Positions 1-64,000 of a stretch of DNA of 64,000 bases are shown one piece after another. The notes below the pieces were generated by a model. The model was not told where the DNA came from. It did no database searches and was given only the letters and a program-made list of their open reading frames with translations. The stretch comes from Rikenella microfusus (GTDB lineage: Bacteria > Bacteroidota > Bacteroidia > Bacteroidales > VadinHA17), in NCBI GenBank assembly GCA_020722575.1, contig DYKN01000001.1, positions 130,795 through 194,794 of the forward strand. Direction: 5' to 3'. The position numbers and the translations under genes are program-made. How positions within the stretch are numbered: the first letter of the stretch is position 1; each line of letters starts with the position of its first letter.

Positions 1-2
1 CC

Positions 3-2192
3 AGCATGAAGACAGGGTTTAATATTCACAGGGTAAAGAATGAAATTTATCGAGTTTTTGATTCTTTTGAAAAGGATCTTCCGGAGGGAATAAGAATTGA
101 GAGAGGTTTTGACCAATCGCAAAATGTGAGAAATAAACTTTCGCGTCTTGAAAAGGATTTTCTTTTTGCATTCTTTCTTGTAATGATAACCCTTTTACCT
201 CTTGGTTTCAGAGCATCGGGGACAGTGCTGATAGCTATACCCCTTTCAATTATGATTGGCGTTACAGGATTATATTTTATAGGGTTTAGTATAAATCAGT
301 TAAGCATTGTTGGCGGGGTAATTGCTCTTGGATTACTTGTTGATGATTCAATTGTGGTGATCGAGAATATCTCGAGGTGGGTTAGGGAAGGTCATTTACC
401 TTACAATGCTGCCATCGGGGCGACCAGTCAGATAGGCACTGCAGTACTGGGATGTACTGCAACACTCGTTTTTGCTTTTCTGCCTCTTATGTTTCTCCCC
501 GGAATGGCGGGTAAATACATGCGCTCATTGCCAACAACAATTACTTTTGTTGTAATTGGATCCCTGTTTGTGGCATTAACAATTATACCATTCATTGCAA
601 GTCTGGTACTTAAAGGTAATGTGAATCCCCAGGGAAATACCGCTTTACGTATATTTCATAAAATTATAGATTTAACTTATTCCAGGGCTCTGAAATGGTC
701 TCTTGATAATCCTTTGAAGACCGTTATAATTGGGGCTGTTTTGTTTTTCGCCTCGCTTTTTCTTGTTAAAGTAATAGGATTCAGCCTATTCCCCAAAGCC
801 GGGATGCCACAATTTCTGATTACAATTGAAACACCGAGAGGTAGTAACATTAATGAAACCGACAGAGCAGTAAGGTTTGTTGAGTCGGTACTTAAAAACC
901 GTCCGGAAGTAAAATATTTCATGTCGAACATTGGCAAAGGTAATCCGATGATTTATTACAATTCCTTTCAGAAAAGCGGGCAATCGACGCTTGGAGAGGT
1001 AATGTGTGAGGTAAGGCAGGAGTTTGTGCCTCAGATGCACAAATTTGTCGACTGGTTAAGGGATACTCTTAATGCCTATGCTAATGGACGAATTTATGTA
1101 AATGAGTTTGAGAACGGTATGCCTGTTGATGCGCCAATTGCTGTAAGGCTTATTGGCGATAATCTTGATACACTTAACAGGTATGCGGGAATTATTGAGG
1201 ATGTGATTAGGAGAACACCTGGCACAATCTATATCAAAAATCCTTTAAGTCAGTCGCTTACTGATCTTAAACTCATTATCAGCAGAGAAAAGGCAGGAAT
1301 GCTTGGAGTTCCTACAGTAGAAGTTGAAAGGACGGTGCGTCTTGCTCTGGCCGGCATCGAGGCTGGTAAATTCAGGGATAATAAAGGCAGGGAATATCCA
1401 ATTATAATATGTCAAAAAAAGACTACAGCGGAAAATATCGAAAGGCTTAACAGGATTTATGTGTCTTCATTATCAGGAGAACAGATCCCGCTATCGCATA
1501 TTGCACGGCTTGAGTTTTACGATTCACCTACTCTCATACAGCATTACAACAGGGAGCGTTCAATAACTGTTTCATCATCGGTACAAACCGGATTCAATAC
1601 CGATAAAACTACAAAGGAAATATTATCAGAACTTGAAAAAATCAAACTTCCGGAGGGTTACAGAATAATACCGGCCGGTGAGATTGAAAGCAGGCGAGAG
1701 AGCTTTGCAGGGATATGGTCGGCAATTCTTATAGCTGTTTTCGGCATTTTTTCAATACTGTTGCTTGAGTTTAAAACTTTCAGGGGAACACTCATTGTAC
1801 TTACGGTAATACCTCTTGGAATAATAGGAGGTTTACTTATGCTCTGGATAACGGGTAATACTCTATCGTTTGCTGCGGCAGTTGGTTTTGTGGCATTGAT
1901 TGGAATAGAGATTAAGAATTCGATACTTCTGGTTGACTTTACCAACCAGCTCAGGGAACAGGGGATGCCACTTGATGAAGCAATAAGAAAAGCAGGGGAG
2001 ATACGTTTCTTGCCAGTTGTGCTTACTACACTTACTGCTGTGGGAGGGCTTATGCCAATTGCACTCAGCGGATCGGAACTCTATTCACCGCTCGCTTTTG
2101 TAATAATAGGCGGACTTATTACCTCGACACTGCTTGCCCGACTTGTAACTCCTGTAATGTACAGGCTAATCCCTCCAGAGATTAAACCTTAA
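3..2192 (+). CDS. Efflux RND transporter permease subunit (AcrB/CzcA superfamily), 5'-truncated by window edge
   Basis: Frame is open to the window start. It has multi-TM bundles around a large periplasmic loop and the RND motif GLLVDDSIVVIENI. The C-terminal TM bundle resembles the 1003-aa pump at 52727. Confidence 0.9.
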   Translation, partial: SMKTGFNIHRVKNEIYRVFDSFEKDLPEGIRIERGFDQSQNVRNKLSRLEKDFLFAFFLVMITLLPLGFRASGTVLIAIPLSIMIGVTGLYFIGFSINQLSIVGGVIALGLLVDDSIVVIENISRWVREGHLPYNAAIGATSQIGTAVLGCTATLVFAFLPLMFLPGMAGKYMRSLPTTITFVVIGSLFVALTIIPFIASLVLKGNVNPQGNTALRIFHKIIDLTYSRALKWSLDNPLKTVIIGAVLFFASLFLVKVIGFSLFPKAGMPQFLITIETPRGSNINETDRAVRFVESVLKNRPEVKYFMSNIGKGNPMIYYNSFQKSGQSTLGEVMCEVRQEFVPQMHKFVDWLRDTLNAYANGRIYVNEFENGMPVDAPIAVRLIGDNLDTLNRYAGIIEDVIRRTPGTIYIKNPLSQSLTDLKLIISREKAGMLGVPTVEVERTVRLALAGIEAGKFRDNKGREYPIIICQKKTTAENIERLNRIYVSSLSGEQIPLSHIARLEFYDSPTLIQHYNRERSITVSSSVQTGFNTDKTTKEILSELEKIKLPEGYRIIPAGEIESRRESFAGIWSAILIAVFGIFSILLLEFKTFRGTLIVLTVIPLGIIGGLLMLWITGNTLSFAAAVGFVALIGIEIKNSILLVDFTNQLREQGMPLDEAIRKAGEIRFLPVVLTTLTAVGGLMPIALSGSELYSPLAFVIIGGLITSTLLARLVTPVMYRLIPPEIKP

Positions 2193-2278
2193 ATTTTATT
2201 AAAGTGATAATAAATCACCGAATTTTAATCAGATTTTTATTAGTTTGCTGCCTTATTATTTATTAAAGACAGAATATT

Positions 2279-3856
2279 ATGAAACTCTACAGACAAATTT
2301 TCCCGGTTATTTTTCTGGCTGTAATTTTATCGTCAGCCTATTCACAGCAGGACAAGGTAATAAAAGAAATTATCAGGCTGGGGCAGACCGACAATCAGAC
2401 GATGCAACATCTTGATATTCTCACTAACCGTTTTGGCGGCAGGATTACAGGATCGGATGCTTATGAATGTGCAGTGCGCTGGTGTGCAGACCAGTTCAGG
2501 AAATGGGGGATGGAAGTAATGCTGGACGAGGTAGGGGAACTCCCGGTTGGATTTAATCGTGGCCCGTGGTTTGGCAGAATGCTAAGCGATAATGGCATGA
2601 TTCTTCATTTTGCGACACCATCGTATACGGCAGGTACAAAAGGTGTTCAGAGAGGTCATGTGTTGATGGAACCAAAAACAAGAGCAGAATTTGAAAGAAT
2701 GAAGGGTGCATTAAAAGGGGCATGGGTTCTGATAACAGGAACAAATAACGGCTGGCCGATTGATTATTCTGCCAAAGGTGATTCAATAAGGAAAAAAATT
2801 ATTGAGGAAAATGAGGAAATTGAAAAGAAAAACAGGGAAATTGCTGGTGAGAACCGGAAAAATCCAGAGGGTGAGCAAAAACCACTAATACCCCTGAAGG
2901 ATGAACCTGCTCTTTTTTACAGGGAAATGCGTGAAGCCGGAATACTGGGAATTATACAATCCTCACCCGTACCTATTAGAGTCCTTTACGACCGGAAAAA
3001 TATCGAAAAAATGAACTTTGAAAATCTGCCAGATGTTCCTGACATCAAGCTGGATGAGCACCAGTATAAAATAATTGAACAGATGGTTAAGGAAAGAAGA
3101 TATTTTCAGCTTGAGTTTGATATCAGAAATCATTTTAGGCCAGGACCGATAAAATATTACAATGTTATTGGTATAATACGAGGTACAAAATACCCTGATG
3201 AGTATGTGATAATGGGCGGGCATCTTGATTCGTTTGATGTAGCAACCGGTGGTGTTGATGATGGTTCGGGAGTAACACCGACAATGGAAGCGGCACGCCT
3301 CATCATGAAAGCGGGAGGTAAACCAAAAAGAACCATTATTGTTGCATTATGGGCAGCTGAAGAGTTCGGATTATGGGGATCAAAAAGCTGGGTTACAAAA
3401 AATAAAGATAAACTCGGGAAAATTTCAAATTATTTTAACCGCGATGGAGGACCTACCGTTGCAAACAGCCTGACAGTGCCGGAAGAAATGTATAAAGACT
3501 TTGAAAAAGTCTGCGAACCTCTGAATAGCATTAATCCCGATTTTCCCTTCACACTTAACAAAAGAACTACACCTCCACCTCCAAAACCTATGACTGCAGG
3601 AGGTTCTGACCACGCATACTTTGCCATGAACGGAGTACCAACTATTTCGTTCGGAACCGCCGACCCGAAAGGATATAATTTTAACTATGGTGAAATCTGG
3701 CACACTGAAAGAGATACTTATGACAAGAGCATAGCAGAATACCAGAACCATACATCAGTTGTAACCGCGGTGGTCGTATATGGCCTTGCAAACCTCGACC
3801 ATCTTCTTTCAAGAGAAGGTCTTTATGCAGAAGAACCAGAAACAAAGCAAAAGTAA
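2279..3856 (+). CDS. M28 family metallopeptidase (aminopeptidase), secreted
   Basis: Has an N-terminal signal peptide and the M28 zinc-ligand block GGHLDSFDVATGGVDDGSGV. AAEEFGLWGS follows downstream. Confidence 0.85.
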   Translation: MKLYRQIFPVIFLAVILSSAYSQQDKVIKEIIRLGQTDNQTMQHLDILTNRFGGRITGSDAYECAVRWCADQFRKWGMEVMLDEVGELPVGFNRGPWFGRMLSDNGMILHFATPSYTAGTKGVQRGHVLMEPKTRAEFERMKGALKGAWVLITGTNNGWPIDYSAKGDSIRKKIIEENEEIEKKNREIAGENRKNPEGEQKPLIPLKDEPALFYREMREAGILGIIQSSPVPIRVLYDRKNIEKMNFENLPDVPDIKLDEHQYKIIEQMVKERRYFQLEFDIRNHFRPGPIKYYNVIGIIRGTKYPDEYVIMGGHLDSFDVATGGVDDGSGVTPTMEAARLIMKAGGKPKRTIIVALWAAEEFGLWGSKSWVTKNKDKLGKISNYFNRDGGPTVANSLTVPEEMYKDFEKVCEPLNSINPDFPFTLNKRTTPPPPKPMTAGGSDHAYFAMNGVPTISFGTADPKGYNFNYGEIWHTERDTYDKSIAEYQNHTSVVTAVVVYGLANLDHLLSREGLYAEEPETKQK

Positions 3857-4296
3857 TTTAAACGAAAGGATATTTTCATCAGGTTGATTGGCTCGATTTT
3901 TGATGATCTCAGGTATTAAAGATAAAATGAACCTTAATGTTTCTGAAAAAACCTGAAAATGAAAAATCTATGGTTCAACCGGTGAAATTAATCTTACGAT
4001 ACCCAAAGATTACAAGGTAATTGACGATAGTCGGTACTGGTTAAGAATAAATGATGATATGCAAAGCTTCGAAAACAAAAGGCAATTAAAGAAAATCTTT
4101 CCAACCATTCAGAATGAAATTGAAACATATCAATAACAGGGTTGACTTCACCAAAATTGATGATGTTAAAAAGCTTGTATTGTTCTGTATGGAGAAAAAA
4201 AATAATTATTTGCAGTTACCTTAACATTTATATTTCCAGGTCATTGTTATTTTTACAGCAAAATCTGATAATTACAGATAAACAAATTATTGAGTT

Positions 4297-5334
4297 ATGG
4301 AGAAAAAATATATTGATGGCCTTTTAATTATCGGGGTTTCTTTTCTTATTTTTGTTTTTTTCTTTTCATGTAAGAAAGATGATAATGATACGAAAGATGT
4401 TACAAAGGGTCCTGTTGCAACCACAAATGAAGCAACCAATGTAGGGCAAGGCTGGGCTACCCTGAACGGAACTGTTAATCCTAATAACAGTATAACCGTG
4501 GCTTATTTTGAATATGACACAGCAACATTATTCAATAATAAAATCGAAGCTGTACCCGATACGATAAATGACCATAATATTACCACTGTGAAAGCACAGC
4601 TGACAGGGCTTTTACCTGGAACAACCTACCGGTTCAGACTTGTTGCGATCAATTCGGAAGGCACATCTACAGGAAGTGAAAAGACTTTTACCACAACTAC
4701 TCCCGTGCATTTTGAAATTAATTTCAATCCCGATATCACTTATGGTACTGTAACGGATATTAATGGCAATATTTACAGAACTGTTAATATTGGGACACAG
4801 GAGTGGATGGCTGAAAATCTAAGAGTTGAAAAGCTTAATGATGGAACAGCTATTCAGTTTTTGCCTGATGCTTCATCATGGTCGTCAACAGAATCTGGAT
4901 TGCCGGCATATTCATGGTATAATAATGATTCTATCGGGTATGGAGCGTTGTATAATTGGTATGCAGTGAGTACCGGTAAGCTATGCCCTGTGGGATGGCA
5001 TATTGCAACTGATGAGGAATGGACAATTCTTACAGATTATCTTGGAGGACAGGAATTGGCAGGTGGTAAACTTAAGGAGAAAGGAACAGCTCACTGGCAG
5101 GAACCAAATACAGGAGCAAGCAATGAATCAGGATTTTCTGCCCTTCCAGCAGGTTACCGGCATTTCTCCGGATATTTCAATGGTATTGGTAAATATGGTT
5201 ACTGGTGGACTTCTACAGAATCTTCAGAAAATGAAGCTTTTTTGAGAACAATGTCATATGGCTTTCCAAATATTGACCGAAGCAGCAGCAGTAAAAAAAG
5301 TGGAATGACGATCAGATGTGTAAAGGACAATTGA
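4297..5334 (+). CDS. Lipoprotein with Fn3-like N-terminal domain and Fibrobacter succinogenes major paralogous (FISUMP) domain
   Basis: Lipobox FFFSCKKDD. FISUMP hallmarks are GTQEWMAENL, YNWYAV, CPVGWHIATDEEW and GYWWTST. Confidence 0.8.
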   Translation: MEKKYIDGLLIIGVSFLIFVFFFSCKKDDNDTKDVTKGPVATTNEATNVGQGWATLNGTVNPNNSITVAYFEYDTATLFNNKIEAVPDTINDHNITTVKAQLTGLLPGTTYRFRLVAINSEGTSTGSEKTFTTTTPVHFEINFNPDITYGTVTDINGNIYRTVNIGTQEWMAENLRVEKLNDGTAIQFLPDASSWSSTESGLPAYSWYNNDSIGYGALYNWYAVSTGKLCPVGWHIATDEEWTILTDYLGGQELAGGKLKEKGTAHWQEPNTGASNESGFSALPAGYRHFSGYFNGIGKYGYWWTSTESSENEAFLRTMSYGFPNIDRSSSSKKSGMTIRCVKDN

Positions 5335-5403
5335 TTTTACCTCCAAAACTGTTTTTATTATCTTTGATCAATTGTTAATCACTATTTTATCTGATTATTA
5401 AAT

Positions 5404-5676
5404 ATGGAGGAAAAAATTCTTTATAGAATCCTGATTACAGGTTATGTTCAGGGTGTTGGTTATAGATATTCCGCTCTTAGCGAAGCTCGAAGGCTTGAAA
5501 TAACAGGTTATGTCAGGAACATGCCTGACGGGAGTGTTTATATCGAGGCCGAAGGCAGTAGAAATAAGCTTGATGCTTTAGTTAAATGGTGTTATGAAGG
5601 CCCGGGTCATGTTGTAAACGTTAATGTAACAGAAAATCCCCCGGTAGGATATAAAGATTTTACAATCAAATACTAA
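5404..5676 (+). CDS. acyP: Acylphosphatase
   Basis: 90 aa. Carries the canonical motif ITGYVQGVGYRYS and the later GYVRNMPDGSVYIEAEG. Confidence 0.9.
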   Translation: MEEKILYRILITGYVQGVGYRYSALSEARRLEITGYVRNMPDGSVYIEAEGSRNKLDALVKWCYEGPGHVVNVNVTENPPVGYKDFTIKY

Positions 5677-5677
5677 T

Positions 5678-6415
5678 TCAGGAAATCATTTCCCTGAGCC
5701 TTTTCGCATTTTTTATAGCATACCCCTGATAATCATTGTTGAAAAATACCCATACTTCTTTTCCCTCCTGCTGCCATCTCTTAATCTTTTCTGCATACTG
5801 AAAGAGATCATCATCGCTGTAATCAGAAGCATAAAGATGTTCACGTCCGTGAAAACGGATGTAAACAAAATCTGTTGTAACAGTTTCAAAATAAGGATAT
5901 CTATTTCCCGAATCAGCTATAACTAAAGCCATATTAAACCTTTCAAGAATGGCAAAAAAAATGTCATTAATCCATGTTTTGTTTCTGACCTCTATCGCAA
6001 ACCGATATCCTGAATATTTCTCTTTTAGCGTTTCAAAAAACAGAGAAATAAGCAATTCATTATACATCATACCGGGTGGGAGCTGGATAAGAACCGGCCC
6101 GAGTTTTGTTTTCAACTTAATGAAAACATCAAAAAATTTCTGAATCGCTTCTCCGGCATTTACAAGTTGTAACTCGTGAGTGACATACCTGCTTAGTTTC
6201 GGACAGAAGAAAAATATATCCGGAGTCCTTTTCAGCCATCCTTCAACAGTTGATATACGCGGAAGATGATAAAAACATGAGTTGAGTTCGACACATGAAA
6301 AATGCATTGTGTAAAACTCAAGATATTTTTCAGGCTTAATGGTATCAGGATAAAAAATATTCTGCCAATGCCTATAACTCCAGCCTGAAGTACCAATATT
6401 AACATGGAGTTTCAT
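5678..6415 (-). CDS. DUF72 (YecE-like) domain protein
   Basis: 245 aa. Begins IGTSGWSYRHWQNIFYP and has a YHLP block and a FFNND C-terminal block, all typical of DUF72. Confidence 0.8.
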   Translation of the reverse strand: MKLHVNIGTSGWSYRHWQNIFYPDTIKPEKYLEFYTMHFSCVELNSCFYHLPRISTVEGWLKRTPDIFFFCPKLSRYVTHELQLVNAGEAIQKFFDVFIKLKTKLGPVLIQLPPGMMYNELLISLFFETLKEKYSGYRFAIEVRNKTWINDIFFAILERFNMALVIADSGNRYPYFETVTTDFVYIRFHGREHLYASDYSDDDLFQYAEKIKRWQQEGKEVWVFFNNDYQGYAIKNAKRLREMIS

Positions 6416-6519
6416 TAGTGAGTTATTATTTTTTCTAAAATTAAAAACATTTTTGTTTCCTGAGAATAACTTTAATTATCTTTGAAACAGATAATAATCA
6501 GTAATTATTTATTGAGAAA

Positions 6520-7662
6520 ATGAAAACAAATCATCAATTTCGTCTTGAGATTTTCTTAACAATATTTATCTTTTCACTCACCATTGCATGGTTGCTTTTT
6601 TCATGTAAAGCCGATAATGAAGAGAATAATTTTCCGAAACTACTTGTTGGCAGTACCACTGTTTCTGTTGCCGAAGATATTCCTGAAGGTCTGGTTGAAA
6701 TACCCATGTATCATTCAGTTGTTCCAGGTTCCGAGGGTGGTTTTGAATATTTTACTGTTGACAGTACAGCAGTTGCGGGGCAAGACTATGTTGCAGTTTC
6801 AGATGGCAAAGTAACTTTCAAACCCGGGAGTATCTATGTTATTATAAGATTACAAATTATTCCCAATAGTGCCAGGATTTCAGATGTCTCATTTAAGATT
6901 AGATTCCGTAATCCTGAAAACTGTGTGTTACCGGCAGATGAAATGGTTATTACAATAGTAAATACCGATTATGAAACACTGGCTTGGAGTGACGAATTTA
7001 ATTCAATATCGTTAAATACAAATATCTGGAATTTTGAAACTGGAGGTGGTGGATGGGGAAATAATGAATTGCAGAGCTATACTGATTCAGAAGAGAATGT
7101 GCATTTAGACAGTGGTTATCTGCATATTACAGCTCTTAATCCTTCAACGGGGCTATATACTTCGGGAAGGATTACAACAATGGGTAAGAAGGAATTTAAA
7201 AACTGTAGAGTCGAAATAAGGGCAAAACTTCCGGAAGGGAAAGGTTTATGGCCTGCATTGTGGATGCTTGGTGCAAATTTCACATCAGTTGGATGGCCAT
7301 CGTGCGGTGAAATCGATATTATGGAATGTCTGGGACATGCCCCAACAGTTTCCTACGGAGCAATACACTGGAACTCAAATGGTCATATATATTTTACAGG
7401 CTCGTATGAATTGACGTCAGGAAAATACAGTACTGATTTTCATGTTTTCAGCCTGAAATGGACTCCGAGCAAAATTGAATGGTTTGTTGACGGGTACAAG
7501 TTTTTTAATAAAAACCTTTCTGAAATAAAGGGATTTCCCATTGATAAACCAATGTTTTTCATATTTAATGTTGCTGTAGGAGGAAACTGGCCCGGAAATC
7601 CAGATGAGACAACTGTTTTTCCACAGCATATGATTGTTGATTATATAAGGGTTTACCAGTAA
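6520..7662 (+). CDS. Glycoside hydrolase family 16 (beta-glucanase/laminarinase-like) lipoprotein with Calx-beta-like N-domain
   Basis: Lipobox LLFSCKADN. The N-domain block TAVAGQDYVAVSDGKVTF is Calx-beta-like. The GH16 catalytic motif GEIDIMECLG (ExDxxE) is present. Confidence 0.85.
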   Translation: MKTNHQFRLEIFLTIFIFSLTIAWLLFSCKADNEENNFPKLLVGSTTVSVAEDIPEGLVEIPMYHSVVPGSEGGFEYFTVDSTAVAGQDYVAVSDGKVTFKPGSIYVIIRLQIIPNSARISDVSFKIRFRNPENCVLPADEMVITIVNTDYETLAWSDEFNSISLNTNIWNFETGGGGWGNNELQSYTDSEENVHLDSGYLHITALNPSTGLYTSGRITTMGKKEFKNCRVEIRAKLPEGKGLWPALWMLGANFTSVGWPSCGEIDIMECLGHAPTVSYGAIHWNSNGHIYFTGSYELTSGKYSTDFHVFSLKWTPSKIEWFVDGYKFFNKNLSEIKGFPIDKPMFFIFNVAVGGNWPGNPDETTVFPQHMIVDYIRVYQ

Positions 7663-7757
7663 TGCAGGTGGTTTTTTGTTCGCCGACAATATATTTTGCT
7701 TTAGCTATAGTCTCTGTTCCAGATTTTTTTAATGTTATATGAAAAAATGAAATTTTT

Positions 7758-8783
7758 TTATGCAGGAATCTTTAATAATTTCTGCATGTGTGTAGTTTTG
7801 TTCGTAATAGTAGCGTGCCTCTTTAGTGCCATCTGAACGATTTTTTTAACAAGTTGACCATAAGTATACCCTGCCGTTTCTCCAGCAAGTGCAAAACTTG
7901 TATCGTAACTGATATCATTGTTTGGATTGATATCGAGCAAATAAAAGCGGCCGTTATAGAGGCGCAGGTCGAAGCGGGCATAATCACGGCATCCCGAGAC
8001 TTCCCATGCAGTAAAAACTATTTTTTTAAGACTTTCCAGCTGAACTGTATCCAGGTAGGGAGAGATAACAGTTTTGATTTTTTCGTAATGCTCAGAACCT
8101 GGAATAAACTTTGAATCATATGTACATAACCTCTGGTTGAGTGAAGGAAATGCTGAAAAATCCATTTCAGCAGGTGGTAGCATTTCAGGGGGGTCATTAT
8201 TCAAAACCGATACATGAAATTCACGACCATCAATGAATTCCTCAACCAGGGCGGGCTGCTGCAACTCCTTTTCAACAAGAAGTATTTGTTCCCGTAGGGC
8301 TTCATTGTCGAACACAACAGATTTTTCTGTCAGGGTGAGGCTACAATGTTCATAGGAGGGTTTAACTATTGCCGGGAAACGATTCCATGATTGAAAATCA
8401 AGTGACGAAAGAACTAATCCTTCAGGAACAGTAATGCCATTTCTTGCCATCATTTTTTTTACTTTCTGCTTATGGTAGCTTAACTCAAGAACATGTGTAT
8501 CGTTGCCGGTAAAGTTGAATCCCATCTCTTTTATGATTTCCAATACCTTCGTTTCACTATCGGCAGAACCTGGTAACGTTTCACAAATATTAAAAATGAT
8601 GGTTCTTTCAGGATCGTATTTTTTTAGAACCTTATCAAGAAAAGGATCTGTAATTTCTTCAATAACAGTATCAATCCCTTCATCAAGGAGTGACCGGTAA
8701 AGAACTTCTGCAGATTTTCGTGAGTCAAATATTTCAACTTCGTCCCAATCGGGATCAACATTATAAATTACAAGAACCTTCAC
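7758..8783 (-). CDS. ATP-grasp protein, D-alanine--D-alanine ligase-like family
   Basis: 341 aa with Ddl-like architecture: PAIVKPSYEHCS, EEFIDGREFHVSVL and YARFDLRL..YLLDINPNN. Confidence 0.7.
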   Translation of the reverse strand: MKVLVIYNVDPDWDEVEIFDSRKSAEVLYRSLLDEGIDTVIEEITDPFLDKVLKKYDPERTIIFNICETLPGSADSETKVLEIIKEMGFNFTGNDTHVLELSYHKQKVKKMMARNGITVPEGLVLSSLDFQSWNRFPAIVKPSYEHCSLTLTEKSVVFDNEALREQILLVEKELQQPALVEEFIDGREFHVSVLNNDPPEMLPPAEMDFSAFPSLNQRLCTYDSKFIPGSEHYEKIKTVISPYLDTVQLESLKKIVFTAWEVSGCRDYARFDLRLYNGRFYLLDINPNNDISYDTSFALAGETAGYTYGQLVKKIVQMALKRHATITNKTTHMQKLLKIPA

Positions 8784-9104
8784 TTATATTTTTTATCTAA
8801 ACTAAATTGTTTATACGAAATAAAAATTGCCCTTTTAAGAAAGTTATAAACAAACAATTGTAAGTTTATTAACAGTTTTTGCATTAGATCCGGAGCTAAT
8901 TTGAATAATATATAGAATATTAATAAGTTAACAATTAATAAATCATTAGTATTCTGCAAATTAAGTAAAGTATATTTGAGTACAATCAGGGACAGACAAT
9001 ACCATGCAGTAATTAAATAATTAAATTCAACAGCAAAAGAATCTTTTGTAAAATGTTATTTTTTATTTTTGATTAAATGAATAGATAATATCAAAAACAA
9101 GGGA

Positions 9105-9320
9105 ATGAAAATGTACAGATTATTTTTTATGTTAATCCTCATTATGATGATTTTTGGAGGATGTACCTCAAAACCTTAAATTTTCAGGGTTGAATTCAGC
9201 AGTAATAATTTCGAAAAGAAATGGGCATTAAATGAGCTTAATTCTGCCAGACCATCTAACTTGACGTCGTCGGGTTGCATCTCTTTTGATCTGAGTTTTT
9301 TTTTCAACTCAGTAGATTAA
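9105..9320 (+). pseudogene. Remnant of a lipoprotein gene interrupted by an in-frame TAA
   Basis: MKMYRLFFMLILIMMIFGGCTSKP is followed by TAA at 9177-9179. The same frame then continues as IFRVEFSSNNFEKKWALNELNS... to 9320. It ends in the hairpin ctgagtt-T7-aactcag. Confidence 0.35.
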
Positions 9321-9437
9321 CCAGCCTGCTACCGGATGATTCCGGAGGCTTTATGCCATACATTCAGAAAAAGAACAACCCGCATCACGCCAGGCAAAAA
9401 GACAATAAAAAGCAGGGCACTTATAAAAATATAATAA

Positions 9438-10862
9438 TTACTGACCAACATTACTACCTTTTGCTATTTCTTTTAATAAAGCAAAGCGTGTCTTAAGGTC
9501 TTTTATTCGTTCCTGATATCTTGTCTCGGATATGGAATTATTTATCTCATGAGGGTCTTCGTCAAGATTAAAGTACTCCTCATAATTATAGAAGGGCCAG
9601 TAAATATATTTGTCGTGATGCGTTACAATTGCTTCTGACGAAGGAATACGTTGTTCTGAAGTGATATAAGGATGTTCATAATAGAAATCCTTTCTCCAGT
9701 CGGGAGCTTTCTTGCGAAGATAAAGATTTGAGAAATCTTTTCCCTGCATTATTTCGGGTGCAGGTACGCCTGCAGCAGCAAGAACAAATGGTGCTACATC
9801 AATATTCAGAACAAACTCATTATTTACTAAGTTACGTTTTGATTCTGGAAGTCGGGGATCTACAACTATTAGGGGTACCCTAATTGATTCTTCATACGGA
9901 TACCATTTATCTGCAAGACCATGTTCACCATGAAAATAACCATTGTCACCAATAAAAACAATTAATGTATTTTCATAAACATGTTCTCTTTTGAGTTCAG
10001 CAATTATTTCTCCAACTGCCTGATCGAGTTCGGTTAACATCCTGTAATAGGCTTTCATGTATCTCTGATATTTTTCTGGAGTATCAAAGCGCCAGTGCCA
10101 TCTGATTCTTCCTTCATTTTTCTCATTTGCGATAAACGAAGGAAGTCGTTTGAAATATTCGTCAGAAGCAGTTTCAGGTACTGGAATATTTCTATCGGCA
10201 TAATATTTTTCACTTTCGGGCTGATAAAGGTACTGATCGGGATGATTATCCTGGGCATGTGTTGCAAAAAATCCAACTGTCAAAAGAAAAGGTTTCCCTT
10301 CAGGGCGTTCTCTGAGAAACTGCAAGGCATCCTGCAGGTTTTTTGAAGTTACATGAATTGAATCAGTTTTATTTACTTTTATCCAATGGCGGCCTTCATA
10401 TTCCCTGCTGAAATCAAAACTTCCTTCCCTTATTCTGCCAACTCCGTATTTTCCGGTATAACCAGTCCAGTAGCCTGCTTTCCTTAACAAGGCAGGGTAA
10501 CTAAAAGCAAAAGCATCTTCGCTGAGTTGAACACCAAATTGCCTGATTCCATGACTGCTCATATATCTTCCTGTAAGAATGCTTGCCCTGCTCACCATAC
10601 TGATGGCACTTGTTACAAATGCATTGGAAAATCTTATGCCATCTTTTGCCAGAGCATTGATGTTAGGTGTGATGACAATATTATTTCCTGCACATCCAAG
10701 AGAATTCCACCGCAGGTCGTCGGCTATGAGCAATAAAATATTTGGTTTGTCATTACCGGATTTTCTGGTCTGATGAATACATGATACCGTAGCAAGCGAA
10801 ATACTTCCGGCGAGAATTTTACAGATGTGTTTTTCCTGCAATAACGACTCAGTAAATTTCAT
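9438..10862 (-). CDS. Sulfatase family protein (secreted), Ser-type with atypical maturation motif
   Basis: Has a signal peptide, the metal-site block LLLIADDLR, and the sulfatase signature region AISMVSRASILTGRY (S-x-V-x-R instead of C/S-x-P/A-x-R). Confidence 0.85.
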   Translation of the reverse strand: MKFTESLLQEKHICKILAGSISLATVSCIHQTRKSGNDKPNILLLIADDLRWNSLGCAGNNIVITPNINALAKDGIRFSNAFVTSAISMVSRASILTGRYMSSHGIRQFGVQLSEDAFAFSYPALLRKAGYWTGYTGKYGVGRIREGSFDFSREYEGRHWIKVNKTDSIHVTSKNLQDALQFLRERPEGKPFLLTVGFFATHAQDNHPDQYLYQPESEKYYADRNIPVPETASDEYFKRLPSFIANEKNEGRIRWHWRFDTPEKYQRYMKAYYRMLTELDQAVGEIIAELKREHVYENTLIVFIGDNGYFHGEHGLADKWYPYEESIRVPLIVVDPRLPESKRNLVNNEFVLNIDVAPFVLAAAGVPAPEIMQGKDFSNLYLRKKAPDWRKDFYYEHPYITSEQRIPSSEAIVTHHDKYIYWPFYNYEEYFNLDEDPHEINNSISETRYQERIKDLKTRFALLKEIAKGSNVGQ

Positions 10863-11069
10863 GGTTTTTAAATAATGTCTGGAGTTAAAGTTAGTAATAA
10901 AATAATCATGGAGAAAAGAATAATAATATCATCCCTTTAACAGAAATTACTTGAATTTGGTCAAATGGATATTTAAAAACTGAGGGAATAGATATAAGAT
11001 GGATTGAGTATTAGATTAAGAAAAAAGACAGATTGAGATGATCGCTCTCGCTCTCACTCTCACTCTGTC

Positions 11070-11087
11070 TTTGTTGCTCCGTCAGGG
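11070..11087 (-). repeat. 18-nt duplicate of the 3' end of tRNA-Gln (tttgttgctccgtcaggg)
   Basis: Identical 18-mer at 11070-11087 and 11159-11176. The second copy contains the last 14 nt of the tRNA. Confidence 0.8.
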
Positions 11088-11135
11088 TCTCTGACTATCC
11101 CGAAAACGGGCTGTCAGGACTCCTTTCTCCGCAAC

Positions 11136-11157
11136 AAAAAAACCGCTCACGCGGTTA
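11136..11157 (-). terminator. Intrinsic terminator downstream of tRNA-Gln
   Basis: On the minus strand the sequence reads AACCGC-gtga-GCGGTT followed by T7. On the plus strand it is flanked by an A-run, so it could act in both directions. Confidence 0.7.
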
Positions 11158-11162
11158 TTTTG

Positions 11163-11235
11163 TTGCTCCGTCAGGGCTCGAACCTGAACTTTTCTGATCC
11201 AGAGTCAGACGTGTTGCCAATTACACCACGGAGCA
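11163..11235 (-). tRNA. tRNA-Gln: tRNA-Gln (anticodon CTG)
   Basis: A manual cloverleaf works. Acceptor is TGCTCCG/CGGAGCA, D stem GTGT/ACAC, anticodon stem TCTGA/TCAGA with loop CTCTGGA, and T arm TCAGG-TTCGAGC-CCTGA. Length is 73 nt and CCA is not encoded. Confidence 0.85.
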
Positions 11236-11249
11236 ATATTTTGAGAGTG

Positions 11250-11282
11250 CAAATATAAGCAATTTTGTTCGATGATTACAAA
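11250..11282 (-). promoter_or_regulatory. Candidate Bacteroidota sigma-A promoter for tRNA-Gln
   Basis: The minus strand shows TTTG (11282-11279), a 21-nt spacer, then TATATTTG (11257-11250). This sits 15 nt upstream of the tRNA 5' end. Confidence 0.5.
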
Positions 11283-11412
11283 ATCATAAACGGAAGTGAA
11301 TGGGATTTTAAAAAAGCGAATAAATGAATAATTAACATTTATTTCACAGGCTAAGGGGATGTCCTGCAGGTTATATTTTTGAATCTTGTTTAAGAAAAGG
11401 CTTTTAACCTTG

Positions 11413-13119
11413 TTACTTTTTAATTTTGTTCCATGTATCTTTCAGTTCCACGGTCCGATTGAATATAAGGTTTAACTCTGTTGACGCAGGATCAACACAA
11501 AAATATCCAACTCTCTGGAACTGGAATTTATCGAGTGGTTTTGCATTTTTAAGTAACGGTTCCAATTTACAGTTTTTCAGAATTTTAAGGGAATCGGGGT
11601 TAAGAAATTCCTTGAAATCTCTTTCTTTCTGCCCCATAGGGTCTTCATGAATAAATAAGCGGTCATATAGACGAACTTCTGCGTTGATAGAATGAGTTGC
11701 TGATACCCAATGAAGTGTAGTTTTCGTTTTACGATTGGCCGATGAGCCTCCACTGCGCGTATTTGGGTCATAAGTGCAATAGATTTCTTCAATTTCGCCC
11801 GTAGCTTTGTTTTTTTTGAAGTCATGGCATTTAATAATATATGCTCCTTTCAGCCTTACTTCGTTACCCGGGTATAATCTGAAAAATTTAGGAGGGGGTG
11901 TTTCCATGAAATCTTCCCGTTCAATATAGAGTTCTCTTGAAAAAGGTACTTTCCGGGTTCCCATACTTTCGTCTTCTGGATTATTTACCAGTTCTACCTC
12001 TTCAGTGACATTTTCAGGATAATTTGTTATAATAACTCTGACAGGGTCTAGAACTCCGAAAACTCTCGGGGCTCTGAGGTTAAGATCTTCCCTAATGGCA
12101 TATTCGAGGAGGGAAATGTCATTAATTGCATCAAATTTTGTATATCCTATCAGGTCAATAAATTTTCTGATTGATTCCGGTGTATAACCTCTTCTTCGGA
12201 GTCCGCAAAGTGTTGGCATTCTAGGGTCATCCCAGCCCGATACATAACCGCCCTGCACAAGTTCGAGAAGTTTTCTCTTACTCATTACAGTGTAAGTAAG
12301 GTTCAGGCGATTGAATTCAATTTGTCGGGGACGATATTCTCCAGTTTTAAGCTGGTCAATAAACCAGTCGTAAAGAGGTCGGTGAACTTCGAATTCGAGA
12401 GTGCAGAGAGAGTGTGTGACACCCTCGAAATAGTCGCACTGACCATGAGCAAAGTCGTATAAAGGATAAACATTCCACTTCGTTCCCGTACGGTGATGGG
12501 GGGTTTTAAGTATTCTGTATATAACAGGATCGCGCATAAGCATGTTGGGAGAAGACATGTCAATTTTTGCCCTGAGCACACGGCTCCCTTCATCAAATTC
12601 TCCCCTATTCATTCTTTCAAACAAATCGAGGTTCTCTTCCACCGACCTGTTACGGAAGGGGCTTTCTATCCCCTGACTGTTAGGAGTGCCTCTCTGTTCA
12701 GAGATAACTTCTGCAGGCTGGTCATCAACATAGGCTAGTCCTCGACGGATCAGATCCAGTGCAAATTCATAGAGCCTATCAAAATAATCCGATGCGTAAT
12801 ATTCCCTGTCGCCCCAGTCAAACCCAAGCCATCTAATATCTTCTTTTATAGAATCAATATATTCGACATCTTCAGCTTCAGGATTTGTATCATCAAACCT
12901 GAGATTACAAACTCCTCCGTATTTTTCAGCCATACCAAAATCAAGACAGATCGCCTTTGCATGACCTATATGAAGATAGCCGTTTGGTTCAGGAGGAAAA
13001 CGGGTTATAATCTTACCATTATTTTTGCCCTCTTTCAGGTCATCAATTATAATTTGTTCAATAAAACTTATAGCAGGACGTGACTCCTTTTCTGAATTAT
13101 TTTTTGTCTTCTCACTCAT
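11413..13119 (-). CDS. glnS: Glutamine--tRNA ligase
   Basis: 568 aa. Carries the HIGH motif ([10 protein letters not shown]), the KMSKS variant VMSKRK, and class-I GlnRS blocks such as RFDDTNP. Confidence 0.95.
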
Positions 13120-13197
13120 CTGCAGTTTTTTAAGAAACTACAAAAATAGAACAAAAATCAGTATTAACACAATCTGCAAAGATTTAGCAGATAAGTG

Positions 13198-13491
13198 CTA
13201 CTGTTGAATATTAAGATAATCCTTGATTGTTTTTACATATTCCTCAAATTTCTGACGTCCCAGCGGAGTTAATTTACAAATTGTCTGGGGATAATTTCCC
13301 CGGAATTTTTTAACCACTTCAATATAACCAGCATCTTTGAGCCTGGTTATCTGAACGCTTAAATTACCTGCAGTTGCCCCTGTTTGCTCCTGAATAAAGG
13401 TAAATTCTGCAAATTCAACTCCTGCCAGCAGGGAGACAACAGCCAGCCTTAGCTGCGAATGCAAAACTGGATCAAGCTCTTTGTATTTCAT
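13198..13491 (-). CDS. Winged-helix transcriptional regulator (HTH_45-like)
   Basis: 97 aa. The pattern LHSQLRLAVVSLL....GNLSVQITRLKDAGYIEV is typical of small wHTH regulators. It overlaps the upstream membrane-protein gene by 20 nt. Confidence 0.7.
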   Translation of the reverse strand: MKYKELDPVLHSQLRLAVVSLLAGVEFAEFTFIQEQTGATAGNLSVQITRLKDAGYIEVVKKFRGNYPQTICKLTPLGRQKFEEYVKTIKDYLNIQQ

Positions 13492-14068
13492 TGTTTACCG
13501 ATTTCCTTCTTAATAAATGACCGGGTATAATATAACCGGTAAGCAGTGCAAAAGGCATTGCCAGATATGTAATGTCGCCTTTTGCAAAGTGCGCAATAAG
13601 TGCCATAATCCAGAAAATTATTCCGCCTAAAACAAGAGGTCTGAATTTTATAATGATACCCGAAATAAAAGTAGGTATCCCTGCAAGAACAAGTATTATT
13701 GGAGGGAATGATTCTATATTTCTTGCAGTAATTATAAACAATGCAACCGCTGCAAAAAAGAAAGAAAACCATGTCCACATATAGACCTTGGAGGCATAAG
13801 AGTAAAATCTGAGTCTGCGGCTGGTCAGATACCCGTAAATCATTGATACAAGTACTCCTGGTATTACTAGAAACCACACATACCACGGAGTGGGAAAGTT
13901 AGTGAATTTGTATAACAGGTATTCTGATAAACTGCACGCTATCAGGAGCCATCCCCAGAAAAGAAGATGAAAGCTCGCCTGCCTGATATCGCCTTTTGTT
14001 TTGTTGATCATTTCAGTGATGATGCGAAGACTCTCTTCACCTGTCATCATTTTTTCTTCATTTTCCAT
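13472..14068 (-). CDS. Membrane protein of unknown function (about 5 TM), co-operonic with the wHTH regulator
   Basis: 198 aa with several hydrophobic helices. It is translationally coupled to 13198-13491. Confidence 0.6.
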   Translation of the reverse strand: MENEEKMMTGEESLRIITEMINKTKGDIRQASFHLLFWGWLLIACSLSEYLLYKFTNFPTPWYVWFLVIPGVLVSMIYGYLTSRRLRFYSYASKVYMWTWFSFFFAAVALFIITARNIESFPPIILVLAGIPTFISGIIIKFRPLVLGGIIFWIMALIAHFAKGDITYLAMPFALLTGYIIPGHLLRRKSVNNEIQRA

Positions 14069-14224
14069 AATTTAAGTAAATTTATCTGGTTGATTGAAAT
14101 AAGAATAAACATATTGCAATTATAAAGTAGTTTATATTATAAACCAAATTTTTTTATAGTTTTTTGAAAAAATTACTGTTACAGGACAAAAATATAAGAA
14201 GTTTAATTTGATAGACAGGCAGTT

Positions 14225-14584
14225 ATGGGACTACTACAGATAGAAGGAATGGAATTTTACTCTTTTCATGGGCATTATCCTGAGGAACAGATAGTCGGGA
14301 GCAGGTTTATTGTCGACCTTACTATTGAGGTTGATATGAACAAAGCGGCGATTAGTGACAATCTGAAAGATGCTGTTGATTATCAGAGGGCGTATGAAAT
14401 TGTCAGGAAGCAGATGGACATTAAATCTTATTTGTTAGAGAACATTGCCGGAAGGATACTTGATGCCCTTTTTACTGAGCTGGATGGAGTAATAAGTGTA
14501 ACTGTGAAAGTTTCGAAGCTTAATCCGCCTCTTGGGGGGAAGACAGGTGCCGTAAGTGTTGTTATGAGCAGGAGGAAGGGATAG
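14225..14584 (+). CDS. folB: Dihydroneopterin aldolase
   Basis: 119 aa. Has the FolB pattern GMEFYSFHGHYPEEQIVGSRFIVDL and the C-terminal block VKVSKLNPP. Confidence 0.85.
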   Translation: MGLLQIEGMEFYSFHGHYPEEQIVGSRFIVDLTIEVDMNKAAISDNLKDAVDYQRAYEIVRKQMDIKSYLLENIAGRILDALFTELDGVISVTVKVSKLNPPLGGKTGAVSVVMSRRKG

Positions 14585-14654
14585 TAAAGGCAGGCGTGTT
14601 AATATTATATAAATATCAGAATAAACTGATTACCTTTGCACTAAAATTTCCAGT

Positions 14655-15239
14655 ATGCATGTTAATTTTCTCGAGATTGTAGCAGCTTTCATGGTGCTTT
14701 TTGCTATTATTGATATTCCCGGGTCCATTCCCATTATACTCGATATCAAATCCCGCACTGGAGACATTGAGCCTCTCAAAGCTACTCTGGCTGCAAGTTT
14801 TATTTTTTTTGCATTCCTCTTTATTGGAAGTCCACTGCTTGGTGTTTTCGGAATAGATGTTTCATCGTTTGCCATTGCCGGGTCATTTATTATTTTCCTT
14901 ATTGGTATGGAAATGGTGCTTGGCATAGAGATATTCAGGTATTATTCCAAAGGTGGGGGGTCAATTGTCCCCATTGCATTTCCGCTTATTGCAGGTGCCG
15001 GCTCCATCACCACCATTCTTTCAATTAAGGCTGAATACCAAACAATAAACATATTTATTGCTCTTGTACTTAATATGATTATTGTTTATCTGGTATTAAG
15101 ACTAACTTCAAAGTTTGAAAAAATCCTCGGTCCAAGCGGCCTCTTGATTTTAAAGAAATTTTTTGGAGTGATTCTTCTTGCTATTGCGGTCAGGCTTTTT
15201 TTAACAAATACAGGAATAGTTTTGCCAAATGCAAGATGA
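14655..15239 (+). CDS. MarC family (UPF0056) integral membrane protein
   Basis: 194 aa with six hydrophobic segments. Shows the MarC-like blocks FAIIDIPGSIPI and PLIAGAGSITT. Confidence 0.8.
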   Translation: MHVNFLEIVAAFMVLFAIIDIPGSIPIILDIKSRTGDIEPLKATLAASFIFFAFLFIGSPLLGVFGIDVSSFAIAGSFIIFLIGMEMVLGIEIFRYYSKGGGSIVPIAFPLIAGAGSITTILSIKAEYQTINIFIALVLNMIIVYLVLRLTSKFEKILGPSGLLILKKFFGVILLAIAVRLFLTNTGIVLPNAR

Positions 15240-15708
15240 GATTCAGATATATACTGATGGTGCTGCAAGTGGTAATCCCGGGCCAGGAGGTTATGCTGTA
15301 ATATTGAAATACGGTCCTCATCGCAAGGAATTGTCGGCCGGTTTTCGGCTCACCACAAATAACAGAATGGAACTGATGGCAGTAATAGCCGGCCTTGAGG
15401 CATTAAAAAAACCCGGGTGCAATGTGGTTGTCTTTACCGACTCAAAATATGTAGCTGATGCCGTTGAGAAAAGATGGGTTTTTCTCTGGGAGAAAAGGCA
15501 ATTCAGAAAAAAGAAAAACCGCGATCTATGGATCAGATTTCTGGAACTTTACAGGAAACATAACGTTAGGTTTGTATGGATAAAGGGACATGATTCAAAC
15601 CCTGAAAACGAAAAATGCGACCGTATGGCTGTTGAAGCTTCAAAAAGAGCTAATCTTGCTGAAGATATCGGATATAATCCTGGCGATGAAAAACTGCTTG
15701 AGATCTGA
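15229..15708 (+). CDS. rnhA: Ribonuclease HI
   Basis: Has IYTDGAASGNPGPGGYAVIL, NNRMEL, TDSKYV and KGHDSNPENEKCDRMA, covering the DEDD catalytic residues. Confidence 0.95.
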   Translation: MQDEIQIYTDGAASGNPGPGGYAVILKYGPHRKELSAGFRLTTNNRMELMAVIAGLEALKKPGCNVVVFTDSKYVADAVEKRWVFLWEKRQFRKKKNRDLWIRFLELYRKHNVRFVWIKGHDSNPENEKCDRMAVEASKRANLAEDIGYNPGDEKLLEI

Positions 15709-15970
15709 AATAAATTATTATATATATTATTCGGAGTAAAAGTCAGATTTATTGATACTCTTTTTCAGAATAAGAATTACACAATTACCCGTTCTTCACT
15801 TTAGCTAAAGTTTCGATTGACAAGTCTGTCTCTGTTATCGCTTCAGCAATCATGGCGCAGTGCGGAGAAGCTATATTATTTAAAAATGGCGATGGATATA
15901 TTGTCAACTAATAATGAAAAATATCTATATTTGAATTTGTCTGAAAGTTAATTTGCAAATTTGATTTGAA

Positions 15971-16375
15971 ATGGAACTTTATATAGCCCCTAAAAACAAT
16001 TCTCCGGAAATAATCTTTTCACCTGATGAAAACATATTCAGAATATCAGGTATATCGTTGCCCGAAGATGTGAAATCGTTTTATTCTCCTGTAATGGAAT
16101 GGCTTGAGATATTTGTAAATGATGTTCTTGATGGGGAGTATAAATTCAGTAATAACAATCCGTTGAAGTTTGTTTTTTGCCTTCAATATTTTAATTCTTC
16201 TTCGGCAAAGTTCATTTTCGATATAATTACTGAATTGAAAAAATTGATTGAAGACAATATAGCTGTCATTATTGAATGGCAGTATGAGAAAGGGGATCCG
16301 GACCAGAAGGAAGCAGGTGAAGAGATTTCGGAACTTGCGGGTGTTAATTTCAGTTTTACGGAAATTAATAGTTAG
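15971..16375 (+). CDS. DUF1987 (SiaC-like) domain protein
   Basis: 134 aa. N-terminus reads SPEIIFSPDENIFRISGISLPEDVKSFYSPVMEWL and FNSSSAKFIFDI lies downstream, both typical of DUF1987. Confidence 0.7.
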   Translation: MELYIAPKNNSPEIIFSPDENIFRISGISLPEDVKSFYSPVMEWLEIFVNDVLDGEYKFSNNNPLKFVFCLQYFNSSSAKFIFDIITELKKLIEDNIAVIIEWQYEKGDPDQKEAGEEISELAGVNFSFTEINS

Positions 16376-16378
16376 GAT

Positions 16379-16873
16379 ATGCAGGGGCAGAAAGAACTTT
16401 ATTTCCTTCTTGAAAAACTTAAAATACCGTTTGAATACTATGAGCATCCTCCGGTTGCAACGATTAAAGATGCGGATATTTACTGGAAGGATATTAAGTC
16501 GGGGAAATGCAAAAATATTTTTTTTCGCAATCACAGGGGCAACAGGCATTATCTCGTAATACTTGAACACAGGCGGCAGCTTGACATACATGATCTGGAG
16601 AAGCGTCTCAGGCAGGGCAAACTTACTTTTGCATCCGACAGCAGACTCAGGAAATATCTGGGGGTAGAACCCGGGTCTGTGTCACCTTTTGGATTAATTA
16701 ATGATGAAACCCGTCATGTTCATGTATTTATTGATGAAAAGCTTAATGAATTTGAAAAGCTTGCCTTTCATCCGAATGTAAATACTGCCACTATTGTAAT
16801 ACAAAGGGTTGATTTGATCAAATTTATCAAGTACATGGGGAACGCTTACGAGTTCATAAGAATGTATGACTGA
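16379..16873 (+). CDS. Prolyl-tRNA synthetase-associated (YbaK/ProX-like) trans-editing domain protein
   Basis: 164 aa. Shows the YbaK/ProX-like pattern YEHPPVATI...CKNIFFRNHRG. Confidence 0.7.
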   Translation: MQGQKELYFLLEKLKIPFEYYEHPPVATIKDADIYWKDIKSGKCKNIFFRNHRGNRHYLVILEHRRQLDIHDLEKRLRQGKLTFASDSRLRKYLGVEPGSVSPFGLINDETRHVHVFIDEKLNEFEKLAFHPNVNTATIVIQRVDLIKFIKYMGNAYEFIRMYD

Positions 16874-16891
16874 ATTCAGATTCTTTTAGTG

Positions 16892-17698
16892 CTATGCTCC
16901 TTTATATACAGGTTGTTTCCATGGTTCAGGAGGGTCATATTTACTCATACATGCCCATCTGATGCCTCTTTTCTGGATTTCCAGTGCCTGCGGAACTTTA
17001 AAATCAGCTGCAACATGTCCCAGTGAAGAGTAGAATACTCTTCCGTTTCCGTACATTTTTTTCCATGTGACAGGCATTACGGTTCCTCCTATCCATGAAG
17101 CATATTTATCGCTAAAGGTAGTTGTTGCCAGAACCTTAACGTTGGGGTCGACGTGCATATAATACTGTTCGGAATGCATGTCAAAGTCGGTTAGACCGGC
17201 AGTAACCGGATCGTTTTTATCGATAATATTTACCCTGTAGTCAATTACTCCTCCCGGATGAGCCACCCACTGGCCTCCTACCATAAACTGATATTCAGTA
17301 TTGTTACGAAACGAATCGCCGAGTCCGCCGTGCCAACCTGCAATGCCCACACCACTTTTCACAGCTTCGAGCAAAGACTTCTCCTGTGCTCCGGTAATCT
17401 GCCCCATAGTCCAGACCTGAACAATCAGATCAAGCTCTTTCAAGTTCATCTTTACATAAGAGTCAAGAGTGTCGGATACAGTTACGATTGCACCTTCCGA
17501 TTCCATCCATGGAACAAAAATATCCATGCATTTGTCAGGTTCATGTCCCATCCATCCACCCCAGATAAAAAGAACCTTCTTGCCCTGAAGAGGAGATTGT
17601 GAATTTATTTTCAGAACAGGATTGTAAATGCTGTGAGTTACTGCTGCGGCTGCCGCCATAACAGCACCTTTGTGGATAAACGAACGTCGTGTTGTCAT
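16892..17698 (-). CDS. ThuA domain protein with twin-arginine signal
   Basis: Has the Tat motif [18 protein letters not shown] and the ThuA-like blocks GWHGG and YSSLGH. Confidence 0.75.
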
Positions 17699-17862
17699 GT
17701 CAGGTTGTTTTCTGGCTAAGATAATAAATATTTAAAACTATACAGACCTATGTTAAATAATTATAATATATTGATTATTTGGGTTAAACTGTTACAATTT
17801 CAAATTAAATAATTTCTTTTTGCAACAAAAAAGTTACTGGTTCGTCTTTATGTTAAAATTTA

Positions 17863-20517
17863 ATGATGATGAAGAGAATTTTAATTTCAGTGTTAAGTAT
17901 TAATCTGGTTTGTAATTTATCTTATGGACAGGCTGTAAATACTGAGGAGAAGAAGAAATATAATGCTGTTTATGTTACAGAGGCACCAGTACTTGACGGC
18001 AAACTTGATGAGGAAATCTGGAATCAAGGGTTATGGGTAGATGATTTTATTCAGCATGAACCGTATAATGGAAGACCGGCAACACAGAGGACTGAGTTCA
18101 AGATATTATTTGACGATAATAATCTTTATGTTGCAATTAGAGCATTTGACACAGCTCCTGACAGTATTATAACACGGCTTACACGAAGGGACGAGATTGA
18201 TGGTGACTTTCTGGGAGTGATTATTGACAGTTATCATGATTTGCGTACCGGTTTCCTTTTTGCGGTGAGTGCAGCCGGAGTGAAGCTTGACCTGACGTTT
18301 ACAAATGATGGTCAGAACGAGGATTCTTCATGGGATCCAAACTGGTGGGTAAAAACGTCTCTTTTTGATGAAGGATGGATTGCTGAGATGAAAATTCCAT
18401 TCAGCCAGTTACGGTTTGAAAAAAATTCAGGAGACGTCTGGGGATTGCAGGTCGCAAGAATAATTTACAGGAATAATGAAACCACCTTCTGGCAACATAT
18501 ACCAAAAGAGGCTCCTGGATTCATTCATTTAATGGGGGAAATGACAGGACTTGAAAAAATTAAACCGAGAAAAATTTTCGATATTACTCCTTATGGCGTT
18601 GCAAAAGCCGAAACGTTTAAGGCCGAACCTGAGAATCCATTCCTTAAGACAGGGAAAAGATACGGTTTTAACGGAGGAATTGATGCCAAAATAGGAGTGA
18701 CAAACAATATGACAATGGATCTAACCATAAATCCCGACTTCGGTCAGGTTGAAGCTGACCCTTCTGAAGTAAATCTCACAGCCTATGAAACCTTTTTCCA
18801 GGAAAAAAGGCCATTTTTTATTGAAGGTAAAAATATTACAAGTTTTGGACTTGGCATCGGAGATGGTGATATAGGAAACGACAATCTTTTCTATTCGAGA
18901 AGAATTGGCAGGAGGCCACAGGGATATCCTGAACTGAAAGAGGGCTGGAATGCAGATATTCCTACAGCAACAACAATATTAGGTGCAGCAAAACTTACTG
19001 GCAAAACACAAAAAGGAATGTCAGTGGGATTTATTGAGGCCGTAACTGCAGAAGAAAAAGCTGAGGTTGATACAATTGGAGGAAAACATATTTACCAGAC
19101 TGTTGAACCTCTTACAAATTATTTCGTTGGAAGAATACAAAAAGATATTAATGAAGGAAATACTATAATAGGAGGTATCTTTACAAGTACGAACAGGAAC
19201 CTTGACGAGAACATGGCTTCTTTTATGCATAAAAATGCCTTTTCCGGAGGTATTGATTTCACACAGTATTTTAAAAAGAAAAGCTGGATGTTCAATTTGA
19301 ATACTGCATTCAGCAATGTTTCAGGTACCAAAGAGGCAATTGAACTTACCCAGAAATCATCCGCCAGATATTACCAGCGACCTGATAATGATTATGTGAA
19401 CTTCGATCCAGACCGTACGTCACTCTTTGGATCGGGAGGAAAAATCGGTATTCAAAAACTTAACGGCCATTTGAATTTGATGGGTGTGGTAATTTGGAAA
19501 ACACCAGGATTTGAAATAAATGATCTGGGTTATCTGCGTGAAGCCGATAATGTTATTACGGTTCTCTGGGCAGGTTATAACCAGTGGGAACCAAAAGGGA
19601 TTTACAGGAATTACAGTTTCGGAGGCGATATGTTTTTTGCCAGCAATTTTGGTGGCGACTGGCTGGTTAAGGGCTTCGAATGGAATGGGAATATTAATTT
19701 TAAAAATTACTGGCGGGCATGGACAGGAGGTAATGTAACTACATCACAGCTGTCAACCGGCCTACTCAGAGGAGGTCCTATGATGAAGGTACCAGGTAAT
19801 TTCAGCACGAGGTTGGGATTTTCTACCGATAACCGGAAAAAAATAGTTGTTCAGGTTTATGCAAATCAATCATTGGGCCTGGAAGGAAATTCATCAAGCC
19901 TTTACAGTTTTATTGACATTTCTGCTAAACCTTCAAATTATATACAAATATCCTTTAGTCCTGCATATAATCCTTCTTACACCAACCTGCAGTATGTTAC
20001 CCAGAAAGATTTTAATAACAGCCCAAGATATATTTTTGCTCGGATTGACCGGAAAACAATAAGCGCATCGTTGAGAGTAAATGTTAACGTTACACCCGAT
20101 TTTACCCTTCAATATTGGGGGCAGCCTTTCATTGCAACAGGAAAATATAGTGAATTTAAACATATTACTAATCCAATGGCGGATGAATTTACTGATAGAT
20201 ACCATATCTATTCGGCTGATCAGATTAGCCTAAGTTCAGATGGCTACAATATAGACGAAAATGAAGATGGAACAACTGATTATAGTTTCGGAAAGCCTGA
20301 TTTCAATGTTCAGGAATTTCTATCGAATCTTGTGTTGAGATGGGAATTCAATCCTGGTTCTGCATTATATCTTGTATGGAGCCAGCAAAGAAGCTGTTAT
20401 AATGATTCCGGTCAGTTGAATGTGTTTGATGATCTTGGAGATTTATTCAATTGTAAAGACAATAAACCTCACAATGTCTTCCTTGTTAAATTCAGTTACA
20501 GATTTGGTTTAAGGTAA
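17863..20517 (+). CDS. CBM9-like / DUF5916 domain outer-membrane-associated protein
   Basis: 884 aa with a signal peptide. The N-terminal block APVLDGKLDEEIWNQ...LYVAIRAFD is CBM9-like. The long beta-rich C-region resembles DUF5916. Confidence 0.65.
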   Translation: MMMKRILISVLSINLVCNLSYGQAVNTEEKKKYNAVYVTEAPVLDGKLDEEIWNQGLWVDDFIQHEPYNGRPATQRTEFKILFDDNNLYVAIRAFDTAPDSIITRLTRRDEIDGDFLGVIIDSYHDLRTGFLFAVSAAGVKLDLTFTNDGQNEDSSWDPNWWVKTSLFDEGWIAEMKIPFSQLRFEKNSGDVWGLQVARIIYRNNETTFWQHIPKEAPGFIHLMGEMTGLEKIKPRKIFDITPYGVAKAETFKAEPENPFLKTGKRYGFNGGIDAKIGVTNNMTMDLTINPDFGQVEADPSEVNLTAYETFFQEKRPFFIEGKNITSFGLGIGDGDIGNDNLFYSRRIGRRPQGYPELKEGWNADIPTATTILGAAKLTGKTQKGMSVGFIEAVTAEEKAEVDTIGGKHIYQTVEPLTNYFVGRIQKDINEGNTIIGGIFTSTNRNLDENMASFMHKNAFSGGIDFTQYFKKKSWMFNLNTAFSNVSGTKEAIELTQKSSARYYQRPDNDYVNFDPDRTSLFGSGGKIGIQKLNGHLNLMGVVIWKTPGFEINDLGYLREADNVITVLWAGYNQWEPKGIYRNYSFGGDMFFASNFGGDWLVKGFEWNGNINFKNYWRAWTGGNVTTSQLSTGLLRGGPMMKVPGNFSTRLGFSTDNRKKIVVQVYANQSLGLEGNSSSLYSFIDISAKPSNYIQISFSPAYNPSYTNLQYVTQKDFNNSPRYIFARIDRKTISASLRVNVNVTPDFTLQYWGQPFIATGKYSEFKHITNPMADEFTDRYHIYSADQISLSSDGYNIDENEDGTTDYSFGKPDFNVQEFLSNLVLRWEFNPGSALYLVWSQQRSCYNDSGQLNVFDDLGDLFNCKDNKPHNVFLVKFSYRFGLR

Positions 20518-20589
20518 ATGGTTTTTCTGCGACTAAAAGAGTGCAGGAGAAAAATGAAAAAGGGGCTGCTTAAACGATTGCAGCCTCTT

Positions 20590-21006
20590 TCATTTTGATT
20601 TTGTTGTAAATTTTTCAACATTCTGCGAATATACCTGAGCAGTATTAATAACCAAATAAGCCTTGAAATAATATAGTGTTCCGGGATCAAGATTTTTGAA
20701 TTCAATAGCAAATATGCCAGTGTCGGGAGAACTCTTTATTCCGTTGGTGTCAGATGGTGTAAAAAGCTGATTTTTTGATAGTTCAATTCCGTATTCTATA
20801 ATTTTAGCATTACCCAGATATGTAATTCTCCCTTTCAGGATAGCTGAATTGGTTGTGACATCATCAGGGTTCACTTTTAAGGTGGTCAAAATTGGTAATA
20901 CCACCGGATCATCAGAGCATGAATTGACAAGAATAACTACCGTCAAAACCAGAAATACCTTGATAGAATTACCTGAAATAAACCCTTTGAAAAAGTTAAT
21001 TTTCAT
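20590..21006 (-). CDS. Small lipoprotein with Fn3-like domain (same domain type as the N-terminus of 4297-5334)
   Basis: Lipobox LVNSCSDD. The domain pattern AILKGRITYLG...EYGIEL...LDPGTLYYFKAY...FTT parallels ATLNGTV...EYD...LLPGTTYRFRL...FTT. Confidence 0.55.
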   Translation of the reverse strand: MKINFFKGFISGNSIKVFLVLTVVILVNSCSDDPVVLPILTTLKVNPDDVTTNSAILKGRITYLGNAKIIEYGIELSKNQLFTPSDTNGIKSSPDTGIFAIEFKNLDPGTLYYFKAYLVINTAQVYSQNVEKFTTKSK

Positions 21007-21158
21007 TTGGGAAATTTTGAATATAGAGCAAATATATGTTTTAAAGCAATGATTTGCAATAATAATGATGCTTTTTTCGAATTGCGGATATCAATATTTC
21101 AATATTAAGTTTAATTTTTTTAATAATACTTATTTTTGACCTTATGTAACTCATAATC

Positions 21159-21653
21159 ATGATGCGCACGAGGGTAATTAAAATGGCAAATGAAATTATT
21201 GAAAAGTCATTTCCTGAGCTCCGGAAGAAATGCATACTGTTTGTCATTTTACCTTTCAGATTTTATGCTCTTTCATTATGGATCCCGCCGTTCGGATTGA
21301 TAATAATCAGCTTGCGGACAAAAAAAATCGCAAGCAGTGCACTTACCGGACTTATTGCACATGAACTCTGTCATCAGGAGAGATATCGGAAAATGGGTTT
21401 AATGGGTTATTTGCGATTTACTTTTGGATACATATTTTCGAAAAAAAATCGGATCGATGAAGAACATAATACTGATCGACTTACAATACTTAAAGGATAT
21501 GCTCATGAACTTTATGAACTGAGCCTTGTATCTCAGATAGATCCTCTCCATAAAAAAATTATTGATAATTATATGTCGCCTGAAGAGATATATAATTTTG
21601 CAATTGAGGCGGGGGTGTGGACAGAACCTAATCATATAGACAAAAAGAAATGA
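21159..21653 (+). CDS. Hypothetical protein with HExxH motif (putative zinc metallopeptidase)
   Basis: 164 aa. The only recognisable feature is IAHELCHQ after a hydrophobic segment. The start codon is uncertain. Confidence 0.4.
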   Translation: MMRTRVIKMANEIIEKSFPELRKKCILFVILPFRFYALSLWIPPFGLIIISLRTKKIASSALTGLIAHELCHQERYRKMGLMGYLRFTFGYIFSKKNRIDEEHNTDRLTILKGYAHELYELSLVSQIDPLHKKIIDNYMSPEEIYNFAIEAGVWTEPNHIDKKK

Positions 21654-21713
21654 GATAAAACTATTTTTTATTGAAAAAATCTAACTTTGTATAAAACTAT
21701 AAAAACTTGAACT

Positions 21714-22451
21714 ATGAAAAAATTTATGATTTTTGCGCTTTCGTCAATTATGGTTTTTTTGATTCTATTTCCTTCCTTTTCTCAGGCACCTAACACACTT
21801 ACTTCTAAGGAAAGAAAAGAAGGGTGGATTTTACTTTTCAATGGAAAGGATCTCACTGGTTGGCGGCAGTACAATGGTACAGGTATGCCTGCCAATTGGA
21901 AAATAGAAGACAATGCAATGAAGGTTTTCACCGCTGAGGGTAAAAAACCCGGACAGGGTGCAGGAGGGGATATTATTTTTGCAGACAGGAAATTCAAAAA
22001 CTTTGAATTATCGATTGACTGGAAAACCGAAAAGATGGGTAATTCCGGTATTTTTTACTATGTCAGGGAGGAACCGGGACAGCAGATATATTCGTCGGCA
22101 CCAGAGGTGCAGATTCTCGACAATAAAGATGCTACCGACAATAAAGTTGATAGCCACCTGGCAGGTTCACTATATGATATGCTTCCTGCAGATCCTAAAA
22201 CCTGCAAACCAGCAGGAGAATGGAACAATATCATTATCAGGGTTAAAGACGGAAAAGTTACGCATACTCAGAACGGTGTAAAGGTTGTTGAATATGAACT
22301 CTGGACACCAAAATGGGATGAAATGGTACAGAACAGCAAATTCAAAAACTTCCCCGGTTTTCTTAAAGGAATATCAAAGGAGGGTTATATAGGCCTTCAG
22401 GACCATGGTTATACAATATGGTTCAGAAATATAAAAATTAGAGAACTCTGA
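21714..22451 (+). CDS. DUF1080 (3-keto-disaccharide hydrolase-like) domain protein, secreted
   Basis: Has a signal peptide, EGWILLFNGKDLTGWRQY, SGIFY, PEVQILDN and GYIGLQDHG. Confidence 0.85.
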   Translation: MKKFMIFALSSIMVFLILFPSFSQAPNTLTSKERKEGWILLFNGKDLTGWRQYNGTGMPANWKIEDNAMKVFTAEGKKPGQGAGGDIIFADRKFKNFELSIDWKTEKMGNSGIFYYVREEPGQQIYSSAPEVQILDNKDATDNKVDSHLAGSLYDMLPADPKTCKPAGEWNNIIIRVKDGKVTHTQNGVKVVEYELWTPKWDEMVQNSKFKNFPGFLKGISKEGYIGLQDHGYTIWFRNIKIREL

Positions 22452-22484
22452 ATTGTACTATATTACTTTAGATCATTGCCGGTG

Positions 22485-22513
22485 ACCCCGGGATTTATAA
22501 TACCGGGGTTTTT
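22485..22513 (+). terminator. Intrinsic terminator after the DUF1080 gene
   Basis: ACCCCGG-11 nt loop-CCGGGGT followed by TTTTT. Confidence 0.7.
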
Positions 22514-22572
22514 CCATTTCAAACCAGTAAACTCAATAACCGATAATCTATTACATCTCAACCGTCCAGAAA

Positions 22573-22818
22573 TTACCATGCATCAACCATGCGTATTATT
22601 TGATTATTTATAGCGCAGGTAAGATCTTCATCACTTAAATTACGGCTCAGTTTGTCCTCGGTCTTAATCATAATAAGAGATATAGGTTCCTTAAGTGACC
22701 GGCTAATATTTGATGGCTTAACGTCTTTCGATGCCTGTATGCTGTAAATCATCTCTTTAACTAATCGTTTTTTAACTTTACCAAGATTTTTTGAAATAGT
22801 TCCTGAAAATTTATTACA
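22573..22818 (-). pseudogene. IS4-family-like transposase fragment (N-proximal part)
   Basis: The open frame reads ..FSGTISKNLGKVKKRLVKEMIYSIQASKDVKPSNISRSLKEPISL..KTEDKLSRNL.. and ends at 22573. It has no start and lacks the catalytic part. Confidence 0.5.
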
Positions 22819-22900
22819 TTACATCTTGAACCGGTTCATTAATACAGAATTTTTTAAGGAATTTCGGTTTTTTTATAGCTTTCACTTCACTAGTGTCCGG

Positions 22901-23095
22901 TTAAAAATTCCATAATGATAATTGGTTTTCAACGGACAGGTTATTGACTAAGTTTTTATTATTAAAAAGTTCTTTGATAGGGGTCTTTTCAAACAGAGTA
23001 AGACCCAATGTTTGAGCGAATGTGTATAGCGTTATCGCCAAATCGAGCTTTTTCTTTGTTATAGCAATCAATGAATACGTACAAGTTGCTATCAA
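22901..23095 (-). pseudogene. IS4-family-like transposase fragment (C-terminal about 64 aa)
   Basis: The C-terminal pattern ..LIAITKKKLDL..TLYTFAQTLGLTLFEKTPIKELF....NQLSLWNF is typical of IS4-type transposase ends. The upstream part has been replaced by the IS21-like relic. Confidence 0.5.
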
Positions 23096-23574
23096 TATTT
23101 GACCTGACTGTAAATATTAATTAAAAAGTATACCACATTCTCGTTGAAAAGTATGCCACTTATAATGTTAAACCAGTTGCTCTGATTAATAAAAAGCAAC
23201 ACAAAGGAATATGATAAATATTAATACAAAACAGGAGATTATAAGGAGGTATCTTCTATAACACAGAACCTTTTTTTCGATCGCTGGAGTGAAATTTTTG
23301 GAGATACCGTGGTTAACCGCAGCTATGGTTGACAGGCTAACACATCGGGCTTTAATCATTGACATGAACGGAAAATCCTTCAGGGGTAAAGAAACAAAAC
23401 AAATATAGCATGGAAGCTCATCAGGAGTTCACCCAGATCACAACTCCGTAGATACGGCTAACTTTACTGATCGGATGATGAATGAAAATAACGATAACAT
23501 CAAACAAGAAGTTCTATATTCTTTATTCTTTTGATAATTATGTCCAGGGTATAGGGTGGTTAAGACAATTTTAT
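23096..23574 (+). mobile_element. Internally deleted IS21-family relic (left end, 16 codons of istA, frameshifted 3' end of istB, right end)
   Basis: Left-end direct repeats AAAAGTATaCCAC and AAAAGTATgCCAC are present. An istA-like start MININTKQEIIRRYLL* lies at 23211. An IstB C-terminus lies at 23276-23400 and reads RWSEIFGDTVV.. then, after a frameshift, AAMVDRLTHRALIIDMNGKSFRGKE. Confidence 0.55.
23410..23574 (+). repeat. IS21-type right-end sequence, copy 1 (direct repeat of 48360-48517)
   Basis: About 80-85% identical by eye to 48360-48517. The two share long identical blocks: tggaagctcatcaggagttca, atcggatgatgaatgaaaataacgataa and tatagggtggtta. Confidence 0.8.
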
Positions 23575-23654
23575 TTGTAATCCGTAACGGAATCGAATCA
23601 TCGTCTGAAAATTATGAACCTACCTTCCTGTCCCCTAGACGAACGAACCTTAAG

Positions 23655-24347
23655 CTATCCCTTTCTCGCAATTTCCTCAAGCATATTTTTATCTGTAATT
23701 TTAACGTCTTTCCCGATGAGTTTTAAAATTCCTTCTTTTTCAAATTCTTTCATAAATTTAACTGTGCTTTCTAATGTAATTGATGCAAAGTCTGCAATAT
23801 CCTGTCGGGTTAAATATTGGAAGATATCTTCTTCAAGAAATTCTTCAGAAGATAAATATAGTAATGCTGAGGCCAATTTACCTCTCATTTGTTTAAAAGA
23901 AGTATTTTGAATTATCTCAAGATATCGTGCTTCATTCTTGCAATTATTCGATATAATGTGCATTGCAAAATCATTATTTTTCATTAATAATTGTTTCAAT
24001 GCCGTTTTTTCAATCATGCATATTGTTGAATCTTTCAGGGCTACTGCCGAATAATTATAAATATTATTCCCGAAAATAGTTGAGAAAGCCATGAATTCTC
24101 CCCGTTTTGTCAAACGGATATTTAATTGTTTATGCCTTCCAGTTTGCAAAAATATTTTTACAAGGCCATCAACAACATACAAAATGTATGGAGCAAAAGC
24201 GCCCTGTTTAATTATAATCTCGCCTTTTAAATAAGTTATTTGTGTTTTCCTGCTGGTTATAAATTCCAGCTCGTCGGGATATAAGTACTGAAAACACTGT
24301 GGTAATTTTTTACATTCTTTACAATTATTGTTACTATCTGGTTCCAA
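23655..24347 (-). CDS. Crp/Fnr family transcriptional regulator, FNR-type (N-terminal Cys cluster)
   Basis: Has a cNMP-binding-like fold and a C-terminal HTH. C9-x2-C12-x5-C18 plus C110 reproduce the spacing of the E. coli FNR [4Fe-4S] ligands (C20, C23, C29, C122). Confidence 0.85.
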   Translation of the reverse strand: MEPDSNNNCKECKKLPQCFQYLYPDELEFITSRKTQITYLKGEIIIKQGAFAPYILYVVDGLVKIFLQTGRHKQLNIRLTKRGEFMAFSTIFGNNIYNYSAVALKDSTICMIEKTALKQLLMKNNDFAMHIISNNCKNEARYLEIIQNTSFKQMRGKLASALLYLSSEEFLEEDIFQYLTRQDIADFASITLESTVKFMKEFEKEGILKLIGKDVKITDKNMLEEIARKG

Positions 24348-24517
24348 GCTTTTAGTATTAAAATGTTTGCAAAAATAAATAAAAAAACCGGGGAATAACA
24401 GTAATCTTTATCGCTGAAGCTGAACTCGTTTTGAAATATTTGTATCATGCTTATTGAAATTTTACAACTGGAAAGTTATAATAATTCAAACTTAGCTAAT
24501 TAATATTTAAACTTTCT

Positions 24518-24552
24518 TTTGTAACAGGAAAATTTTATTATCTATAATTTTG
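24518..24552 (+). promoter_or_regulatory. Candidate sigma-A promoter for the redox array
   Basis: TTTG (24518-24521) and TAATTTTG (24545-24552) are separated by 23 nt. The pair lies 22 nt upstream of the ATG at 24574. Confidence 0.4.
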
Positions 24553-24573
24553 TACCCCAAAATTGAACTGTAA

Positions 24574-24918
24574 ATGAACAGGGTGGCAATTCCGGTTTTT
24601 GAAGGTCAGTTAAGCGAATATTTCGGGCAGTGCGATCATTATGAGATATTTGAAATTGACGATGCTACTGTTAAAAATATAGTGTCAGAAGTACCTCCCG
24701 GGGAGTATGTGACAAAATTACCGGAGTGGGCTTCAATTGAAAAAATAACAGATATAATTGTTTACAGAATCGAGAAAAGCATTATCAATTTGTTTGCTCC
24801 TTTAAAAATTAATCTGTTCGTGGGGGTCCATATAAATACGCCGGGTAACCTTATTGAGGATTATATCAATGGGATGCTTAAATTGGATGAGGGTATTATT
24901 TCAGAAATAGTGGACTGA
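24574..24918 (+). CDS. NifB/NifX-family (Nitro_FeMo-Co domain) protein
   Basis: 114 aa. The N-terminal pattern VAIPVFEGQLSEYFGQCDHYEIFEID is typical of this domain. Confidence 0.75.
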   Translation: MNRVAIPVFEGQLSEYFGQCDHYEIFEIDDATVKNIVSEVPPGEYVTKLPEWASIEKITDIIVYRIEKSIINLFAPLKINLFVGVHINTPGNLIEDYINGMLKLDEGIISEIVD

Positions 24919-25050
24919 AATGAGAAATCATACACAAATAATCTGGGTTGAAGCTATTTTGCTTGTTTTTTTAAGGAAAACAGAAAAAAATTATTGGCAT
25001 GTCTAAAAGAATTGCTCATAAAAGAATATATGAAAGAATAATTAATAATA

Positions 25051-25422
25051 ATGTTAAACTTTGATTTAAGAAGTATGAAAATGTTGGAAACAGCTGTTCA
25101 TGAGATTGAAACAGCATCAGAACTTGAGAAGATAATAAATGAAAATGAAAATGTAATGGTTTGTTGTGGACGTATGGGGCCAATGTGTATTCCCGTTTAT
25201 GATTCTATGGAGGAACTTGAAAAAGAACGGACGGATGTTAAATTTTATGTTATGGGATTTGATACACCGGAGGCCTACCCTATAAGAAATGCTCCAATGT
25301 GCCGGGGTTTTACAGGTCTGCCATTTACAGTATATTATAAAAACGGAAAAATGGTAAAAACAACAAGCAGCATCCAGAGCAAGGAACAGATTAAATCAAT
25401 TCTTGATAAGTACTTTGTATAA
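25051..25422 (+). CDS. Thioredoxin-fold protein with non-canonical active site
   Basis: Trx-like layout (VMVCCGRMGPMC...VKFYVM...LPFTVYYKNGKMV). The WCGPC position is replaced by C-G-R-M-G-P-M-C. Confidence 0.65.
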   Translation: MLNFDLRSMKMLETAVHEIETASELEKIINENENVMVCCGRMGPMCIPVYDSMEELEKERTDVKFYVMGFDTPEAYPIRNAPMCRGFTGLPFTVYYKNGKMVKTTSSIQSKEQIKSILDKYFV

Positions 25423-25481
25423 GATTTAATAAATTTATATTACCTTATACTGTCTGATTGTAATTGTAGATTTTGAATGAT

Positions 25482-26408
25482 ATGGATGAAGTATTTGATG
25501 TGATGATTTTAGGAGCAGGAGCTGCAGGTCTGACATCGGGTATCTATTTATCGAGAGCCAGGCTGAAAACACTTATCCTGAATGAAGGTACAATAGGCGG
25601 ACAAATGATCTTGACCAACGAAATAGCAAATTATCCTGGTGTCGAAAAAATAAAAGGGTTCAAACTGGTTAATATAATGAAAAAACAGGCGCAAGATTTT
25701 GGCTGCAATATAAAATCTAACATCAGGATTATAGATTATAATTTAACCGGGAATATAAAGAGTGTTACGCTTGCAGATGGAAGCAGCTTTTATGCTAAAT
25801 CAGTCATTCTTGCATTAGGTGGGAAACCACGTCCTTTAAATATTCCGGGTGAAGAACTGTTTAAAGGAAATGGTGTTTCCTATTGTGCCACCTGCGATGG
25901 TGAATTTTTTACCGGAAAAGAAATAATTGTTGTGGGAGGGGGAAATTCAGCACTCGAGGAAGCAGTTACACTTACAAATTTTGCATCGAAAGTTACCATT
26001 GTTCATCAATTCAATAATTTTCAGGCCTTTGAATATGCAATACAGGAAGCAAAAAAGAATCCTAAAATAAGCTTCATAATGGGATCTGAACTCCGGGAAA
26101 TTAAAGGTAATGGGATACTTGAAGCTGTGATAATCGAAAATCTTGCAACAGGGGAACGATCGGAAATGAAAACGGATGGCATTTTTATTTTCATTGGTTA
26201 CATTCCTAACACAGAGTCTTTAAAGAATGTAGTGAAGACAAATGAACGGAATGAAATTATTGTAGATTCCAATATGCAAACCAATATTTTAGGAGTTTTT
26301 GCTGCAGGCGATTGTATTGTGAAGAAATATCGTCAGATAACAACAGCTGTGGCTGACGGAACCATAGCAGCATTAAGTGCTATAGAATATTTAAGAAATA
26401 AAAATTAA
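25482..26408 (+). CDS. trxB: Thioredoxin-disulfide reductase
   Basis: Has GAGAAG (FAD site), the redox-active CATCDG, GGGNSALEEA (NADPH site) and a C-terminal FAAGD. ATG at 25482 is preferred over the TTG at 25473. Confidence 0.9.
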   Translation: MDEVFDVMILGAGAAGLTSGIYLSRARLKTLILNEGTIGGQMILTNEIANYPGVEKIKGFKLVNIMKKQAQDFGCNIKSNIRIIDYNLTGNIKSVTLADGSSFYAKSVILALGGKPRPLNIPGEELFKGNGVSYCATCDGEFFTGKEIIVVGGGNSALEEAVTLTNFASKVTIVHQFNNFQAFEYAIQEAKKNPKISFIMGSELREIKGNGILEAVIIENLATGERSEMKTDGIFIFIGYIPNTESLKNVVKTNERNEIIVDSNMQTNILGVFAAGDCIVKKYRQITTAVADGTIAALSAIEYLRNKN

Positions 26409-26475
26409 AAGGTATAGGTTAATAAATGTTAAAACTGTATTATTTGTGAATATATCAAAATAATATAAAGAAAGT

Positions 26476-27060
26476 ATGATGATTCAAATAAATTCTTATA
26501 CGGAACTTATATCTTTGTTAAAAAGGGAAAGTAAAGCTTATTTGTTATTATATAAAAAAGGTAGTGAAAAAAGCGATTGTGCCTTTTCCAATATTCAGTC
26601 GGTTAGTGAACAGGTTAAATCTGTAAACATATTTTATGCTGATGTGAATAATGTAAAGGATATACATGAAAAATACCATATTACAACTGTCCCTTCCCTT
26701 CTTGAATTCAGAGACGGAAAACACATCAATACTATTAAAGGATGTAATGATGCTTATCAGTATAAAGCCTTGTTTGAAGATACCCTTTTTCGGGCAGAAA
26801 GAAAAGACGATGAGAAACCGGTAAAGCGGGTAATAGTATATTCAACACCAACCTGTTCATGGTGCAACACACTTAAAGCATATCTTAAATTACATAATGT
26901 TTTATTTAACGACATTGATGTATCTCGCGACCAGAAGGCTGCGGAAGCCATTTTTAAACGAAGCGGGCAAACAGGAGTTCCCCAGATTGAAATAAATGGT
27001 GAAATAGTAGTTGGCTTTAACAAAGCCCGCATAAATCAGTTATTAAATATAAACGGGTAA
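26476..27060 (+). CDS. Fusion of a monothiol Trx-like domain and a glutaredoxin/NrdH-like domain
   Basis: The C-terminal half, VIVYSTPTCSWCNTLKAYL...GVPQIEINGEIVVGF, is Grx-like with CxxC. The N-terminal half is Trx-fold with a single Cys (SDCAFSN) and TVPSLLEF. Confidence 0.7.
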   Translation: MMIQINSYTELISLLKRESKAYLLLYKKGSEKSDCAFSNIQSVSEQVKSVNIFYADVNNVKDIHEKYHITTVPSLLEFRDGKHINTIKGCNDAYQYKALFEDTLFRAERKDDEKPVKRVIVYSTPTCSWCNTLKAYLKLHNVLFNDIDVSRDQKAAEAIFKRSGQTGVPQIEINGEIVVGFNKARINQLLNING

Positions 27061-27116
27061 CATTAATTGCATTTTAAATATAAAATAAAATTGTTTAACA
27101 ATAAAACATAATCATT

Positions 27117-27404
27117 ATGAATGAGTTACAACCTATAAATCAAAATGTGTTATTGGAAATAACAGATGATAGAAAAGAACAAAAAACATTGTCGGGTATA
27201 ATTATCCCTGATTCGGCATTGGAAAAACGAGCTATCGGGAAAGTTGTTGCAATAGGTTCAATTGAAAATGCCGAAATTGCAGTCGGAGACAGAGTGATTT
27301 ATAAAGAACACGCTGGTATCGAAACAGAATTTGAGGGTAAGAAATATCTTTTTATTCCCTATACTGATATTCTGGCAAAAATTGTAGAAACTGATAAAAT
27401 TTAA
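27117..27404 (+). CDS. groS: Co-chaperonin GroES (Cpn10), not followed by groEL
   Basis: 95 aa. Mobile loop reads KEQKTLSGIIIPDSALEK, then GKVVAIGS and DRVIYKEHAG. The next gene downstream is an OsmC gene. Confidence 0.85.
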   Translation: MNELQPINQNVLLEITDDRKEQKTLSGIIIPDSALEKRAIGKVVAIGSIENAEIAVGDRVIYKEHAGIETEFEGKKYLFIPYTDILAKIVETDKI

Positions 27405-27444
27405 TTTACCGGTTCAGATAATAGGGAAGAAAAACTTTATTATG

Positions 27445-27480
27445 CCCCCATTACATTATGTGAAATTGTAATGGGGTTTC
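27445..27480 (+). terminator. Intrinsic terminator after groES
   Basis: A 10-bp stem, CCCCATTACA / TGTAATGGGG, is followed by TTT. Confidence 0.6.
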
Positions 27481-27526
27481 CCGTAATATTAAGCGTTAAT
27501 TAATTTAATATAAAAATAAGCTGTAA

Positions 27527-27949
27527 ATGAGTAAAGAAATTGTTACGACAAAGTGGCTCAGTAACATGGCTTTTGAATCAGAGGTCAATGGACATAAAAT
27601 TGTGATCGATGCCGAACCTGAGGTAGGAGGAGAAGACCGGGGACCAAGGCCAAAACCTTTTATGCTTTTGTCACTGGGCGGTTGTACGGGAATGGATGTT
27701 ATTTCAATCCTGAAAAAGATGAAAGTCGATGTAAAGGAATTCAATGTGAGAGTGGAAGGAGAACTTACTGAGGAACACCCGAAACACTTTTTTAAAATTC
27801 ATGTCGTATATGAATTCACAGGTAAAGATCTTCCAATGGATAAACTGAAGAAAGCAGTTGAATTATCGGAAGACAGATACTGTGGTGTCAGCGCTGTTTA
27901 TAAGAAAACAATGACAATGACTTCTGAGATAGTTGTTAAAGAAACATAA
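27527..27949 (+). CDS. OsmC family peroxiredoxin-like protein
   Basis: 140 aa. Both conserved Cys contexts are present: LGGCTGMD and EDRYCGVS. Confidence 0.85.
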   Translation: MSKEIVTTKWLSNMAFESEVNGHKIVIDAEPEVGGEDRGPRPKPFMLLSLGGCTGMDVISILKKMKVDVKEFNVRVEGELTEEHPKHFFKIHVVYEFTGKDLPMDKLKKAVELSEDRYCGVSAVYKKTMTMTSEIVVKET

Positions 27950-28097
27950 TGGGTGATTTGGGAAATAAGCAGCTCACCGGTCTTACAATGCCAGATTAAA
28001 AGCGCCAGGGACTCCATTAGTTGTAAAAAATAGAGTATTAAATATTATAGTTGACATTAATCCCAAAAAAGGATTTAAAAACAATAAAATATTTGTT

Positions 28098-28385
28098 ATG
28101 ACTGAGACAGAAGTATTAAATGTTCTTTCAAAAGTAGAACATCCGGCTATCAGGTACTCCCTTCTTGAACTTGGAATAGTAACTGACGTGGAATTGACAG
28201 GGAACAAGGTAAAGGTAGTTTTTGCATTCCCCTTCCCGAATATTCCTATTGCTGATTTCCTGATTCAATCTGTTGCTAAGCCCATTAAGCATTTAGGTCT
28301 GGAATTTGAATACACCACCAGGGTAATGAATGACGAGGAAAGAAATCTGTTTTTGCAGTTGGAAGCTGAAGCATGGAAAGGATAA
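28098..28385 (+). CDS. DUF59 / MIP18-like Fe-S cluster assembly factor
   Basis: 95 aa. The N-terminus VLNVLSKVEHPAIRYSLLELGIV is typical of DUF59. Confidence 0.7.
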   Translation: MTETEVLNVLSKVEHPAIRYSLLELGIVTDVELTGNKVKVVFAFPFPNIPIADFLIQSVAKPIKHLGLEFEYTTRVMNDEERNLFLQLEAEAWKG

Positions 28386-28858
28386 AGCAAAAGGAAATTA
28401 TCATGAATCAAAAATTATTTGATAAGCCAATAAGGTTTGCTTTTGCAGTAAATCTGGCAAATGTTTTTGAGCCGAAACATTTTGGTGATGCTGATAAGTA
28501 TTTAATTTATGAATGGGTTAATAATGCCTTCATCTTGCTGAACGAAGAAGTTAACATTTTTAAGAATTTGCATGAAAACCAGGGGCATGGATTGCAGGAA
28601 AAAGGAAGGGCAATTATAGATCTTCTGAGAAGTTTAAATGTTACCGTAGTGGTGTCTAAGCAATTCGGTAAAAATATTCAAATGGTTAACAGGCATTTTA
28701 TACCGGTTATTGTATCGGAAAATATTCCTGAAAAGACTCTCGATATCCTTGCCATGCATATGAAATGGATTGAAGATGAGATTAACAACAGACCTGATGA
28801 GTTTAAACTTTTTATAATAAAAAACGGAGTCCTGAAAAAAGCTATCAAAAATGAGTAA
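28373..28858 (+). CDS. NifB/NifX-family (Nitro_FeMo-Co domain) protein
   Basis: Has FAFAVN...HFGDADKYLIYEW and later VVVSKQFGKNI. An alternative ATG at 28403 is possible. Confidence 0.65.
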   Translation: MERIKQKEIIMNQKLFDKPIRFAFAVNLANVFEPKHFGDADKYLIYEWVNNAFILLNEEVNIFKNLHENQGHGLQEKGRAIIDLLRSLNVTVVVSKQFGKNIQMVNRHFIPVIVSENIPEKTLDILAMHMKWIEDEINNRPDEFKLFIIKNGVLKKAIKNE

Positions 28859-28929
28859 TAGCAGGAATAGTATTACCTTCGGTCTGTTACTTTTAATTTC
28901 AGACTACCAGTATCCGTAAAATATTTTTT

Positions 28930-30150
28930 ATGACTTTGCCCCGTGAAATATCGAACCATAATTTTTATGCCTTTTTATGGCATGCGGGGTTTCTGGCTCT
29001 GGCACAGAATTTTATGGATGTAGATACAGTAATGCCTGCCATGATAATCGATTTTGGGGGAAAGGCTATGCATATTGGAGTTATGACAACTATTATGATG
29101 GGCGGTTCGAGTTTTACACAGTTGTTCTTTGCTCCGTATATCAGCAGCAAATCTTTCAAAAAGAAATATTTACTAATGGGAATTAATTCCCGGGTATTAT
29201 CACTTTTTGCTCTGGGATTCATTCTGTTTTTTCTTCATGGCTATCAGACAAATTTGATCTTATGGCTTATTTTTTTGTTTATTTCACTTTTTTCGCTTGG
29301 CGGTGCCTTTACAAATATAAGTTATACTGATATTTTGGGTAAAAGTGTAAATGAAAATAAAAGAAAAAAATTCTTCTCTACCAAACAAATCATAGCAGGG
29401 ATTTTAGTATTATTTTCAGCTTTTGTAGCTAAGAAAATTTTATCCTCTTCACCATATCCCCTGAATTATTCATATATGTTTTTTGCCGGGGGATCTCTTT
29501 TGCTGATTGCAACAGGGGGGTTCTGGAAAATAAGGGAGGCTATCCCATCAACTTTAAAAATTAAAGGTTTTAAAGAATTTATCTCAACACTCAGATCAGA
29601 ATTGACACATAATAGTAAACTTGCTTATTTCCTGGGTTTTATAAATACTCAGGGAATTATTATTTCATTCATGCCTTTTGTAATGCTTTATGCCAAGAAT
29701 ACATTGAATACTCAAAGTATTGACACGGGATACTTCCTTCTTTTCAAAGTTACAGGCATTTTAATTATTAGTCTGTTCGTGTTTTTTACATCTAAATGGA
29801 TTAAATATAACCCGCTTCTTTATATAAATGTTGTTTTATCTCTTCTGGTTATTATTATGACATTACTTGTACATGATGGTCATAGCCTGAGGTATATTTT
29901 TATTTTTGGAGGTGTCATATATTCCCTGTATTCGATAACAATGAATGGATTATTACTGGAGGTTTCGAGCAGAGAAAACCGGGCACTTTATGCTGGCTTT
30001 GCAGGAGCAGGGAATATTCTGCCTGCTGTTTTTCCGCTTATCGGAGGATTGATTATCAGCAGGTTTGGATTTATTGCGTTTTTCCTTTTGTTCATGATAA
30101 TTGTATTATTATCAGCTTATTTTATCAGAAAAATAGGCTGTAAAAAATAA
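28930..30150 (+). CDS. MFS transporter
   Basis: 406 aa with about 12 hydrophobic helices in a 6+6 layout and a basic central loop. Confidence 0.8.
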   Translation: MTLPREISNHNFYAFLWHAGFLALAQNFMDVDTVMPAMIIDFGGKAMHIGVMTTIMMGGSSFTQLFFAPYISSKSFKKKYLLMGINSRVLSLFALGFILFFLHGYQTNLILWLIFLFISLFSLGGAFTNISYTDILGKSVNENKRKKFFSTKQIIAGILVLFSAFVAKKILSSSPYPLNYSYMFFAGGSLLLIATGGFWKIREAIPSTLKIKGFKEFISTLRSELTHNSKLAYFLGFINTQGIIISFMPFVMLYAKNTLNTQSIDTGYFLLFKVTGILIISLFVFFTSKWIKYNPLLYINVVLSLLVIIMTLLVHDGHSLRYIFIFGGVIYSLYSITMNGLLLEVSSRENRALYAGFAGAGNILPAVFPLIGGLIISRFGFIAFFLLFMIIVLLSAYFIRKIGCKK

Positions 30151-30161
30151 AATGAAAAAAT

Positions 30162-30572
30162 ATGAAACTATTAATGGTCTATTGTAAAAATTTTGGCTAC
30201 ACTCCAACAATAAAAACATTGGATAATGCTCCTGAAAATGTTACGCCCGCAAATTATGAAAATGTCCAGGTGGCATTTATTCAGGTTGAGAAAGAAGATG
30301 AAGGAAGGGAGAGCGATGTGGAAAAGAAACTTGTGAAGAATCTTAAATGGGTGTGCGGTAAAAACAATGTAAATAAAATTATTCTTCATTCATTTGCACA
30401 TCTTTCTGAAAGCAAGGCTGAACCGGAGTTCACAAAGCTTATATTTGAAAGAACAGAAGAACGGCTGTCAAATGCCGGGTTTTCAGTCATCCAGACCCCG
30501 TTTGGTTATTTTCTTGATTTACGGTTAGATGCTCCCGGCTTTTCACTCGCCCGTGTTTTTAAAAATATTTAA
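30162..30572 (+). CDS. Stand-alone archaeal-type threonyl-tRNA synthetase editing domain (tRNA-Thr_ED / DTD2-like)
   Basis: 136 aa. It is collinear with my recollection of the Pyrococcus ThrRS N-terminal editing domain: VAFIQVEKEDE, ILHSFAHLSESKAEP and TPFGYFLDL. Confidence 0.7.
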   Translation: MKLLMVYCKNFGYTPTIKTLDNAPENVTPANYENVQVAFIQVEKEDEGRESDVEKKLVKNLKWVCGKNNVNKIILHSFAHLSESKAEPEFTKLIFERTEERLSNAGFSVIQTPFGYFLDLRLDAPGFSLARVFKNI

Positions 30573-30588
30573 TCTTATACATATATCT

Positions 30589-31242
30589 ATGAATAATAAA
30601 ATTTATCCCGATTCGGGTGTTGAACTAAATTCCTTTATAGCCAGGAATTATGATAGGGTAATGAATATCGGTTCCTTTGGAATGTACAGCAGTTTCATAA
30701 AAAATGCGATCAGTAAAATGGATATAAGGCCAGATGATCAGATCCTTGATTTAGGATGCGGAACAGGCAGGAATGCCAATCTGATGCGCAAATATTTAAG
30801 CGATAAGGGCCATATAACAGGATTGGATATTTCTGAACATATGGAAAAACAATTCCGGCATAGATTTAATGACGATAAAAGAATTGAGTTTATAAACAGA
30901 AGAATAGATCAGCCGCTAAACCTTCAAAATAGCTATGATAAAATTTTTATAAGTTTTGTAATTCATGGATTTCCACATGAAATTAGAGGTACCGTTATTA
31001 AAAATGCTTATAACCACCTAAAACCAGGAGGAGCCTTTTTTATACTTGATTTTGGTGAATTCGATATGAATGAAATGCCATGGTTTGACCGTTTAATATT
31101 TAAAAAGATTGAATGCAAATACGCTTTTGATTATATAAAACGCGACTGGAAAGAGATTCTCAGTAGTTATGGTTTCGGAAATTTCGCCGAGTATTTTTAT
31201 TTAAAAAAGTATGTCAGGTTATTGAAAGCCGTAAAACAATAG
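30589..31242 (+). CDS. Class I SAM-dependent methyltransferase
   Basis: Motif I reads ILDLGCGTGRN and post-I reads GLDIS. ATG at 30589 avoids the overlap with the previous gene that the track start at 30529 creates. Confidence 0.8.
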   Translation: MNNKIYPDSGVELNSFIARNYDRVMNIGSFGMYSSFIKNAISKMDIRPDDQILDLGCGTGRNANLMRKYLSDKGHITGLDISEHMEKQFRHRFNDDKRIEFINRRIDQPLNLQNSYDKIFISFVIHGFPHEIRGTVIKNAYNHLKPGGAFFILDFGEFDMNEMPWFDRLIFKKIECKYAFDYIKRDWKEILSSYGFGNFAEYFYLKKYVRLLKAVKQ

Positions 31243-31245
31243 CAA

Positions 31246-31812
31246 ATGTTAAAAAGATTATTTTTATTCCTGATTGTTAACAGCTTAATGGCATATAGCA
31301 TGAGTGGACAGGATACAATTAAACAAATAATATATAAACCCATAGGGGTTTTCCATACTCCATTTACACCCAAAACGGGAGCTCCTCGCCAGGGTATATT
31401 GATGCCTGAAACCAAAGGAACAATTGAAATTTTTCCCCCGTATCGAGGTGCTTTAAAAACACTGGATTTCTTCGAATATATTATAGTGCTTTTCCATTTC
31501 AACGAAGTGGAGCAATGGGCACCCACGGTAAACCCTCCGGCCTCAACAGAAAAACATGATTTCGGACTATTTTCCACACGCAGTCCCAAACGACCAAATC
31601 CAATAGGACTTTCCATTGTAAAACTTGAAAAGATTCAGGATGGTACTTTATATGTTTCCGGGATTGATGCTTTTGAAGGTACTCCCGTGCTGGATTTAAA
31701 GCCATACCTGCCTTCAGTAGATTGTGTGAAAAGCATTGTAAACGAATATATGGAAAAAGAGCTGGGGCATCATGATGAAAAATTTATCAACGATTCAACT
31801 TTCTTTAAATAG
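31246..31812 (+). CDS. TsaA/TrmO-like (UPF0066) protein with N-terminal signal peptide, paralogue 1
   Basis: TsaA blocks PIGVFHTPF..GAPRQG, FEYIIVLFHF, FSTRSPKRPNPIGLSIVKL and IDAFEGTPVLDLKPY are present. They are preceded by MLKRLFLFLIVNSLMAYSMSGQ. Confidence 0.8.
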   Translation: MLKRLFLFLIVNSLMAYSMSGQDTIKQIIYKPIGVFHTPFTPKTGAPRQGILMPETKGTIEIFPPYRGALKTLDFFEYIIVLFHFNEVEQWAPTVNPPASTEKHDFGLFSTRSPKRPNPIGLSIVKLEKIQDGTLYVSGIDAFEGTPVLDLKPYLPSVDCVKSIVNEYMEKELGHHDEKFINDSTFFK

Positions 31813-32069
31813 GAGCAAATAAGCACATGCAGTCAGTCATAAAATCACAAAAATGGTGTATCAAAGGATCACTCTGGTTTCTGAAAATCAGGCTAAATAG
31901 TTACCAGGTAAAAACAGATATCGATGCTTAAAATTAAAATAATTATATCTGGAAATATCCGGATAACAAAATCAGACGCCGGGTATTCATTATTCGATAT
32001 TATAAGAATAAATGGGTTATTAAATTAAACTAATAAATGCAACTTTTTTAGAGGAGATAAGCATTAAAT

Positions 32070-32288
32070 ATGAATTTTGTTAAATATAGCATAAAAGATA
32101 TGACCAAAACAGCTCCTTTTGACAATCACTTTCCGGAGTATGAACAATGGTTTATTGATAATCATTTTGCTTTTCTCTCTGAGATTGAAGCTATACGTAA
32201 ATTATTGCCAACTAATGGCAAAGGTGTTGAAATTGGAATCGGCAGCGGCAAAGGCAGTTTCTTTGTAATTAAAGCAAATAAAAATTAA
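32070..32288 (+). pseudogene. Truncated SAM-methyltransferase fragment
   Basis: The N-terminal region runs up to motif I (GVEIGIGSG) and then loses homology. It terminates after 72 codons. Confidence 0.5.
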
Positions 32289-32302
32289 AAGATCCTGCAG
32301 GC

Positions 32303-32527
32303 ATGTCTGAAACTGATAAGAAAAATGATTTTATCCTTAAAGTAAACCAATTTATCAGAGAAGAAAAATATGGTGAGGCAGTTAACTATTTACAAAAAAT
32401 TATCGAGGCAGATAGCACCAATAAAGAAGCAGTATCCCTTATGGAACAATTGAAGAAAATACTTGAATATCGGAACCGTGATATATTTGGGTCAACAAAT
32501 CTAGATATGGATCCATGGTTTGAATAA
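32303..32527 (+). CDS. Small hypothetical protein (single TPR-like helix pair)
   Basis: 74 aa. KYGEAVNYLQKIIEADSTNKEAV is TPR-like. No other recognisable motif. Confidence 0.4.
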   Translation: MSETDKKNDFILKVNQFIREEKYGEAVNYLQKIIEADSTNKEAVSLMEQLKKILEYRNRDIFGSTNLDMDPWFE

Positions 32528-32566
32528 ATATAATGGCAATCAATTAAAGTTCTAATATTAATAAAG

Positions 32567-34423
32567 ATGAGAAACTTAAAGAATAAATTCATTATGGCCC
32601 CTTTGAAGCTGGGGTATGCTGAAAACGGATTTGTTAATGAGAGGCACATTGATTTTTATGAAAAAAGAAGCCATCATATAGGTGCCGTAACCCTGGAACC
32701 TTTATATCTTGATAAGGGATTAAGAGAAATCCCCACGCAACTCGGTATTGATGATGATGATAAAATACCCGGACTTACCAGGCTCGTTGACATGTTGCAT
32801 AAAAACGGCACTAAAGTGATTGCACATCTGAACCATCCCGGTAGAATGGCAAATCCAAAGATTCCTGGAAATTACTTCTGGTCATCAACTGATTTAGCCT
32901 GTGAAAATGGGGGCGCTAAACCGGAGATGATGACCCGTGATATGATGAACAGGGTTATAAATATGTTTGTTGAAAGTGCAAAAAGGGCAGTGCTTTGCGG
33001 ATTCGATTTTATTGAACTGCAATTCGGGCATGGGTATCTTCTCGCTCAGTTTTTATCACCTGCAGTAAACAACCGTTCTGATTTTTATAATGGTTCTCTT
33101 CAGGACAGAGCCAGGTTCCCCCTTGAAGTTTTGAATGCTGTAAGGCAAAAAGTGAAAATACCAATAATAGCCAGGATCAGTGGCGACGAGATAATACCTT
33201 CCGGATTACATATCGCTGAGATGAAACATTTCTCACTGATGCTTGAAGCCGGGGGTGTAAATGCTATTCATGTTTCTGCCGGCTCAGCCTGTTCCACACC
33301 TCCATGGTTTTTTCAGCACATGTTCGTGCCAAAAGGAAAAACATGGGAATTTGCCGGAGAAATAAAAAAGAGTGTAAAAATACCGGTAATATTCGTAGGT
33401 CAGGTTAACACCAGGGAAGGTATTCAGTTACTTGAACAGAAATATCATGCTGAATATATCGCATTGGGGCGGGCTCTGGTAGCTGATCCTGACTTTACAG
33501 GGAAATACTTTGGACTCGTTGCCGGAAATATCAGGCCATGTCTTGCGTGCTCAGATGGGTGTCTTGGCAATGTAAGAAGCGGGAAAGGATTGGGATGCGT
33601 AGTCAATCCATATGTTAACAATACACTGCCTCCTCTCAGGAAGGTTAAATCATCTGAGAAAATTGCAATAATCGGAGGTGGATTAGCTGGAATGCAGGCT
33701 GCCATTGTTTTGAAAGAAAGAAATTTTGAACCGACAATTTTCGAGAAAAACAAACTGGGGGGTCAGTTTAACCTTGCATACCTCCCTCCTAAAAAAGAAA
33801 ACCTTAAAAAAATTATTGATTATTATGTTGCTGAAATCAACCGGATGAAAATACCTGTCATCTATAAAGAAGCTGAAGCACAGGATATTCTCAATGGCAA
33901 TTTTAACCGGGTAATTATTGCAACCGGTGCAATACCTTCCATCCCGGCTATCAAAGGATTGAAAGAATACTATTGCGCAGATTACCTGCAGAGCGATCAG
34001 CTTCCGCATGATCAAACAGTTCTAATAATCGGTGGCGGATTAATAGCCCTTGAAATGGCATCAAAATTAATTGACAGAAAAAATAAGGTTATTATAATTG
34101 AGCTTCTCGACGAAATTGGCCGTGGCATGGAGATGCTCGAAAAAGCGTTTACCTTAAAGAAACTATCTGATAATAACACTCTGATTTATAAAAAGCATAA
34201 AATAGTTGAAATAGACGAACACACGGTGTATATTGAAGATGAAAATAATCACAAATCAAAAATTGAAGGTGTAGCTAAAATTATTGTCGCTGCAGGAATG
34301 AAAAGTTATATCCCATTTACCACCGATTTAAAGATACCTGTACATTTAACCGGAGATGCAAAATCAGTTGGGAAAGCAGAGAATGCTATCTATGATGCCT
34401 GTAACCTGGCTTTAACATTATAA
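32567..34423 (+). CDS. Old-yellow-enzyme family NADH:flavin oxidoreductase fused to an FAD/NAD(P)-binding domain (2,4-dienoyl-CoA-reductase-like)
   Basis: The OYE TIM-barrel blocks HLNHPGRMAN and GFDFIELQFGHGYLLAQFLSP are present. A Cys cluster CLACSDGCLGN....GC follows, then two Rossmann motifs, GGGLAGMQAA and IIGGGLIALE. Confidence 0.85.
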   Translation: MRNLKNKFIMAPLKLGYAENGFVNERHIDFYEKRSHHIGAVTLEPLYLDKGLREIPTQLGIDDDDKIPGLTRLVDMLHKNGTKVIAHLNHPGRMANPKIPGNYFWSSTDLACENGGAKPEMMTRDMMNRVINMFVESAKRAVLCGFDFIELQFGHGYLLAQFLSPAVNNRSDFYNGSLQDRARFPLEVLNAVRQKVKIPIIARISGDEIIPSGLHIAEMKHFSLMLEAGGVNAIHVSAGSACSTPPWFFQHMFVPKGKTWEFAGEIKKSVKIPVIFVGQVNTREGIQLLEQKYHAEYIALGRALVADPDFTGKYFGLVAGNIRPCLACSDGCLGNVRSGKGLGCVVNPYVNNTLPPLRKVKSSEKIAIIGGGLAGMQAAIVLKERNFEPTIFEKNKLGGQFNLAYLPPKKENLKKIIDYYVAEINRMKIPVIYKEAEAQDILNGNFNRVIIATGAIPSIPAIKGLKEYYCADYLQSDQLPHDQTVLIIGGGLIALEMASKLIDRKNKVIIIELLDEIGRGMEMLEKAFTLKKLSDNNTLIYKKHKIVEIDEHTVYIEDENNHKSKIEGVAKIIVAAGMKSYIPFTTDLKIPVHLTGDAKSVGKAENAIYDACNLALTL

Positions 34424-34514
34424 CTAGCTCCTTTTAAAAAACATATTAATCAATATAAATCTTTGCCAGAGCGAAAAAAAGTTATATATTTGAGCGAGGT
34501 TTTCATTGTTAAAA

Positions 34515-34883
34515 ATGATATTATACTTTTTAAAACAGTTTTATAGAAAACTACCCGGATACTTCCTGTTAATAATCTTTTGCGGGTATTTTACATCTGT
34601 TACATTCTTTCCTCATACTCATATAGTTGACGGAGTTACTATTGTACATTCACACCCTTATAAATCTCATTCGGGAAATGTTCCGGTTAATCACAACCAT
34701 TCAAAAGATGGATTTATTCTGATACATTTCATTTCGCATTTTAAAGTTACTGCTCCTGTAATATTTTTTGTGATCGCGATTTTTGTTAAGGTTTTAAATA
34801 CCAGAATTCTCTTCCCTGATACAAATATTAATTTTTCTTTTTTTCATTACTCGCCTCATCTTCCGAGAGCACCTACTTCATAA
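34515..34883 (+). CDS. His-rich small membrane protein upstream of the TonB-dependent receptors
   Basis: Two or three hydrophobic helices. A loop carries 9 His in 28 residues: HTHIVDGVTIVHSHPYKSHSGNVPVNHNH. Confidence 0.5.
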   Translation: MILYFLKQFYRKLPGYFLLIIFCGYFTSVTFFPHTHIVDGVTIVHSHPYKSHSGNVPVNHNHSKDGFILIHFISHFKVTAPVIFFVIAIFVKVLNTRILFPDTNINFSFFHYSPHLPRAPTS

Positions 34884-34963
34884 TTACACAATCAGCCTTT
34901 TCAGAGAATTACAGATTTTCTGTTTTATCCAAGACTCACCTTAATAATCACATTGTTTAATAT

Positions 34964-34995
34964 TTAAAGTTAATGTTCAACGTTTAAAGTTAATA
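34964..34995 (+). repeat. 12-nt direct repeat TTTAAAGTTAAT x2, spaced 20 nt start to start, directly upstream of the TBDR start
   Basis: Copies lie at 34964-34975 and 34984-34995. The ATG is at 34998. Confidence 0.7.
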
Positions 34996-34997
34996 TT

Positions 34998-37442
34998 ATG
35001 AAGAAATATATATTAGTTTTATATATATGCGTTATTTTTACTCAATCCCTTTTTCCCCAGAAAAAAACAGATGCAAATGTTTTTGGACATGTAACAGGTA
35101 ACAATACACACATTCCTTTTGCAACAGTCAGCATAAAGGGAACGACAATAGGGGTGAATACAGACGAAACAGGTCATTATCAACTGATTAATTTACCTGA
35201 AGGAACTTATACACTCGTTGCCCGATATGTTGGTTTTAAAAATTCAGAAAAGGAGATTACAATCAAAGCAGGAGAAACACTGGAAGTGAACTTTGATCTT
35301 GAGCAGGATGTTCTTGGTCTTGATGAGGTTGTTGTAACGGCCGATAGAAGCGAGATGAAGAGGACAGAATCAGTCACAATAGTGAATACTCTCTCTCCCA
35401 GGCTCTTTTCTTCTGCCCAGTCAGTAACATTAAGTGAAGGGTTAAGTTTTTCTCCGGGCATCAGAATTGAAAGTAATTGCCAGAACTGTGGTTTTTCACA
35501 GGTCAGGATGAACGGCATGGAAGGCCATTATTCACAGATACTTATTAATAGTCATCCGATATTCAGCGGTCTTGCCGGTGTTTATGGGCTTGAACTTATT
35601 CCCACCAACATGATAGAGCGTATTGAAGTGGTAAGGGGAGGTGGTTCTGCCCTTTATGGTAGCAATGCAATCGCCGGCACAATAAATATTATTTTGAAAG
35701 AACCGGTTTCAAATTCCTACGAAGCTGGCATTAATACAGGACTGATTGGCATCGGATTAAAGCAATCAGGAGGAGCAGCTCTTGATTACTCGGCAGATCT
35801 CAATACATCTATTGTTTCTGACAACAGCAAAACCGGTATGGCTCTTTATGGATTTACTCGTGAAAGAAAAATGTTCGATTCAAACAATGATGGTTATTCC
35901 GAAATAGCTCCAATGAATGATCAGACAATCGGGGCCAGATTCTTTCATAGATTTGGGGTAAGAAGTAAAATAGCTATTGACTTTTACAATATTAAAGAGG
36001 AAAGGAATGGTGGAAACAGGCAAGAGTACCCTTTGCATGAAAGAGATATTGCAGAAGCTGTAAAACACGATTTTAAAACCGGTGCGTTAACTTATGAGAA
36101 ATATTTCCGCGATTATGATCTTTTTTCTGTATTCTTTTCCGCACAATATATAACGCGCAATTCATACTACGGGGCCAACCGGTCACTTAAAGATTATGGC
36201 ACGACAGAAGGACTGACATATAATACAGGCATACAATATAAAGCCTTCTTTGGCAATTCTTCTATTGTTGCAGGAATTGAAAATACAGGAGATTATCTGA
36301 AAGACCAGAAATTGGGATACCCCGATTATGCAAATGCTGTAATTATTAATGATTCAATAGTAAGTGTCCCTCATACCGATAATATCCTGATTTCTGACCA
36401 GTCATCCATCTCATCCGGTATATTTCTTCAGTATGACCTGAAAATAAACAGGTTAAAAGTTGGACTTGGCGGACGTTTTGATCATTTCAACGTGGTTGAT
36501 CATGCAAAAAACAATGAAGCAAAAAGCGGAAATGTTTTAAGTCCCCGTATAAGTTTTATGTATGAAGTTCTTAGTTCACTGCAGGCCCGGGTAAGCTATT
36601 CACATGGTTACAGGGCGCCACAGATCTTTGATGAAGATCTGCATATCGAGACATCCGGTTCACGGCAGGTTATTAATGTAAATGATCCGCATCTGAAACA
36701 GGAAACCAGCCACAGTATTATGGCTTCACTCGATTTCAACAAGCTTATCGGTACTGTTACAACCGGACTTTTAATTGAAGGATTTTATACCAGGCTGCAA
36801 AATCCGTTTGTTAATGAAATCGGCATACCTGATGAAACCGGAAAAGTCTTATACACAAGAAAAAATGCAGAAAACGGAGCTGTGGTTAAAGGACTGAACA
36901 TGGAACTCAAGTTTAAAACATTGTGGAACTTTTCAATAATATCAGGATTCACGGTTCAGTCAAGTCGTTATGATGTTGCACAGCAATTCAATAAAAGAGA
37001 ATTCTTCCGCACACCTTCTGACTATGGTTATCTGAACATTGACTGGGATTTTGCGAGAAACGCGGGTCTTTCCGGCACTGGAACTTATACAGGAAGGATG
37101 CTTGTACCCTATTTCGGACCTTTGACTGACCCTGAAACCGGCGAATTAAGAAAATCTCACCCATTTTTCGATCTTGGTGGTAAAATTTATTACAATATAC
37201 CATTAAATGGCACTTCACTTCAAATCTTTGCCGGCATAAAAAATATATTCAATTCATATCAGTCAGATTTTGATACAGGCATTGACCGTGACCCCTCATA
37301 TATTTATGGACCCATATTGCCCAGGACTGTTTATTTCGGAATTAAGGCCGGGAATAAACTATCCCAAAGGGTACAGCCAGTTTATCAACACCAGAAAAGA
37401 AACAGAATACGCAACCAGTGGAAGGGAAACAAACCCGGTTAA
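34998..37442 (+). CDS. TonB-dependent receptor (CarboxypepD_reg + plug + barrel)
   Basis: Has a signal peptide, the CarboxypepD_reg block GHVTGNN..IPFATVSIKGT, plug blocks with CQNCGFSQVRMNG and IERIEVVRGGGSALYGSNAIAGTINI, and a long beta-barrel. An unusual basic tail of about 30 aa follows the apparent last strand. Confidence 0.9.
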   Translation: MKKYILVLYICVIFTQSLFPQKKTDANVFGHVTGNNTHIPFATVSIKGTTIGVNTDETGHYQLINLPEGTYTLVARYVGFKNSEKEITIKAGETLEVNFDLEQDVLGLDEVVVTADRSEMKRTESVTIVNTLSPRLFSSAQSVTLSEGLSFSPGIRIESNCQNCGFSQVRMNGMEGHYSQILINSHPIFSGLAGVYGLELIPTNMIERIEVVRGGGSALYGSNAIAGTINIILKEPVSNSYEAGINTGLIGIGLKQSGGAALDYSADLNTSIVSDNSKTGMALYGFTRERKMFDSNNDGYSEIAPMNDQTIGARFFHRFGVRSKIAIDFYNIKEERNGGNRQEYPLHERDIAEAVKHDFKTGALTYEKYFRDYDLFSVFFSAQYITRNSYYGANRSLKDYGTTEGLTYNTGIQYKAFFGNSSIVAGIENTGDYLKDQKLGYPDYANAVIINDSIVSVPHTDNILISDQSSISSGIFLQYDLKINRLKVGLGGRFDHFNVVDHAKNNEAKSGNVLSPRISFMYEVLSSLQARVSYSHGYRAPQIFDEDLHIETSGSRQVINVNDPHLKQETSHSIMASLDFNKLIGTVTTGLLIEGFYTRLQNPFVNEIGIPDETGKVLYTRKNAENGAVVKGLNMELKFKTLWNFSIISGFTVQSSRYDVAQQFNKREFFRTPSDYGYLNIDWDFARNAGLSGTGTYTGRMLVPYFGPLTDPETGELRKSHPFFDLGGKIYYNIPLNGTSLQIFAGIKNIFNSYQSDFDTGIDRDPSYIYGPILPRTVYFGIKAGNKLSQRVQPVYQHQKRNRIRNQWKGNKPG

Positions 37443-37526
37443 GATTTAAGGCACTGTTTATTACATAACCCTTTGTTTAAGGATAATTTTTAAAATAAGA
37501 AAACGGGAATTTTTAAATGAAATAAA

Positions 37527-39782
37527 ATGAAGAAAATCGTTTTAATTTTCTTTGTGTTGTTTCTTTTATTAAAAGTAAGCGCTCAGAATCAAATTAAAGG
37601 ATTTGTAAGCGATACAGATAAACAACCTTTGGCAGGCGCAACAATTTTTCTTCCAGAACTCAATAAGGGCACAACAGCCAGCCAGACAGGAGAGTTTTTG
37701 ATCACCAATGTACCAACAGGCAAAGTGAGAATTCAGTTTTCCTTTATTGGGTACAATACTCAGGTAAAAACAATTGAGGTTTTACCTGGCGACAATATTG
37801 TGAATATTCAATTAACCACTTCTGTAATCCAATCGCAGGAAGTGGTAGTTTCAGGCGGATACGTGAGTTCACAACATGAAAATGCCGTAAAAATTGATAT
37901 ATTGAGAAGCAAAGATATTTTGCTTTCCGGAACGCCAAATTTCATGGAATCTATTACCCTGGTCCCGGGTGTTGACATGATTTCAAAAGGACAGGGTGTT
38001 TCAAAACCTGTTATCAGGGGACTTTCAATGAATGATATCCTGGTATTAAATAACGGCGTTCGTATTGAAAATTACCAGTTCAGTGAAAACCACCCGCTTG
38101 GGATAGACGATAATGATGTTGACAGGGTTGAGGTTATAAAAGGGCCGGCATCCCTGCTTTATGGTTCTGATGCTATCGGCGGGGCTTTAAACTTTATTAA
38201 GGAAAGTCCTGCGCCAACAGGTAAAGTAATCGGCGATTACCGGATACAACTACACTCTAATACACTTGGGATGAATAATAGTATGGGATTAAAAGGTTCT
38301 TCGGAACATTTTTTCGGAGGGTTAAGGGTTGGTAATAAAACTCATGCCGACTATAGAGAGGGAGGTGGCTATTATGTTCCAAACTCAAGGTTCAGAGAAT
38401 GGTCAGTTAGCGCTAATTCCGGATATACTGGGAAAATCGGGACATTTAAAATACTATACGACTATTTCAAACAAGATTTAGGGATGACTGTTCCGGCGGT
38501 AATACCTTTAATTACCGGACAAGGCAGACATAATGAAATCTGGTATCAGGATCTGGACCATCATCTGGTTTCTTCTCAAAATAAGTTATATATCGGCAGA
38601 TTTAAATGGGAAACCAATATATCATATCAGAGTGCATTGAGGAAGCTGCAAACAACATTGGAAGTTCCCTTTGTGGAAATGAATCTTAATACAGTTACTT
38701 ATGAATCAAAACTGTATCTGCCTTCCGGTAAAAACTCAGAGTTTATCATAGGCATACAGGGAATGGATCAGACTAACCGCAATAAAAACGATCGGGCATC
38801 TCAGTTTTTGCCAGATGCAGATGTAAATAATATTGGAGGAGTAGCTCTGGCAAAATATACTTTTTTTGAAAAATTTTCTCTGCAGGGAGGTCTTCGCTAT
38901 GATATATATAAAACTGAAACATATGCACTTGGGACAGAAGAAACGGATAGTTATCATGCACCTGTATTAAAGAATTTTTCGAGCCTTAGTGGTTCTTTAG
39001 GTGCAACTTACAACATAAATGATAAGTGGATTTTCAGAACAAATTTTGCTAAAGCATATCATGTGCCAAATCTGTCTGAGTTAACATCGAACGGGATGCA
39101 CGGGAACAGGTATGAAACAGGTAATGAAAATCTGAAGCCCGAAGATGCATATGAATTTGATGCAAGCCTGCATTACCATGGAGTGTATCTTTCATTCGAT
39201 TTAGCAGGGTTTTATAACCATATAATTAACTATATCTATATTTCGCCAACAGCTGATACTACATCAACGGGAGTGGATATTTACAGGTTTTCACAAAGCA
39301 ATGCTAATCTTTTTGGAGGAGAAGCAGGTATTCATTTTCATCCCGAATTAATGCCCTGGCTGCATATTCAGGTTACATATTCTTCTGTCATTGGCCGACA
39401 GGAAAATGGGAATTTTCTTCCTTTTATTCCGGCCCATAAGTTTCGTTATGAAATAAGAGCCGATTACAAAAAATTAGGATTCTTGAACCATTCTGCCATA
39501 AAACTATCCGCTCTCACCGCGTTAAAGCAGGATAAACCATCGCCTTATGAGACTGAAACGGACGGATACACGCTTATAAACCTGAGTTTCAACACTGATA
39601 TAAATGTATTTAAACAAACACTGGTTTTTGGTATTTCTGCAAATAATATATTTGATATCAGATATTACGACCATCTTTCCACGTTAAAGCCTTTAAATTA
39701 TTATAATCAGGGCAGAAATATTTCAGTATTTTTGAAGATACCGTTTGAAACAAACATGATATGCAAAAGCAAGCACTTGTAA
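37527..39782 (+). CDS. TonB-dependent receptor (CarboxypepD_reg + plug + barrel)
   Basis: Has a signal peptide, GFVSDTDKQPLAGATIFL, DRVEVIKGPASLLYGSDAIGGALNF and a beta-barrel. An 11-aa tail follows the ...FLKIPF strand. Confidence 0.9.
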   Translation: MKKIVLIFFVLFLLLKVSAQNQIKGFVSDTDKQPLAGATIFLPELNKGTTASQTGEFLITNVPTGKVRIQFSFIGYNTQVKTIEVLPGDNIVNIQLTTSVIQSQEVVVSGGYVSSQHENAVKIDILRSKDILLSGTPNFMESITLVPGVDMISKGQGVSKPVIRGLSMNDILVLNNGVRIENYQFSENHPLGIDDNDVDRVEVIKGPASLLYGSDAIGGALNFIKESPAPTGKVIGDYRIQLHSNTLGMNNSMGLKGSSEHFFGGLRVGNKTHADYREGGGYYVPNSRFREWSVSANSGYTGKIGTFKILYDYFKQDLGMTVPAVIPLITGQGRHNEIWYQDLDHHLVSSQNKLYIGRFKWETNISYQSALRKLQTTLEVPFVEMNLNTVTYESKLYLPSGKNSEFIIGIQGMDQTNRNKNDRASQFLPDADVNNIGGVALAKYTFFEKFSLQGGLRYDIYKTETYALGTEETDSYHAPVLKNFSSLSGSLGATYNINDKWIFRTNFAKAYHVPNLSELTSNGMHGNRYETGNENLKPEDAYEFDASLHYHGVYLSFDLAGFYNHIINYIYISPTADTTSTGVDIYRFSQSNANLFGGEAGIHFHPELMPWLHIQVTYSSVIGRQENGNFLPFIPAHKFRYEIRADYKKLGFLNHSAIKLSALTALKQDKPSPYETETDGYTLINLSFNTDINVFKQTLVFGISANNIFDIRYYDHLSTLKPLNYYNQGRNISVFLKIPFETNMICKSKHL

Positions 39783-39881
39783 ACATAATTTTTTTAATAT
39801 GTGGATTCTCCCGCTGGAGCGGGACAGGTTGTCATACCTTTAAAATAAAAATTATATTTATGATAAAATAAAGTAATAAAA

Positions 39882-40757
39882 ATGATTTCACAAACAACTG
39901 TTAAACAGATTGCTGCCATACATGATCTGTCAGGATTGGGAAGAACTTCCCTTTCGGTTGTTATCCCTATCTTATCAGTCATGGGGATAAAAGTTTGTCC
40001 GCTGCCTACTGCCGTTTTATCTTCTCACAGCCGCTATGAAGGATATCATTTTGTCGATCTGACTGATCATATGCAATCTGTAATTGATCATTGGATAAAA
40101 TTAAATGTTTCATTTGATGCTATTTACAGCGGATTTCTGGGATCATATCTGCAGATTGATATCGTTAGGGATATGATTGATGCATTCAGTAGTGAGAATC
40201 AATTAGTTGTTATTGATCCTGTTTTGGGAGATAATGGGAAAATGTACGGACCCATAAGCATTGAAATGGTTTCTGAAATGAGGTCGCTGATACAAAAAGC
40301 AGATATTATTACCCCGAATTTAACTGAGGCATTTTTATTACTTGATGAGCCGTTTCATTCAAATATCAGTGAAAATAACATAAAAGAATATTTGTTAAGA
40401 TTATCGGATATGGGACCTGACATGGTAGTAATTACCGGTTTCCAGGAAGATTCTTCAATGAGTAAATTTTCTGTAATAGCATATAATAAAAATGATTCAC
40501 GTTTCTGGAAGGTCCCCATAGATTATATTCCGGCTGATTTTCCTGGAACAGGCGATTGTTTTACGAGCGTATTAACAGGCGCTTTATTGCAGGGCGACAG
40601 TCTGCCAATAGCTCTCGATAGGGCCGTGCATTTTATATCTTGTGGAGTAAGGGCAACATTAGGATATAAATATGATCAGAACCAGGGAATACTGTTAGAA
40701 CGAATTCTGAATCGTTTAAATTTTCCGATTCCCGTGGGCAGTTATGAGGTTTTCTGA
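39882..40757 (+). CDS. Pyridoxal/pyridoxamine kinase family (PfkB-like ribokinase fold)
   Basis: Has IAAIHDLSGLGRTSLSVVIPILS, DPVLGDNG, ITPNLTEA and the C-terminal GTGDCFTS. Confidence 0.7.
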   Translation: MISQTTVKQIAAIHDLSGLGRTSLSVVIPILSVMGIKVCPLPTAVLSSHSRYEGYHFVDLTDHMQSVIDHWIKLNVSFDAIYSGFLGSYLQIDIVRDMIDAFSSENQLVVIDPVLGDNGKMYGPISIEMVSEMRSLIQKADIITPNLTEAFLLLDEPFHSNISENNIKEYLLRLSDMGPDMVVITGFQEDSSMSKFSVIAYNKNDSRFWKVPIDYIPADFPGTGDCFTSVLTGALLQGDSLPIALDRAVHFISCGVRATLGYKYDQNQGILLERILNRLNFPIPVGSYEVF

Positions 40758-40794
40758 TAAATAAAGGAGATTATCATTTTTACATTGGCTGTTA

Positions 40795-40968
40795 AAACAA
40801 ATTAAGATTATAAATCCGAAAATTCCGGCATTATTAGGCGCTACCGTATTGAAATATATGGCAGGTGAAGGCTATAAAATAACCCGCGAACACGGAAGCT
40901 GGTCTGACTGGCAAAACCGTCTTGCCATGCCGGTTTATCATCCGGCTGCATTGCCACGGGGGACTTAA
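40795..40968 (+). pseudogene. C-terminal fragment of a family-4 uracil-DNA glycosylase
   Basis: The frame has no start and reads ..IINPKIPALLGATVLKYMAGEGYKITREHGSWSDWQNRLAMPVYHPAALPRGT*. This matches the UDG4 C-terminal pattern (LG..A...RG.W....HPA.LLR). Confidence 0.5.
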
Positions 40969-41069
40969 AAAGAAATACATTGACAGGTTTTAAGAAAATT
41001 TTTTACAAATACTGTGAAGTGGTGAATCCACAACATCATTCTCCGTATATTATACCCAAAAAACGATCA

Positions 41070-41642
41070 ATGATAAAAAAGCAAATTATATTTATTTTCA
41101 TTTTAGGATTTTATTTGATACCACTGAAAGGACAGGAGAAAATAAAGCAAACAATAACCTATACTCCTATTGGAGTTTTTCATACGGGTTATACGCCTGA
41201 AACCGGAGCTCCACGACAGGGCATTCTCATTCCAGGAGGAAAAGGTAAGATTGAAATATATCCTGAATATCGCGAAGCGTTAAAAGCATTGGAACTATTT
41301 GAATACATAATAGTTATATATCATCTTGACAAAGCAGTAAGCTGGAGCCGGACAGCAAAACCGCCGGCATCCAACCCGGATTATACATTTGGCCTTTTTG
41401 CTACACGAAGTCCCAACCGGCCGAATCCTATCGGAATTGCAACCATTAAACTTGAAAAAATTGAAAATGGCACCCTGTATGTTTCAGGGATTGATGCATT
41501 TGACGGTACTCCCGTGCTTGATATTAAACCATACCTGCCTTCAATAGACGGAGTTAAAAGTTTTAAAAATGAACTGATTGAAAAAGAACTGGGACTTCAT
41601 GGTACTAATAATATTAATGACAGACCGTCAGTAAAGAAATAA
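41070..41642 (+). CDS. TsaA/TrmO-like (UPF0066) protein with N-terminal signal peptide, paralogue 2
   Basis: About 60-65% aa identity by eye to 31246-31812. It has the same TsaA blocks, preceded by MIKKQIIFIFILGFYLIPLKGQ. The track start at 40980 would add an implausible leader. Confidence 0.8.
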   Translation: MIKKQIIFIFILGFYLIPLKGQEKIKQTITYTPIGVFHTGYTPETGAPRQGILIPGGKGKIEIYPEYREALKALELFEYIIVIYHLDKAVSWSRTAKPPASNPDYTFGLFATRSPNRPNPIGIATIKLEKIENGTLYVSGIDAFDGTPVLDIKPYLPSIDGVKSFKNELIEKELGLHGTNNINDRPSVKK

Positions 41643-41716
41643 TTTTATATACAAAAAAAGTGCAGACTATTTGCCTGTAAATAAGGATACTGTTCTTGAA
41701 AATATCCCCGGAATAT

Positions 41717-42526
41717 CTAAACCGGAAAAGAATCGCCGTCCTGATCTTTAATATATGCTTTTATGATATCAAAAATATCTGTCACTTCTGTCATTTCTGG
41801 AAGAGTTTCTCTCAGGGTTTCAATATATCGCCGGTTTTTAACACATTCAAACGTTGGTTTAAAATTAATATCATAAATCCATCCTGCCTGGAGTAATTTG
41901 ATATCATTAACGTTTTTAACATTTTTCATATCAACAATCTGCCTGTTCATTAGCGCTTTATAAACTTCTTCGGAAATTCCCGGAGTGTCAGGCAATTCAA
42001 GTTCGAGAGCAACATTCCGCCTTCCGTTTTTTCTGTGATAATAGCTTGTAACCACTCTCCATATATCAAGTTTATCAGCATCGCGAATAAGTTTGGAATA
42101 GAAGAGGCATGTTTCTGTTTCTTCACCCGGGAGGGAAGCCCGGTTATGATATCTTATTGAGCATAAAATCAGATTCTGAATTTCTTCATTTAATATACCA
42201 AGAACATTATATCTTGTTAAAATTTTTATACCCAGTTCAGCGTGATCCTCTGATTTATGGTCTGAAAATGTTTTATACCGGTTATATTGTTCAAACCTGC
42301 CAATATCATGAAAGAGTGCAATTATTTCAGCCAGATTCAGCTCATTATCATTTAACCCGAGCTGTTTCCCTATGTTAATAATTTCTTCAATTACCCTTTC
42401 TGTATGTTCTCTCTTAATATCTATGTTGCGCTCTAATTCAGGGTTTTTGTAATTAAATGTATGCACATAGTCTGTAAACCAGTTTTTAAGATCATGCACA
42501 ATTTTTTTATCCATTAATATTTTCAT
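41717..42526 (-). CDS. HD domain phosphohydrolase
   Basis: 269 aa. Has H...HDIGR (LFHDIGRFEQ) and a downstream DADKLD. Its start overlaps the stop of the upstream NifX-like gene by 4 nt (ATGA). Confidence 0.8.
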   Translation of the reverse strand: MKILMDKKIVHDLKNWFTDYVHTFNYKNPELERNIDIKREHTERVIEEIINIGKQLGLNDNELNLAEIIALFHDIGRFEQYNRYKTFSDHKSEDHAELGIKILTRYNVLGILNEEIQNLILCSIRYHNRASLPGEETETCLFYSKLIRDADKLDIWRVVTSYYHRKNGRRNVALELELPDTPGISEEVYKALMNRQIVDMKNVKNVNDIKLLQAGWIYDINFKPTFECVKNRRYIETLRETLPEMTEVTDIFDIIKAYIKDQDGDSFPV

Positions 42527-43047
42527 CTGCCTCTTCCTCCCCTGCCTTTTCCGCCACCGATTCCTCTTCCCAATCCGCCACCCATGCCTCTGCCCATTCC
42601 GCCACCGATGCCTCTTCCCATTCCTCTGCCATCTCTTTGATCCGTGCCCATACTTCTGCCTGTTCCGTTTCTGCCATCGCCATCATTTGCTTTGCGTGCT
42701 GAATGAATACTATCTTTTAATGTCGGCTCTTTCAATACCTGAATCTCATCATTCTTAACTTTTCTTACTGCTTCATTAACAGACATATTACGGCACAGGT
42801 AAACTTTACAGCCGTAAGATAATACTTCGCTGTATAATGACGGACCGATATTGCCGACAATAACCTTTTTAATTGCCGGGGTAATAAATTTTCCGATGTT
42901 CTGAACTTCATCTTTACTTACCCCAGTGAAAGCTTCAAATTCCATGGTCAACGGATCTATTATAAGGAAATAATCTGAATGACCGAATCTGCCTGATACT
43001 TTTGAATCCAATGTATCACCTGATGATGCAATTAAATATTTTTCCAT
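42523..43047 (-). CDS. NifB/NifX-family domain protein with C-terminal Gly/Arg/Met-rich repeat tail
   Basis: The N-domain reads IASSGDTLDSKVSGRFGHSDYFLIID. The tail reads GRGMGRGIGGGMGRGMGGGLGRGIGGGKGRGGRGR. Confidence 0.75.
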   Translation of the reverse strand: MEKYLIASSGDTLDSKVSGRFGHSDYFLIIDPLTMEFEAFTGVSKDEVQNIGKFITPAIKKVIVGNIGPSLYSEVLSYGCKVYLCRNMSVNEAVRKVKNDEIQVLKEPTLKDSIHSARKANDGDGRNGTGRSMGTDQRDGRGMGRGIGGGMGRGMGGGLGRGIGGGKGRGGRGR

Positions 43048-43088
43048 AAAGTCAATTAAATTATATTAACATAAAGTCGCGTTTAAAT

Positions 43089-43451
43089 TTAATTAATAGC
43101 TTCAACCGGGCAAACATTTTCGCAAAGCCGGCAGTTGGTACATTCAGCCTCATTAATAGATGCTTTGCCGTTAATCAGTTCAATTGCCTCAATTGGGCAA
43201 TTTTCAATACAAATTCCGCAACCGGTGTACATTTCCATATTTACTTTTGGGATGTTCATTTTTTTCGATGTTAATTGTAAATAATCAGAAAGTTCTTTTT
43301 TGTTATCATTTTCATTGATTGCCTCATCCGGATTGTTAAATATACCACGATCACTTCTGACAAGGGATGTCTTGCAATGAGGACATGTTTCTTCCCGGCA
43401 CGCGATCCTGCTTTGTGAGGTTTGCTGTATCCACATTGCGGGCATATGCAA
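43089..43451 (-). CDS. 2x[4Fe-4S] ferredoxin domain protein; probably the 3' part of a frameshifted Zn-ribbon-ferredoxin gene starting at 43520
   Basis: The C-terminus reads CGICIENCP ... CTNCRLCENVCP. Upstream, a different frame encodes MRRFFNLNRERRSGQKVHNNKQTCICPQCGYSKPHKAG, which joins IACREETCPHCKTSLVR. Confidence 0.7.
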   Translation of the reverse strand: MHMPAMWIQQTSQSRIACREETCPHCKTSLVRSDRGIFNNPDEAINENDNKKELSDYLQLTSKKMNIPKVNMEMYTGCGICIENCPIEAIELINGKASINEAECTNCRLCENVCPVEAIN

Positions 43452-43581
43452 GTCTGTTTATTATTATGCACTTTTTGCCCACTCCGACGTTCTCTGTTCA
43501 AATTGAAAAATCTCCTCATGTTCTGGTAACCATTAATCCAAAAGGTGGTAAAATCTTTTTTTCTAAAAATCAAACAAATTT

Positions 43582-43601
43582 AAATGAACATTTGTTCATT
43601 T
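43582..43601. promoter_or_regulatory. Palindromic operator candidate aaaTGAACA-tt-TGTTCAttt in a divergent intergenic region
   Basis: Perfect 9+9 inverted repeat. On the minus strand it is immediately followed by a TAAATTTG -7 box upstream of the ferredoxin/NifX/HD operon. Confidence 0.5.
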
Positions 43602-43626
43602 AGACTAATTTTAAACAAAAAATTCC

Positions 43627-44128
43627 ATGACAATTTCAATGCTTCCAGATTATCAATCGGGTCCACATATACCTGCAGAACATGGATTGTCATACTTCAT
43701 TGAATATGAGGGGAAAAGATTACTTTTCGATACCGGGCAGAGCGATATGTTTTTAAAAAATGCAGAGGCAATGAAGATCAGTATGACAGATATTGATATG
43801 GTTATATTAAGTCATGGTCATTTTGATCACGGTAACGGACTTGGTTATTTGTCAGGCAGCAGCATGATTTACCATCCGGGATGTTTCGTCAAGAGATACA
43901 GGAAAAGAGACCATACTTATATAGGACTTAAAAATTCAAAAGAAGAGTTATCATTATTGTTTAATTTAATTACTTCGGCAGAACCTTATAAAATTTCCGA
44001 GAAGATATTTTCCCTGGGGTAGATACCGCGTTTGATCGGGTTTGAATCACAAACCACCTCTTTTGTTTTTGAAGACGGTAACCCTGACTATGTTAAGGAT
44101 GACTGCGGGATGGTGAAAAAGTCTGGAT
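43627..44128 (+). pseudogene. MBL-fold metallo-hydrolase gene with an in-frame TAG and a 3' truncation
   Basis: The His motif SHGHFDHGNG is present. The ORF stops at 44020-44022, but the same frame continues as IPRLIGFESQ...DDCGMV with family-like sequence. It then ends at a junction with a FeoB fragment. Confidence 0.6.
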
Positions 44129-44135
44129 GAGATTA

Positions 44136-44278
44136 AAGTGGTTCATCAAAGAAGCAGTGCCCTTTGTTCTGGTAGGGGTTTAATTACCAATCTCCTTTAT
44201 ACTTTTGGGATTATCCAGTTTATCGGAAAAATAGCAGCCCCTGTTTTTAATCATTTTTTAGGTTTGCCTCAGCTATAA
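44136..44278 (+). pseudogene. Frameshifted internal fragment of ferrous iron transporter FeoB
   Basis: KWFIKEAVPFVLVGV* is followed, after a frame change, by LITNLLYTFGIIQFIGKIAAPVFNHFLGLPQL*. This matches the FeoB membrane-domain pattern. Confidence 0.5.
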
Positions 44279-44340
44279 TGGTTTTATCTGCCCTGCTTAC
44301 CGGAAGGGGTGTTAAATTTAATCTTATCTGTAACACTCAC

Positions 44341-44454
44341 TTAAAAAGAGTTCTCATAAACCTTTTCAAGGGAACCAAAGCCCAAAGTATTGTAAACTGT
44401 GTAAAAACAGTTAATTGTTTTACTTGTCAGATCTTTATGCAATAGTTCGTTCAT
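44341..44454 (-). pseudogene. Truncated GxxExxY-family (PD-(D/E)XK-like) gene fragment
   Basis: The 37-codon ORF is MNELLHKDLTSKTINCFYTVYNTLGFGSLEKVYENSF*. It ends right after the GxxExxY motif. Confidence 0.5.
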
Positions 44455-44639
44455 ATCGTTAGTTTTTAATGGCACGCGGATAACACGGGTTTAACGGATT
44501 TGCACTGAAACAACCCTCCAATCGTTTTATATCAACGAGCTTCATGATTTATTAACAAAAAAGCAGGTCTGCATTCATGCTGAAATTAGTGCATCAAATA
44601 ATATTTTTCAAAAGAATTTTTTAGTCTAATTCTAATTGG

Positions 44640-44647
44640 TAATTTTG
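44640..44647 (+). promoter_or_regulatory. Candidate -7 box TAATTTTG upstream of arsR-like gene
   Basis: Matches TAnnTTTG and lies 27 nt upstream of the ATG at 44675. No clear -33 TTTG was found. Confidence 0.3.
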
Positions 44648-44674
44648 CCAAATTATAAAATAATAAGTTGATTA

Positions 44675-45016
44675 ATGATAGAAAATGCTGATAAACAATA
44701 CATTAAAGAAGCTGAAATATTCAAAGCCTTATCTCATCCGACAAGAATACTTATTCTTTACAGCATCAAAGAAAAACAACTTACCGTTACGGAACTCGCC
44801 AAAAAAGCAGGGATAGATATATCTACTATGTCAAAACATCTTGATTTGTTGAAAAGATATAAAATAATTGTAGGCGAAAAAATTAAGAATACCGTGTACT
44901 ATAAAATTAATATACCCTGTGTCTTTAATTTTCTGAATTGCGCCAAAGAAATAACATCATGTTCTATAAATTGTGATGAAGGACAATGTTTAAACATAAA
45001 ATATTTAATCAAATAA
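44675..45016 (+). CDS. ArsR/SmtB family regulator with Cys-rich C-terminal tail
   Basis: HTH reads LSHPTRILILYSI...LTVTELAKKAGIDISTMSKHLDLLK. The tail PCVFNFLNCAKEITSCSINCDEGQC has 5 Cys. Confidence 0.85.
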   Translation: MIENADKQYIKEAEIFKALSHPTRILILYSIKEKQLTVTELAKKAGIDISTMSKHLDLLKRYKIIVGEKIKNTVYYKINIPCVFNFLNCAKEITSCSINCDEGQCLNIKYLIK

Positions 45017-45032
45017 AAAGGAGGAAACAACT

Positions 45033-45422
45033 ATGAATGAATTTGAAAAAGTTATCGTCAGTATGGATTTTAGTTTTTTTGCTACCGGTAAACATAAAAT
45101 TGATGCAGTTAGCTTTCTTGTATCTCAAAATGCTATACTTTTAGATGTTAGAGCAAACGAAGAAATCGCAACAATCAAATTACATCTTAAGCATCATTTA
45201 CCCGTGATTGAAATACCTTTCAATGAACTACCTTCGAAAATTGACCAATTACCAAAAGATAAATTCATAGGCGTATTTTGTTCTAGTGGAGTAAGAAGCG
45301 CTATCTCTATGGCTTATCTTAAAAGCAAGGGTTTCGAAAATGTTAAGATGATTGAAGGTGGTTATACCCAATTAATGGAAGCATTAATGCCATGTAAAAT
45401 TCATAAGCATATCAATAAATAG
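45033..45422 (+). CDS. Rhodanese-like domain protein
   Basis: The active-site loop is FCSSGVRSA, and ILLDVRANEE lies upstream. Confidence 0.8.
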   Translation: MNEFEKVIVSMDFSFFATGKHKIDAVSFLVSQNAILLDVRANEEIATIKLHLKHHLPVIEIPFNELPSKIDQLPKDKFIGVFCSSGVRSAISMAYLKSKGFENVKMIEGGYTQLMEALMPCKIHKHINK

Positions 45423-45431
45423 GGATTATCT

Positions 45432-52726: not shown

Positions 52727-55700
52727 ATGGAAAAAATATTCTTGAAGCTTAAAACTCCTCTGGTTGTTATCCTGCTTCTGATACTGGCAGGCGGAGCATT
52801 TTCCTACAAAAATCTTAAAACTTCATTATTCCCCAATATTACTTTTCCAAAAATCAAGATAATCGCCGATAACGGTGAACAGCCGGTGGATAAGATGATG
52901 ATAGAGGTTACCAAGCCAATTGAAGATGCAATAAAAAGAGTTGAACACCTGAGTCTTATCAGAAGTGCAACCACTATGGGTAGTTGTGAGATATCGGCAT
53001 ATATGGAATGGGGTTCCGACATCGATCTCGACAAACAGCAGGTGGAATCACAAATAGCCAGAATAAAAAGCAATCTTCCTCCTGATATTGAAATTACTGT
53101 TGAAAAGATGAATCCGTCAATTTTACCGGTGATGGGGTATTCCGTGGCTTCAGATACTAAAAGTCAGATTGAACTGAAACTTATCGCCGAATATATCATA
53201 AAACCATATCTGTCAAGGATACAGGGTGTCGCTGCAGTACAGGTTATCGGTGGAAAAGTAAAGGAGTACAGGATCATTCCCGATGAGGCGAAATTAAAAA
53301 TGTTGAAGATCAATCCTCAGGAAATTATTGATATCCTGCAATATACCGGCTTTATAAGGTCAACAGGCTATACGACTGATTATAACAGGCTTTATCTTAC
53401 TGTCACTGATGCTACAGTCCGGAACAAGCAGCAGCTCGAAGATCTGGTCCTGGTAAATAACGGAGTCCGTAAAATAAAAGTCTCCGATGTGGCAAAAGTC
53501 GAAATCTCCGAACGAAATGAATATATCAGGATCAAAGCCGATGGTAAAGATGTACCACTTATAGCCGTTCTGAAGCAGCCTGAAAGCAATCTGATCGACG
53601 TCGCTGACAAGGTTGCAGCAAGTGTAAAAGAGCTTGAAAAGGTCCTTCCTGCAGGAGTAACCCTGAAACCATATTACAATCAGTCTGAGTTTGTGCACGA
53701 CAGTATCAGAAGCATAATTGATGTTCTATGGATAGGATTGCTTCTATCAATAGTAGTGGCGGTGATATTCCTTCGTTCATTCAAAGCCAGCGGGGTCATC
53801 CTGATAACAATTCCACTCACTCTTGCTCTTACTTTTATCGCGCTTAGCATGCTTGGTTATGATTTTAATATAATGACCATCGGCGCCATTGCCGCCGCTA
53901 TCGGCCTTATAATCGATGACGCGATCATAGTTGTTGAACAGATACACAGAACTCACGAAGAGTTTCCAGATAGGCTACCCCGGGAACTTGTCGGTAAAGC
54001 CATTAACTTCCTGTTCCCCGCTATGGTAAGCTCTTCACTGACCACAATTGTCATCCTCATACCCTTCGAACTGATGACCGGCATCGCAGGTGCTTATTTT
54101 AAAATCCTTACAATGACAATGATAATAACCCTAATTTGCTCTTTTCTTGTTACCTGGATTGGTCTGCCGGTGGTTTATCTGTTGTTTTCCAGGAATAAAC
54201 CCCTGATGAAAAATGTTGAAATACACAAGATCAAAACCCATAAATGGATTGAATTCTTCATATTAAGACCTTATATAAGCATAATATTAATTGTGCTGCT
54301 TATTCTTGGCATTGTCTTCGTAATTCCTAAACTTCCCACCGGGTTCCTGCCTGATATGGATGAAGGATCAATAGTTCTGGATTATACTTCGCCTCCCGGT
54401 ACATCACTTGAAGAAACAGACAGGCTCCTTTCTGAAGTTGATAAGATAATTGAGACAATACCCGAGGTCAAGACATACTCACGGCGTACCGGAACAGAAA
54501 TGGGTTTTTTCATTACTGAACCATACAGTGGCGATTATCTTATTGAGCTGAATAAAAACAGGAAGAAAAAAACCGAAGAGGTTGCAGATGATATCCGTAA
54601 AAAGGTCGAAGCTGCTGTCCCAGCACTTACTGTTGATTTCGGTCAGGTAATCACCGACATGCTTGGGGATCTTATGAAAAGTGTCCAACCAATCGAAATC
54701 AAGATCTTTGGTGACGATCATAAAAAGCTCGAAGAGCTGTCAAGACAGGTTGCCGACAGTGTCAGAAAGGTATCAGGAACAGCAGACGTATTTGATGGTA
54801 TAATAGTCTCAGGCCCTGTAATAAGCATTATCCCCAAAGAAAATGTCCTGAAACAGTTCGGATTAACATCGTCTGATTTACAGGCCCAGGTAGAAGCCTG
54901 GCTGGAAGGCATTGTAGTGGGATCAATACCTGAAAAGGAACAATATACGGATATAAGGTTTATTTATCCGCTCAACAATATGACTCCCTTTGAAAAAATA
55001 AAAAATATCATGATAAGCACACCTACAGGAGAGAACTTTCCGCTTAATAAATTTGCAAATTTTTCAATACAAAGTGGAGTCTCCGAAATACAAAGGGAGA
55101 ACCTTCAGACAATGGGAGCCGTAACGGCAAGACTTGATAACAGAGATCTGGGAAGTGTAATAAAAGACATTCAGAAAAAACTATCAGGTATAAAGCTGCC
55201 TTACTCATACCAGATTGTATATGGTGGTTCCTATGCCGAACAGCAACAATCATTTTCTGAATTATTGAAAATACTCATTATCAGCGGATTGCTGGTTTTT
55301 CTGATTGTTCTTTTTATGTTCAGGGATTTAAAGCTTTCCGGAATTGTCATTTTAATCAGCTCGCTTGGAATAGCAGGTGGTCTTATTGCATTGTACCTTA
55401 CAAACACTCCACTTAATGTCGGAAGCTATACTGGATTAATAATGATAGTAGGAATAATCGGAGAAAATTCAATTTTCACTATCCAGCAGTTTCTCACTGA
55501 ATTAAAAAACTCTGACGTTAACGGCGCATTAAATTATGCAATATCAGCCCGTTTGCGGCCTAAGCTTATGACTGCTACCGGGGCAATAGCTGCACTTACA
55601 CCACTTTCACTTGGTTTGGGCACAGGTGCTCAAATGCATCAGCCGCTGGCAATAGCCGTAATAGGCGGATTAGTAATGGCACTTCCTTTATTACTGATAG

Positions 55701-55738
55701 TACTGCCCGGACTTTTGAAACTTATTGTCAGAAAATAA
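52727..55738 (+). CDS. Efflux RND transporter permease subunit (AcrB/CusA/CzcA superfamily)
   Basis: 1003 aa with 12 TM segments and two large periplasmic loops. The motif AIGLIIDDAIIVVEQI is present. Confidence 0.95.
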   Translation: MEKIFLKLKTPLVVILLLILAGGAFSYKNLKTSLFPNITFPKIKIIADNGEQPVDKMMIEVTKPIEDAIKRVEHLSLIRSATTMGSCEISAYMEWGSDIDLDKQQVESQIARIKSNLPPDIEITVEKMNPSILPVMGYSVASDTKSQIELKLIAEYIIKPYLSRIQGVAAVQVIGGKVKEYRIIPDEAKLKMLKINPQEIIDILQYTGFIRSTGYTTDYNRLYLTVTDATVRNKQQLEDLVLVNNGVRKIKVSDVAKVEISERNEYIRIKADGKDVPLIAVLKQPESNLIDVADKVAASVKELEKVLPAGVTLKPYYNQSEFVHDSIRSIIDVLWIGLLLSIVVAVIFLRSFKASGVILITIPLTLALTFIALSMLGYDFNIMTIGAIAAAIGLIIDDAIIVVEQIHRTHEEFPDRLPRELVGKAINFLFPAMVSSSLTTIVILIPFELMTGIAGAYFKILTMTMIITLICSFLVTWIGLPVVYLLFSRNKPLMKNVEIHKIKTHKWIEFFILRPYISIILIVLLILGIVFVIPKLPTGFLPDMDEGSIVLDYTSPPGTSLEETDRLLSEVDKIIETIPEVKTYSRRTGTEMGFFITEPYSGDYLIELNKNRKKKTEEVADDIRKKVEAAVPALTVDFGQVITDMLGDLMKSVQPIEIKIFGDDHKKLEELSRQVADSVRKVSGTADVFDGIIVSGPVISIIPKENVLKQFGLTSSDLQAQVEAWLEGIVVGSIPEKEQYTDIRFIYPLNNMTPFEKIKNIMISTPTGENFPLNKFANFSIQSGVSEIQRENLQTMGAVTARLDNRDLGSVIKDIQKKLSGIKLPYSYQIVYGGSYAEQQQSFSELLKILIISGLLVFLIVLFMFRDLKLSGIVILISSLGIAGGLIALYLTNTPLNVGSYTGLIMIVGIIGENSIFTIQQFLTELKNSDVNGALNYAISARLRPKLMTATGAIAALTPLSLGLGTGAQMHQPLAIAVIGGLVMALPLLLIVLPGLLKLIVRK

Positions 55739-55758
55739 ATTGAAAGTACCTGTTAAAA

Positions 55759-56943
55759 GTGCAGAAAAGGATTCTTAACATATTTCTTTTACTGTACGGA
55801 GGATTGTTGTTCGGACAGGTGGATTCAACTGGTTTCCGGGAAGGTAAAGTGTGGAAACATACTTCTCTACAGGCAGTTTATCAAAAAGGGTACGTTTTTG
55901 CCACTAACGATTTCATAAAAGGAATCAATGTCGAATCTGACAGAATTAATAGTTTTCAAACATTTTCTCTAAAACTTTCCACCCAGACTGATGGCGAAAA
56001 ACTGTGGGAACAGCTGTATAAATACCCGGAATGGGGCATTAGTATTTATATGGCCGACTTCTTTAATCCGGAAGAAATAGGCAGACCTCTTGCATTATAC
56101 GGAATTTTCAACGCACCTTTCATCAGACGGCAAAAGCTATTGCTCAATTACGAGCTTGGCTTCGGCGCAACTTTTAACTGGAAATCTTTCAATCCTGTTA
56201 CCAATCAGTATAATATCGCAATAGGAGCCGGTGAGTCTTTTATTATAGATGCCGGATTGAACCTTCATTACAGTCTGACAAATAAAATGGATATTATTGC
56301 AGGTTTCAGCCTGACACATTTTTCAAACGGAGCTCTGAAGAAGCCTAATTTCGGGATAAACACTATTGCACCGAAAATTGGCTTGAAGTATAATTTTTAT
56401 AAACCCATAAAATTTCTCAAAAGTGAGGTGCCGGAATTTGATGCGCATAATGAATGGTTCATTTCTGGTTTTGGTGGAGTTAAAAATCTGATATTCGATT
56501 CTGTCAATATCGATATTATTGAAAAATATGAAGGAGTGTTTTTCCCGGTCTTCGGAGTATCATCCGGCTATAACAGGCAGGTCAGTTACAAGTCAAAAAT
56601 AGGTATTGGCGTGACCCTGTCTTATGACGGGTCAATGAACGCACAGGCCGCAGTCGAAAATAATGAACTCGATCCTGTTGATACTCCATTTTCTGACCAT
56701 ATTCAGCTGAGCATCTACCCATCATATGAGTTGACAATAAACAGACTGTCGTTGGTACTGCAGCCTGCCTTTTACCTGTACAGAAAAAAATTCAGGAATC
56801 AGTCACCGGCATTTCATCAAAGAATAGGCCTGAAGTACCAGATTACTGATAAGATATTCGCCGGGATAATCCTCCGTGATTACGCGTTTCATGTTTCTGA
56901 TCATTTAGAATGGACACTTGGATACAGAATCCCGGGAAAATAA
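55759..56943 (+). CDS. Acyloxyacyl hydrolase / PagL-like outer-membrane beta-barrel
   Basis: GTG start and signal peptide. The pattern YPEWGISIYMADFFNPE..GRPLALYG and FSLTHFSNGALKKPNFGIN resembles Bacteroidota lipid A deacylase-like proteins. The call is tentative. Confidence 0.5.
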   Translation: MQKRILNIFLLLYGGLLFGQVDSTGFREGKVWKHTSLQAVYQKGYVFATNDFIKGINVESDRINSFQTFSLKLSTQTDGEKLWEQLYKYPEWGISIYMADFFNPEEIGRPLALYGIFNAPFIRRQKLLLNYELGFGATFNWKSFNPVTNQYNIAIGAGESFIIDAGLNLHYSLTNKMDIIAGFSLTHFSNGALKKPNFGINTIAPKIGLKYNFYKPIKFLKSEVPEFDAHNEWFISGFGGVKNLIFDSVNIDIIEKYEGVFFPVFGVSSGYNRQVSYKSKIGIGVTLSYDGSMNAQAAVENNELDPVDTPFSDHIQLSIYPSYELTINRLSLVLQPAFYLYRKKFRNQSPAFHQRIGLKYQITDKIFAGIILRDYAFHVSDHLEWTLGYRIPGK

Positions 56944-57087
56944 CCCGACTTGATAATTCCTTAAGAATTGTAATATAGTTTTACATGGTTTATTTAAATC
57001 AACCAGTGTCGTCTTGATCTGTCCTCCGGCAGTAACTTTTTCGCAATCCAACCCAACCTTTTTTGATAATTCAAATCTTTAGAAGTA

Positions 57088-58221
57088 ATGGCACAACTAA
57101 TGAATATTAACAAAGGAAACAAAATGAACACTTTAATTGTAAATAAAAAGTTGAATGATAAAATCGTAATTCATAAAGTAGAGGCGCCTGCTTCTACAAC
57201 AGTTCTGAAATCAACATGGTCGATACGAAAAGTCAAATTGGAAAACTATCGCTTTGTTAAAGCTCCAGAAAATTACATTCCTAAAGTCGGCGATGTGGCA
57301 GGAGTAAAAGTATTAAAAGTTGCCAATCATTCCCGCATTTATTCATCAGAAAATAAATATGTCCAGCTTTACAAAGATGATGTTATTTTCGGAGTGCTTG
57401 GTTACCGTTATGCTTCTGATGCATTTCATGCCGACACCATTGACATTAATAACCTCCACCTTTTAACAAATGCAGGGTTGATCGGTACCGTCAGGGACAA
57501 ACATTCAAGTATCTCAGAACCAACAAGATTGAAACTTATTGGGGTTTTTGTCAATAACAATAGTTCTGAAATTCTGAATTTAAAAACGGAGTTTTTTAAG
57601 CGCAAGAGAATTAATTCAGCTTACCCTCCCGTGATACTTATTATTGGCACAGGTATGAATAGCGGAAAAACAACCACTGCTGCCCGTTTAGGGCGATCAT
57701 TGATAGAAAAAGGTATTAAAACAGCAATATTGAAAGTAACAGGCAGTGTATCCCAGCGTGATCTTTTTGAATTTGAATCAACGGGAGTTAATTATACGGC
57801 TGACTTCAGTGATTACGGTTTCCCGTCGACTTACATGTGCAATCAGGATGAACTGACTGGACTTTTTTCCATTATGCTTGAAGACACAATTCCAACTCAG
57901 CCGGATGTTGTAATTGTTGAAATTGCTGATGGCATTTTACAGAGAGAGACTCAAATGCTGCTAAAAACTGATATTGTAAGGAATTCCTGTATCGGAGTAG
58001 TTCTTACAGCTCCATGTTCCTGTTCAGCGCTTACTCTGGCAGAGAAGGTTAAACAATTAAATTACTCCCCTATTGCAGTTACAGGGACTATTACCAATTC
58101 GCCATTATTCATGCAGGAATTTACGCAATACGATACAACTCCGGTACTGGATACACAAACCAGCCGGGATCAATTTGTTGAGCTGATAAAAGCAAAGATA
58201 AACACAACAGTTAAGCTATAG
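57088..58221 (+). CDS. Uncharacterised P-loop NTPase with beta-rich N-domain (DUF1611 / dethiobiotin-synthetase-like layout)
   Basis: Walker A reads IIGTGMNSGKTTTAARL. The Walker-B-like block is PDVVIVEIADGILQRE. The N-terminal domain of about 170 aa has no recognisable motif. An alternative start lies at 57124. Confidence 0.5.
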   Translation: MAQLMNINKGNKMNTLIVNKKLNDKIVIHKVEAPASTTVLKSTWSIRKVKLENYRFVKAPENYIPKVGDVAGVKVLKVANHSRIYSSENKYVQLYKDDVIFGVLGYRYASDAFHADTIDINNLHLLTNAGLIGTVRDKHSSISEPTRLKLIGVFVNNNSSEILNLKTEFFKRKRINSAYPPVILIIGTGMNSGKTTTAARLGRSLIEKGIKTAILKVTGSVSQRDLFEFESTGVNYTADFSDYGFPSTYMCNQDELTGLFSIMLEDTIPTQPDVVIVEIADGILQRETQMLLKTDIVRNSCIGVVLTAPCSCSALTLAEKVKQLNYSPIAVTGTITNSPLFMQEFTQYDTTPVLDTQTSRDQFVELIKAKINTTVKL

Positions 58222-58228
58222 GCCGGGT

Positions 58229-60031
58229 ATGCAGGAACAAAAAGAAAATAAATTATCATGGCTGGCTGTTTTAAAACCATATTTAAAGCCATTTTATGGA
58301 ACAATAGCGCTGGCTGTAATTTTTATGATTATCGATTCATTCCTTACAGCATTACGACCATGGCCACTGAAAATAATTATAGATAAAGTTCTGAATGGTC
58401 AGAATATTAAAATACCACTCATTGCCGGCTGGATAAACAGCGGTAATTTTGATAATACAGCAATTTTATATGCGGCATGTCTGGCATTATTGCTTATAGC
58501 AATTGGAACAGGAACATTCTCATACTTCTTTACCCGTTTAATTGGAAATTTCTCACAGCATCTCGTTCTAAATATTAAGACAGATACATTCAGTCATCTG
58601 CAAAGGCTTTCATTACAGTTTCACACAAAAAAGAGGCTTGGTGACATTATAACCCGCCTGACCTCTGACATTAACTCAATCCAGTTATTGACGGCTCAGG
58701 GAGCCATGTTATTTCTTACTAATTTCTTTTTAATCTTTATGCGCCTTGTGATTATGTTCTGGCTGAACTGGCAGTATTCACTTATCGCGTGTTCTGTATT
58801 ACCCTTTTTATTTCTGGCAGTTGGATGGCATACTGTAAAAATAAAAACCGCTTCAAAAAATGCCCGTGCCAGCGATGGCGAAATGGCTTCCATAGCACAG
58901 GAGACACTGGGGTCAATTAGAATGGTGAAAGGATTGACACAAGAAAAGAGGCAAGACCAGATCTTTTTAGAACAAGGCCGGAAGAGTCTGGGCGAATATA
59001 TGGAGCGTGTAAACTATCAGGCCCGGATGGCGCCCATTGTTGATATTCTGGCTGCGTTGGGTCTTGTTCTGGTGATGTTTTATGGCGCTAAAGGGGTGAT
59101 AGCCGGGCGTGTTACCATAGGCGACATGATAGTATTCTTTTTTTACGTTTCGAATTTTTATAGCCCTTTGCGGGCAATATCAAGGCAATTTGGAAATTTC
59201 TCTAATGGAATAGTAGGCGCTGAACGGGTGGCGGAAATATTAGCAAAAGATACTTTCATTGAACAAAATAAAAAAGGAGAAAGAGCGCCGCGATTTAAAG
59301 GACAGATAGAATATAAAAATGTTTCATTTGAATATGAACACGGACAATCTGTTTTAAAAGGAATTTCACTGATAGTCCGACCGGGAGATCATGTTGCTAT
59401 TATTGGCGCTACAGGTGCGGGAAAAAGTACTCTGGTCAGTCTGTTATTACGATTTTATGATCCTACAGAGGGATCAATATTAATTGACGGGAAAGATATC
59501 AGGCAATATTCACCTGAATCAATTCGCCAGCAAATCGGTCTTATCTTACAGGAGACTTATCTGTTATCCGGCACCATCAGCGAAAATATCATTTTCGGAT
59601 GTAAAACGACACCCAGCAAAGAAGAAATTATAAATGCTGCGAAAGCGGCTCATGCTCACGATTTTATAATTGAGTTAACTGAGGGCTATGACAGCCACAT
59701 CTCAGAGCAGGGAGCAAATCTTTCAGGAGGACAACGCCAAAGAATTGCCATTGCACGCGCTATTGTCCGTAAAGATCCAATCCTTTTGCTTGATGAACCC
59801 ACAAGTAATCTGGACAACGTGTCCGAAGCATTAATAATGAAAACTATTAAAAACATTCCTCACCAGCCGACAATTATCATGGTCACACATTCTTTACGCG
59901 CTGCACAAATGGCAGATATCATTGCCGTACTTGAGAATGGTGAGATAATTGAGTATGGCAAACCCTCCGAACTGATTTATGCCGGTAAGTTTTTTAAAAA
60001 ATATGTTCAGGCAGAGCATCTGGAAAAGTAA
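58229..60031 (+). CDS. ABC exporter, fused permease/ATPase (MsbA/MdlB type)
   Basis: Has six N-terminal TM helices, Walker A GATGAGKST, the signature LSGGQRQRIAIARA and Walker B ILLLDEPTS. Confidence 0.95.
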   Translation: MQEQKENKLSWLAVLKPYLKPFYGTIALAVIFMIIDSFLTALRPWPLKIIIDKVLNGQNIKIPLIAGWINSGNFDNTAILYAACLALLLIAIGTGTFSYFFTRLIGNFSQHLVLNIKTDTFSHLQRLSLQFHTKKRLGDIITRLTSDINSIQLLTAQGAMLFLTNFFLIFMRLVIMFWLNWQYSLIACSVLPFLFLAVGWHTVKIKTASKNARASDGEMASIAQETLGSIRMVKGLTQEKRQDQIFLEQGRKSLGEYMERVNYQARMAPIVDILAALGLVLVMFYGAKGVIAGRVTIGDMIVFFFYVSNFYSPLRAISRQFGNFSNGIVGAERVAEILAKDTFIEQNKKGERAPRFKGQIEYKNVSFEYEHGQSVLKGISLIVRPGDHVAIIGATGAGKSTLVSLLLRFYDPTEGSILIDGKDIRQYSPESIRQQIGLILQETYLLSGTISENIIFGCKTTPSKEEIINAAKAAHAHDFIIELTEGYDSHISEQGANLSGGQRQRIAIARAIVRKDPILLLDEPTSNLDNVSEALIMKTIKNIPHQPTIIMVTHSLRAAQMADIIAVLENGEIIEYGKPSELIYAGKFFKKYVQAEHLEK

Positions 60032-60090
60032 AGTATAACACCAAAAAAGATATAAAAAAACGGGAATGATTTATTATAAAGATTATTAAC

Positions 60091-60867
60091 ATGAGAAAAA
60101 AACAAAATATGGGTATTTGGATTAGCAAACCGGTTAATGCTCACGCAAGAAGACAAATAGCAATCATTATATTGATTATTTGCTTTTTATTTATACTGCT
60201 CTTTTATCCGGTTTCTGCTCAGGACAACATCAACAACAGCATACCGGTTCCAAAAGGAAAGACATTGGTTTTACAACCCGGGATAGGGCTGAGATACAGC
60301 GTAAATGATAAGATTAAACTGTACCAGGATTTTCGTACTTATTTTTACCAGAACATCCTTTCAAAAAATTTTGAAGAATTAAGTTTTAGCGCCAGTTATA
60401 AACTGGGCAGGTTTAATAACTTTTATTTCACCACAAATTTAGGTTACCTGCTTACACTCGACAATAATTATAAAATCCACGCCTATCGGCCAAAGGTTTA
60501 TTTTACGACGAGTTATCATTTAAATAAAATAAGACTCGAATTCAGAAACAGGCTTGAATATATTATTACAACGGGTGAAAATGGGGGCGGTTCGTTTCGG
60601 TACAGGCCAAGGTTTTTGGTTCAGACAACATTCAAACTCAACCAACTCCGGATTTCACCCTATGTTTATAATGAGTTTTTTCTGGGGCAAAATGGTTTTA
60701 GTCAAAACAGGACAAAACTGGCATTATTTGTCAGATACCATGATTTTGTACTTAATCCGGGTTATACCTTAAAAATAAAGCCGGGTACGAAATTGGTTGA
60801 AAACCGTGTATCGCTGAATTTAAGTTATACCATACCGACATTTACAAAGAAGAAACAAACCAGGTAA
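60091..60867 (+). CDS. DUF2490-like predicted outer-membrane beta-barrel
   Basis: Has a signal/anchor segment followed by alternating-polarity strands with repeated R.R.EY/F.YRPRF motifs. The family call is tentative. Confidence 0.45.
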   Translation: MRKKQNMGIWISKPVNAHARRQIAIIILIICFLFILLFYPVSAQDNINNSIPVPKGKTLVLQPGIGLRYSVNDKIKLYQDFRTYFYQNILSKNFEELSFSASYKLGRFNNFYFTTNLGYLLTLDNNYKIHAYRPKVYFTTSYHLNKIRLEFRNRLEYIITTGENGGGSFRYRPRFLVQTTFKLNQLRISPYVYNEFFLGQNGFSQNRTKLALFVRYHDFVLNPGYTLKIKPGTKLVENRVSLNLSYTIPTFTKKKQTR

Positions 60868-60934
60868 TTTCCATGCTAATTCGTTCAAAGTTGGAATTCC
60901 GGGAAATCTTAACAATTGAATGCTTTTGTCTTAA

Positions 60935-63355
60935 ATGAAACCCATTGCTTCAAATTTGCATAAGCACCATCCTTTGGGCCAGGTTTATTTATGGATACCT
61001 GACGAGTCGGTTCCAGGAGGGGGCTCTATTAAAAAAGAAATTGTCCCTCTGGAATGGTTACTCCCCTCGTGTGGGGGAAAATTGAAATTGGAGAGCCCTT
61101 ATGCCGTAATTATTAACGCCGGTTTAATTAACCTGCCCGATGAGCATTTATCCTCATTTAAAACTGTTCCGTTAGGGAATGCAGTTCCCGATTCAGCAGG
61201 TAATTTTATTTTCGAACCATTTAACGGGGGAGGCAGAATGGATAAAGTTCCATTTGTTGATGACATGAGAAGGTTCAAAAATTTACAGGCCTCCAGATTT
61301 GGAGAGGTCAACACGTTTTTCCATATAAATAAAATAGCATTTTACATTAATAATCTTTTGAAAATCCTGGGAGAACGCTCTCTGCCTCGGGTGAAGGTGG
61401 TTATAAATGCCCATTCTGCTATTTATAATAAAGAGGGTGACAGAGATGGAGTAAAAGGGAAAATCAGTGGGAAATGGCTGCCTTTTCAGGGAGCCCATTA
61501 TCGCTTATCGGGTTATGGTTTAAAAGATATACCGGAATTGTCTCCTGTTTCATCTGCAGGGGAAATTCATCTGGGACCGGGATGGAAACTGACCGATGCC
61601 GGATTATTACCGGAAAGCGCCGGTTTCAGATACAGGTGCAATGCCTCGCACAATGCAGGAATTATTTATCATGAATATGGCCATCATATTAACAGGCATA
61701 CTGCCGACTTTATGGCCAACCGGTTGCTTGCCCCTCACCGACAAATTAACCGGAAATCAGATGCCGATGAAGGCATAAGTGATTACTGGGCAGCAACCAT
61801 GCTCAATAGCCCCCACATTTGGGCATGGCATCGAAAACATACCAAGAATGATTTTCATCATCGAAGCCTTGCCTCATTAAAGACCATGGCCGACTTTAAT
61901 AAAGAGGAAAATGCGGATCCACATCTAAACGGGACAATACTGGGAGCTACCTTGTGGGATATCCGAAAGGAGCTGTCGAAGCATGATGCTAAAGGGATCG
62001 AAAAAACGGATCTACTGGTACTGAAATCGCTGCTGTTAATTGGCCAGCTTCAGGATTCTGATTATCGTCCTTCCAGGTTAGGTACCTGCAAATGCAGGTC
62101 GGGGTTCAGTATTGTGCTTAAAGCTATGCTTGAGGCTGACCGGATTCTTTATCATGGCGATCATAAAGAAATCATTCATTATTGTTTTTCAAAAAGAGAA
62201 ATAAATCCCGAAATATCTCCCCCTTTTCCATCCTCTACGGGTTTCTGTGCAATATCAGAACATCCGTTTTTTCCTCCTAAACAGCGTATCCAAAAATCTA
62301 TTCAACATATTGTTAGAAAAGATACAAATTCTATCATCCCCGAAACGGATGAATTAATGAACCGGGAAGAATTGGAAGTCCGCCTAACTACTAATCAGAC
62401 AGGTCCTTTTTCACTAACTGCCGTGGGTGATATTATGCTTGGAGAAAGAATGAATCGCACCATCCGGAAATTTGGTCCCGAGTATCCATTCTACTGTGTT
62501 TATCCTATTTTCAGGAGATCAAATATAGTTTTAGGGAATCTCGAAGGCCCGTTTTCAAAAAACGCAGAAAAACAAAAAAGAAATTTTACCTATAAAATTG
62601 ATCCAAAAAATGCCAGAATTCTCCGACGTGCAGGTTTTAATATAGTGACACTTGCAAACAACCATTTACTTGATTGCGGTAGAGAGGGAGTGCTTGAAAC
62701 TTTGTCAGCTTTAAAAAAACATAACATACAATACATTGGAGCCGGGAAAAACGAAGAAGAAGCACATTCTCCTGCAATAATGCAGGCAGGAAAATATAAA
62801 ATTGGGCTTCTGGGGTATTACTGGAACCGACGTACAGCAGCAAGGGGTAATAAACCCGGAAGCGCCATGGATTCTGAGGAATATCTGGCCAACGACATCC
62901 GCTTATTACGCTCTCTGGTTGACAGGGTGGTTGTTACTGTACACTGGGGGGTTCCTTATGATCGATATCCATCAGAAGAGGACCAGAAGAAAGCTCATTT
63001 TGCCATCGATTGCGGTGCAGATATAATTATTGGCCACCACCCGCATATTGTTCAGCCTTTTGAAGTGTATAAAAACCGCCCTGTTTTTTACAGCATTGGT
63101 AATTTTGCTTTTGGCTCAGGCAACAGCAAGGCTGAAGGTGTTTTGCTTGGTATTGATTTTCAGGATGATTTTACCAGCATCACTATTTTCCCCGCTTATG
63201 TTAAAAACAGGGATAAACGAATAAATTATCAACCAAAAATATTAAGCGGCAATTCAGCACTGAGAAGTATAAAACACTTAAAAGAAATATCAGGCGCATC
63301 GGGGAATCTGATTAGTTTAAAAGATGATACAGGCAAGATAGTTATATCCCGTTAA
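60935..63355 (+). CDS. Fusion protein: gluzincin (M4/M36-like HExxH...E) domain plus CapA/PGA_cap metallophosphatase-fold domain
   Basis: In the N-half, IIYHEYGHHINRH is followed by DEGISDYWAATM. In the C-half, VGDIMLGERM, LGNLEGP, VTLANNHLLDCG, VVVTVHWG, GADIIIGHHPH and YSIGNFAFG are the CapA hallmarks. There is no signal peptide. Confidence 0.75.
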   Translation: MKPIASNLHKHHPLGQVYLWIPDESVPGGGSIKKEIVPLEWLLPSCGGKLKLESPYAVIINAGLINLPDEHLSSFKTVPLGNAVPDSAGNFIFEPFNGGGRMDKVPFVDDMRRFKNLQASRFGEVNTFFHINKIAFYINNLLKILGERSLPRVKVVINAHSAIYNKEGDRDGVKGKISGKWLPFQGAHYRLSGYGLKDIPELSPVSSAGEIHLGPGWKLTDAGLLPESAGFRYRCNASHNAGIIYHEYGHHINRHTADFMANRLLAPHRQINRKSDADEGISDYWAATMLNSPHIWAWHRKHTKNDFHHRSLASLKTMADFNKEENADPHLNGTILGATLWDIRKELSKHDAKGIEKTDLLVLKSLLLIGQLQDSDYRPSRLGTCKCRSGFSIVLKAMLEADRILYHGDHKEIIHYCFSKREINPEISPPFPSSTGFCAISEHPFFPPKQRIQKSIQHIVRKDTNSIIPETDELMNREELEVRLTTNQTGPFSLTAVGDIMLGERMNRTIRKFGPEYPFYCVYPIFRRSNIVLGNLEGPFSKNAEKQKRNFTYKIDPKNARILRRAGFNIVTLANNHLLDCGREGVLETLSALKKHNIQYIGAGKNEEEAHSPAIMQAGKYKIGLLGYYWNRRTAARGNKPGSAMDSEEYLANDIRLLRSLVDRVVVTVHWGVPYDRYPSEEDQKKAHFAIDCGADIIIGHHPHIVQPFEVYKNRPVFYSIGNFAFGSGNSKAEGVLLGIDFQDDFTSITIFPAYVKNRDKRINYQPKILSGNSALRSIKHLKEISGASGNLISLKDDTGKIVISR

Positions 63356-63488
63356 GAACTCACTATTTCAAATTACAGACCTATCAACGTACAGCCTCCA
63401 TTTGAGTTAACCTTACTTTAAAATTCCTTTAGATTCATAATTTACATTTGCTTAGTTTAATTAAATCAACAATTTAAAACTAAGTAAA

Positions 63489-63953
63489 ATGAAAAAATCA
63501 ATTTTAATTATGGCTGCTGCCTTATTAATCAGTCTTAACTTCTACGGCCAGGAAGTAAAAGATCTCCCTGCCAGTGTTAATACGGCATTCATACAAAAAT
63601 TCCCAAATGCCACAGGTGTAAAATGGGGTAAAGAAAATGCAAAAGAGTGGGAAGCTGAATTCAAAATGGGCGATAAAGATTATTCAGCAAATTTTGACAA
63701 TGCAGGCGGCTGGATGGAAACTGAATATAAAATCAGCGCTAAAGAAATTCCTGCCTCAGTCACTGCTTCCATCAGGAAAGAATTCGCAGGTTACAAAACT
63801 GACGAATCAGAAGTATCTGAGACTGAAAAGGGAAAAGTTTATGAATTTGTTCTCAGTAAGGGCAATGAAAAATTAGAAGTCGCGTTCAGCAATGATGGCA
63901 AGCTTTTAAGGAAAGAGTCGGTTAAGGAAGAAAACGAGGAAGAAGAAAAGTAA
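63489..63953 (+). CDS. PepSY-like (DUF2874-type) secreted protein
   Basis: Has a signal peptide and two repeats of the pattern LPASV...F..KFP.A...KW.KE / IPASVTASIRKEFAGYK. The tail is acidic. Confidence 0.65.
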   Translation: MKKSILIMAAALLISLNFYGQEVKDLPASVNTAFIQKFPNATGVKWGKENAKEWEAEFKMGDKDYSANFDNAGGWMETEYKISAKEIPASVTASIRKEFAGYKTDESEVSETEKGKVYEFVLSKGNEKLEVAFSNDGKLLRKESVKEENEEEEK

Positions 63954-64000
63954 TTATTGGGGTTTTCTTTCATTAAAGTGCCTGCCGGGTAATTTCCTGA

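What the first reader, a model, noticed from the sequence alone, without database searches (positions are those of the whole stretch)
31246..41642. Two signal-peptide-bearing TrmO/TsaA-like paralogues bracket a TonB-receptor block
Both proteins (31246-31812 and 41070-41642) keep the TsaA core blocks: PIGVFHT..GAPRQG, RSPxRPNPIG and GTPVLDxKPY. Both also start with a basic residue pair followed by a hydrophobic segment of about 17 residues ending in GQ, which is a typical Bacteroidota secretion signal.

Canonical TrmO is a cytoplasmic SAM-dependent tRNA methyltransferase. An exported version cannot see tRNA or SAM, so this must be a neofunctionalised subfamily.

The two copies lie in direct orientation. 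They flank the OYE reductase, a His-rich membrane protein, two TonB-dependent receptors and a pyridoxal-kinase-like gene. This hints at a periplasmic role in uptake or processing of a small molecule or metal chelate.
Basis: partly seen in the sequence, partly recalled or inferred. Interest (0 to 1): 0.6.

Follow-up and report, generated by a model that had tools for sequence, protein, structure and literature searches.

The report
Exported TrmO-like proteins in anaerobes
Two genes annotated as a cytoplasmic tRNA methyltransferase (TrmO) belong to an undescribed branch of that family that is exported from the cytoplasm yet keeps its S-adenosylmethionine pocket intact, and their position beside TonB receptors here is a local accident.

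Summary
Both ORFs (31246-31812 and 41070-41642) are single-domain TrmO_N proteins, 65% identical, and are the only TrmO_N genes in this genome.

Each starts with a basic pair, a hydrophobic core and a G|Q cleavage site. About 190 close homologues keep this signal: Q at +1 in 116 of 120 and G/A/S at -1 in 111 of 120, which fits the Bacteroidota Q-rule. Sister lineages carry lipoprotein lipoboxes instead. In a family tree the signal-bearing proteins form one clade next to archaeal AF0241.

The proteins lack the TrmO C-terminal DPRxxY domain, so they are not canonical tRNA m6t6A methyltransferases. However, all four AdoMet-contacting residues are invariant in 59 of 59 exported sequences.

The TonB link is not supported. 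Only 1 of 24 other loci has a TonB receptor nearby, which matches chance, and that receptor is not orthologous. Copy 2 is preceded by the stump of a uracil-DNA glycosylase gene, which marks a rearrangement.

The conserved neighbours are NifX-like proteins, class I methyltransferases, a radical SAM enzyme, an MFS transporter, an MBL hydrolase and an FNR/Crp-controlled thiol-redox array.

Function is unknown. The best guess is a periplasmic binder or enzyme for an AdoMet-like ligand.

The parts
31246..31812 (+). TrmO_N paralogue, copy 1 (188 aa). Predicted Sec/SPI signal covers residues 1-21 (31246-31308). The mature protein starts at Q22 (31309).
   Evidence: PF01980 and TIGR00104 hits. Signal conserved in orthologues. 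AF2 model has pLDDT 85.5; residues 2-18 are helical and lie outside the barrel.
41070..41642 (+). TrmO_N paralogue, copy 2 (190 aa). Predicted Sec/SPI signal covers residues 1-21 (41070-41132). The mature protein starts at Q22.
   Evidence: Orthologues P0271-P0339 keep the signal. Sits in a separate subclade from copy 1.
40771..41069 (+). 3' remnant of a family-4 uracil-DNA glycosylase gene. It is split over two frames and the first 100 codons are missing.
   Evidence: tblastn with the 202-aa UDG of L073: residues 101-163 match at 78% and residues 167-201 at 66%, in different frames. Intact DUF134-UDG-TrmO_N operons occur in L073/L074, L077 and L012.
23655..24347 (-). Crp/FNR-family regulator, divergent from the array that ends with copy 1.
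   Evidence: PF00027 and PF13545. The same arrangement occurs in L003, L009, L075 and L084.
24574..31242 (+). Co-directional array upstream of copy 1. Order: MrpORP-C-like, thioredoxin-like, TrxB, Grx/Trx, Cpn10, OsmC, DUF59 (FeS_assembly_P), NifX-like, MFS, free-standing tRNA-Thr_ED domain, class I SAM methyltransferase.
   Evidence: Syntenic in L003 and L078, and largely so in L006, L007 and L009.
32567..34423 (+). OYE/FadH-type Fe-S flavoenzyme (618 aa). It is a recurrent member of the island.
   Evidence: PF00724 and PF07992. Orthologues lie near TrmO_N in L006, L007, L008, L012 and L089.
34506..34883 (+). Small His-rich membrane protein that leads the receptor operon. Not part of the TrmO_N unit.
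   Evidence: No Pfam or NCBIfam hit. Homologues lead ZnuABC or CzcB-type RND operons in L073, L075 and L076.
34998..39782 (+). Two TonB-dependent receptors (814 and 751 aa). They are a separate, probably metal-uptake, operon that lies between the two paralogues.
   Evidence: NCBIfam TonB receptor subfamilies, all below trusted cut-offs. Not a conserved neighbour of TrmO_N.
39882..40757 (+). Pyridoxamine kinase. It is a recurrent island gene.
   Evidence: NF005491 at 376 bits. Orthologues lie 2-4 genes from TrmO_N in L006, L007 and L008 without any receptor in between.
41717..43047 (-). HD-domain protein and NifX-like (IssA-like, RG-tailed) protein, convergent with copy 2.
   Evidence: PF01966 and PF02579. 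The same pair lies downstream of TrmO_N in L007.
43627..44115 (+). Decayed MBL-fold hydrolase gene. In relatives the intact gene is the commonest immediate downstream neighbour of copy-2-type TrmO_N.
   Evidence: Matches only residues 1-163 of the 259-aa orthologue, with an in-frame stop at 44020-44022. Intact MBL genes occur in L012, L073, L075 and L076.

Best explanation
Each gene encodes a small protein made of one TrmO_N (YaeB-like) beta-barrel, preceded by a cleavable Sec signal peptide.

Shown:
- The proteins belong to a coherent clade of TrmO_N proteins whose members all carry a type I signal (Q at +1 in Bacteroidota) or a lipoprotein signal.
- The clade occurs patchily in strictly anaerobic Bacteroidales. 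It is also found in one Fibrobacterota MAG and in two unassigned metagenome contigs with sigma-54 and multihaem contexts.
- It coexists with, or replaces, cytoplasmic TrmO_N forms.
- Members lack the TrmO C-terminal domain.
- The barrel and the four residues that hold the amino-acid head group of AdoMet are strictly conserved.

Inferred:
- After export and cleavage (with pyroglutamate formation in Bacteroidota), the protein sits in the periplasm, or is lipid-anchored there, probably as the family's usual homodimer.
- It binds AdoMet or another molecule with the same alpha-amino-acid head group.
- It acts on, or holds, a small molecule rather than tRNA.
- It works as the extracytoplasmic member of an accessory island specific to anaerobes. 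That island is under an FNR/Crp-type (and DUF134) regulator. It encodes NifX/ORP-like metal-cluster carriers, thioredoxin reductase, glutaredoxin and OsmC, class I methyltransferases, a 315-aa radical SAM enzyme, an OYE Fe-S flavoenzyme and an MFS (elsewhere EamA) transporter that could deliver the ligand.

The two copies are old paralogues. Their bracketing of the TonB-receptor operon results from local reshuffling.

My confidence that the protein is exported and is not the tRNA enzyme is about 0.85-0.9. My confidence in the AdoMet-like-ligand, periplasmic small-molecule mechanism is about 0.35. The figure given is for the statement as a whole.
For: Signal:
- In 120 full-length homologues, 114 have a hydrophobic core and 111 have K/R in the n-region. 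Position +1 is Q in 116, -1 is G/A/S in 111, and -3 is M/L/S/V/I/T.
- This fits the Bacteroidetes Q-rule (PMC5837995, PMC10653852).
- Ten Bacteroidales genomes carry lipobox versions such as ...LLTSC...LLSC and ...FAC.
- Relatives outside Bacteroidota also carry signals.
- In orthologous operons the long start overlaps the upstream stop codon.
- The '167-171 aa' database forms are caller truncations or a homopolymer frameshift.

Clade: 47 of 49 rows in one clade were scored as SP/SPII and the other two are heuristic misses. The label clustered in 0 of 500 shuffles.

Not canonical TrmO: only the TrmO_N domain is found and the tail has no DPRxxY motif. The genome has no other TrmO_N gene. A Fibrobacterota contig carries both an exported form and a 267-aa TrmO_N-containing form.

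Pocket: the AF0241 AdoMet contacts Q22, R82, D111 and K122 (PMC4132733) correspond to Q49, R112, D141 and K152. These are invariant in 120 close homologues (one N at D141) and in 59 of 59 exported sequences (one E at D141).

Fold: the AF2 model has pLDDT 85.5. The best PDB match is AF0241 with SAM (2nv4), TM-score 0.94 on the target, rmsd 1.5 A.

Context: a NifX-like gene lies within five ORFs in at least 12 of 26 cases against about 0.6 expected. Class I MTase occurs in 8, MBL in 7, and MFS and OYE in 5 each. At genome level the MFS orthologue co-occurs with the exported clade (5 of 12 against 16 of 189; Fisher p = 0.004).
Against:
- AdoMet is not known to occur in the bacterial periplasm, and Sec exports unfolded chains, so a bound cofactor cannot be carried out. 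The strict conservation of the AdoMet residues is therefore unexplained. It may reflect structure (K152 crosses the dimer interface) rather than ligand binding.
- Every conserved neighbour is cytoplasmic, and none is an obligate partner. The MFS is absent from 7 of 12 genomes that have the exported clade.
- The neighbourhood is heterogeneous in the lipoprotein subclade.
- The free-standing ThrRS editing domain in the same array and the TrmO fold both have tRNA-Thr as their canonical substrate. That would fit a cytoplasmic, tRNA-linked role better.
- The clade branch has only 81-88% SH-aLRT support.
Confidence: 0.6

Rival explanations
1. Ordinary cytoplasmic TrmO_N methyltransferase with a miscalled start. 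Translation would begin at the Met two to three residues before the conserved Q, and the upstream hydrophobic codons would not be translated.
For: A Met lies at -3 in 56 of 120 homologues. Many database entries of 167-171 aa start there. The AdoMet residues are intact. A tRNA-Thr editing-domain gene lies in the same array.
Against: - More than half of the homologues have no Met there.
- The upstream frame stays open, hydrophobic and K/R-initiated despite sequence divergence.
- Lipobox-bearing sister lineages have no equivalent inner start.
- The long ATG overlaps the upstream stop in several operons.
- Q at +1 is 97% conserved, which has meaning only as a cleavage product.
Confidence: 0.05
2. 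Dual-localised protein. The first ATG would give the exported form. In the lineages that have it, the inner Met would give a cytoplasmic, AdoMet-dependent isoform, and this would keep the pocket under selection.
For: Met at -3 is unusually frequent for a signal-peptide c-region (47%). This reading would explain why the AdoMet site is conserved in a protein that is exported unfolded.
Against: The pocket is equally invariant in lipoprotein and non-Bacteroidota members that lack the inner Met. Met is an acceptable -3 residue. There is no evidence for an internal ribosome-binding context.
Confidence: 0.1
3. One reading: a periplasmic component of a TonB-dependent uptake pathway for a metal chelate or vitamin. 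The protein would bind the cargo delivered by the adjacent receptors.
For: - Window layout.
- One other locus (L088) has TonB receptor, DUF59, TrmO_N lipoprotein, a 174-aa protein and a second TonB receptor in that order.
- His-rich-protein-led metal transport operons lie beside copy-2-type genes in L073, L075 and L076.
- A TM-HMA-TrmO_N fusion exists (P0262).
Against: - A receptor lies within five ORFs in 1 of 24 other loci against 1.8 expected.
- The L088 receptors are not orthologues of those in the window (27% identity in the plug only, and no significant match).
- The UDG stump shows the junction upstream of copy 2 is a rearrangement.
- Close relatives have the same island genes with no receptor (L003, L006, L007).
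Confidence: 0.1
4. The conserved 'AdoMet' residues are purely structural, and the exported barrel is a ligand-free scaffold or chaperone-like periplasmic protein.
For: K152 reaches across the dimer interface in AF0241 (PMC4132733). No periplasmic source of AdoMet is known.
Against: The whole set of family motifs lining the pocket is invariant, not only the interface residue: PRQG, TRSPxRPNPIG and DxxxGTPVLDxKPY. Selection this strict is unusual for a scaffold.
Confidence: 0.15

Closest known systems
TrmO (YaeB) of Escherichia coli, tRNA m6t6A37 methyltransferase (class VIII AdoMet methyltransferase; PMC4132733)
   Same: Same N-terminal beta-barrel domain (PF01980) and the same family motifs. 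All four AdoMet-contacting residues are conserved (Q25, R92, D125 and K136 in E. coli numbering).
   Different: The window proteins have no C-terminal domain and no DPRxxY motif, which is required for activity in E. coli. They carry a cleavable export signal. They are about 165 residues when mature, against 235. Their genomic context is an anaerobic redox and metal-cluster island.
AF0241 of Archaeoglobus fulgidus (PDB 2nv4), a short archaeal YaeB homologue crystallised with endogenous AdoMet; function unknown
   Same: Closest solved structure (40% identity, TM-score 0.94, rmsd 1.5 A). It is a single domain with a short C-terminal helix, and it falls in the group next to the exported clade.
   Different: AF0241 has no signal peptide and is cytoplasmic. 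The source paper itself doubts that archaeal homologues make m6t6A.
Short cytoplasmic 'GxPIQ'-type TrmO_N proteins of Bacteroidales (155-180 aa)
   Same: Same domain and similar length. They occur in the same order and sometimes in the same operon (L089).
   Different: They have no N-terminal extension. Their motif is GxPIQ rather than TGAPRQG. They sit in a separate clade.
Bacteroidota Q-rule substrates of signal peptidase I (PMC5837995, PMC10653852)
   Same: Cleavage site with a small residue at -1 and Gln at +1 (116 of 120 homologues).
   Different: The Q-rule describes how these proteins are exported. It says nothing about what they do.

Membership tests
TrmO_N / YaeB-like beta-barrel superfamily (PF01980) | Significant match to the domain model over its full length | tested here: met
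   E 1.8e-37 and 7.3e-37, covering profile positions 1-116 of 116.
TrmO_N / YaeB-like beta-barrel superfamily (PF01980) | Single-sheeted beta-barrel fold like the solved members | tested here: met
   AF2 model has pLDDT 85.5. The top ten PDB hits are all YaeB/TrmO structures; the best is 2nv4 with target TM-score 0.94.
TrmO_N / YaeB-like beta-barrel superfamily (PF01980) | AdoMet-contacting residues (AF0241 Q22, R82, D111, K122) | tested here: met
   Q49, R112, D141 and K152 are present in both copies. They are invariant in 59 of 59 exported sequences, with one D-to-E change.
TrmO proper (tRNA m6t6A37 methyltransferase, TIGR00104 equivalog) | C-terminal domain with the DPRxxY motif, required in E. 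coli | tested here: not met
   Only TrmO_N is found. The tails are VNEYMEKELGHHDEKFINDSTFFK and KNELIEKELGLHGTNNINDRPSVKK, with no DPRxxY. The requirement is from PMC4132733.
TrmO proper (tRNA m6t6A37 methyltransferase, TIGR00104 equivalog) | Cytoplasmic location with access to tRNA and AdoMet | tested here: not met
   Conserved Sec/SPI or SPII signal. This is a sequence inference only; no predictor or experiment was available.
TrmO proper (tRNA m6t6A37 methyltransferase, TIGR00104 equivalog) | Score above the curated model cut-off | tested here: met
   143.8 and 132.1 bits against 93.25. This explains the 'TrmO' names given by NCBI and JGI. I regard that annotation as probable over-annotation.
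TrmO proper (tRNA m6t6A37 methyltransferase, TIGR00104 equivalog) | N6-methylation of t6A37 in tRNA-Thr(GGU) | not testable with these tools
   Needs tRNA LC-MS from a host strain with and without the genes.
Sec/SPI-exported Bacteroidota proteins (Q-rule) | Basic n-region, hydrophobic h-region, small residue at -1 and Gln at +1 | tested here: met
   Both copies show this pattern. In 120 homologues the counts are 111, 114, 111 and 116 respectively.
TonB-dependent uptake locus component | Conserved co-location with a TonB-dependent receptor across genomes | tested here: not met
   1 of 24 other loci against 1.8 expected, and the receptors are not orthologous.

The most novel reading that the evidence does not exclude
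The clade is a true extracytoplasmic AdoMet-dependent methyltransferase. It would be supplied with AdoMet by the co-encoded MFS (or, in Fibrobacterota, EamA/DMT) transporter. It would methylate a periplasmic small molecule or metal(loid)/sulfur species as part of an oxygen- or redox-controlled programme in anaerobes. That would be the first periplasmic AdoMet-using enzyme system in bacteria, with a dedicated cofactor exporter.
Probability: 0.1. Interest if true: 0.85.

Novelty: new variant of a known kind. Interest (0 to 1): 0.55.

Why it matters
TrmO/YaeB is the only class VIII AdoMet methyltransferase fold, and only one function is known for it: tRNA m6t6A formation.

A whole clade is exported by Sec as soluble or lipid-anchored proteins and yet keeps every AdoMet-binding residue. 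There are two possibilities. Either the pocket has been reused for another amino-acid-bearing ligand, or AdoMet chemistry takes place outside the cytoplasm. The second has no bacterial precedent in the literature I could search.

There is also a practical point. The curated 'equivalog' model TIGR00104 and the annotation pipelines name these proteins TrmO. I think this function is very probably wrong, and the name is being propagated through hundreds of metagenome-assembled genomes.

The clade also adds an extracytoplasmic member to the poorly understood NifX/ORP-type gene islands that are specific to anaerobes.

Tried and rejected
- Literature searches found no description of an exported member. 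Terms tried: TrmO with signal peptide, TsaA/UPF0066/YaeB, COG1720/PF01980/TsaA-like, and periplasmic or secreted methyltransferase.
- Recent duplication flanking an insert was rejected. The copies are 65% identical and sit in different subclades, each with its own orthologues.
- Orthology between the receptors of L088 and those of the window was rejected.
- A shared operator (the TGAACA-N2-TGTTCA palindrome from a neighbouring finding) in front of either TrmO_N gene was not found. Only the two known perfect sites exist, and near-matches are not above chance.
- The sigma-70 promoter and terminator scan was uninformative for a Bacteroidota-type genome.
- Tat export, which would allow export with a bound cofactor, is not supported. 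No twin-arginine motif occurs in the clade, apart from one ambiguous RRIRYF in P0133.
- The MFS as an obligate partner was rejected. It is enriched but absent from 7 of 12 genomes that have the exported clade.
- The Pfam tally of 101 neighbours of the lipoprotein subclade gave no dominant family apart from NifX-like, with 6 members.


Full report
**What is there.**
The window has two + strand ORFs at 31246-31812 (188 aa) and 41070-41642 (190 aa). Each matches the whole TrmO_N domain model PF01980 (E 1.8e-37 and 7.3e-37). Each also exceeds the cut-off of the NCBIfam equivalog TIGR00104 (143.8 and 132.1 bits against 93.25). They are 65% identical. They are the only TrmO_N genes in the 3.45-Mb assembly, so there is no long canonical TrmO.

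**Is the signal real?**
- Both proteins begin with M-x-K-[KR], a hydrophobic stretch, and G|Q.
- The 120 nearest homologues of copy 1 and the 69 new ones of copy 2 almost all have the same layout, although the sequence itself diverges.
- I counted features in an alignment of 120 full-length members:
  - 114 have a strongly hydrophobic 10-residue window.
  - 111 have K/R in the n-region.
  - Position +1 is Gln in 116, and -1 is G/A/S in 111.
  - Position -3 is M, L, S, V, I or T.
- This is the pattern of signal peptidase I substrates in Bacteroidota, the 'Q-rule' (PMC5837995, PMC10653852).
- The 167-171-aa database entries are not signal-less natural variants.
  - In L007 an in-frame upstream ATG gives MTTKKYLIILILTNFSLFNMTAQ.
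  - In L012 the hydrophobic codons are present but are split from their ATG by an A8 run.
  - In L005 the upstream frame is open and hydrophobic.
- In several operons the long ATG overlaps the stop codon of the upstream gene: UDG in L073 and L077, and radical SAM in L010.
- In a sample of 201 genomes of the same order, 12 carry close relatives (over 50% identity). Ten of these have a lipoprotein lipobox in place of the type I site, for example MQLKLILSIILSFFLLTSC and MNVRILFFVLFLLASC.
- The nearest clusters in a 1.8-billion-protein representative library also carry type I or lipoprotein signals. One of these is annotated to a Fibrobacterota MAG. More distant clusters do not carry signals.
- No signal-peptide predictor was available, so export remains a sequence inference, though a strong one.

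**Phylogeny and distribution.**
- I built a maximum-likelihood tree of 228 non-redundant domains. One clade of 49 rows holds 47 rows scored as SP or SPII.
  - The two exceptions are a fragment and a sequence my heuristic missed (P0037, MKRIFLHTMMPAILFTITEAAGSGQ).
  - A neighbouring group of 11 rows is also mostly signal-bearing or membrane-anchored.
  - Archaeal AF0241 falls beside them.
  - The label is far more clustered than in shuffles (0 of 500). Support for the clade branch is only moderate (81-88% SH-aLRT).
- Copy 1 and copy 2 lie in different, well-supported subclades (95 and 94). They are therefore old paralogues, not a recent duplication.
- The clade is accessory. It occurs in 12 of 201 genomes of the order, and a genome of the same genus has none.
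- Elsewhere in the phylum the family is mostly the long canonical form, with open frames of about 240-285 aa. Within the order the main form is a short cytoplasmic 'GxPIQ' type.

**Catalytic site and fold.**
- Kimura et al. (PMC4132733) list the AF0241 residues that hold the amino and carboxyl groups of AdoMet as Q22, R82, D111 and K122, the last coming from the partner subunit. They show that the E. coli equivalents are needed for activity.
- These residues map to Q49, R112, D141 and K152. They are invariant in the 120-sequence alignment (one N at D141). They are also invariant in all 59 exported sequences in the tree set (one D-to-E change). That is as strict as in cytoplasmic members.
- The AlphaFold model has mean pLDDT 85.5. 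It places residues 2-18 as a separate helix. The barrel superposes on AF0241 with SAM (2nv4) at target TM-score 0.94 and rmsd 1.5 A. All ten significant PDB hits are YaeB/TrmO structures.
- The C-terminal DPRxxY domain is absent. The same paper shows that domain to be essential in E. coli and to be missing from archaeal homologues that probably do not make m6t6A.

**Genomic context.**
- Copy 1 is the last gene of a co-directional array that is divergent from a Crp/FNR regulator. The array encodes MrpORP-C-like, thioredoxin-like, TrxB, Grx/Trx, Cpn10, OsmC, DUF59, NifX-like, MFS, a free-standing ThrRS editing domain and a class I methyltransferase.
- The same array ends in a TrmO_N orthologue in L003 and L078. 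Largely the same gene set surrounds it in L006, L007, L009 (a complete 3.7-Mb genome) and L012.
- Copy-2-type orthologues sit in DUF134-UDG-TrmO_N operons followed by an MBL hydrolase. Nearby are DUF5320, CGGC, CCG, ParA/Mrp-ferredoxin ATPases, a 315-aa radical SAM enzyme and NifX-like genes.
- I scored 26 exported-clade genes in 25 loci. Counts within five ORFs were as follows:

| Neighbour | Cases (of 26) |
|---|---|
| NifX-like | at least 12 |
| Class I MTase | 8 |
| MBL | 7 |
| MFS | 5 |
| OYE | 5 |
| TonB receptor | 3, of which two are the window's own two copies |

- The window's genome has 23 TonB receptors and 7 NifX-like genes. Assuming about 3000 genes, one expects about 1.8 receptor adjacencies and 0.6 NifX adjacencies in 24 loci. 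The observed counts are 1 and at least 11. This is a rough calculation, because the loci are not phylogenetically independent.
- The receptors in the one other positive locus (L088) are not orthologues of those in the window.
- The 313-bp spacer before copy 2 is the 3' half of a family-4 UDG gene, split over two frames. Residues 101-163 match at 78% and residues 167-201 at 66%. The kinase and receptor block was therefore joined to copy 2 by a rearrangement that destroyed its normal operon partner.
- In L007 the order TrmO_N, URO-D-like, pyridoxamine kinase, DUF202, HD(-)..., IssA-like NifX(-) shows the ancestral neighbourhood without receptors.
- In other lineages the association with NifX and ParA-ferredoxin ('orp'-type) genes and sigma-54 activators recurs (L092). 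So does the radical SAM plus MFS pairing (L091). In a Fibrobacterota MAG the exported gene is followed two bases later by an EamA/DMT transporter, and a 267-aa TrmO_N-containing protein lies on the same contig.
- The orp genes are an Fe-S and metal-cluster system specific to anaerobes and under redox-sensing control in Desulfovibrio (PMC6345978, PMC8359166).

**What it most likely does.**
- Established here: these proteins are exported, they are a clade distinct from canonical TrmO, and their pocket is intact.
- Inferred: the mature protein is periplasmic or lipid-anchored and dimeric. It binds AdoMet or another ligand with a free alpha-amino-acid head group. It acts on a small molecule as the outer arm of the island.
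- The MFS orthologue is enriched in genomes with the exported clade (5 of 12 against 16 of 189; p = 0.004). It is not obligatory, so a transporter-plus-binder pair is only a hypothesis.
- The main puzzle is why an AdoMet site is kept where no AdoMet is known to exist. Candidate answers are ligand reuse, an internal-start cytoplasmic isoform (Met at -3 in 47%, but absent from lipoprotein members), a purely structural role for these residues, or exported AdoMet.
- I put about 0.35 on a periplasmic AdoMet-like-ligand function, 0.15 on a ligand-free scaffold, 0.1 on dual localisation, 0.1 on a TonB-uptake role and 0.05 on a miscalled start.

**Comparison and novelty.**
The proteins are members of the TrmO_N/YaeB superfamily. 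They fail two defining features of TrmO proper: the C-terminal domain and cytoplasmic location. The 'TrmO' names attached to them by NCBI and JGI are therefore probably over-annotation driven by TIGR00104. I found no paper describing an exported member. Two earlier unchecked notes of this scan report similar signal-bearing TsaA-fold ORFs in other genomes. I classify this as a new variant of a known kind.

**Limits.**
- There was no experimental or transcript evidence.
- The signal-peptide scoring was home-made.
- Gene calls in fetched loci are simple longest-ORF calls.
- The chance baseline comes from one genome.
- The window comes from a 207-contig MAG with 7% estimated contamination and several decayed genes near copy 2 (the UDG and MBL genes, and a ferredoxin flagged by another note).

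Noticed in passing
window 40771-41069: Stump of a family-4 uracil-DNA glycosylase gene directly upstream of copy 2. It retains residues 101-201 of 202, split over two frames. Relatives have the intact UDG gene, whose stop overlaps the TrmO_N start.
   Followed up: yes
window 43627-44115: The MBL-fold hydrolase gene matches only the first 163 of 259 residues of its orthologues and has an in-frame stop at 44020-44022. This is either gene decay or an assembly error.
   Followed up: partly
window 34506-34883; L073 8055-8426; L075 9377-9775; L076 5216-5563: A family of small membrane proteins with no database match and a conserved FF.HTHI.DG..IVHSHP(F/Y)K His-rich motif. Members always sit as the first gene of a metal-type transport operon: TonB receptors here, ZnuABC in L073, and CzcB-type RND in L075 and L076.
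   Followed up: partly
L012 about 9950-10000: An A8 homopolymer separates the ATG from the signal-peptide codons of the TrmO_N gene. One fewer A would restore MKKLYAFLLFNLLSMNAQ. This could be an assembly error or a phase-variable tract.
   Followed up: no
L089 9986-11973 (genome G591): An exported lipoprotein TrmO_N, a 311-aa radical SAM enzyme and a cytoplasmic 157-aa TrmO_N lie in a row. They are preceded by OYE, NifX-like, ARMT1-like and CGGC genes.
   Followed up: partly
L090 8001-9522 and 15033-15836 (Fibrobacterota MAG): The exported TrmO_N is followed 2 nt later by an EamA/DMT transporter, and a 267-aa TrmO_N-containing protein (canonical TrmO length) lies on the same contig. From my own knowledge, the DMT superfamily includes the known AdoMet carriers of Rickettsia and Chlamydia.
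   Followed up: no
P0262 (representative library): A fusion of a membrane anchor, an HMA heavy-metal-binding domain (GMTCQGC) and TrmO_N. Its sister P0180 carries a plain signal peptide. This is an independent case of an extracytoplasmic TrmO_N and hints at a link to metals.
   Followed up: no
window 30162-30572: A free-standing archaeal-type ThrRS editing domain (PF08915, E 6e-39) followed by a class I methyltransferase. The pair recurs in L003, L006, L007, L012 and L083. It is curious that this domain and the TrmO fold both have tRNA-Thr as their canonical substrate.
   Followed up: partly
window 32070-32288: A 72-aa ORF in the gap after copy 1 reads like the N-terminal fragment of a class I methyltransferase (...GKGVEIGIGSG...). 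It has no significant match to the neighbouring methyltransferase.
   Followed up: partly

What the first reader, a model, noticed from the sequence alone, without database searches (positions are those of the whole stretch)
57088..63355. Uncharacterised four-gene cluster: P-loop protein, ABC exporter, DUF2490-like barrel, gluzincin::CapA fusion
Four co-directional genes have short gaps of 7, 59 and 67 nt. They encode (1) a cytoplasmic Walker A/B protein with an unassignable N-domain, (2) an MsbA-type exporter, (3) a predicted outer-membrane barrel, and (4) an 806-aa protein fusing an HExxH...E metallopeptidase-like domain to a CapA (poly-gamma-glutamate-type) domain.

CapA normally works with the CapB ligase and CapC, and both are absent here. 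The layout has a cytoplasmic NTPase, an inner-membrane exporter, an outer-membrane barrel and a polymer-handling/peptidase enzyme. It looks like a synthesis-export route for an unknown peptide-like or anionic surface polymer, or a remodelling system. That functional reading is inference.
Basis: partly seen in the sequence, partly recalled or inferred. Interest (0 to 1): 0.7.

Follow-up and report, generated by a model that had tools for sequence, protein, structure and literature searches.

The report
Conserved P-loop, ABC exporter, metallopeptidase cassette
The four genes are real and belong to an undescribed gene cassette found in at least 13 bacterial phyla and in ammonia-oxidising archaea; it pairs a new kind of P-loop enzyme with an ABC exporter and a cytoplasmic zinc peptidase, and it probably processes and exports a peptide-like compound that nobody has identified.

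Summary
There are four co-directional ORFs (377, 600, 258 and 806 aa) with gaps of 7, 59 and 67 nt, and the domain calls hold.

The genes are not a chance neighbourhood.
- In 67 reference-genome loci from 13 phyla, the P-loop gene lies directly upstream of the peptidase/CapA gene(s) in 58.
- An orthologous ABC exporter is adjacent in about 46-50.
- The M36-like and CapA parts are one gene in 35 loci and two adjacent genes in 24.

Searching from the P-loop side shows that the real core is P-loop enzyme plus ABC exporter. The third partner can be swapped.
- It is an M36-like::CapA enzyme here.
- It is an M14 carboxypeptidase in 20 metagenome loci and in Nitrososphaerota.
- In 18 protein clusters the M14 domain is fused to the C-terminus of the ABC protein.

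At least four unrelated outer-membrane barrel families have been recruited in different lineages.

The P-loop protein is not a DUF1611/DgcN orthologue. The CapA domain has no membrane anchor and keeps the residues that could be aligned to MslH's epimerase dyads. No CapB/CapC or RiPP precursor accompanies it.

Best reading (about 0.4): cytoplasmic processing of a peptide-like product, coupled to export. Uptake and catabolism is a serious rival. No description was found in the literature searched.

The parts
57088..58221 (+). Gene 1: 377-aa cytoplasmic P-loop (SIMIBI-class) protein of an undescribed family. The first ~35 aa are unconserved, so the true start may be M5 or M13.
   Evidence: ORF. 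There are 353 homologues with E<=1e-3. In 1.84 billion representatives, 464 score E<=1e-30. AF2 pLDDT is 90.8. There is no transmembrane segment.
57205..57567 (+). N-terminal all-beta domain of gene 1 (aa ~40-160), carrying the invariant R107-Y108-A109 of the GxRYAxDAF motif. It matches no known family.
   Evidence: Secondary structure. Invariant residues. No Pfam hit at E<=10 for 8 diverse members. Foldseek matched only the C-terminal domain.
57622..58218 (+). P-loop alpha/beta domain of gene 1. It carries Walker A GTGMNSGKTT (aa 187-196, nt 57646-57675), K216-x-TGS, the invariant DFSDYGFPSTY (aa 239-249, nt 57802-57834) and the Walker-B-like VEIADG (aa 277-282, nt 57916-57933).
   Evidence: Motif positions; invariance. 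Foldseek hits are FtsY/Ffh, dethiobiotin synthetase 3of5, HypB and CTP synthase at E 2e-7 to 2e-5.
58229..60031 (+). Gene 2: 600-aa half-size ABCB-type (type IV fold) exporter, with six transmembrane helices and one nucleotide-binding domain.
   Evidence: PF00664 135.8 bits and PF00005 121.4 bits. Hydrophobic segments. The nearest bacterial half-size transporters with solved structures are Sav1866, TM287/288, MsbA and TmrAB. Orthologues score 560-690 bits next to M36/CapA genes in other phyla.
60091..60867 (+). Gene 3: 258-aa DUF2490 protein with an N-terminal signal sequence; a putative outer-membrane beta-barrel or porin.
   Evidence: PF10677 46.9 bits. Hydrophobic N-terminus at aa 17-47. 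DUF2490 is listed as putative porin family TC 1.B.81 (PMC4827864). It occupies the same position in L005-L008 and L076.
60935..62224 (+). Gene 4, N-terminal domain (aa 1-430): thermolysin/fungalysin-like gluzincin. It carries HEYGHH (aa 246-251, nt 61670-61687) and DEGISDYW (aa 278-285, nt 61766-61789). It has no signal peptide and no propeptide.
   Evidence: Pfam M36 24.6 bits. AF2 pLDDT 85.8. Foldseek hits M36 4k90 at E 1.4e-9, plus aureolysin, vibriolysin and thermolysin. Invariant H246, E247, H250, E279, D283 and H330. Maximum hydropathy 1.01.
62225..62413 (+). Poorly conserved linker (aa ~431-493) between the two enzymatic domains. This is where the gene is split in 24 other loci.
   Evidence: Lower pLDDT and lower conservation. 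Fused versus split counts.
62414..63355 (+). Gene 4, C-terminal CapA/PGA_cap (calcineurin-like) domain. It carries AVGD (D499), GNLE (E537), ANNHLLD (aa 574-580, nt 62654-62674), VHWG (H670) and GHHPH (aa 700-704, nt 63032-63046).
   Evidence: PF09587 248.5 bits. The only PDB relative by sequence is MslH 8gq9. MslH N87/H88/D91, H259 and H295 align to N576/H577/D580, H670 and H704, while H261 aligns to G672 (residue roles from PMC10406935).
57019..57042 (+). Terminator-like hairpin plus T-run between the upstream PagL-like gene and gene 1. It is the likely 5' boundary of the transcription unit.
   Evidence: stem 57019-57032, tail TAACTTTTTC; sequence. This is a consensus match only.

Best explanation
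The cluster is the Bacteroidota version of a modular cassette that appears to have spread by horizontal transfer.

Invariant core:
- A cytoplasmic P-loop enzyme of a new family: a SIMIBI-class NTPase domain plus a novel beta domain.
- Immediately downstream, an ABCB-type exporter.

Variable additions:
- A cytoplasmic metallopeptidase. Here it is a thermolysin/fungalysin-like Zn domain fused to a CapA/MslH-type metal-dependent domain. Elsewhere it is an M14 carboxypeptidase, sometimes fused to the cytoplasmic end of the ABC protein.
- In several diderm lineages, an outer-membrane barrel. Here it is DUF2490.

Proposed mechanism:
1. The P-loop enzyme uses ATP to activate or build a small, probably anionic, amino-acid-derived or peptide-like compound.
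2. The 806-aa enzyme trims it (Zn peptidase domain) and epimerises a residue, probably at or near a free C-terminus as MslH does (CapA domain).
3. The ABC protein exports the product across the inner membrane.
4. DUF2490 lets it cross the outer membrane.

What is shown: gene content, synteny, fusion and fission events, folds, intact catalytic motifs and the predicted cell compartments.

What is inferred: the direction of transport, the chemistry of the P-loop enzyme, the epimerase activity and the nature of the cargo.
For: Synteny:
- A P-loop gene is present in 64 of 67 genome loci, and directly upstream on the same strand in 58.
- An ABC gene is adjacent in 50. The loci come from 13 phyla.
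- In Bradyrhizobium the start and stop codons overlap.

Fusion and fission events:
- M36-like and CapA are fused in 35 loci and split in 24.
- An ABC::M14 fusion occurs in L100 and in 18 protein clusters.

Core and swappable partner:
- P-loop followed by ABC occurs in most of the 80 P-loop-centred metagenome loci.
- M14/AstE-like enzymes follow in 20 of those loci, and in the Nitrososphaerota locus L156. In L155 the M14 domain is fused to the ABC protein.
- The archaeal P-loop proteins score 239-263 bits against the window protein.
- P-loop clades do not track the partner type.

Outer-membrane barrels from unrelated families:
- DUF2490, and a remote DUF2490 relative upstream of the P-loop gene in 10 loci (hhalign probability 96.7 %).
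- OprB inside the Chlorogloeopsis cluster.
- Porin_O_P.
- A Gemmatimonadota barrel unrelated to DUF2490.

Compartments: the P-loop protein and the 806-aa protein have no signal peptide or transmembrane segment, whereas DUF2490 has a signal peptide.

Catalytic competence:
- HExxH plus E279/D283/H330 are invariant, and the fold matches M36/M4.
- The aligned members of MslH's catalytic dyads (H88, D91, H295) are conserved.

Peptide or polyamide context in variant clusters: CphA-like ATP-grasp (464 bits), a MurF-like ligase, PrtD/HlyD type I secretion genes and Asparaginase_2.

Exporter identity: type IV ABCB fold and no substrate-binding protein gene.
Against: - No enzyme of a known peptide-bond-forming class (ATP-grasp, Mur ligase, NRPS) is in the core or in this window's cluster.
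- The activity of the P-loop protein is unknown, and its sub-class within SIMIBI is unresolved. Sequence matches cover only the Walker A region.
- All the variable partners are hydrolase-type enzymes, and porins are typical of uptake systems. That pattern fits catabolism equally well.
- Transport direction cannot be read from sequence.
- One MslH metal ligand (H261) is Gly here, so the epimerase chemistry may differ.
- No conserved precursor ORF was found and no cargo is known.
- Co-transcription is not demonstrated.
Confidence: 0.4

Rival explanations
1. This is an uptake and catabolism system for unusual peptides: ones containing D-amino acids, iso-peptide or beta-aspartyl bonds, or poly-amino-acid fragments such as peptidoglycan stem peptides, poly-gamma-glutamate or cyanophycin pieces. 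The porin admits the substrate. The ABC protein works as an importer that uses the exporter fold. In the cytoplasm the epimerase domain converts D to L, the Zn peptidase cleaves, and the P-loop enzyme phosphorylates or acylates the product. The logic is analogous to MpaA plus YcjG, or to DgcN plus DgcA.
For: - Every variable partner is a hydrolase: M36-like, M14/AstE-like, Asparaginase_2, S8 and alpha/beta-hydrolase.
- Porin families best known for solute uptake (from my own knowledge), OprB and Porin_O_P, sit in the clusters.
- No known synthetase is in the core.
- A Zn peptidase paired with a peptide epimerase is the logic of E. coli murein-peptide catabolism (from my own knowledge).
- The P-loop domain has weak similarity to DUF1611_C.
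Against: - The ABC protein is a typical type IV exporter, and no binding-protein gene is present.
- Divergent versions carry biosynthetic ligases and type I secretion components.
- An M14 domain fused to the nucleotide-binding-domain end of the ABC protein resembles peptidase-containing exporters.
- The module is present in Nitrososphaerota, which as far as I know are chemolithoautotrophs.
Confidence: 0.27
2. This is a RiPP-type pathway. A ribosomal precursor peptide encoded elsewhere is epimerised at its C-terminus (CapA/MslH-like domain), cleaved by the Zn peptidase acting as a leader peptidase, and exported by the ABC transporter.
For: - The CapA domain's only solved relative is the RiPP epimerase MslH.
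- Protease plus ABC exporter is a common RiPP theme.
- M14 and MslH both act at peptide C-termini (PMC10406935).
Against: - No conserved small ORF lies within 1.5 kb of the clusters in the genome loci analysed.
- No other RiPP enzyme is present (cyclase, RRE protein, YcaO or radical SAM).
- The NCBIfam MslH equivalog scores 70 bits against a cut-off of 700.
- Roughly 50 % identity across phyla, and presence in archaea, is unusual for RiPP tailoring enzymes.
Confidence: 0.1
3. The P-loop protein is not a biosynthetic enzyme. It is an NTP-dependent accessory factor, either a metallochaperone or assembly factor for the metalloenzyme partner, or a regulator of the ABC transporter.
For: - Foldseek hits include the metallochaperone GTPase HypB.
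- All the main partners are metalloenzymes (M36-like, M14, CapA).
- Some family members are fused to a REC receiver domain.
- cobW lies upstream in Bradyrhizobium.
Against: - There is no CxCC or His-rich metal motif and no NKxD guanine motif. The invariant residues are acidic, aromatic or hydroxyl, as in DFSDYGFPSTY and RYAxDAF, which look like a substrate pocket.
- P-loop plus ABC plus barrel occurs without any metalloenzyme in about 10 loci.
- cobW and FUR neighbours are confined to single lineages.
Confidence: 0.08
4. This is canonical poly-gamma-glutamate capsule synthesis, with CapB and CapC encoded elsewhere in the genome.
For: A strong PGA_cap match.
Against: - The CapA domain has no membrane anchor and is fused to a cytoplasmic peptidase.
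- No recurrent CapB- or CapC-like neighbour was found in about 150 related loci (neighbour clustering with Pfam scans of representatives only). The one Mur-family ligase seen is MurF-like, in Microvirga.
Confidence: 0.03

Closest known systems
Poly-gamma-glutamate synthase PgsBCA/CapBCA (Bacillus)
   Same: Shares the PGA_cap/CapA domain (248 bits). CapA has been proposed to be the epimerase that introduces D-Glu into the growing chain (PMC8179263). Both are associated with a secreted anionic polyamide.
   Different: No PgsB (Mur-type ligase) or PgsC is present. The CapA domain here has no membrane anchor, is cytoplasmic and is fused to a Zn peptidase. Export is by an ABC transporter.
MslH, lasso-peptide C-terminal Trp epimerase (PDB 8GQ9)
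   Same: It is the only solved structure related by sequence. The catalytic N87/H88/D91, H259 and H295 align to conserved residues. Both are soluble cytoplasmic enzymes.
   Different: The score is 70 bits against an equivalog cut-off of 700. H261 is replaced by Gly. There is no precursor peptide, RRE partner or lasso cyclase nearby.
Peptidase-containing ABC transporters (PCATs) for bacteriocin and RiPP export
   Same: A peptidase is functionally coupled to an ABCB-type exporter, and in the ABC::M14 relatives it is physically fused.
   Different: PCATs carry an N-terminal C39 cysteine peptidase. Here the peptidase is a Zn enzyme (M36-like or M14), either C-terminal or separate, and a P-loop enzyme is always present.
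Thermolysin (M4) and fungalysin (M36) metallopeptidases
   Same: Same fold (Foldseek E 1.4e-9). HExxH and the downstream ExxxD are present, as is an HxN(G/S)x(I) segment that resembles thermolysin's His231 region (that last comparison is from memory).
   Different: M4 and M36 enzymes are secreted zymogens with a signal peptide and a propeptide. This domain has neither, is cytoplasmic and is fused to CapA.
Cyanophycin metabolism (CphA, and the NCBIfam 'cyanophycin metabolism-associated ABC transporter')
   Same: Divergent alphaproteobacterial versions place a CphA-like ATP-grasp protein directly upstream of the fusion gene (464 bits). Asparaginase_2 (isoaspartyl peptidase type) occurs in 4-5 loci. 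The window ABC protein's second-best NCBIfam match is CphA_assoc_ABC (393 bits).
   Different: No CphA is in this window's cluster or in the main clade. All scores are far below the equivalog cut-offs (877-880).
DUF1611/DgcN with its racemase partner, and MpaA-YcjG murein-peptide catabolism
   Same: Both pair a P-loop protein or a Zn peptidase with an enzyme that inverts a C-alpha centre (from my own knowledge).
   Different: The P-loop protein here matches only 38 residues of DUF1611_C, below the cut-off. Its N-domain is all-beta rather than the Rossmann-type DUF1611_N. The epimerase candidate has a calcineurin-like fold, not an enolase-superfamily fold.

Membership tests
Poly-gamma-glutamate synthase complex (CapBCA/PgsBCA) | CapA/PGA_cap domain | tested here: met
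   PF09587 248.5 bits, aa 494-727.
Poly-gamma-glutamate synthase complex (CapBCA/PgsBCA) | CapA/PgsA is membrane-anchored by an N-terminal transmembrane helix | tested here: not met
   No hydrophobic segment anywhere in the 806-aa protein (maximum 19-residue hydropathy 1.01). The domain is C-terminal to a soluble peptidase domain.
Poly-gamma-glutamate synthase complex (CapBCA/PgsBCA) | Adjacent CapB/PgsB (Mur-type amide ligase) and CapC/PgsC | tested here: not met
   Neither is among the four genes, and no recurrent CapB- or CapC-like neighbour was found in 67 genome plus 83 metagenome or contig loci. Neighbours were clustered and only representatives were scanned against Pfam. The only Mur-family ligase seen is MurF-like, in Microvirga. 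The rest of the source genome could not be searched.
MslH-type peptide epimerase | Catalytic dyads His88/Asp91 and His295/Asp11 | tested here: met
   H577/D580 and H704 align directly. D499 is assigned by position and motif (AVGD) only. All four are nearly invariant in 38 homologues. Residue roles are from PMC10406935.
MslH-type peptide epimerase | Metal ligands Glu44, Asn87, His259 and His261 | tested here: inconclusive
   N576 and H670 align. E537 is assigned by position only. His261 aligns to Gly672.
MslH-type peptide epimerase | Equivalog-level similarity and a RiPP context (precursor peptide, RRE protein, cyclase) | tested here: not met
   NF038314 scores 70.2 bits against a cut-off of 700. 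No conserved small ORF is present.
M36/M4 thermolysin-clan metallopeptidases | HExxH plus a downstream Glu zinc ligand, and the thermolysin-like fold | tested here: met
   H246, E247, H250 and E279 are invariant. Foldseek hits 4k90 at E 1.4e-9, and also thermolysin and aureolysin. Pfam M36 scores 24.6 bits against a cut-off of 23.3.
M36/M4 thermolysin-clan metallopeptidases | Secreted zymogen with a signal peptide and an FTP/PepSY-type propeptide | tested here: not met
   No signal peptide or propeptide domain is present.
DUF1611 / DgcN | Full DUF1611_C P-loop domain at or above Pfam's gathering score | tested here: not met
   24.1 bits against a cut-off of 25, covering only profile positions 11-48 of 201. 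The pattern is the same in 39 of 44 family members.
DUF1611 / DgcN | Rossmann-like DUF1611_N domain | tested here: not met
   The N-domain is predicted to be all-beta and has no Pfam match at E<=10.
SIMIBI-class P-loop NTPases (dethiobiotin synthetase/CobQ, SRP GTPases, HypB, MinD) | Walker A, Walker B and the SIMIBI alpha/beta fold | tested here: met
   GTGMNSGKTT and VEIADG are present. Foldseek hits FtsY, BioD 3of5, HypB and CTP synthase at probability 1.00.
Dethiobiotin synthetase/CobQ-type amide-forming enzymes | Family-level sequence match, or a demonstrated carboxylate-activating active site | tested here: inconclusive
   AAA_26 scores 21.7 bits against a cut-off of 27. PDB profile hits to BioD cover only the Walker A to beta-2 stretch (E 0.01). 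The invariant Lys216 at the end of beta-2 and the Glu-type Walker B resemble BioD, but that comparison is from memory.
ABCB-type (type IV fold) exporters | ABC_membrane transmembrane domain fused to an ABC_tran nucleotide-binding domain | tested here: met
   PF00664 135.8 bits and PF00005 121.4 bits.
MsbA lipid A flippase | Equivalog score | tested here: not met
   TIGR02203 scores 382 bits against a cut-off of 602.
DUF2490 putative porins (TC 1.B.81) | Pfam gathering score and a signal peptide | tested here: met
   46.9 bits against a cut-off of 29.8. A hydrophobic N-terminal segment is followed by VSA/QD. The pore function of the family is itself unproven (PMC4827864).
Peptidase-containing ABC transporters (PCAT) | N-terminal C39 peptidase domain on the ABC protein | tested here: not met
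   No such domain is present. The resemblance is functional only.

The most novel reading that the evidence does not exclude
The P-loop protein is the founding member of a new class of ATP-dependent amide or peptide ligases: a SIMIBI fold plus a novel beta domain, unrelated to ATP-grasp enzymes, Mur ligases and NRPS. Together with a C-terminus-directed epimerase and peptidase, and a dedicated ABC exporter, it would make a secreted oligo- or poly-anionic peptide containing D-amino acids. That would be a previously unrecognised extracellular metabolite, shared by at least 13 bacterial phyla and by ammonia-oxidising archaea.
Probability: 0.15. Interest if true: 0.9.

Novelty: new variant of a known kind. 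Interest (0 to 1): 0.7.

Why it matters
- The cassette is widespread. It occurs in soil, freshwater and marine Acidobacteriota, Planctomycetota, Gemmatimonadota, Bacteroidota, rhizobia and cyanobacteria, and in Nitrososphaerota. It is strongly conserved, at about 40-50 % identity across phyla, yet it has no name, no curated family model and no literature.
- It would give a working context for three poorly understood protein families: a P-loop family with an unclassified domain, cytoplasmic CapA-family enzymes, and DUF2490 barrels.
- It contains several Rosetta-stone fusions that make concrete experiments possible.
- If it exports a common peptide-like compound, that compound could matter for microbial interactions, for metal or nutrient chemistry, or for cell-surface biology in many environments.
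- If it is a catabolic route, it would instead explain how diverse microbes use peptides that contain D-amino acids or iso-peptide bonds.
- Several cultured carriers exist (Bradyrhizobium, Mesorhizobium, Chlorogloeopsis PCC 6912), so the question can be tested directly.

Tried and rejected
- DUF1611/DgcN orthology of the P-loop protein: rejected. The match is 38 residues and below the cut-off, the N-domain is all-beta, and no DUF1611 structure is among the 50 best Foldseek hits listed.
- RiPP precursor: a search for small ORFs (18-90 aa) within 1.5 kb of the clusters in the genome loci found only lineage-restricted antisense artefacts.
- Metal-homeostasis link, prompted by cobW in Bradyrhizobium, FUR in a planctomycete and a CzcA-type pump upstream in the window: rejected. 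cobW and FUR homologues occur only in those single lineages, and the pump and PagL-like genes are not conserved next to the cluster.
- Riboswitch or other known RNA in or before the cluster: none. A wider multi-locus Rfam call exceeded the size limit.
- Internal promoters: sigma-70-like sites are no more frequent than in shuffles (24 against 24.9). The Bacteroidota -7 motif TAnnTTTG is absent from the internal gaps, but it is also not enriched window-wide (88 against 84.5). This is weak evidence either way.
- Homology between DUF2490 and the Gemmatimonadota barrel: rejected (hhalign probability 0.3 %).
- Sub-classifying the P-loop domain by sequence against the PDB: only the Walker A region aligns.
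- Pfam assignment of lipoproteins upstream of the DUF2490-like/P-loop/ABC trios: uninformative.
- Literature searches for DUF1611, PGA_cap+M36, cyanophycin+CapA+ABC, DUF2490, CapA family protein+metallopeptidase, and PGA_cap: none describes this cluster.

Full report
**1. Observation**

One search confirms four + strand ORFs at 57088-58221 (377 aa), 58229-60031 (600 aa), 60091-60867 (258 aa) and 60935-63355 (806 aa). The gaps are 7, 59 and 67 nt.

- ORF1 has only sub-threshold matches, confined to the P-loop region: DUF1611_C 24.1 bits (cut-off 25), AAA_26 and CbiA.
- ORF2 has ABC_membrane and ABC_tran.
- ORF3 matches DUF2490 (46.9 bits).
- ORF4 matches PGA_cap (248.5 bits, aa 494-727) and Peptidase_M36 (24.6 bits against a cut-off of 23.3, aa 237-423).

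Hydropathy shows the following.
- The 806-aa protein has no hydrophobic segment at all.
- The only borderline segment in the P-loop protein (aa 300-318, score 1.65) lies inside its folded alpha/beta domain.
- DUF2490 has an N-terminal signal-type segment.
- The ABC protein has about six transmembrane segments.

A terminator-like hairpin (57019-57032 plus a T-run) separates the cluster from the upstream PagL-like gene. No consensus promoter or terminator falls in the internal gaps. These scans are not enriched over shuffled sequence, so they carry little weight.

The window matches assembly GCA_975418565.1 and a JGI metagenome contig. The neighbouring RND pump clusters at 90 % or more with a Bacteroidales MAG protein. 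The organism is therefore probably in the Bacteroidota.

**2. The proteins**

*P-loop protein*
- AlphaFold2 with a 44-sequence alignment gives pLDDT 90.8. The model has a disordered N-terminus (aa 1-30), an all-beta domain (aa ~40-160) and an alpha/beta P-loop domain (aa ~180-377).
- Foldseek against the PDB matches only the C-terminal domain. The hits are SIMIBI-class proteins: FtsY/Ffh, dethiobiotin synthetase 3of5, HypB and CTP synthase (E 2e-7 to 2e-5).
- Sequence and profile searches of the PDB align only the Walker A region.
- The beta domain has no Pfam match even at E<=10 in eight diverse members.
- Invariant residues include Walker A GTGMNSGKTT, K216-x-TGS, DFSDYGFPSTY, E278-x-ADG-x-x-Q-x-E, and R107-Y108-A109 in the beta domain.
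- That pattern looks like a substrate pocket rather than a metal-binding or guanine-specificity motif.
- The family is therefore a new SIMIBI branch and not a DUF1611/DgcN orthologue.
- A profile search of 1.84 billion representatives finds 1,629 members at E<=1e-3 and 464 at E<=1e-30.
- Some members carry an N-terminal REC receiver domain.

*806-aa protein*
- The N-terminal 430 aa fold like M36 fungalysin and M4 thermolysin-family enzymes (AF2 pLDDT 85.8; Foldseek 4k90 E 1.4e-9, also aureolysin, vibriolysin and thermolysin).
- H246, E247, H250, E279, D283 and H330 are invariant in 38 homologues, so the Zn site looks intact.
- The C-terminal domain's only solved relative by sequence is the lasso-peptide epimerase MslH.
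- According to PMC10406935, MslH uses the dyads H88/D91 and H295/D11 and the metal ligands E44, N87, H259 and H261.
- In the alignments, N87/H88/D91 correspond to N576/H577/D580, H259 to H670 and H295 to H704. H261 corresponds to G672.
- D499 and E537 fit D11 and E44 by position only.
- PMC8179263 proposed that CapA itself is the epimerase of poly-gamma-glutamate synthesis.

*ABC protein*
It is a generic ABCB-type exporter. Among bacterial half-size transporters the nearest solved structures are Sav1866, TM287/288, MsbA and TmrAB. It reaches no NCBIfam equivalog cut-off.

*DUF2490*
It is listed as a putative porin family, TC 1.B.81, with no established function (PMC4827864). A 2026 preprint also describes DUF2490 as an outer-membrane barrel family, mostly with signal peptides.

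**3. Synteny from the peptidase/CapA side**

Homologues of both the P-loop protein and the fusion protein are about 40-50 % identical across distant phyla and lie on the same contigs.

A scan of one genome per species returned 67 loci. They come from Bacteroidota, Ignavibacteriota, Acidobacteriota, Chloroflexota, Armatimonadota, Desulfobacterota, Planctomycetota, Verrucomicrobiota, Gemmatimonadota, Eisenbacteria, Myxococcota, Alphaproteobacteria and Cyanobacteriota.

Six-frame ORF calling followed by phmmer gave these counts.
- A P-loop homologue is present in 64 of 67 loci, and directly upstream on the same strand in 58. Two of the three misses are contig ends.
- An ABC gene is adjacent in 50. 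In 46 it scores above 350 bits, and mostly 560-690 bits, against the window ABC protein.
- The M36-like and CapA parts are fused in 35 loci, are two adjacent genes in 24, and are undetermined in 8.

In Bradyrhizobium the three genes overlap start-to-stop. DUF2490 occurs only in the four Bacteroidota/Ignavibacteriota loci, in the window's order.

Other diderm lineages carry other barrels.
- An OprB porin lies between the CapA and M36-like genes in Chlorogloeopsis PCC 6912.
- A ~400-aa barrel-like protein, with a signal peptide and an aromatic-rich C-terminal strand, lies upstream of the P-loop gene in Gemmatimonadota. It is unrelated to DUF2490.

A divergent alphaproteobacterial branch adds further genes:
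- a CphA-like ATP-grasp protein (464 bits against a cut-off of 877) directly upstream of the fusion gene;
- PrtD/HlyD type I secretion genes;
- an ATPgrasp_ST::acylphosphatase protein;
- in Microvirga, a MurF-like ligase.

**4. Synteny from the P-loop side**

Contexts of P-loop homologues, and a metagenome scan with the P-loop profile (80 loci), show that the constant neighbour is an ABCB-type exporter immediately downstream. The third gene varies.

| Neighbour | Loci |
|---|---|
| Cytoplasmic M14/AstE-AspA-like Zn carboxypeptidase after the ABC gene | 20 |
| ~275-aa barrel upstream of the P-loop gene, a remote DUF2490 relative (hhalign probability 96.7 %, E 3.8e-10) | 10 |
| Porin_O_P | 4 |
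| Asparaginase_2 (isoaspartyl-peptidase type) | 4 (including L100) |

Alpha/beta-hydrolase and S8 subtilase genes also recur.

In L100 one 1,075-aa ORF combines ABC_membrane, ABC_tran and Peptidase_M14. It is followed by a stand-alone CapA gene and an Asparaginase_2 gene. Eighteen protein clusters share this ABC::M14 architecture. Their nearest unfused relatives are from Nitrososphaerota.

An archaeal MAG carries P-loop(377)-ABC(601)-M14(456). A 1.1-Mb contig, L155, carries P-loop(376)-ABC::M14(1078) with a CapA gene 5 kb away; its organism was not identified. The L155 and L156 P-loop proteins score 239-263 bits against the window protein and keep every motif.

Clustering P-loop sequences by identity shows that the window's clade is closer to the M14-partnered proteins (36-41 % identity) than to the main M36/CapA-partnered clade. 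Partners have therefore been exchanged. The ABC proteins of the M14 loci belong to a different subfamily, scoring 215-290 bits.

**5. Interpretation**

The evidence establishes a modular cassette made of:
- a P-loop enzyme;
- an ABC exporter;
- a cytoplasmic metallopeptidase, with or without a CapA-type domain;
- optionally, an outer-membrane channel.

Gene fusions tie the peptidase to CapA and the peptidase to the transporter.

The simplest mechanistic reading is processing of a peptide-like compound coupled to its export. It works like peptidase-containing ABC exporters, but with different parts.

MslH acts on a peptide's C-terminal residue (PMC10406935). M14 enzymes are carboxypeptidases, and CphA- and RimK-type ligases extend C-termini (the last two points are from my own knowledge). 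A substrate with a free and repeatedly modified C-terminus is therefore an attractive idea, for example an oligo-Asp or oligo-Glu-like peptide. The anion-selective Porin_O_P and the isoaspartyl peptidase in some versions fit that idea. All of this is inference.

The chemistry of the P-loop enzyme is unknown. Its invariant Lys at the end of beta-2 and its Glu-type Walker B resemble dethiobiotin synthetase and CobQ-type enzymes, which activate carboxylates. I make that comparison from memory and it was not tested.

The main rival is uptake and catabolism of peptides containing D-amino acids or iso-peptide bonds. It is favoured by the fact that every variable partner is a hydrolase and that porins are present. 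It is disfavoured by:
- the exporter-type ABC fold;
- the lack of a binding-protein gene;
- the biosynthetic ligases and type I secretion genes in variant clusters;
- the fusion of the peptidase to the nucleotide-binding-domain end of the transporter.

A RiPP pathway lacks any conserved precursor ORF. Canonical poly-gamma-glutamate synthesis fails two defining features, the membrane anchor and the CapB/CapC partners. A chaperone or regulator role for the P-loop protein is not excluded, but it fits the conserved residues poorly.

**6. Novelty**

No Pfam or NCBIfam model covers the P-loop family or the cassette. Seven literature searches found no description.

The parts belong to known superfamilies, and the overall logic (enzyme, peptidase and ABC exporter) is a known kind. 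I therefore rate it a new variant of a known kind, not a categorically new system.

Interest is high (0.7) for three reasons: the breadth of distribution across bacteria and archaea, the unclassified enzyme family, and the availability of cultured carriers for direct tests.

Noticed in passing
window 50385-56943: Directly upstream lies an RND efflux operon: an OEP-like gene (50385-51806), a membrane-fusion protein (51817-52725) and a 1003-aa pump (52727-55738). The pump's 90 % cluster mates are named CzcA-family heavy-metal efflux pumps. A 394-aa PagL-like outer-membrane protein follows (55759-56943, PF09411 48 bits). This block is not conserved next to the cluster in other genomes.
   Followed up: partly
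window 63443-63953: A secreted PepSY_like protein (63489-63953, PF11396 46.7 bits) is preceded by a perfect Bacteroidota -7 motif, TACATTTG (63443-63450), so it probably has its own promoter. PepSY-like ORFs also lie near the cluster in L007, L008 and L076. PepSY domains are known as inhibitors of M4 peptidases, so the co-occurrence could be meaningful or could be chance.
   Followed up: partly
P0241, P0333; P0347, P0371, P0380; L066-L070: Some P-loop family members carry an N-terminal response-regulator receiver domain. Others (Mesorhizobium and Microvirga, 535-613 aa) carry a C-terminal fragment of a Mutator/IS256-type transposase. That fragment recurs in several 50 %-identity clusters, which suggests a domesticated or fossil piece.
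   Followed up: partly
L100:1309-4536; P0412-P0429; L155:6001-9237: ABC exporter proteins of ~1000-1114 aa carry an M14 Zn-carboxypeptidase domain fused to the C-terminus of the nucleotide-binding domain. As far as I know this architecture is undescribed. It is always next to a P-loop family gene in the loci examined.
   Followed up: yes
L156 (GCA_029785885.1, Nitrososphaerota) 4803-9270: The P-loop/ABC/M14 trio is present in ammonia-oxidising archaea (Nitrososphaerota), so the module crosses the bacteria-archaea boundary.
   Followed up: partly
L072:11986-13655; also L087, L116, L141: An HTTM-domain membrane protein and a DCC1-like thiol-disulfide oxidoreductase follow the P-loop/ABC/M14 genes in four loci.
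   Followed up: no
L062:12406-13836 (-), L068:14143-15519: In the divergent alphaproteobacterial clusters, an ATPgrasp_ST ('sugar-transfer associated' ATP-grasp) domain is fused to an acylphosphatase domain, next to the M36::CapA gene. This is an unusual pairing of an enzyme that forms acyl-phosphates with one that hydrolyses them.
   Followed up: no
L064 (Chlorogloeopsis fritschii PCC 6912) 1236-11296: The cyanobacterial version is preceded by a histidine kinase and an OmpR-type regulator. It also contains a 190-aa protein with a weak beta-solenoid match, between the ABC and CapA genes.
   Followed up: no
window 57088-57200: The start codon of the P-loop gene is uncertain. The first ~35 residues are unconserved and have pLDDT below 50. 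Other assemblies-aa (M5) or 365-aa (M13) versions.
   Followed up: partly
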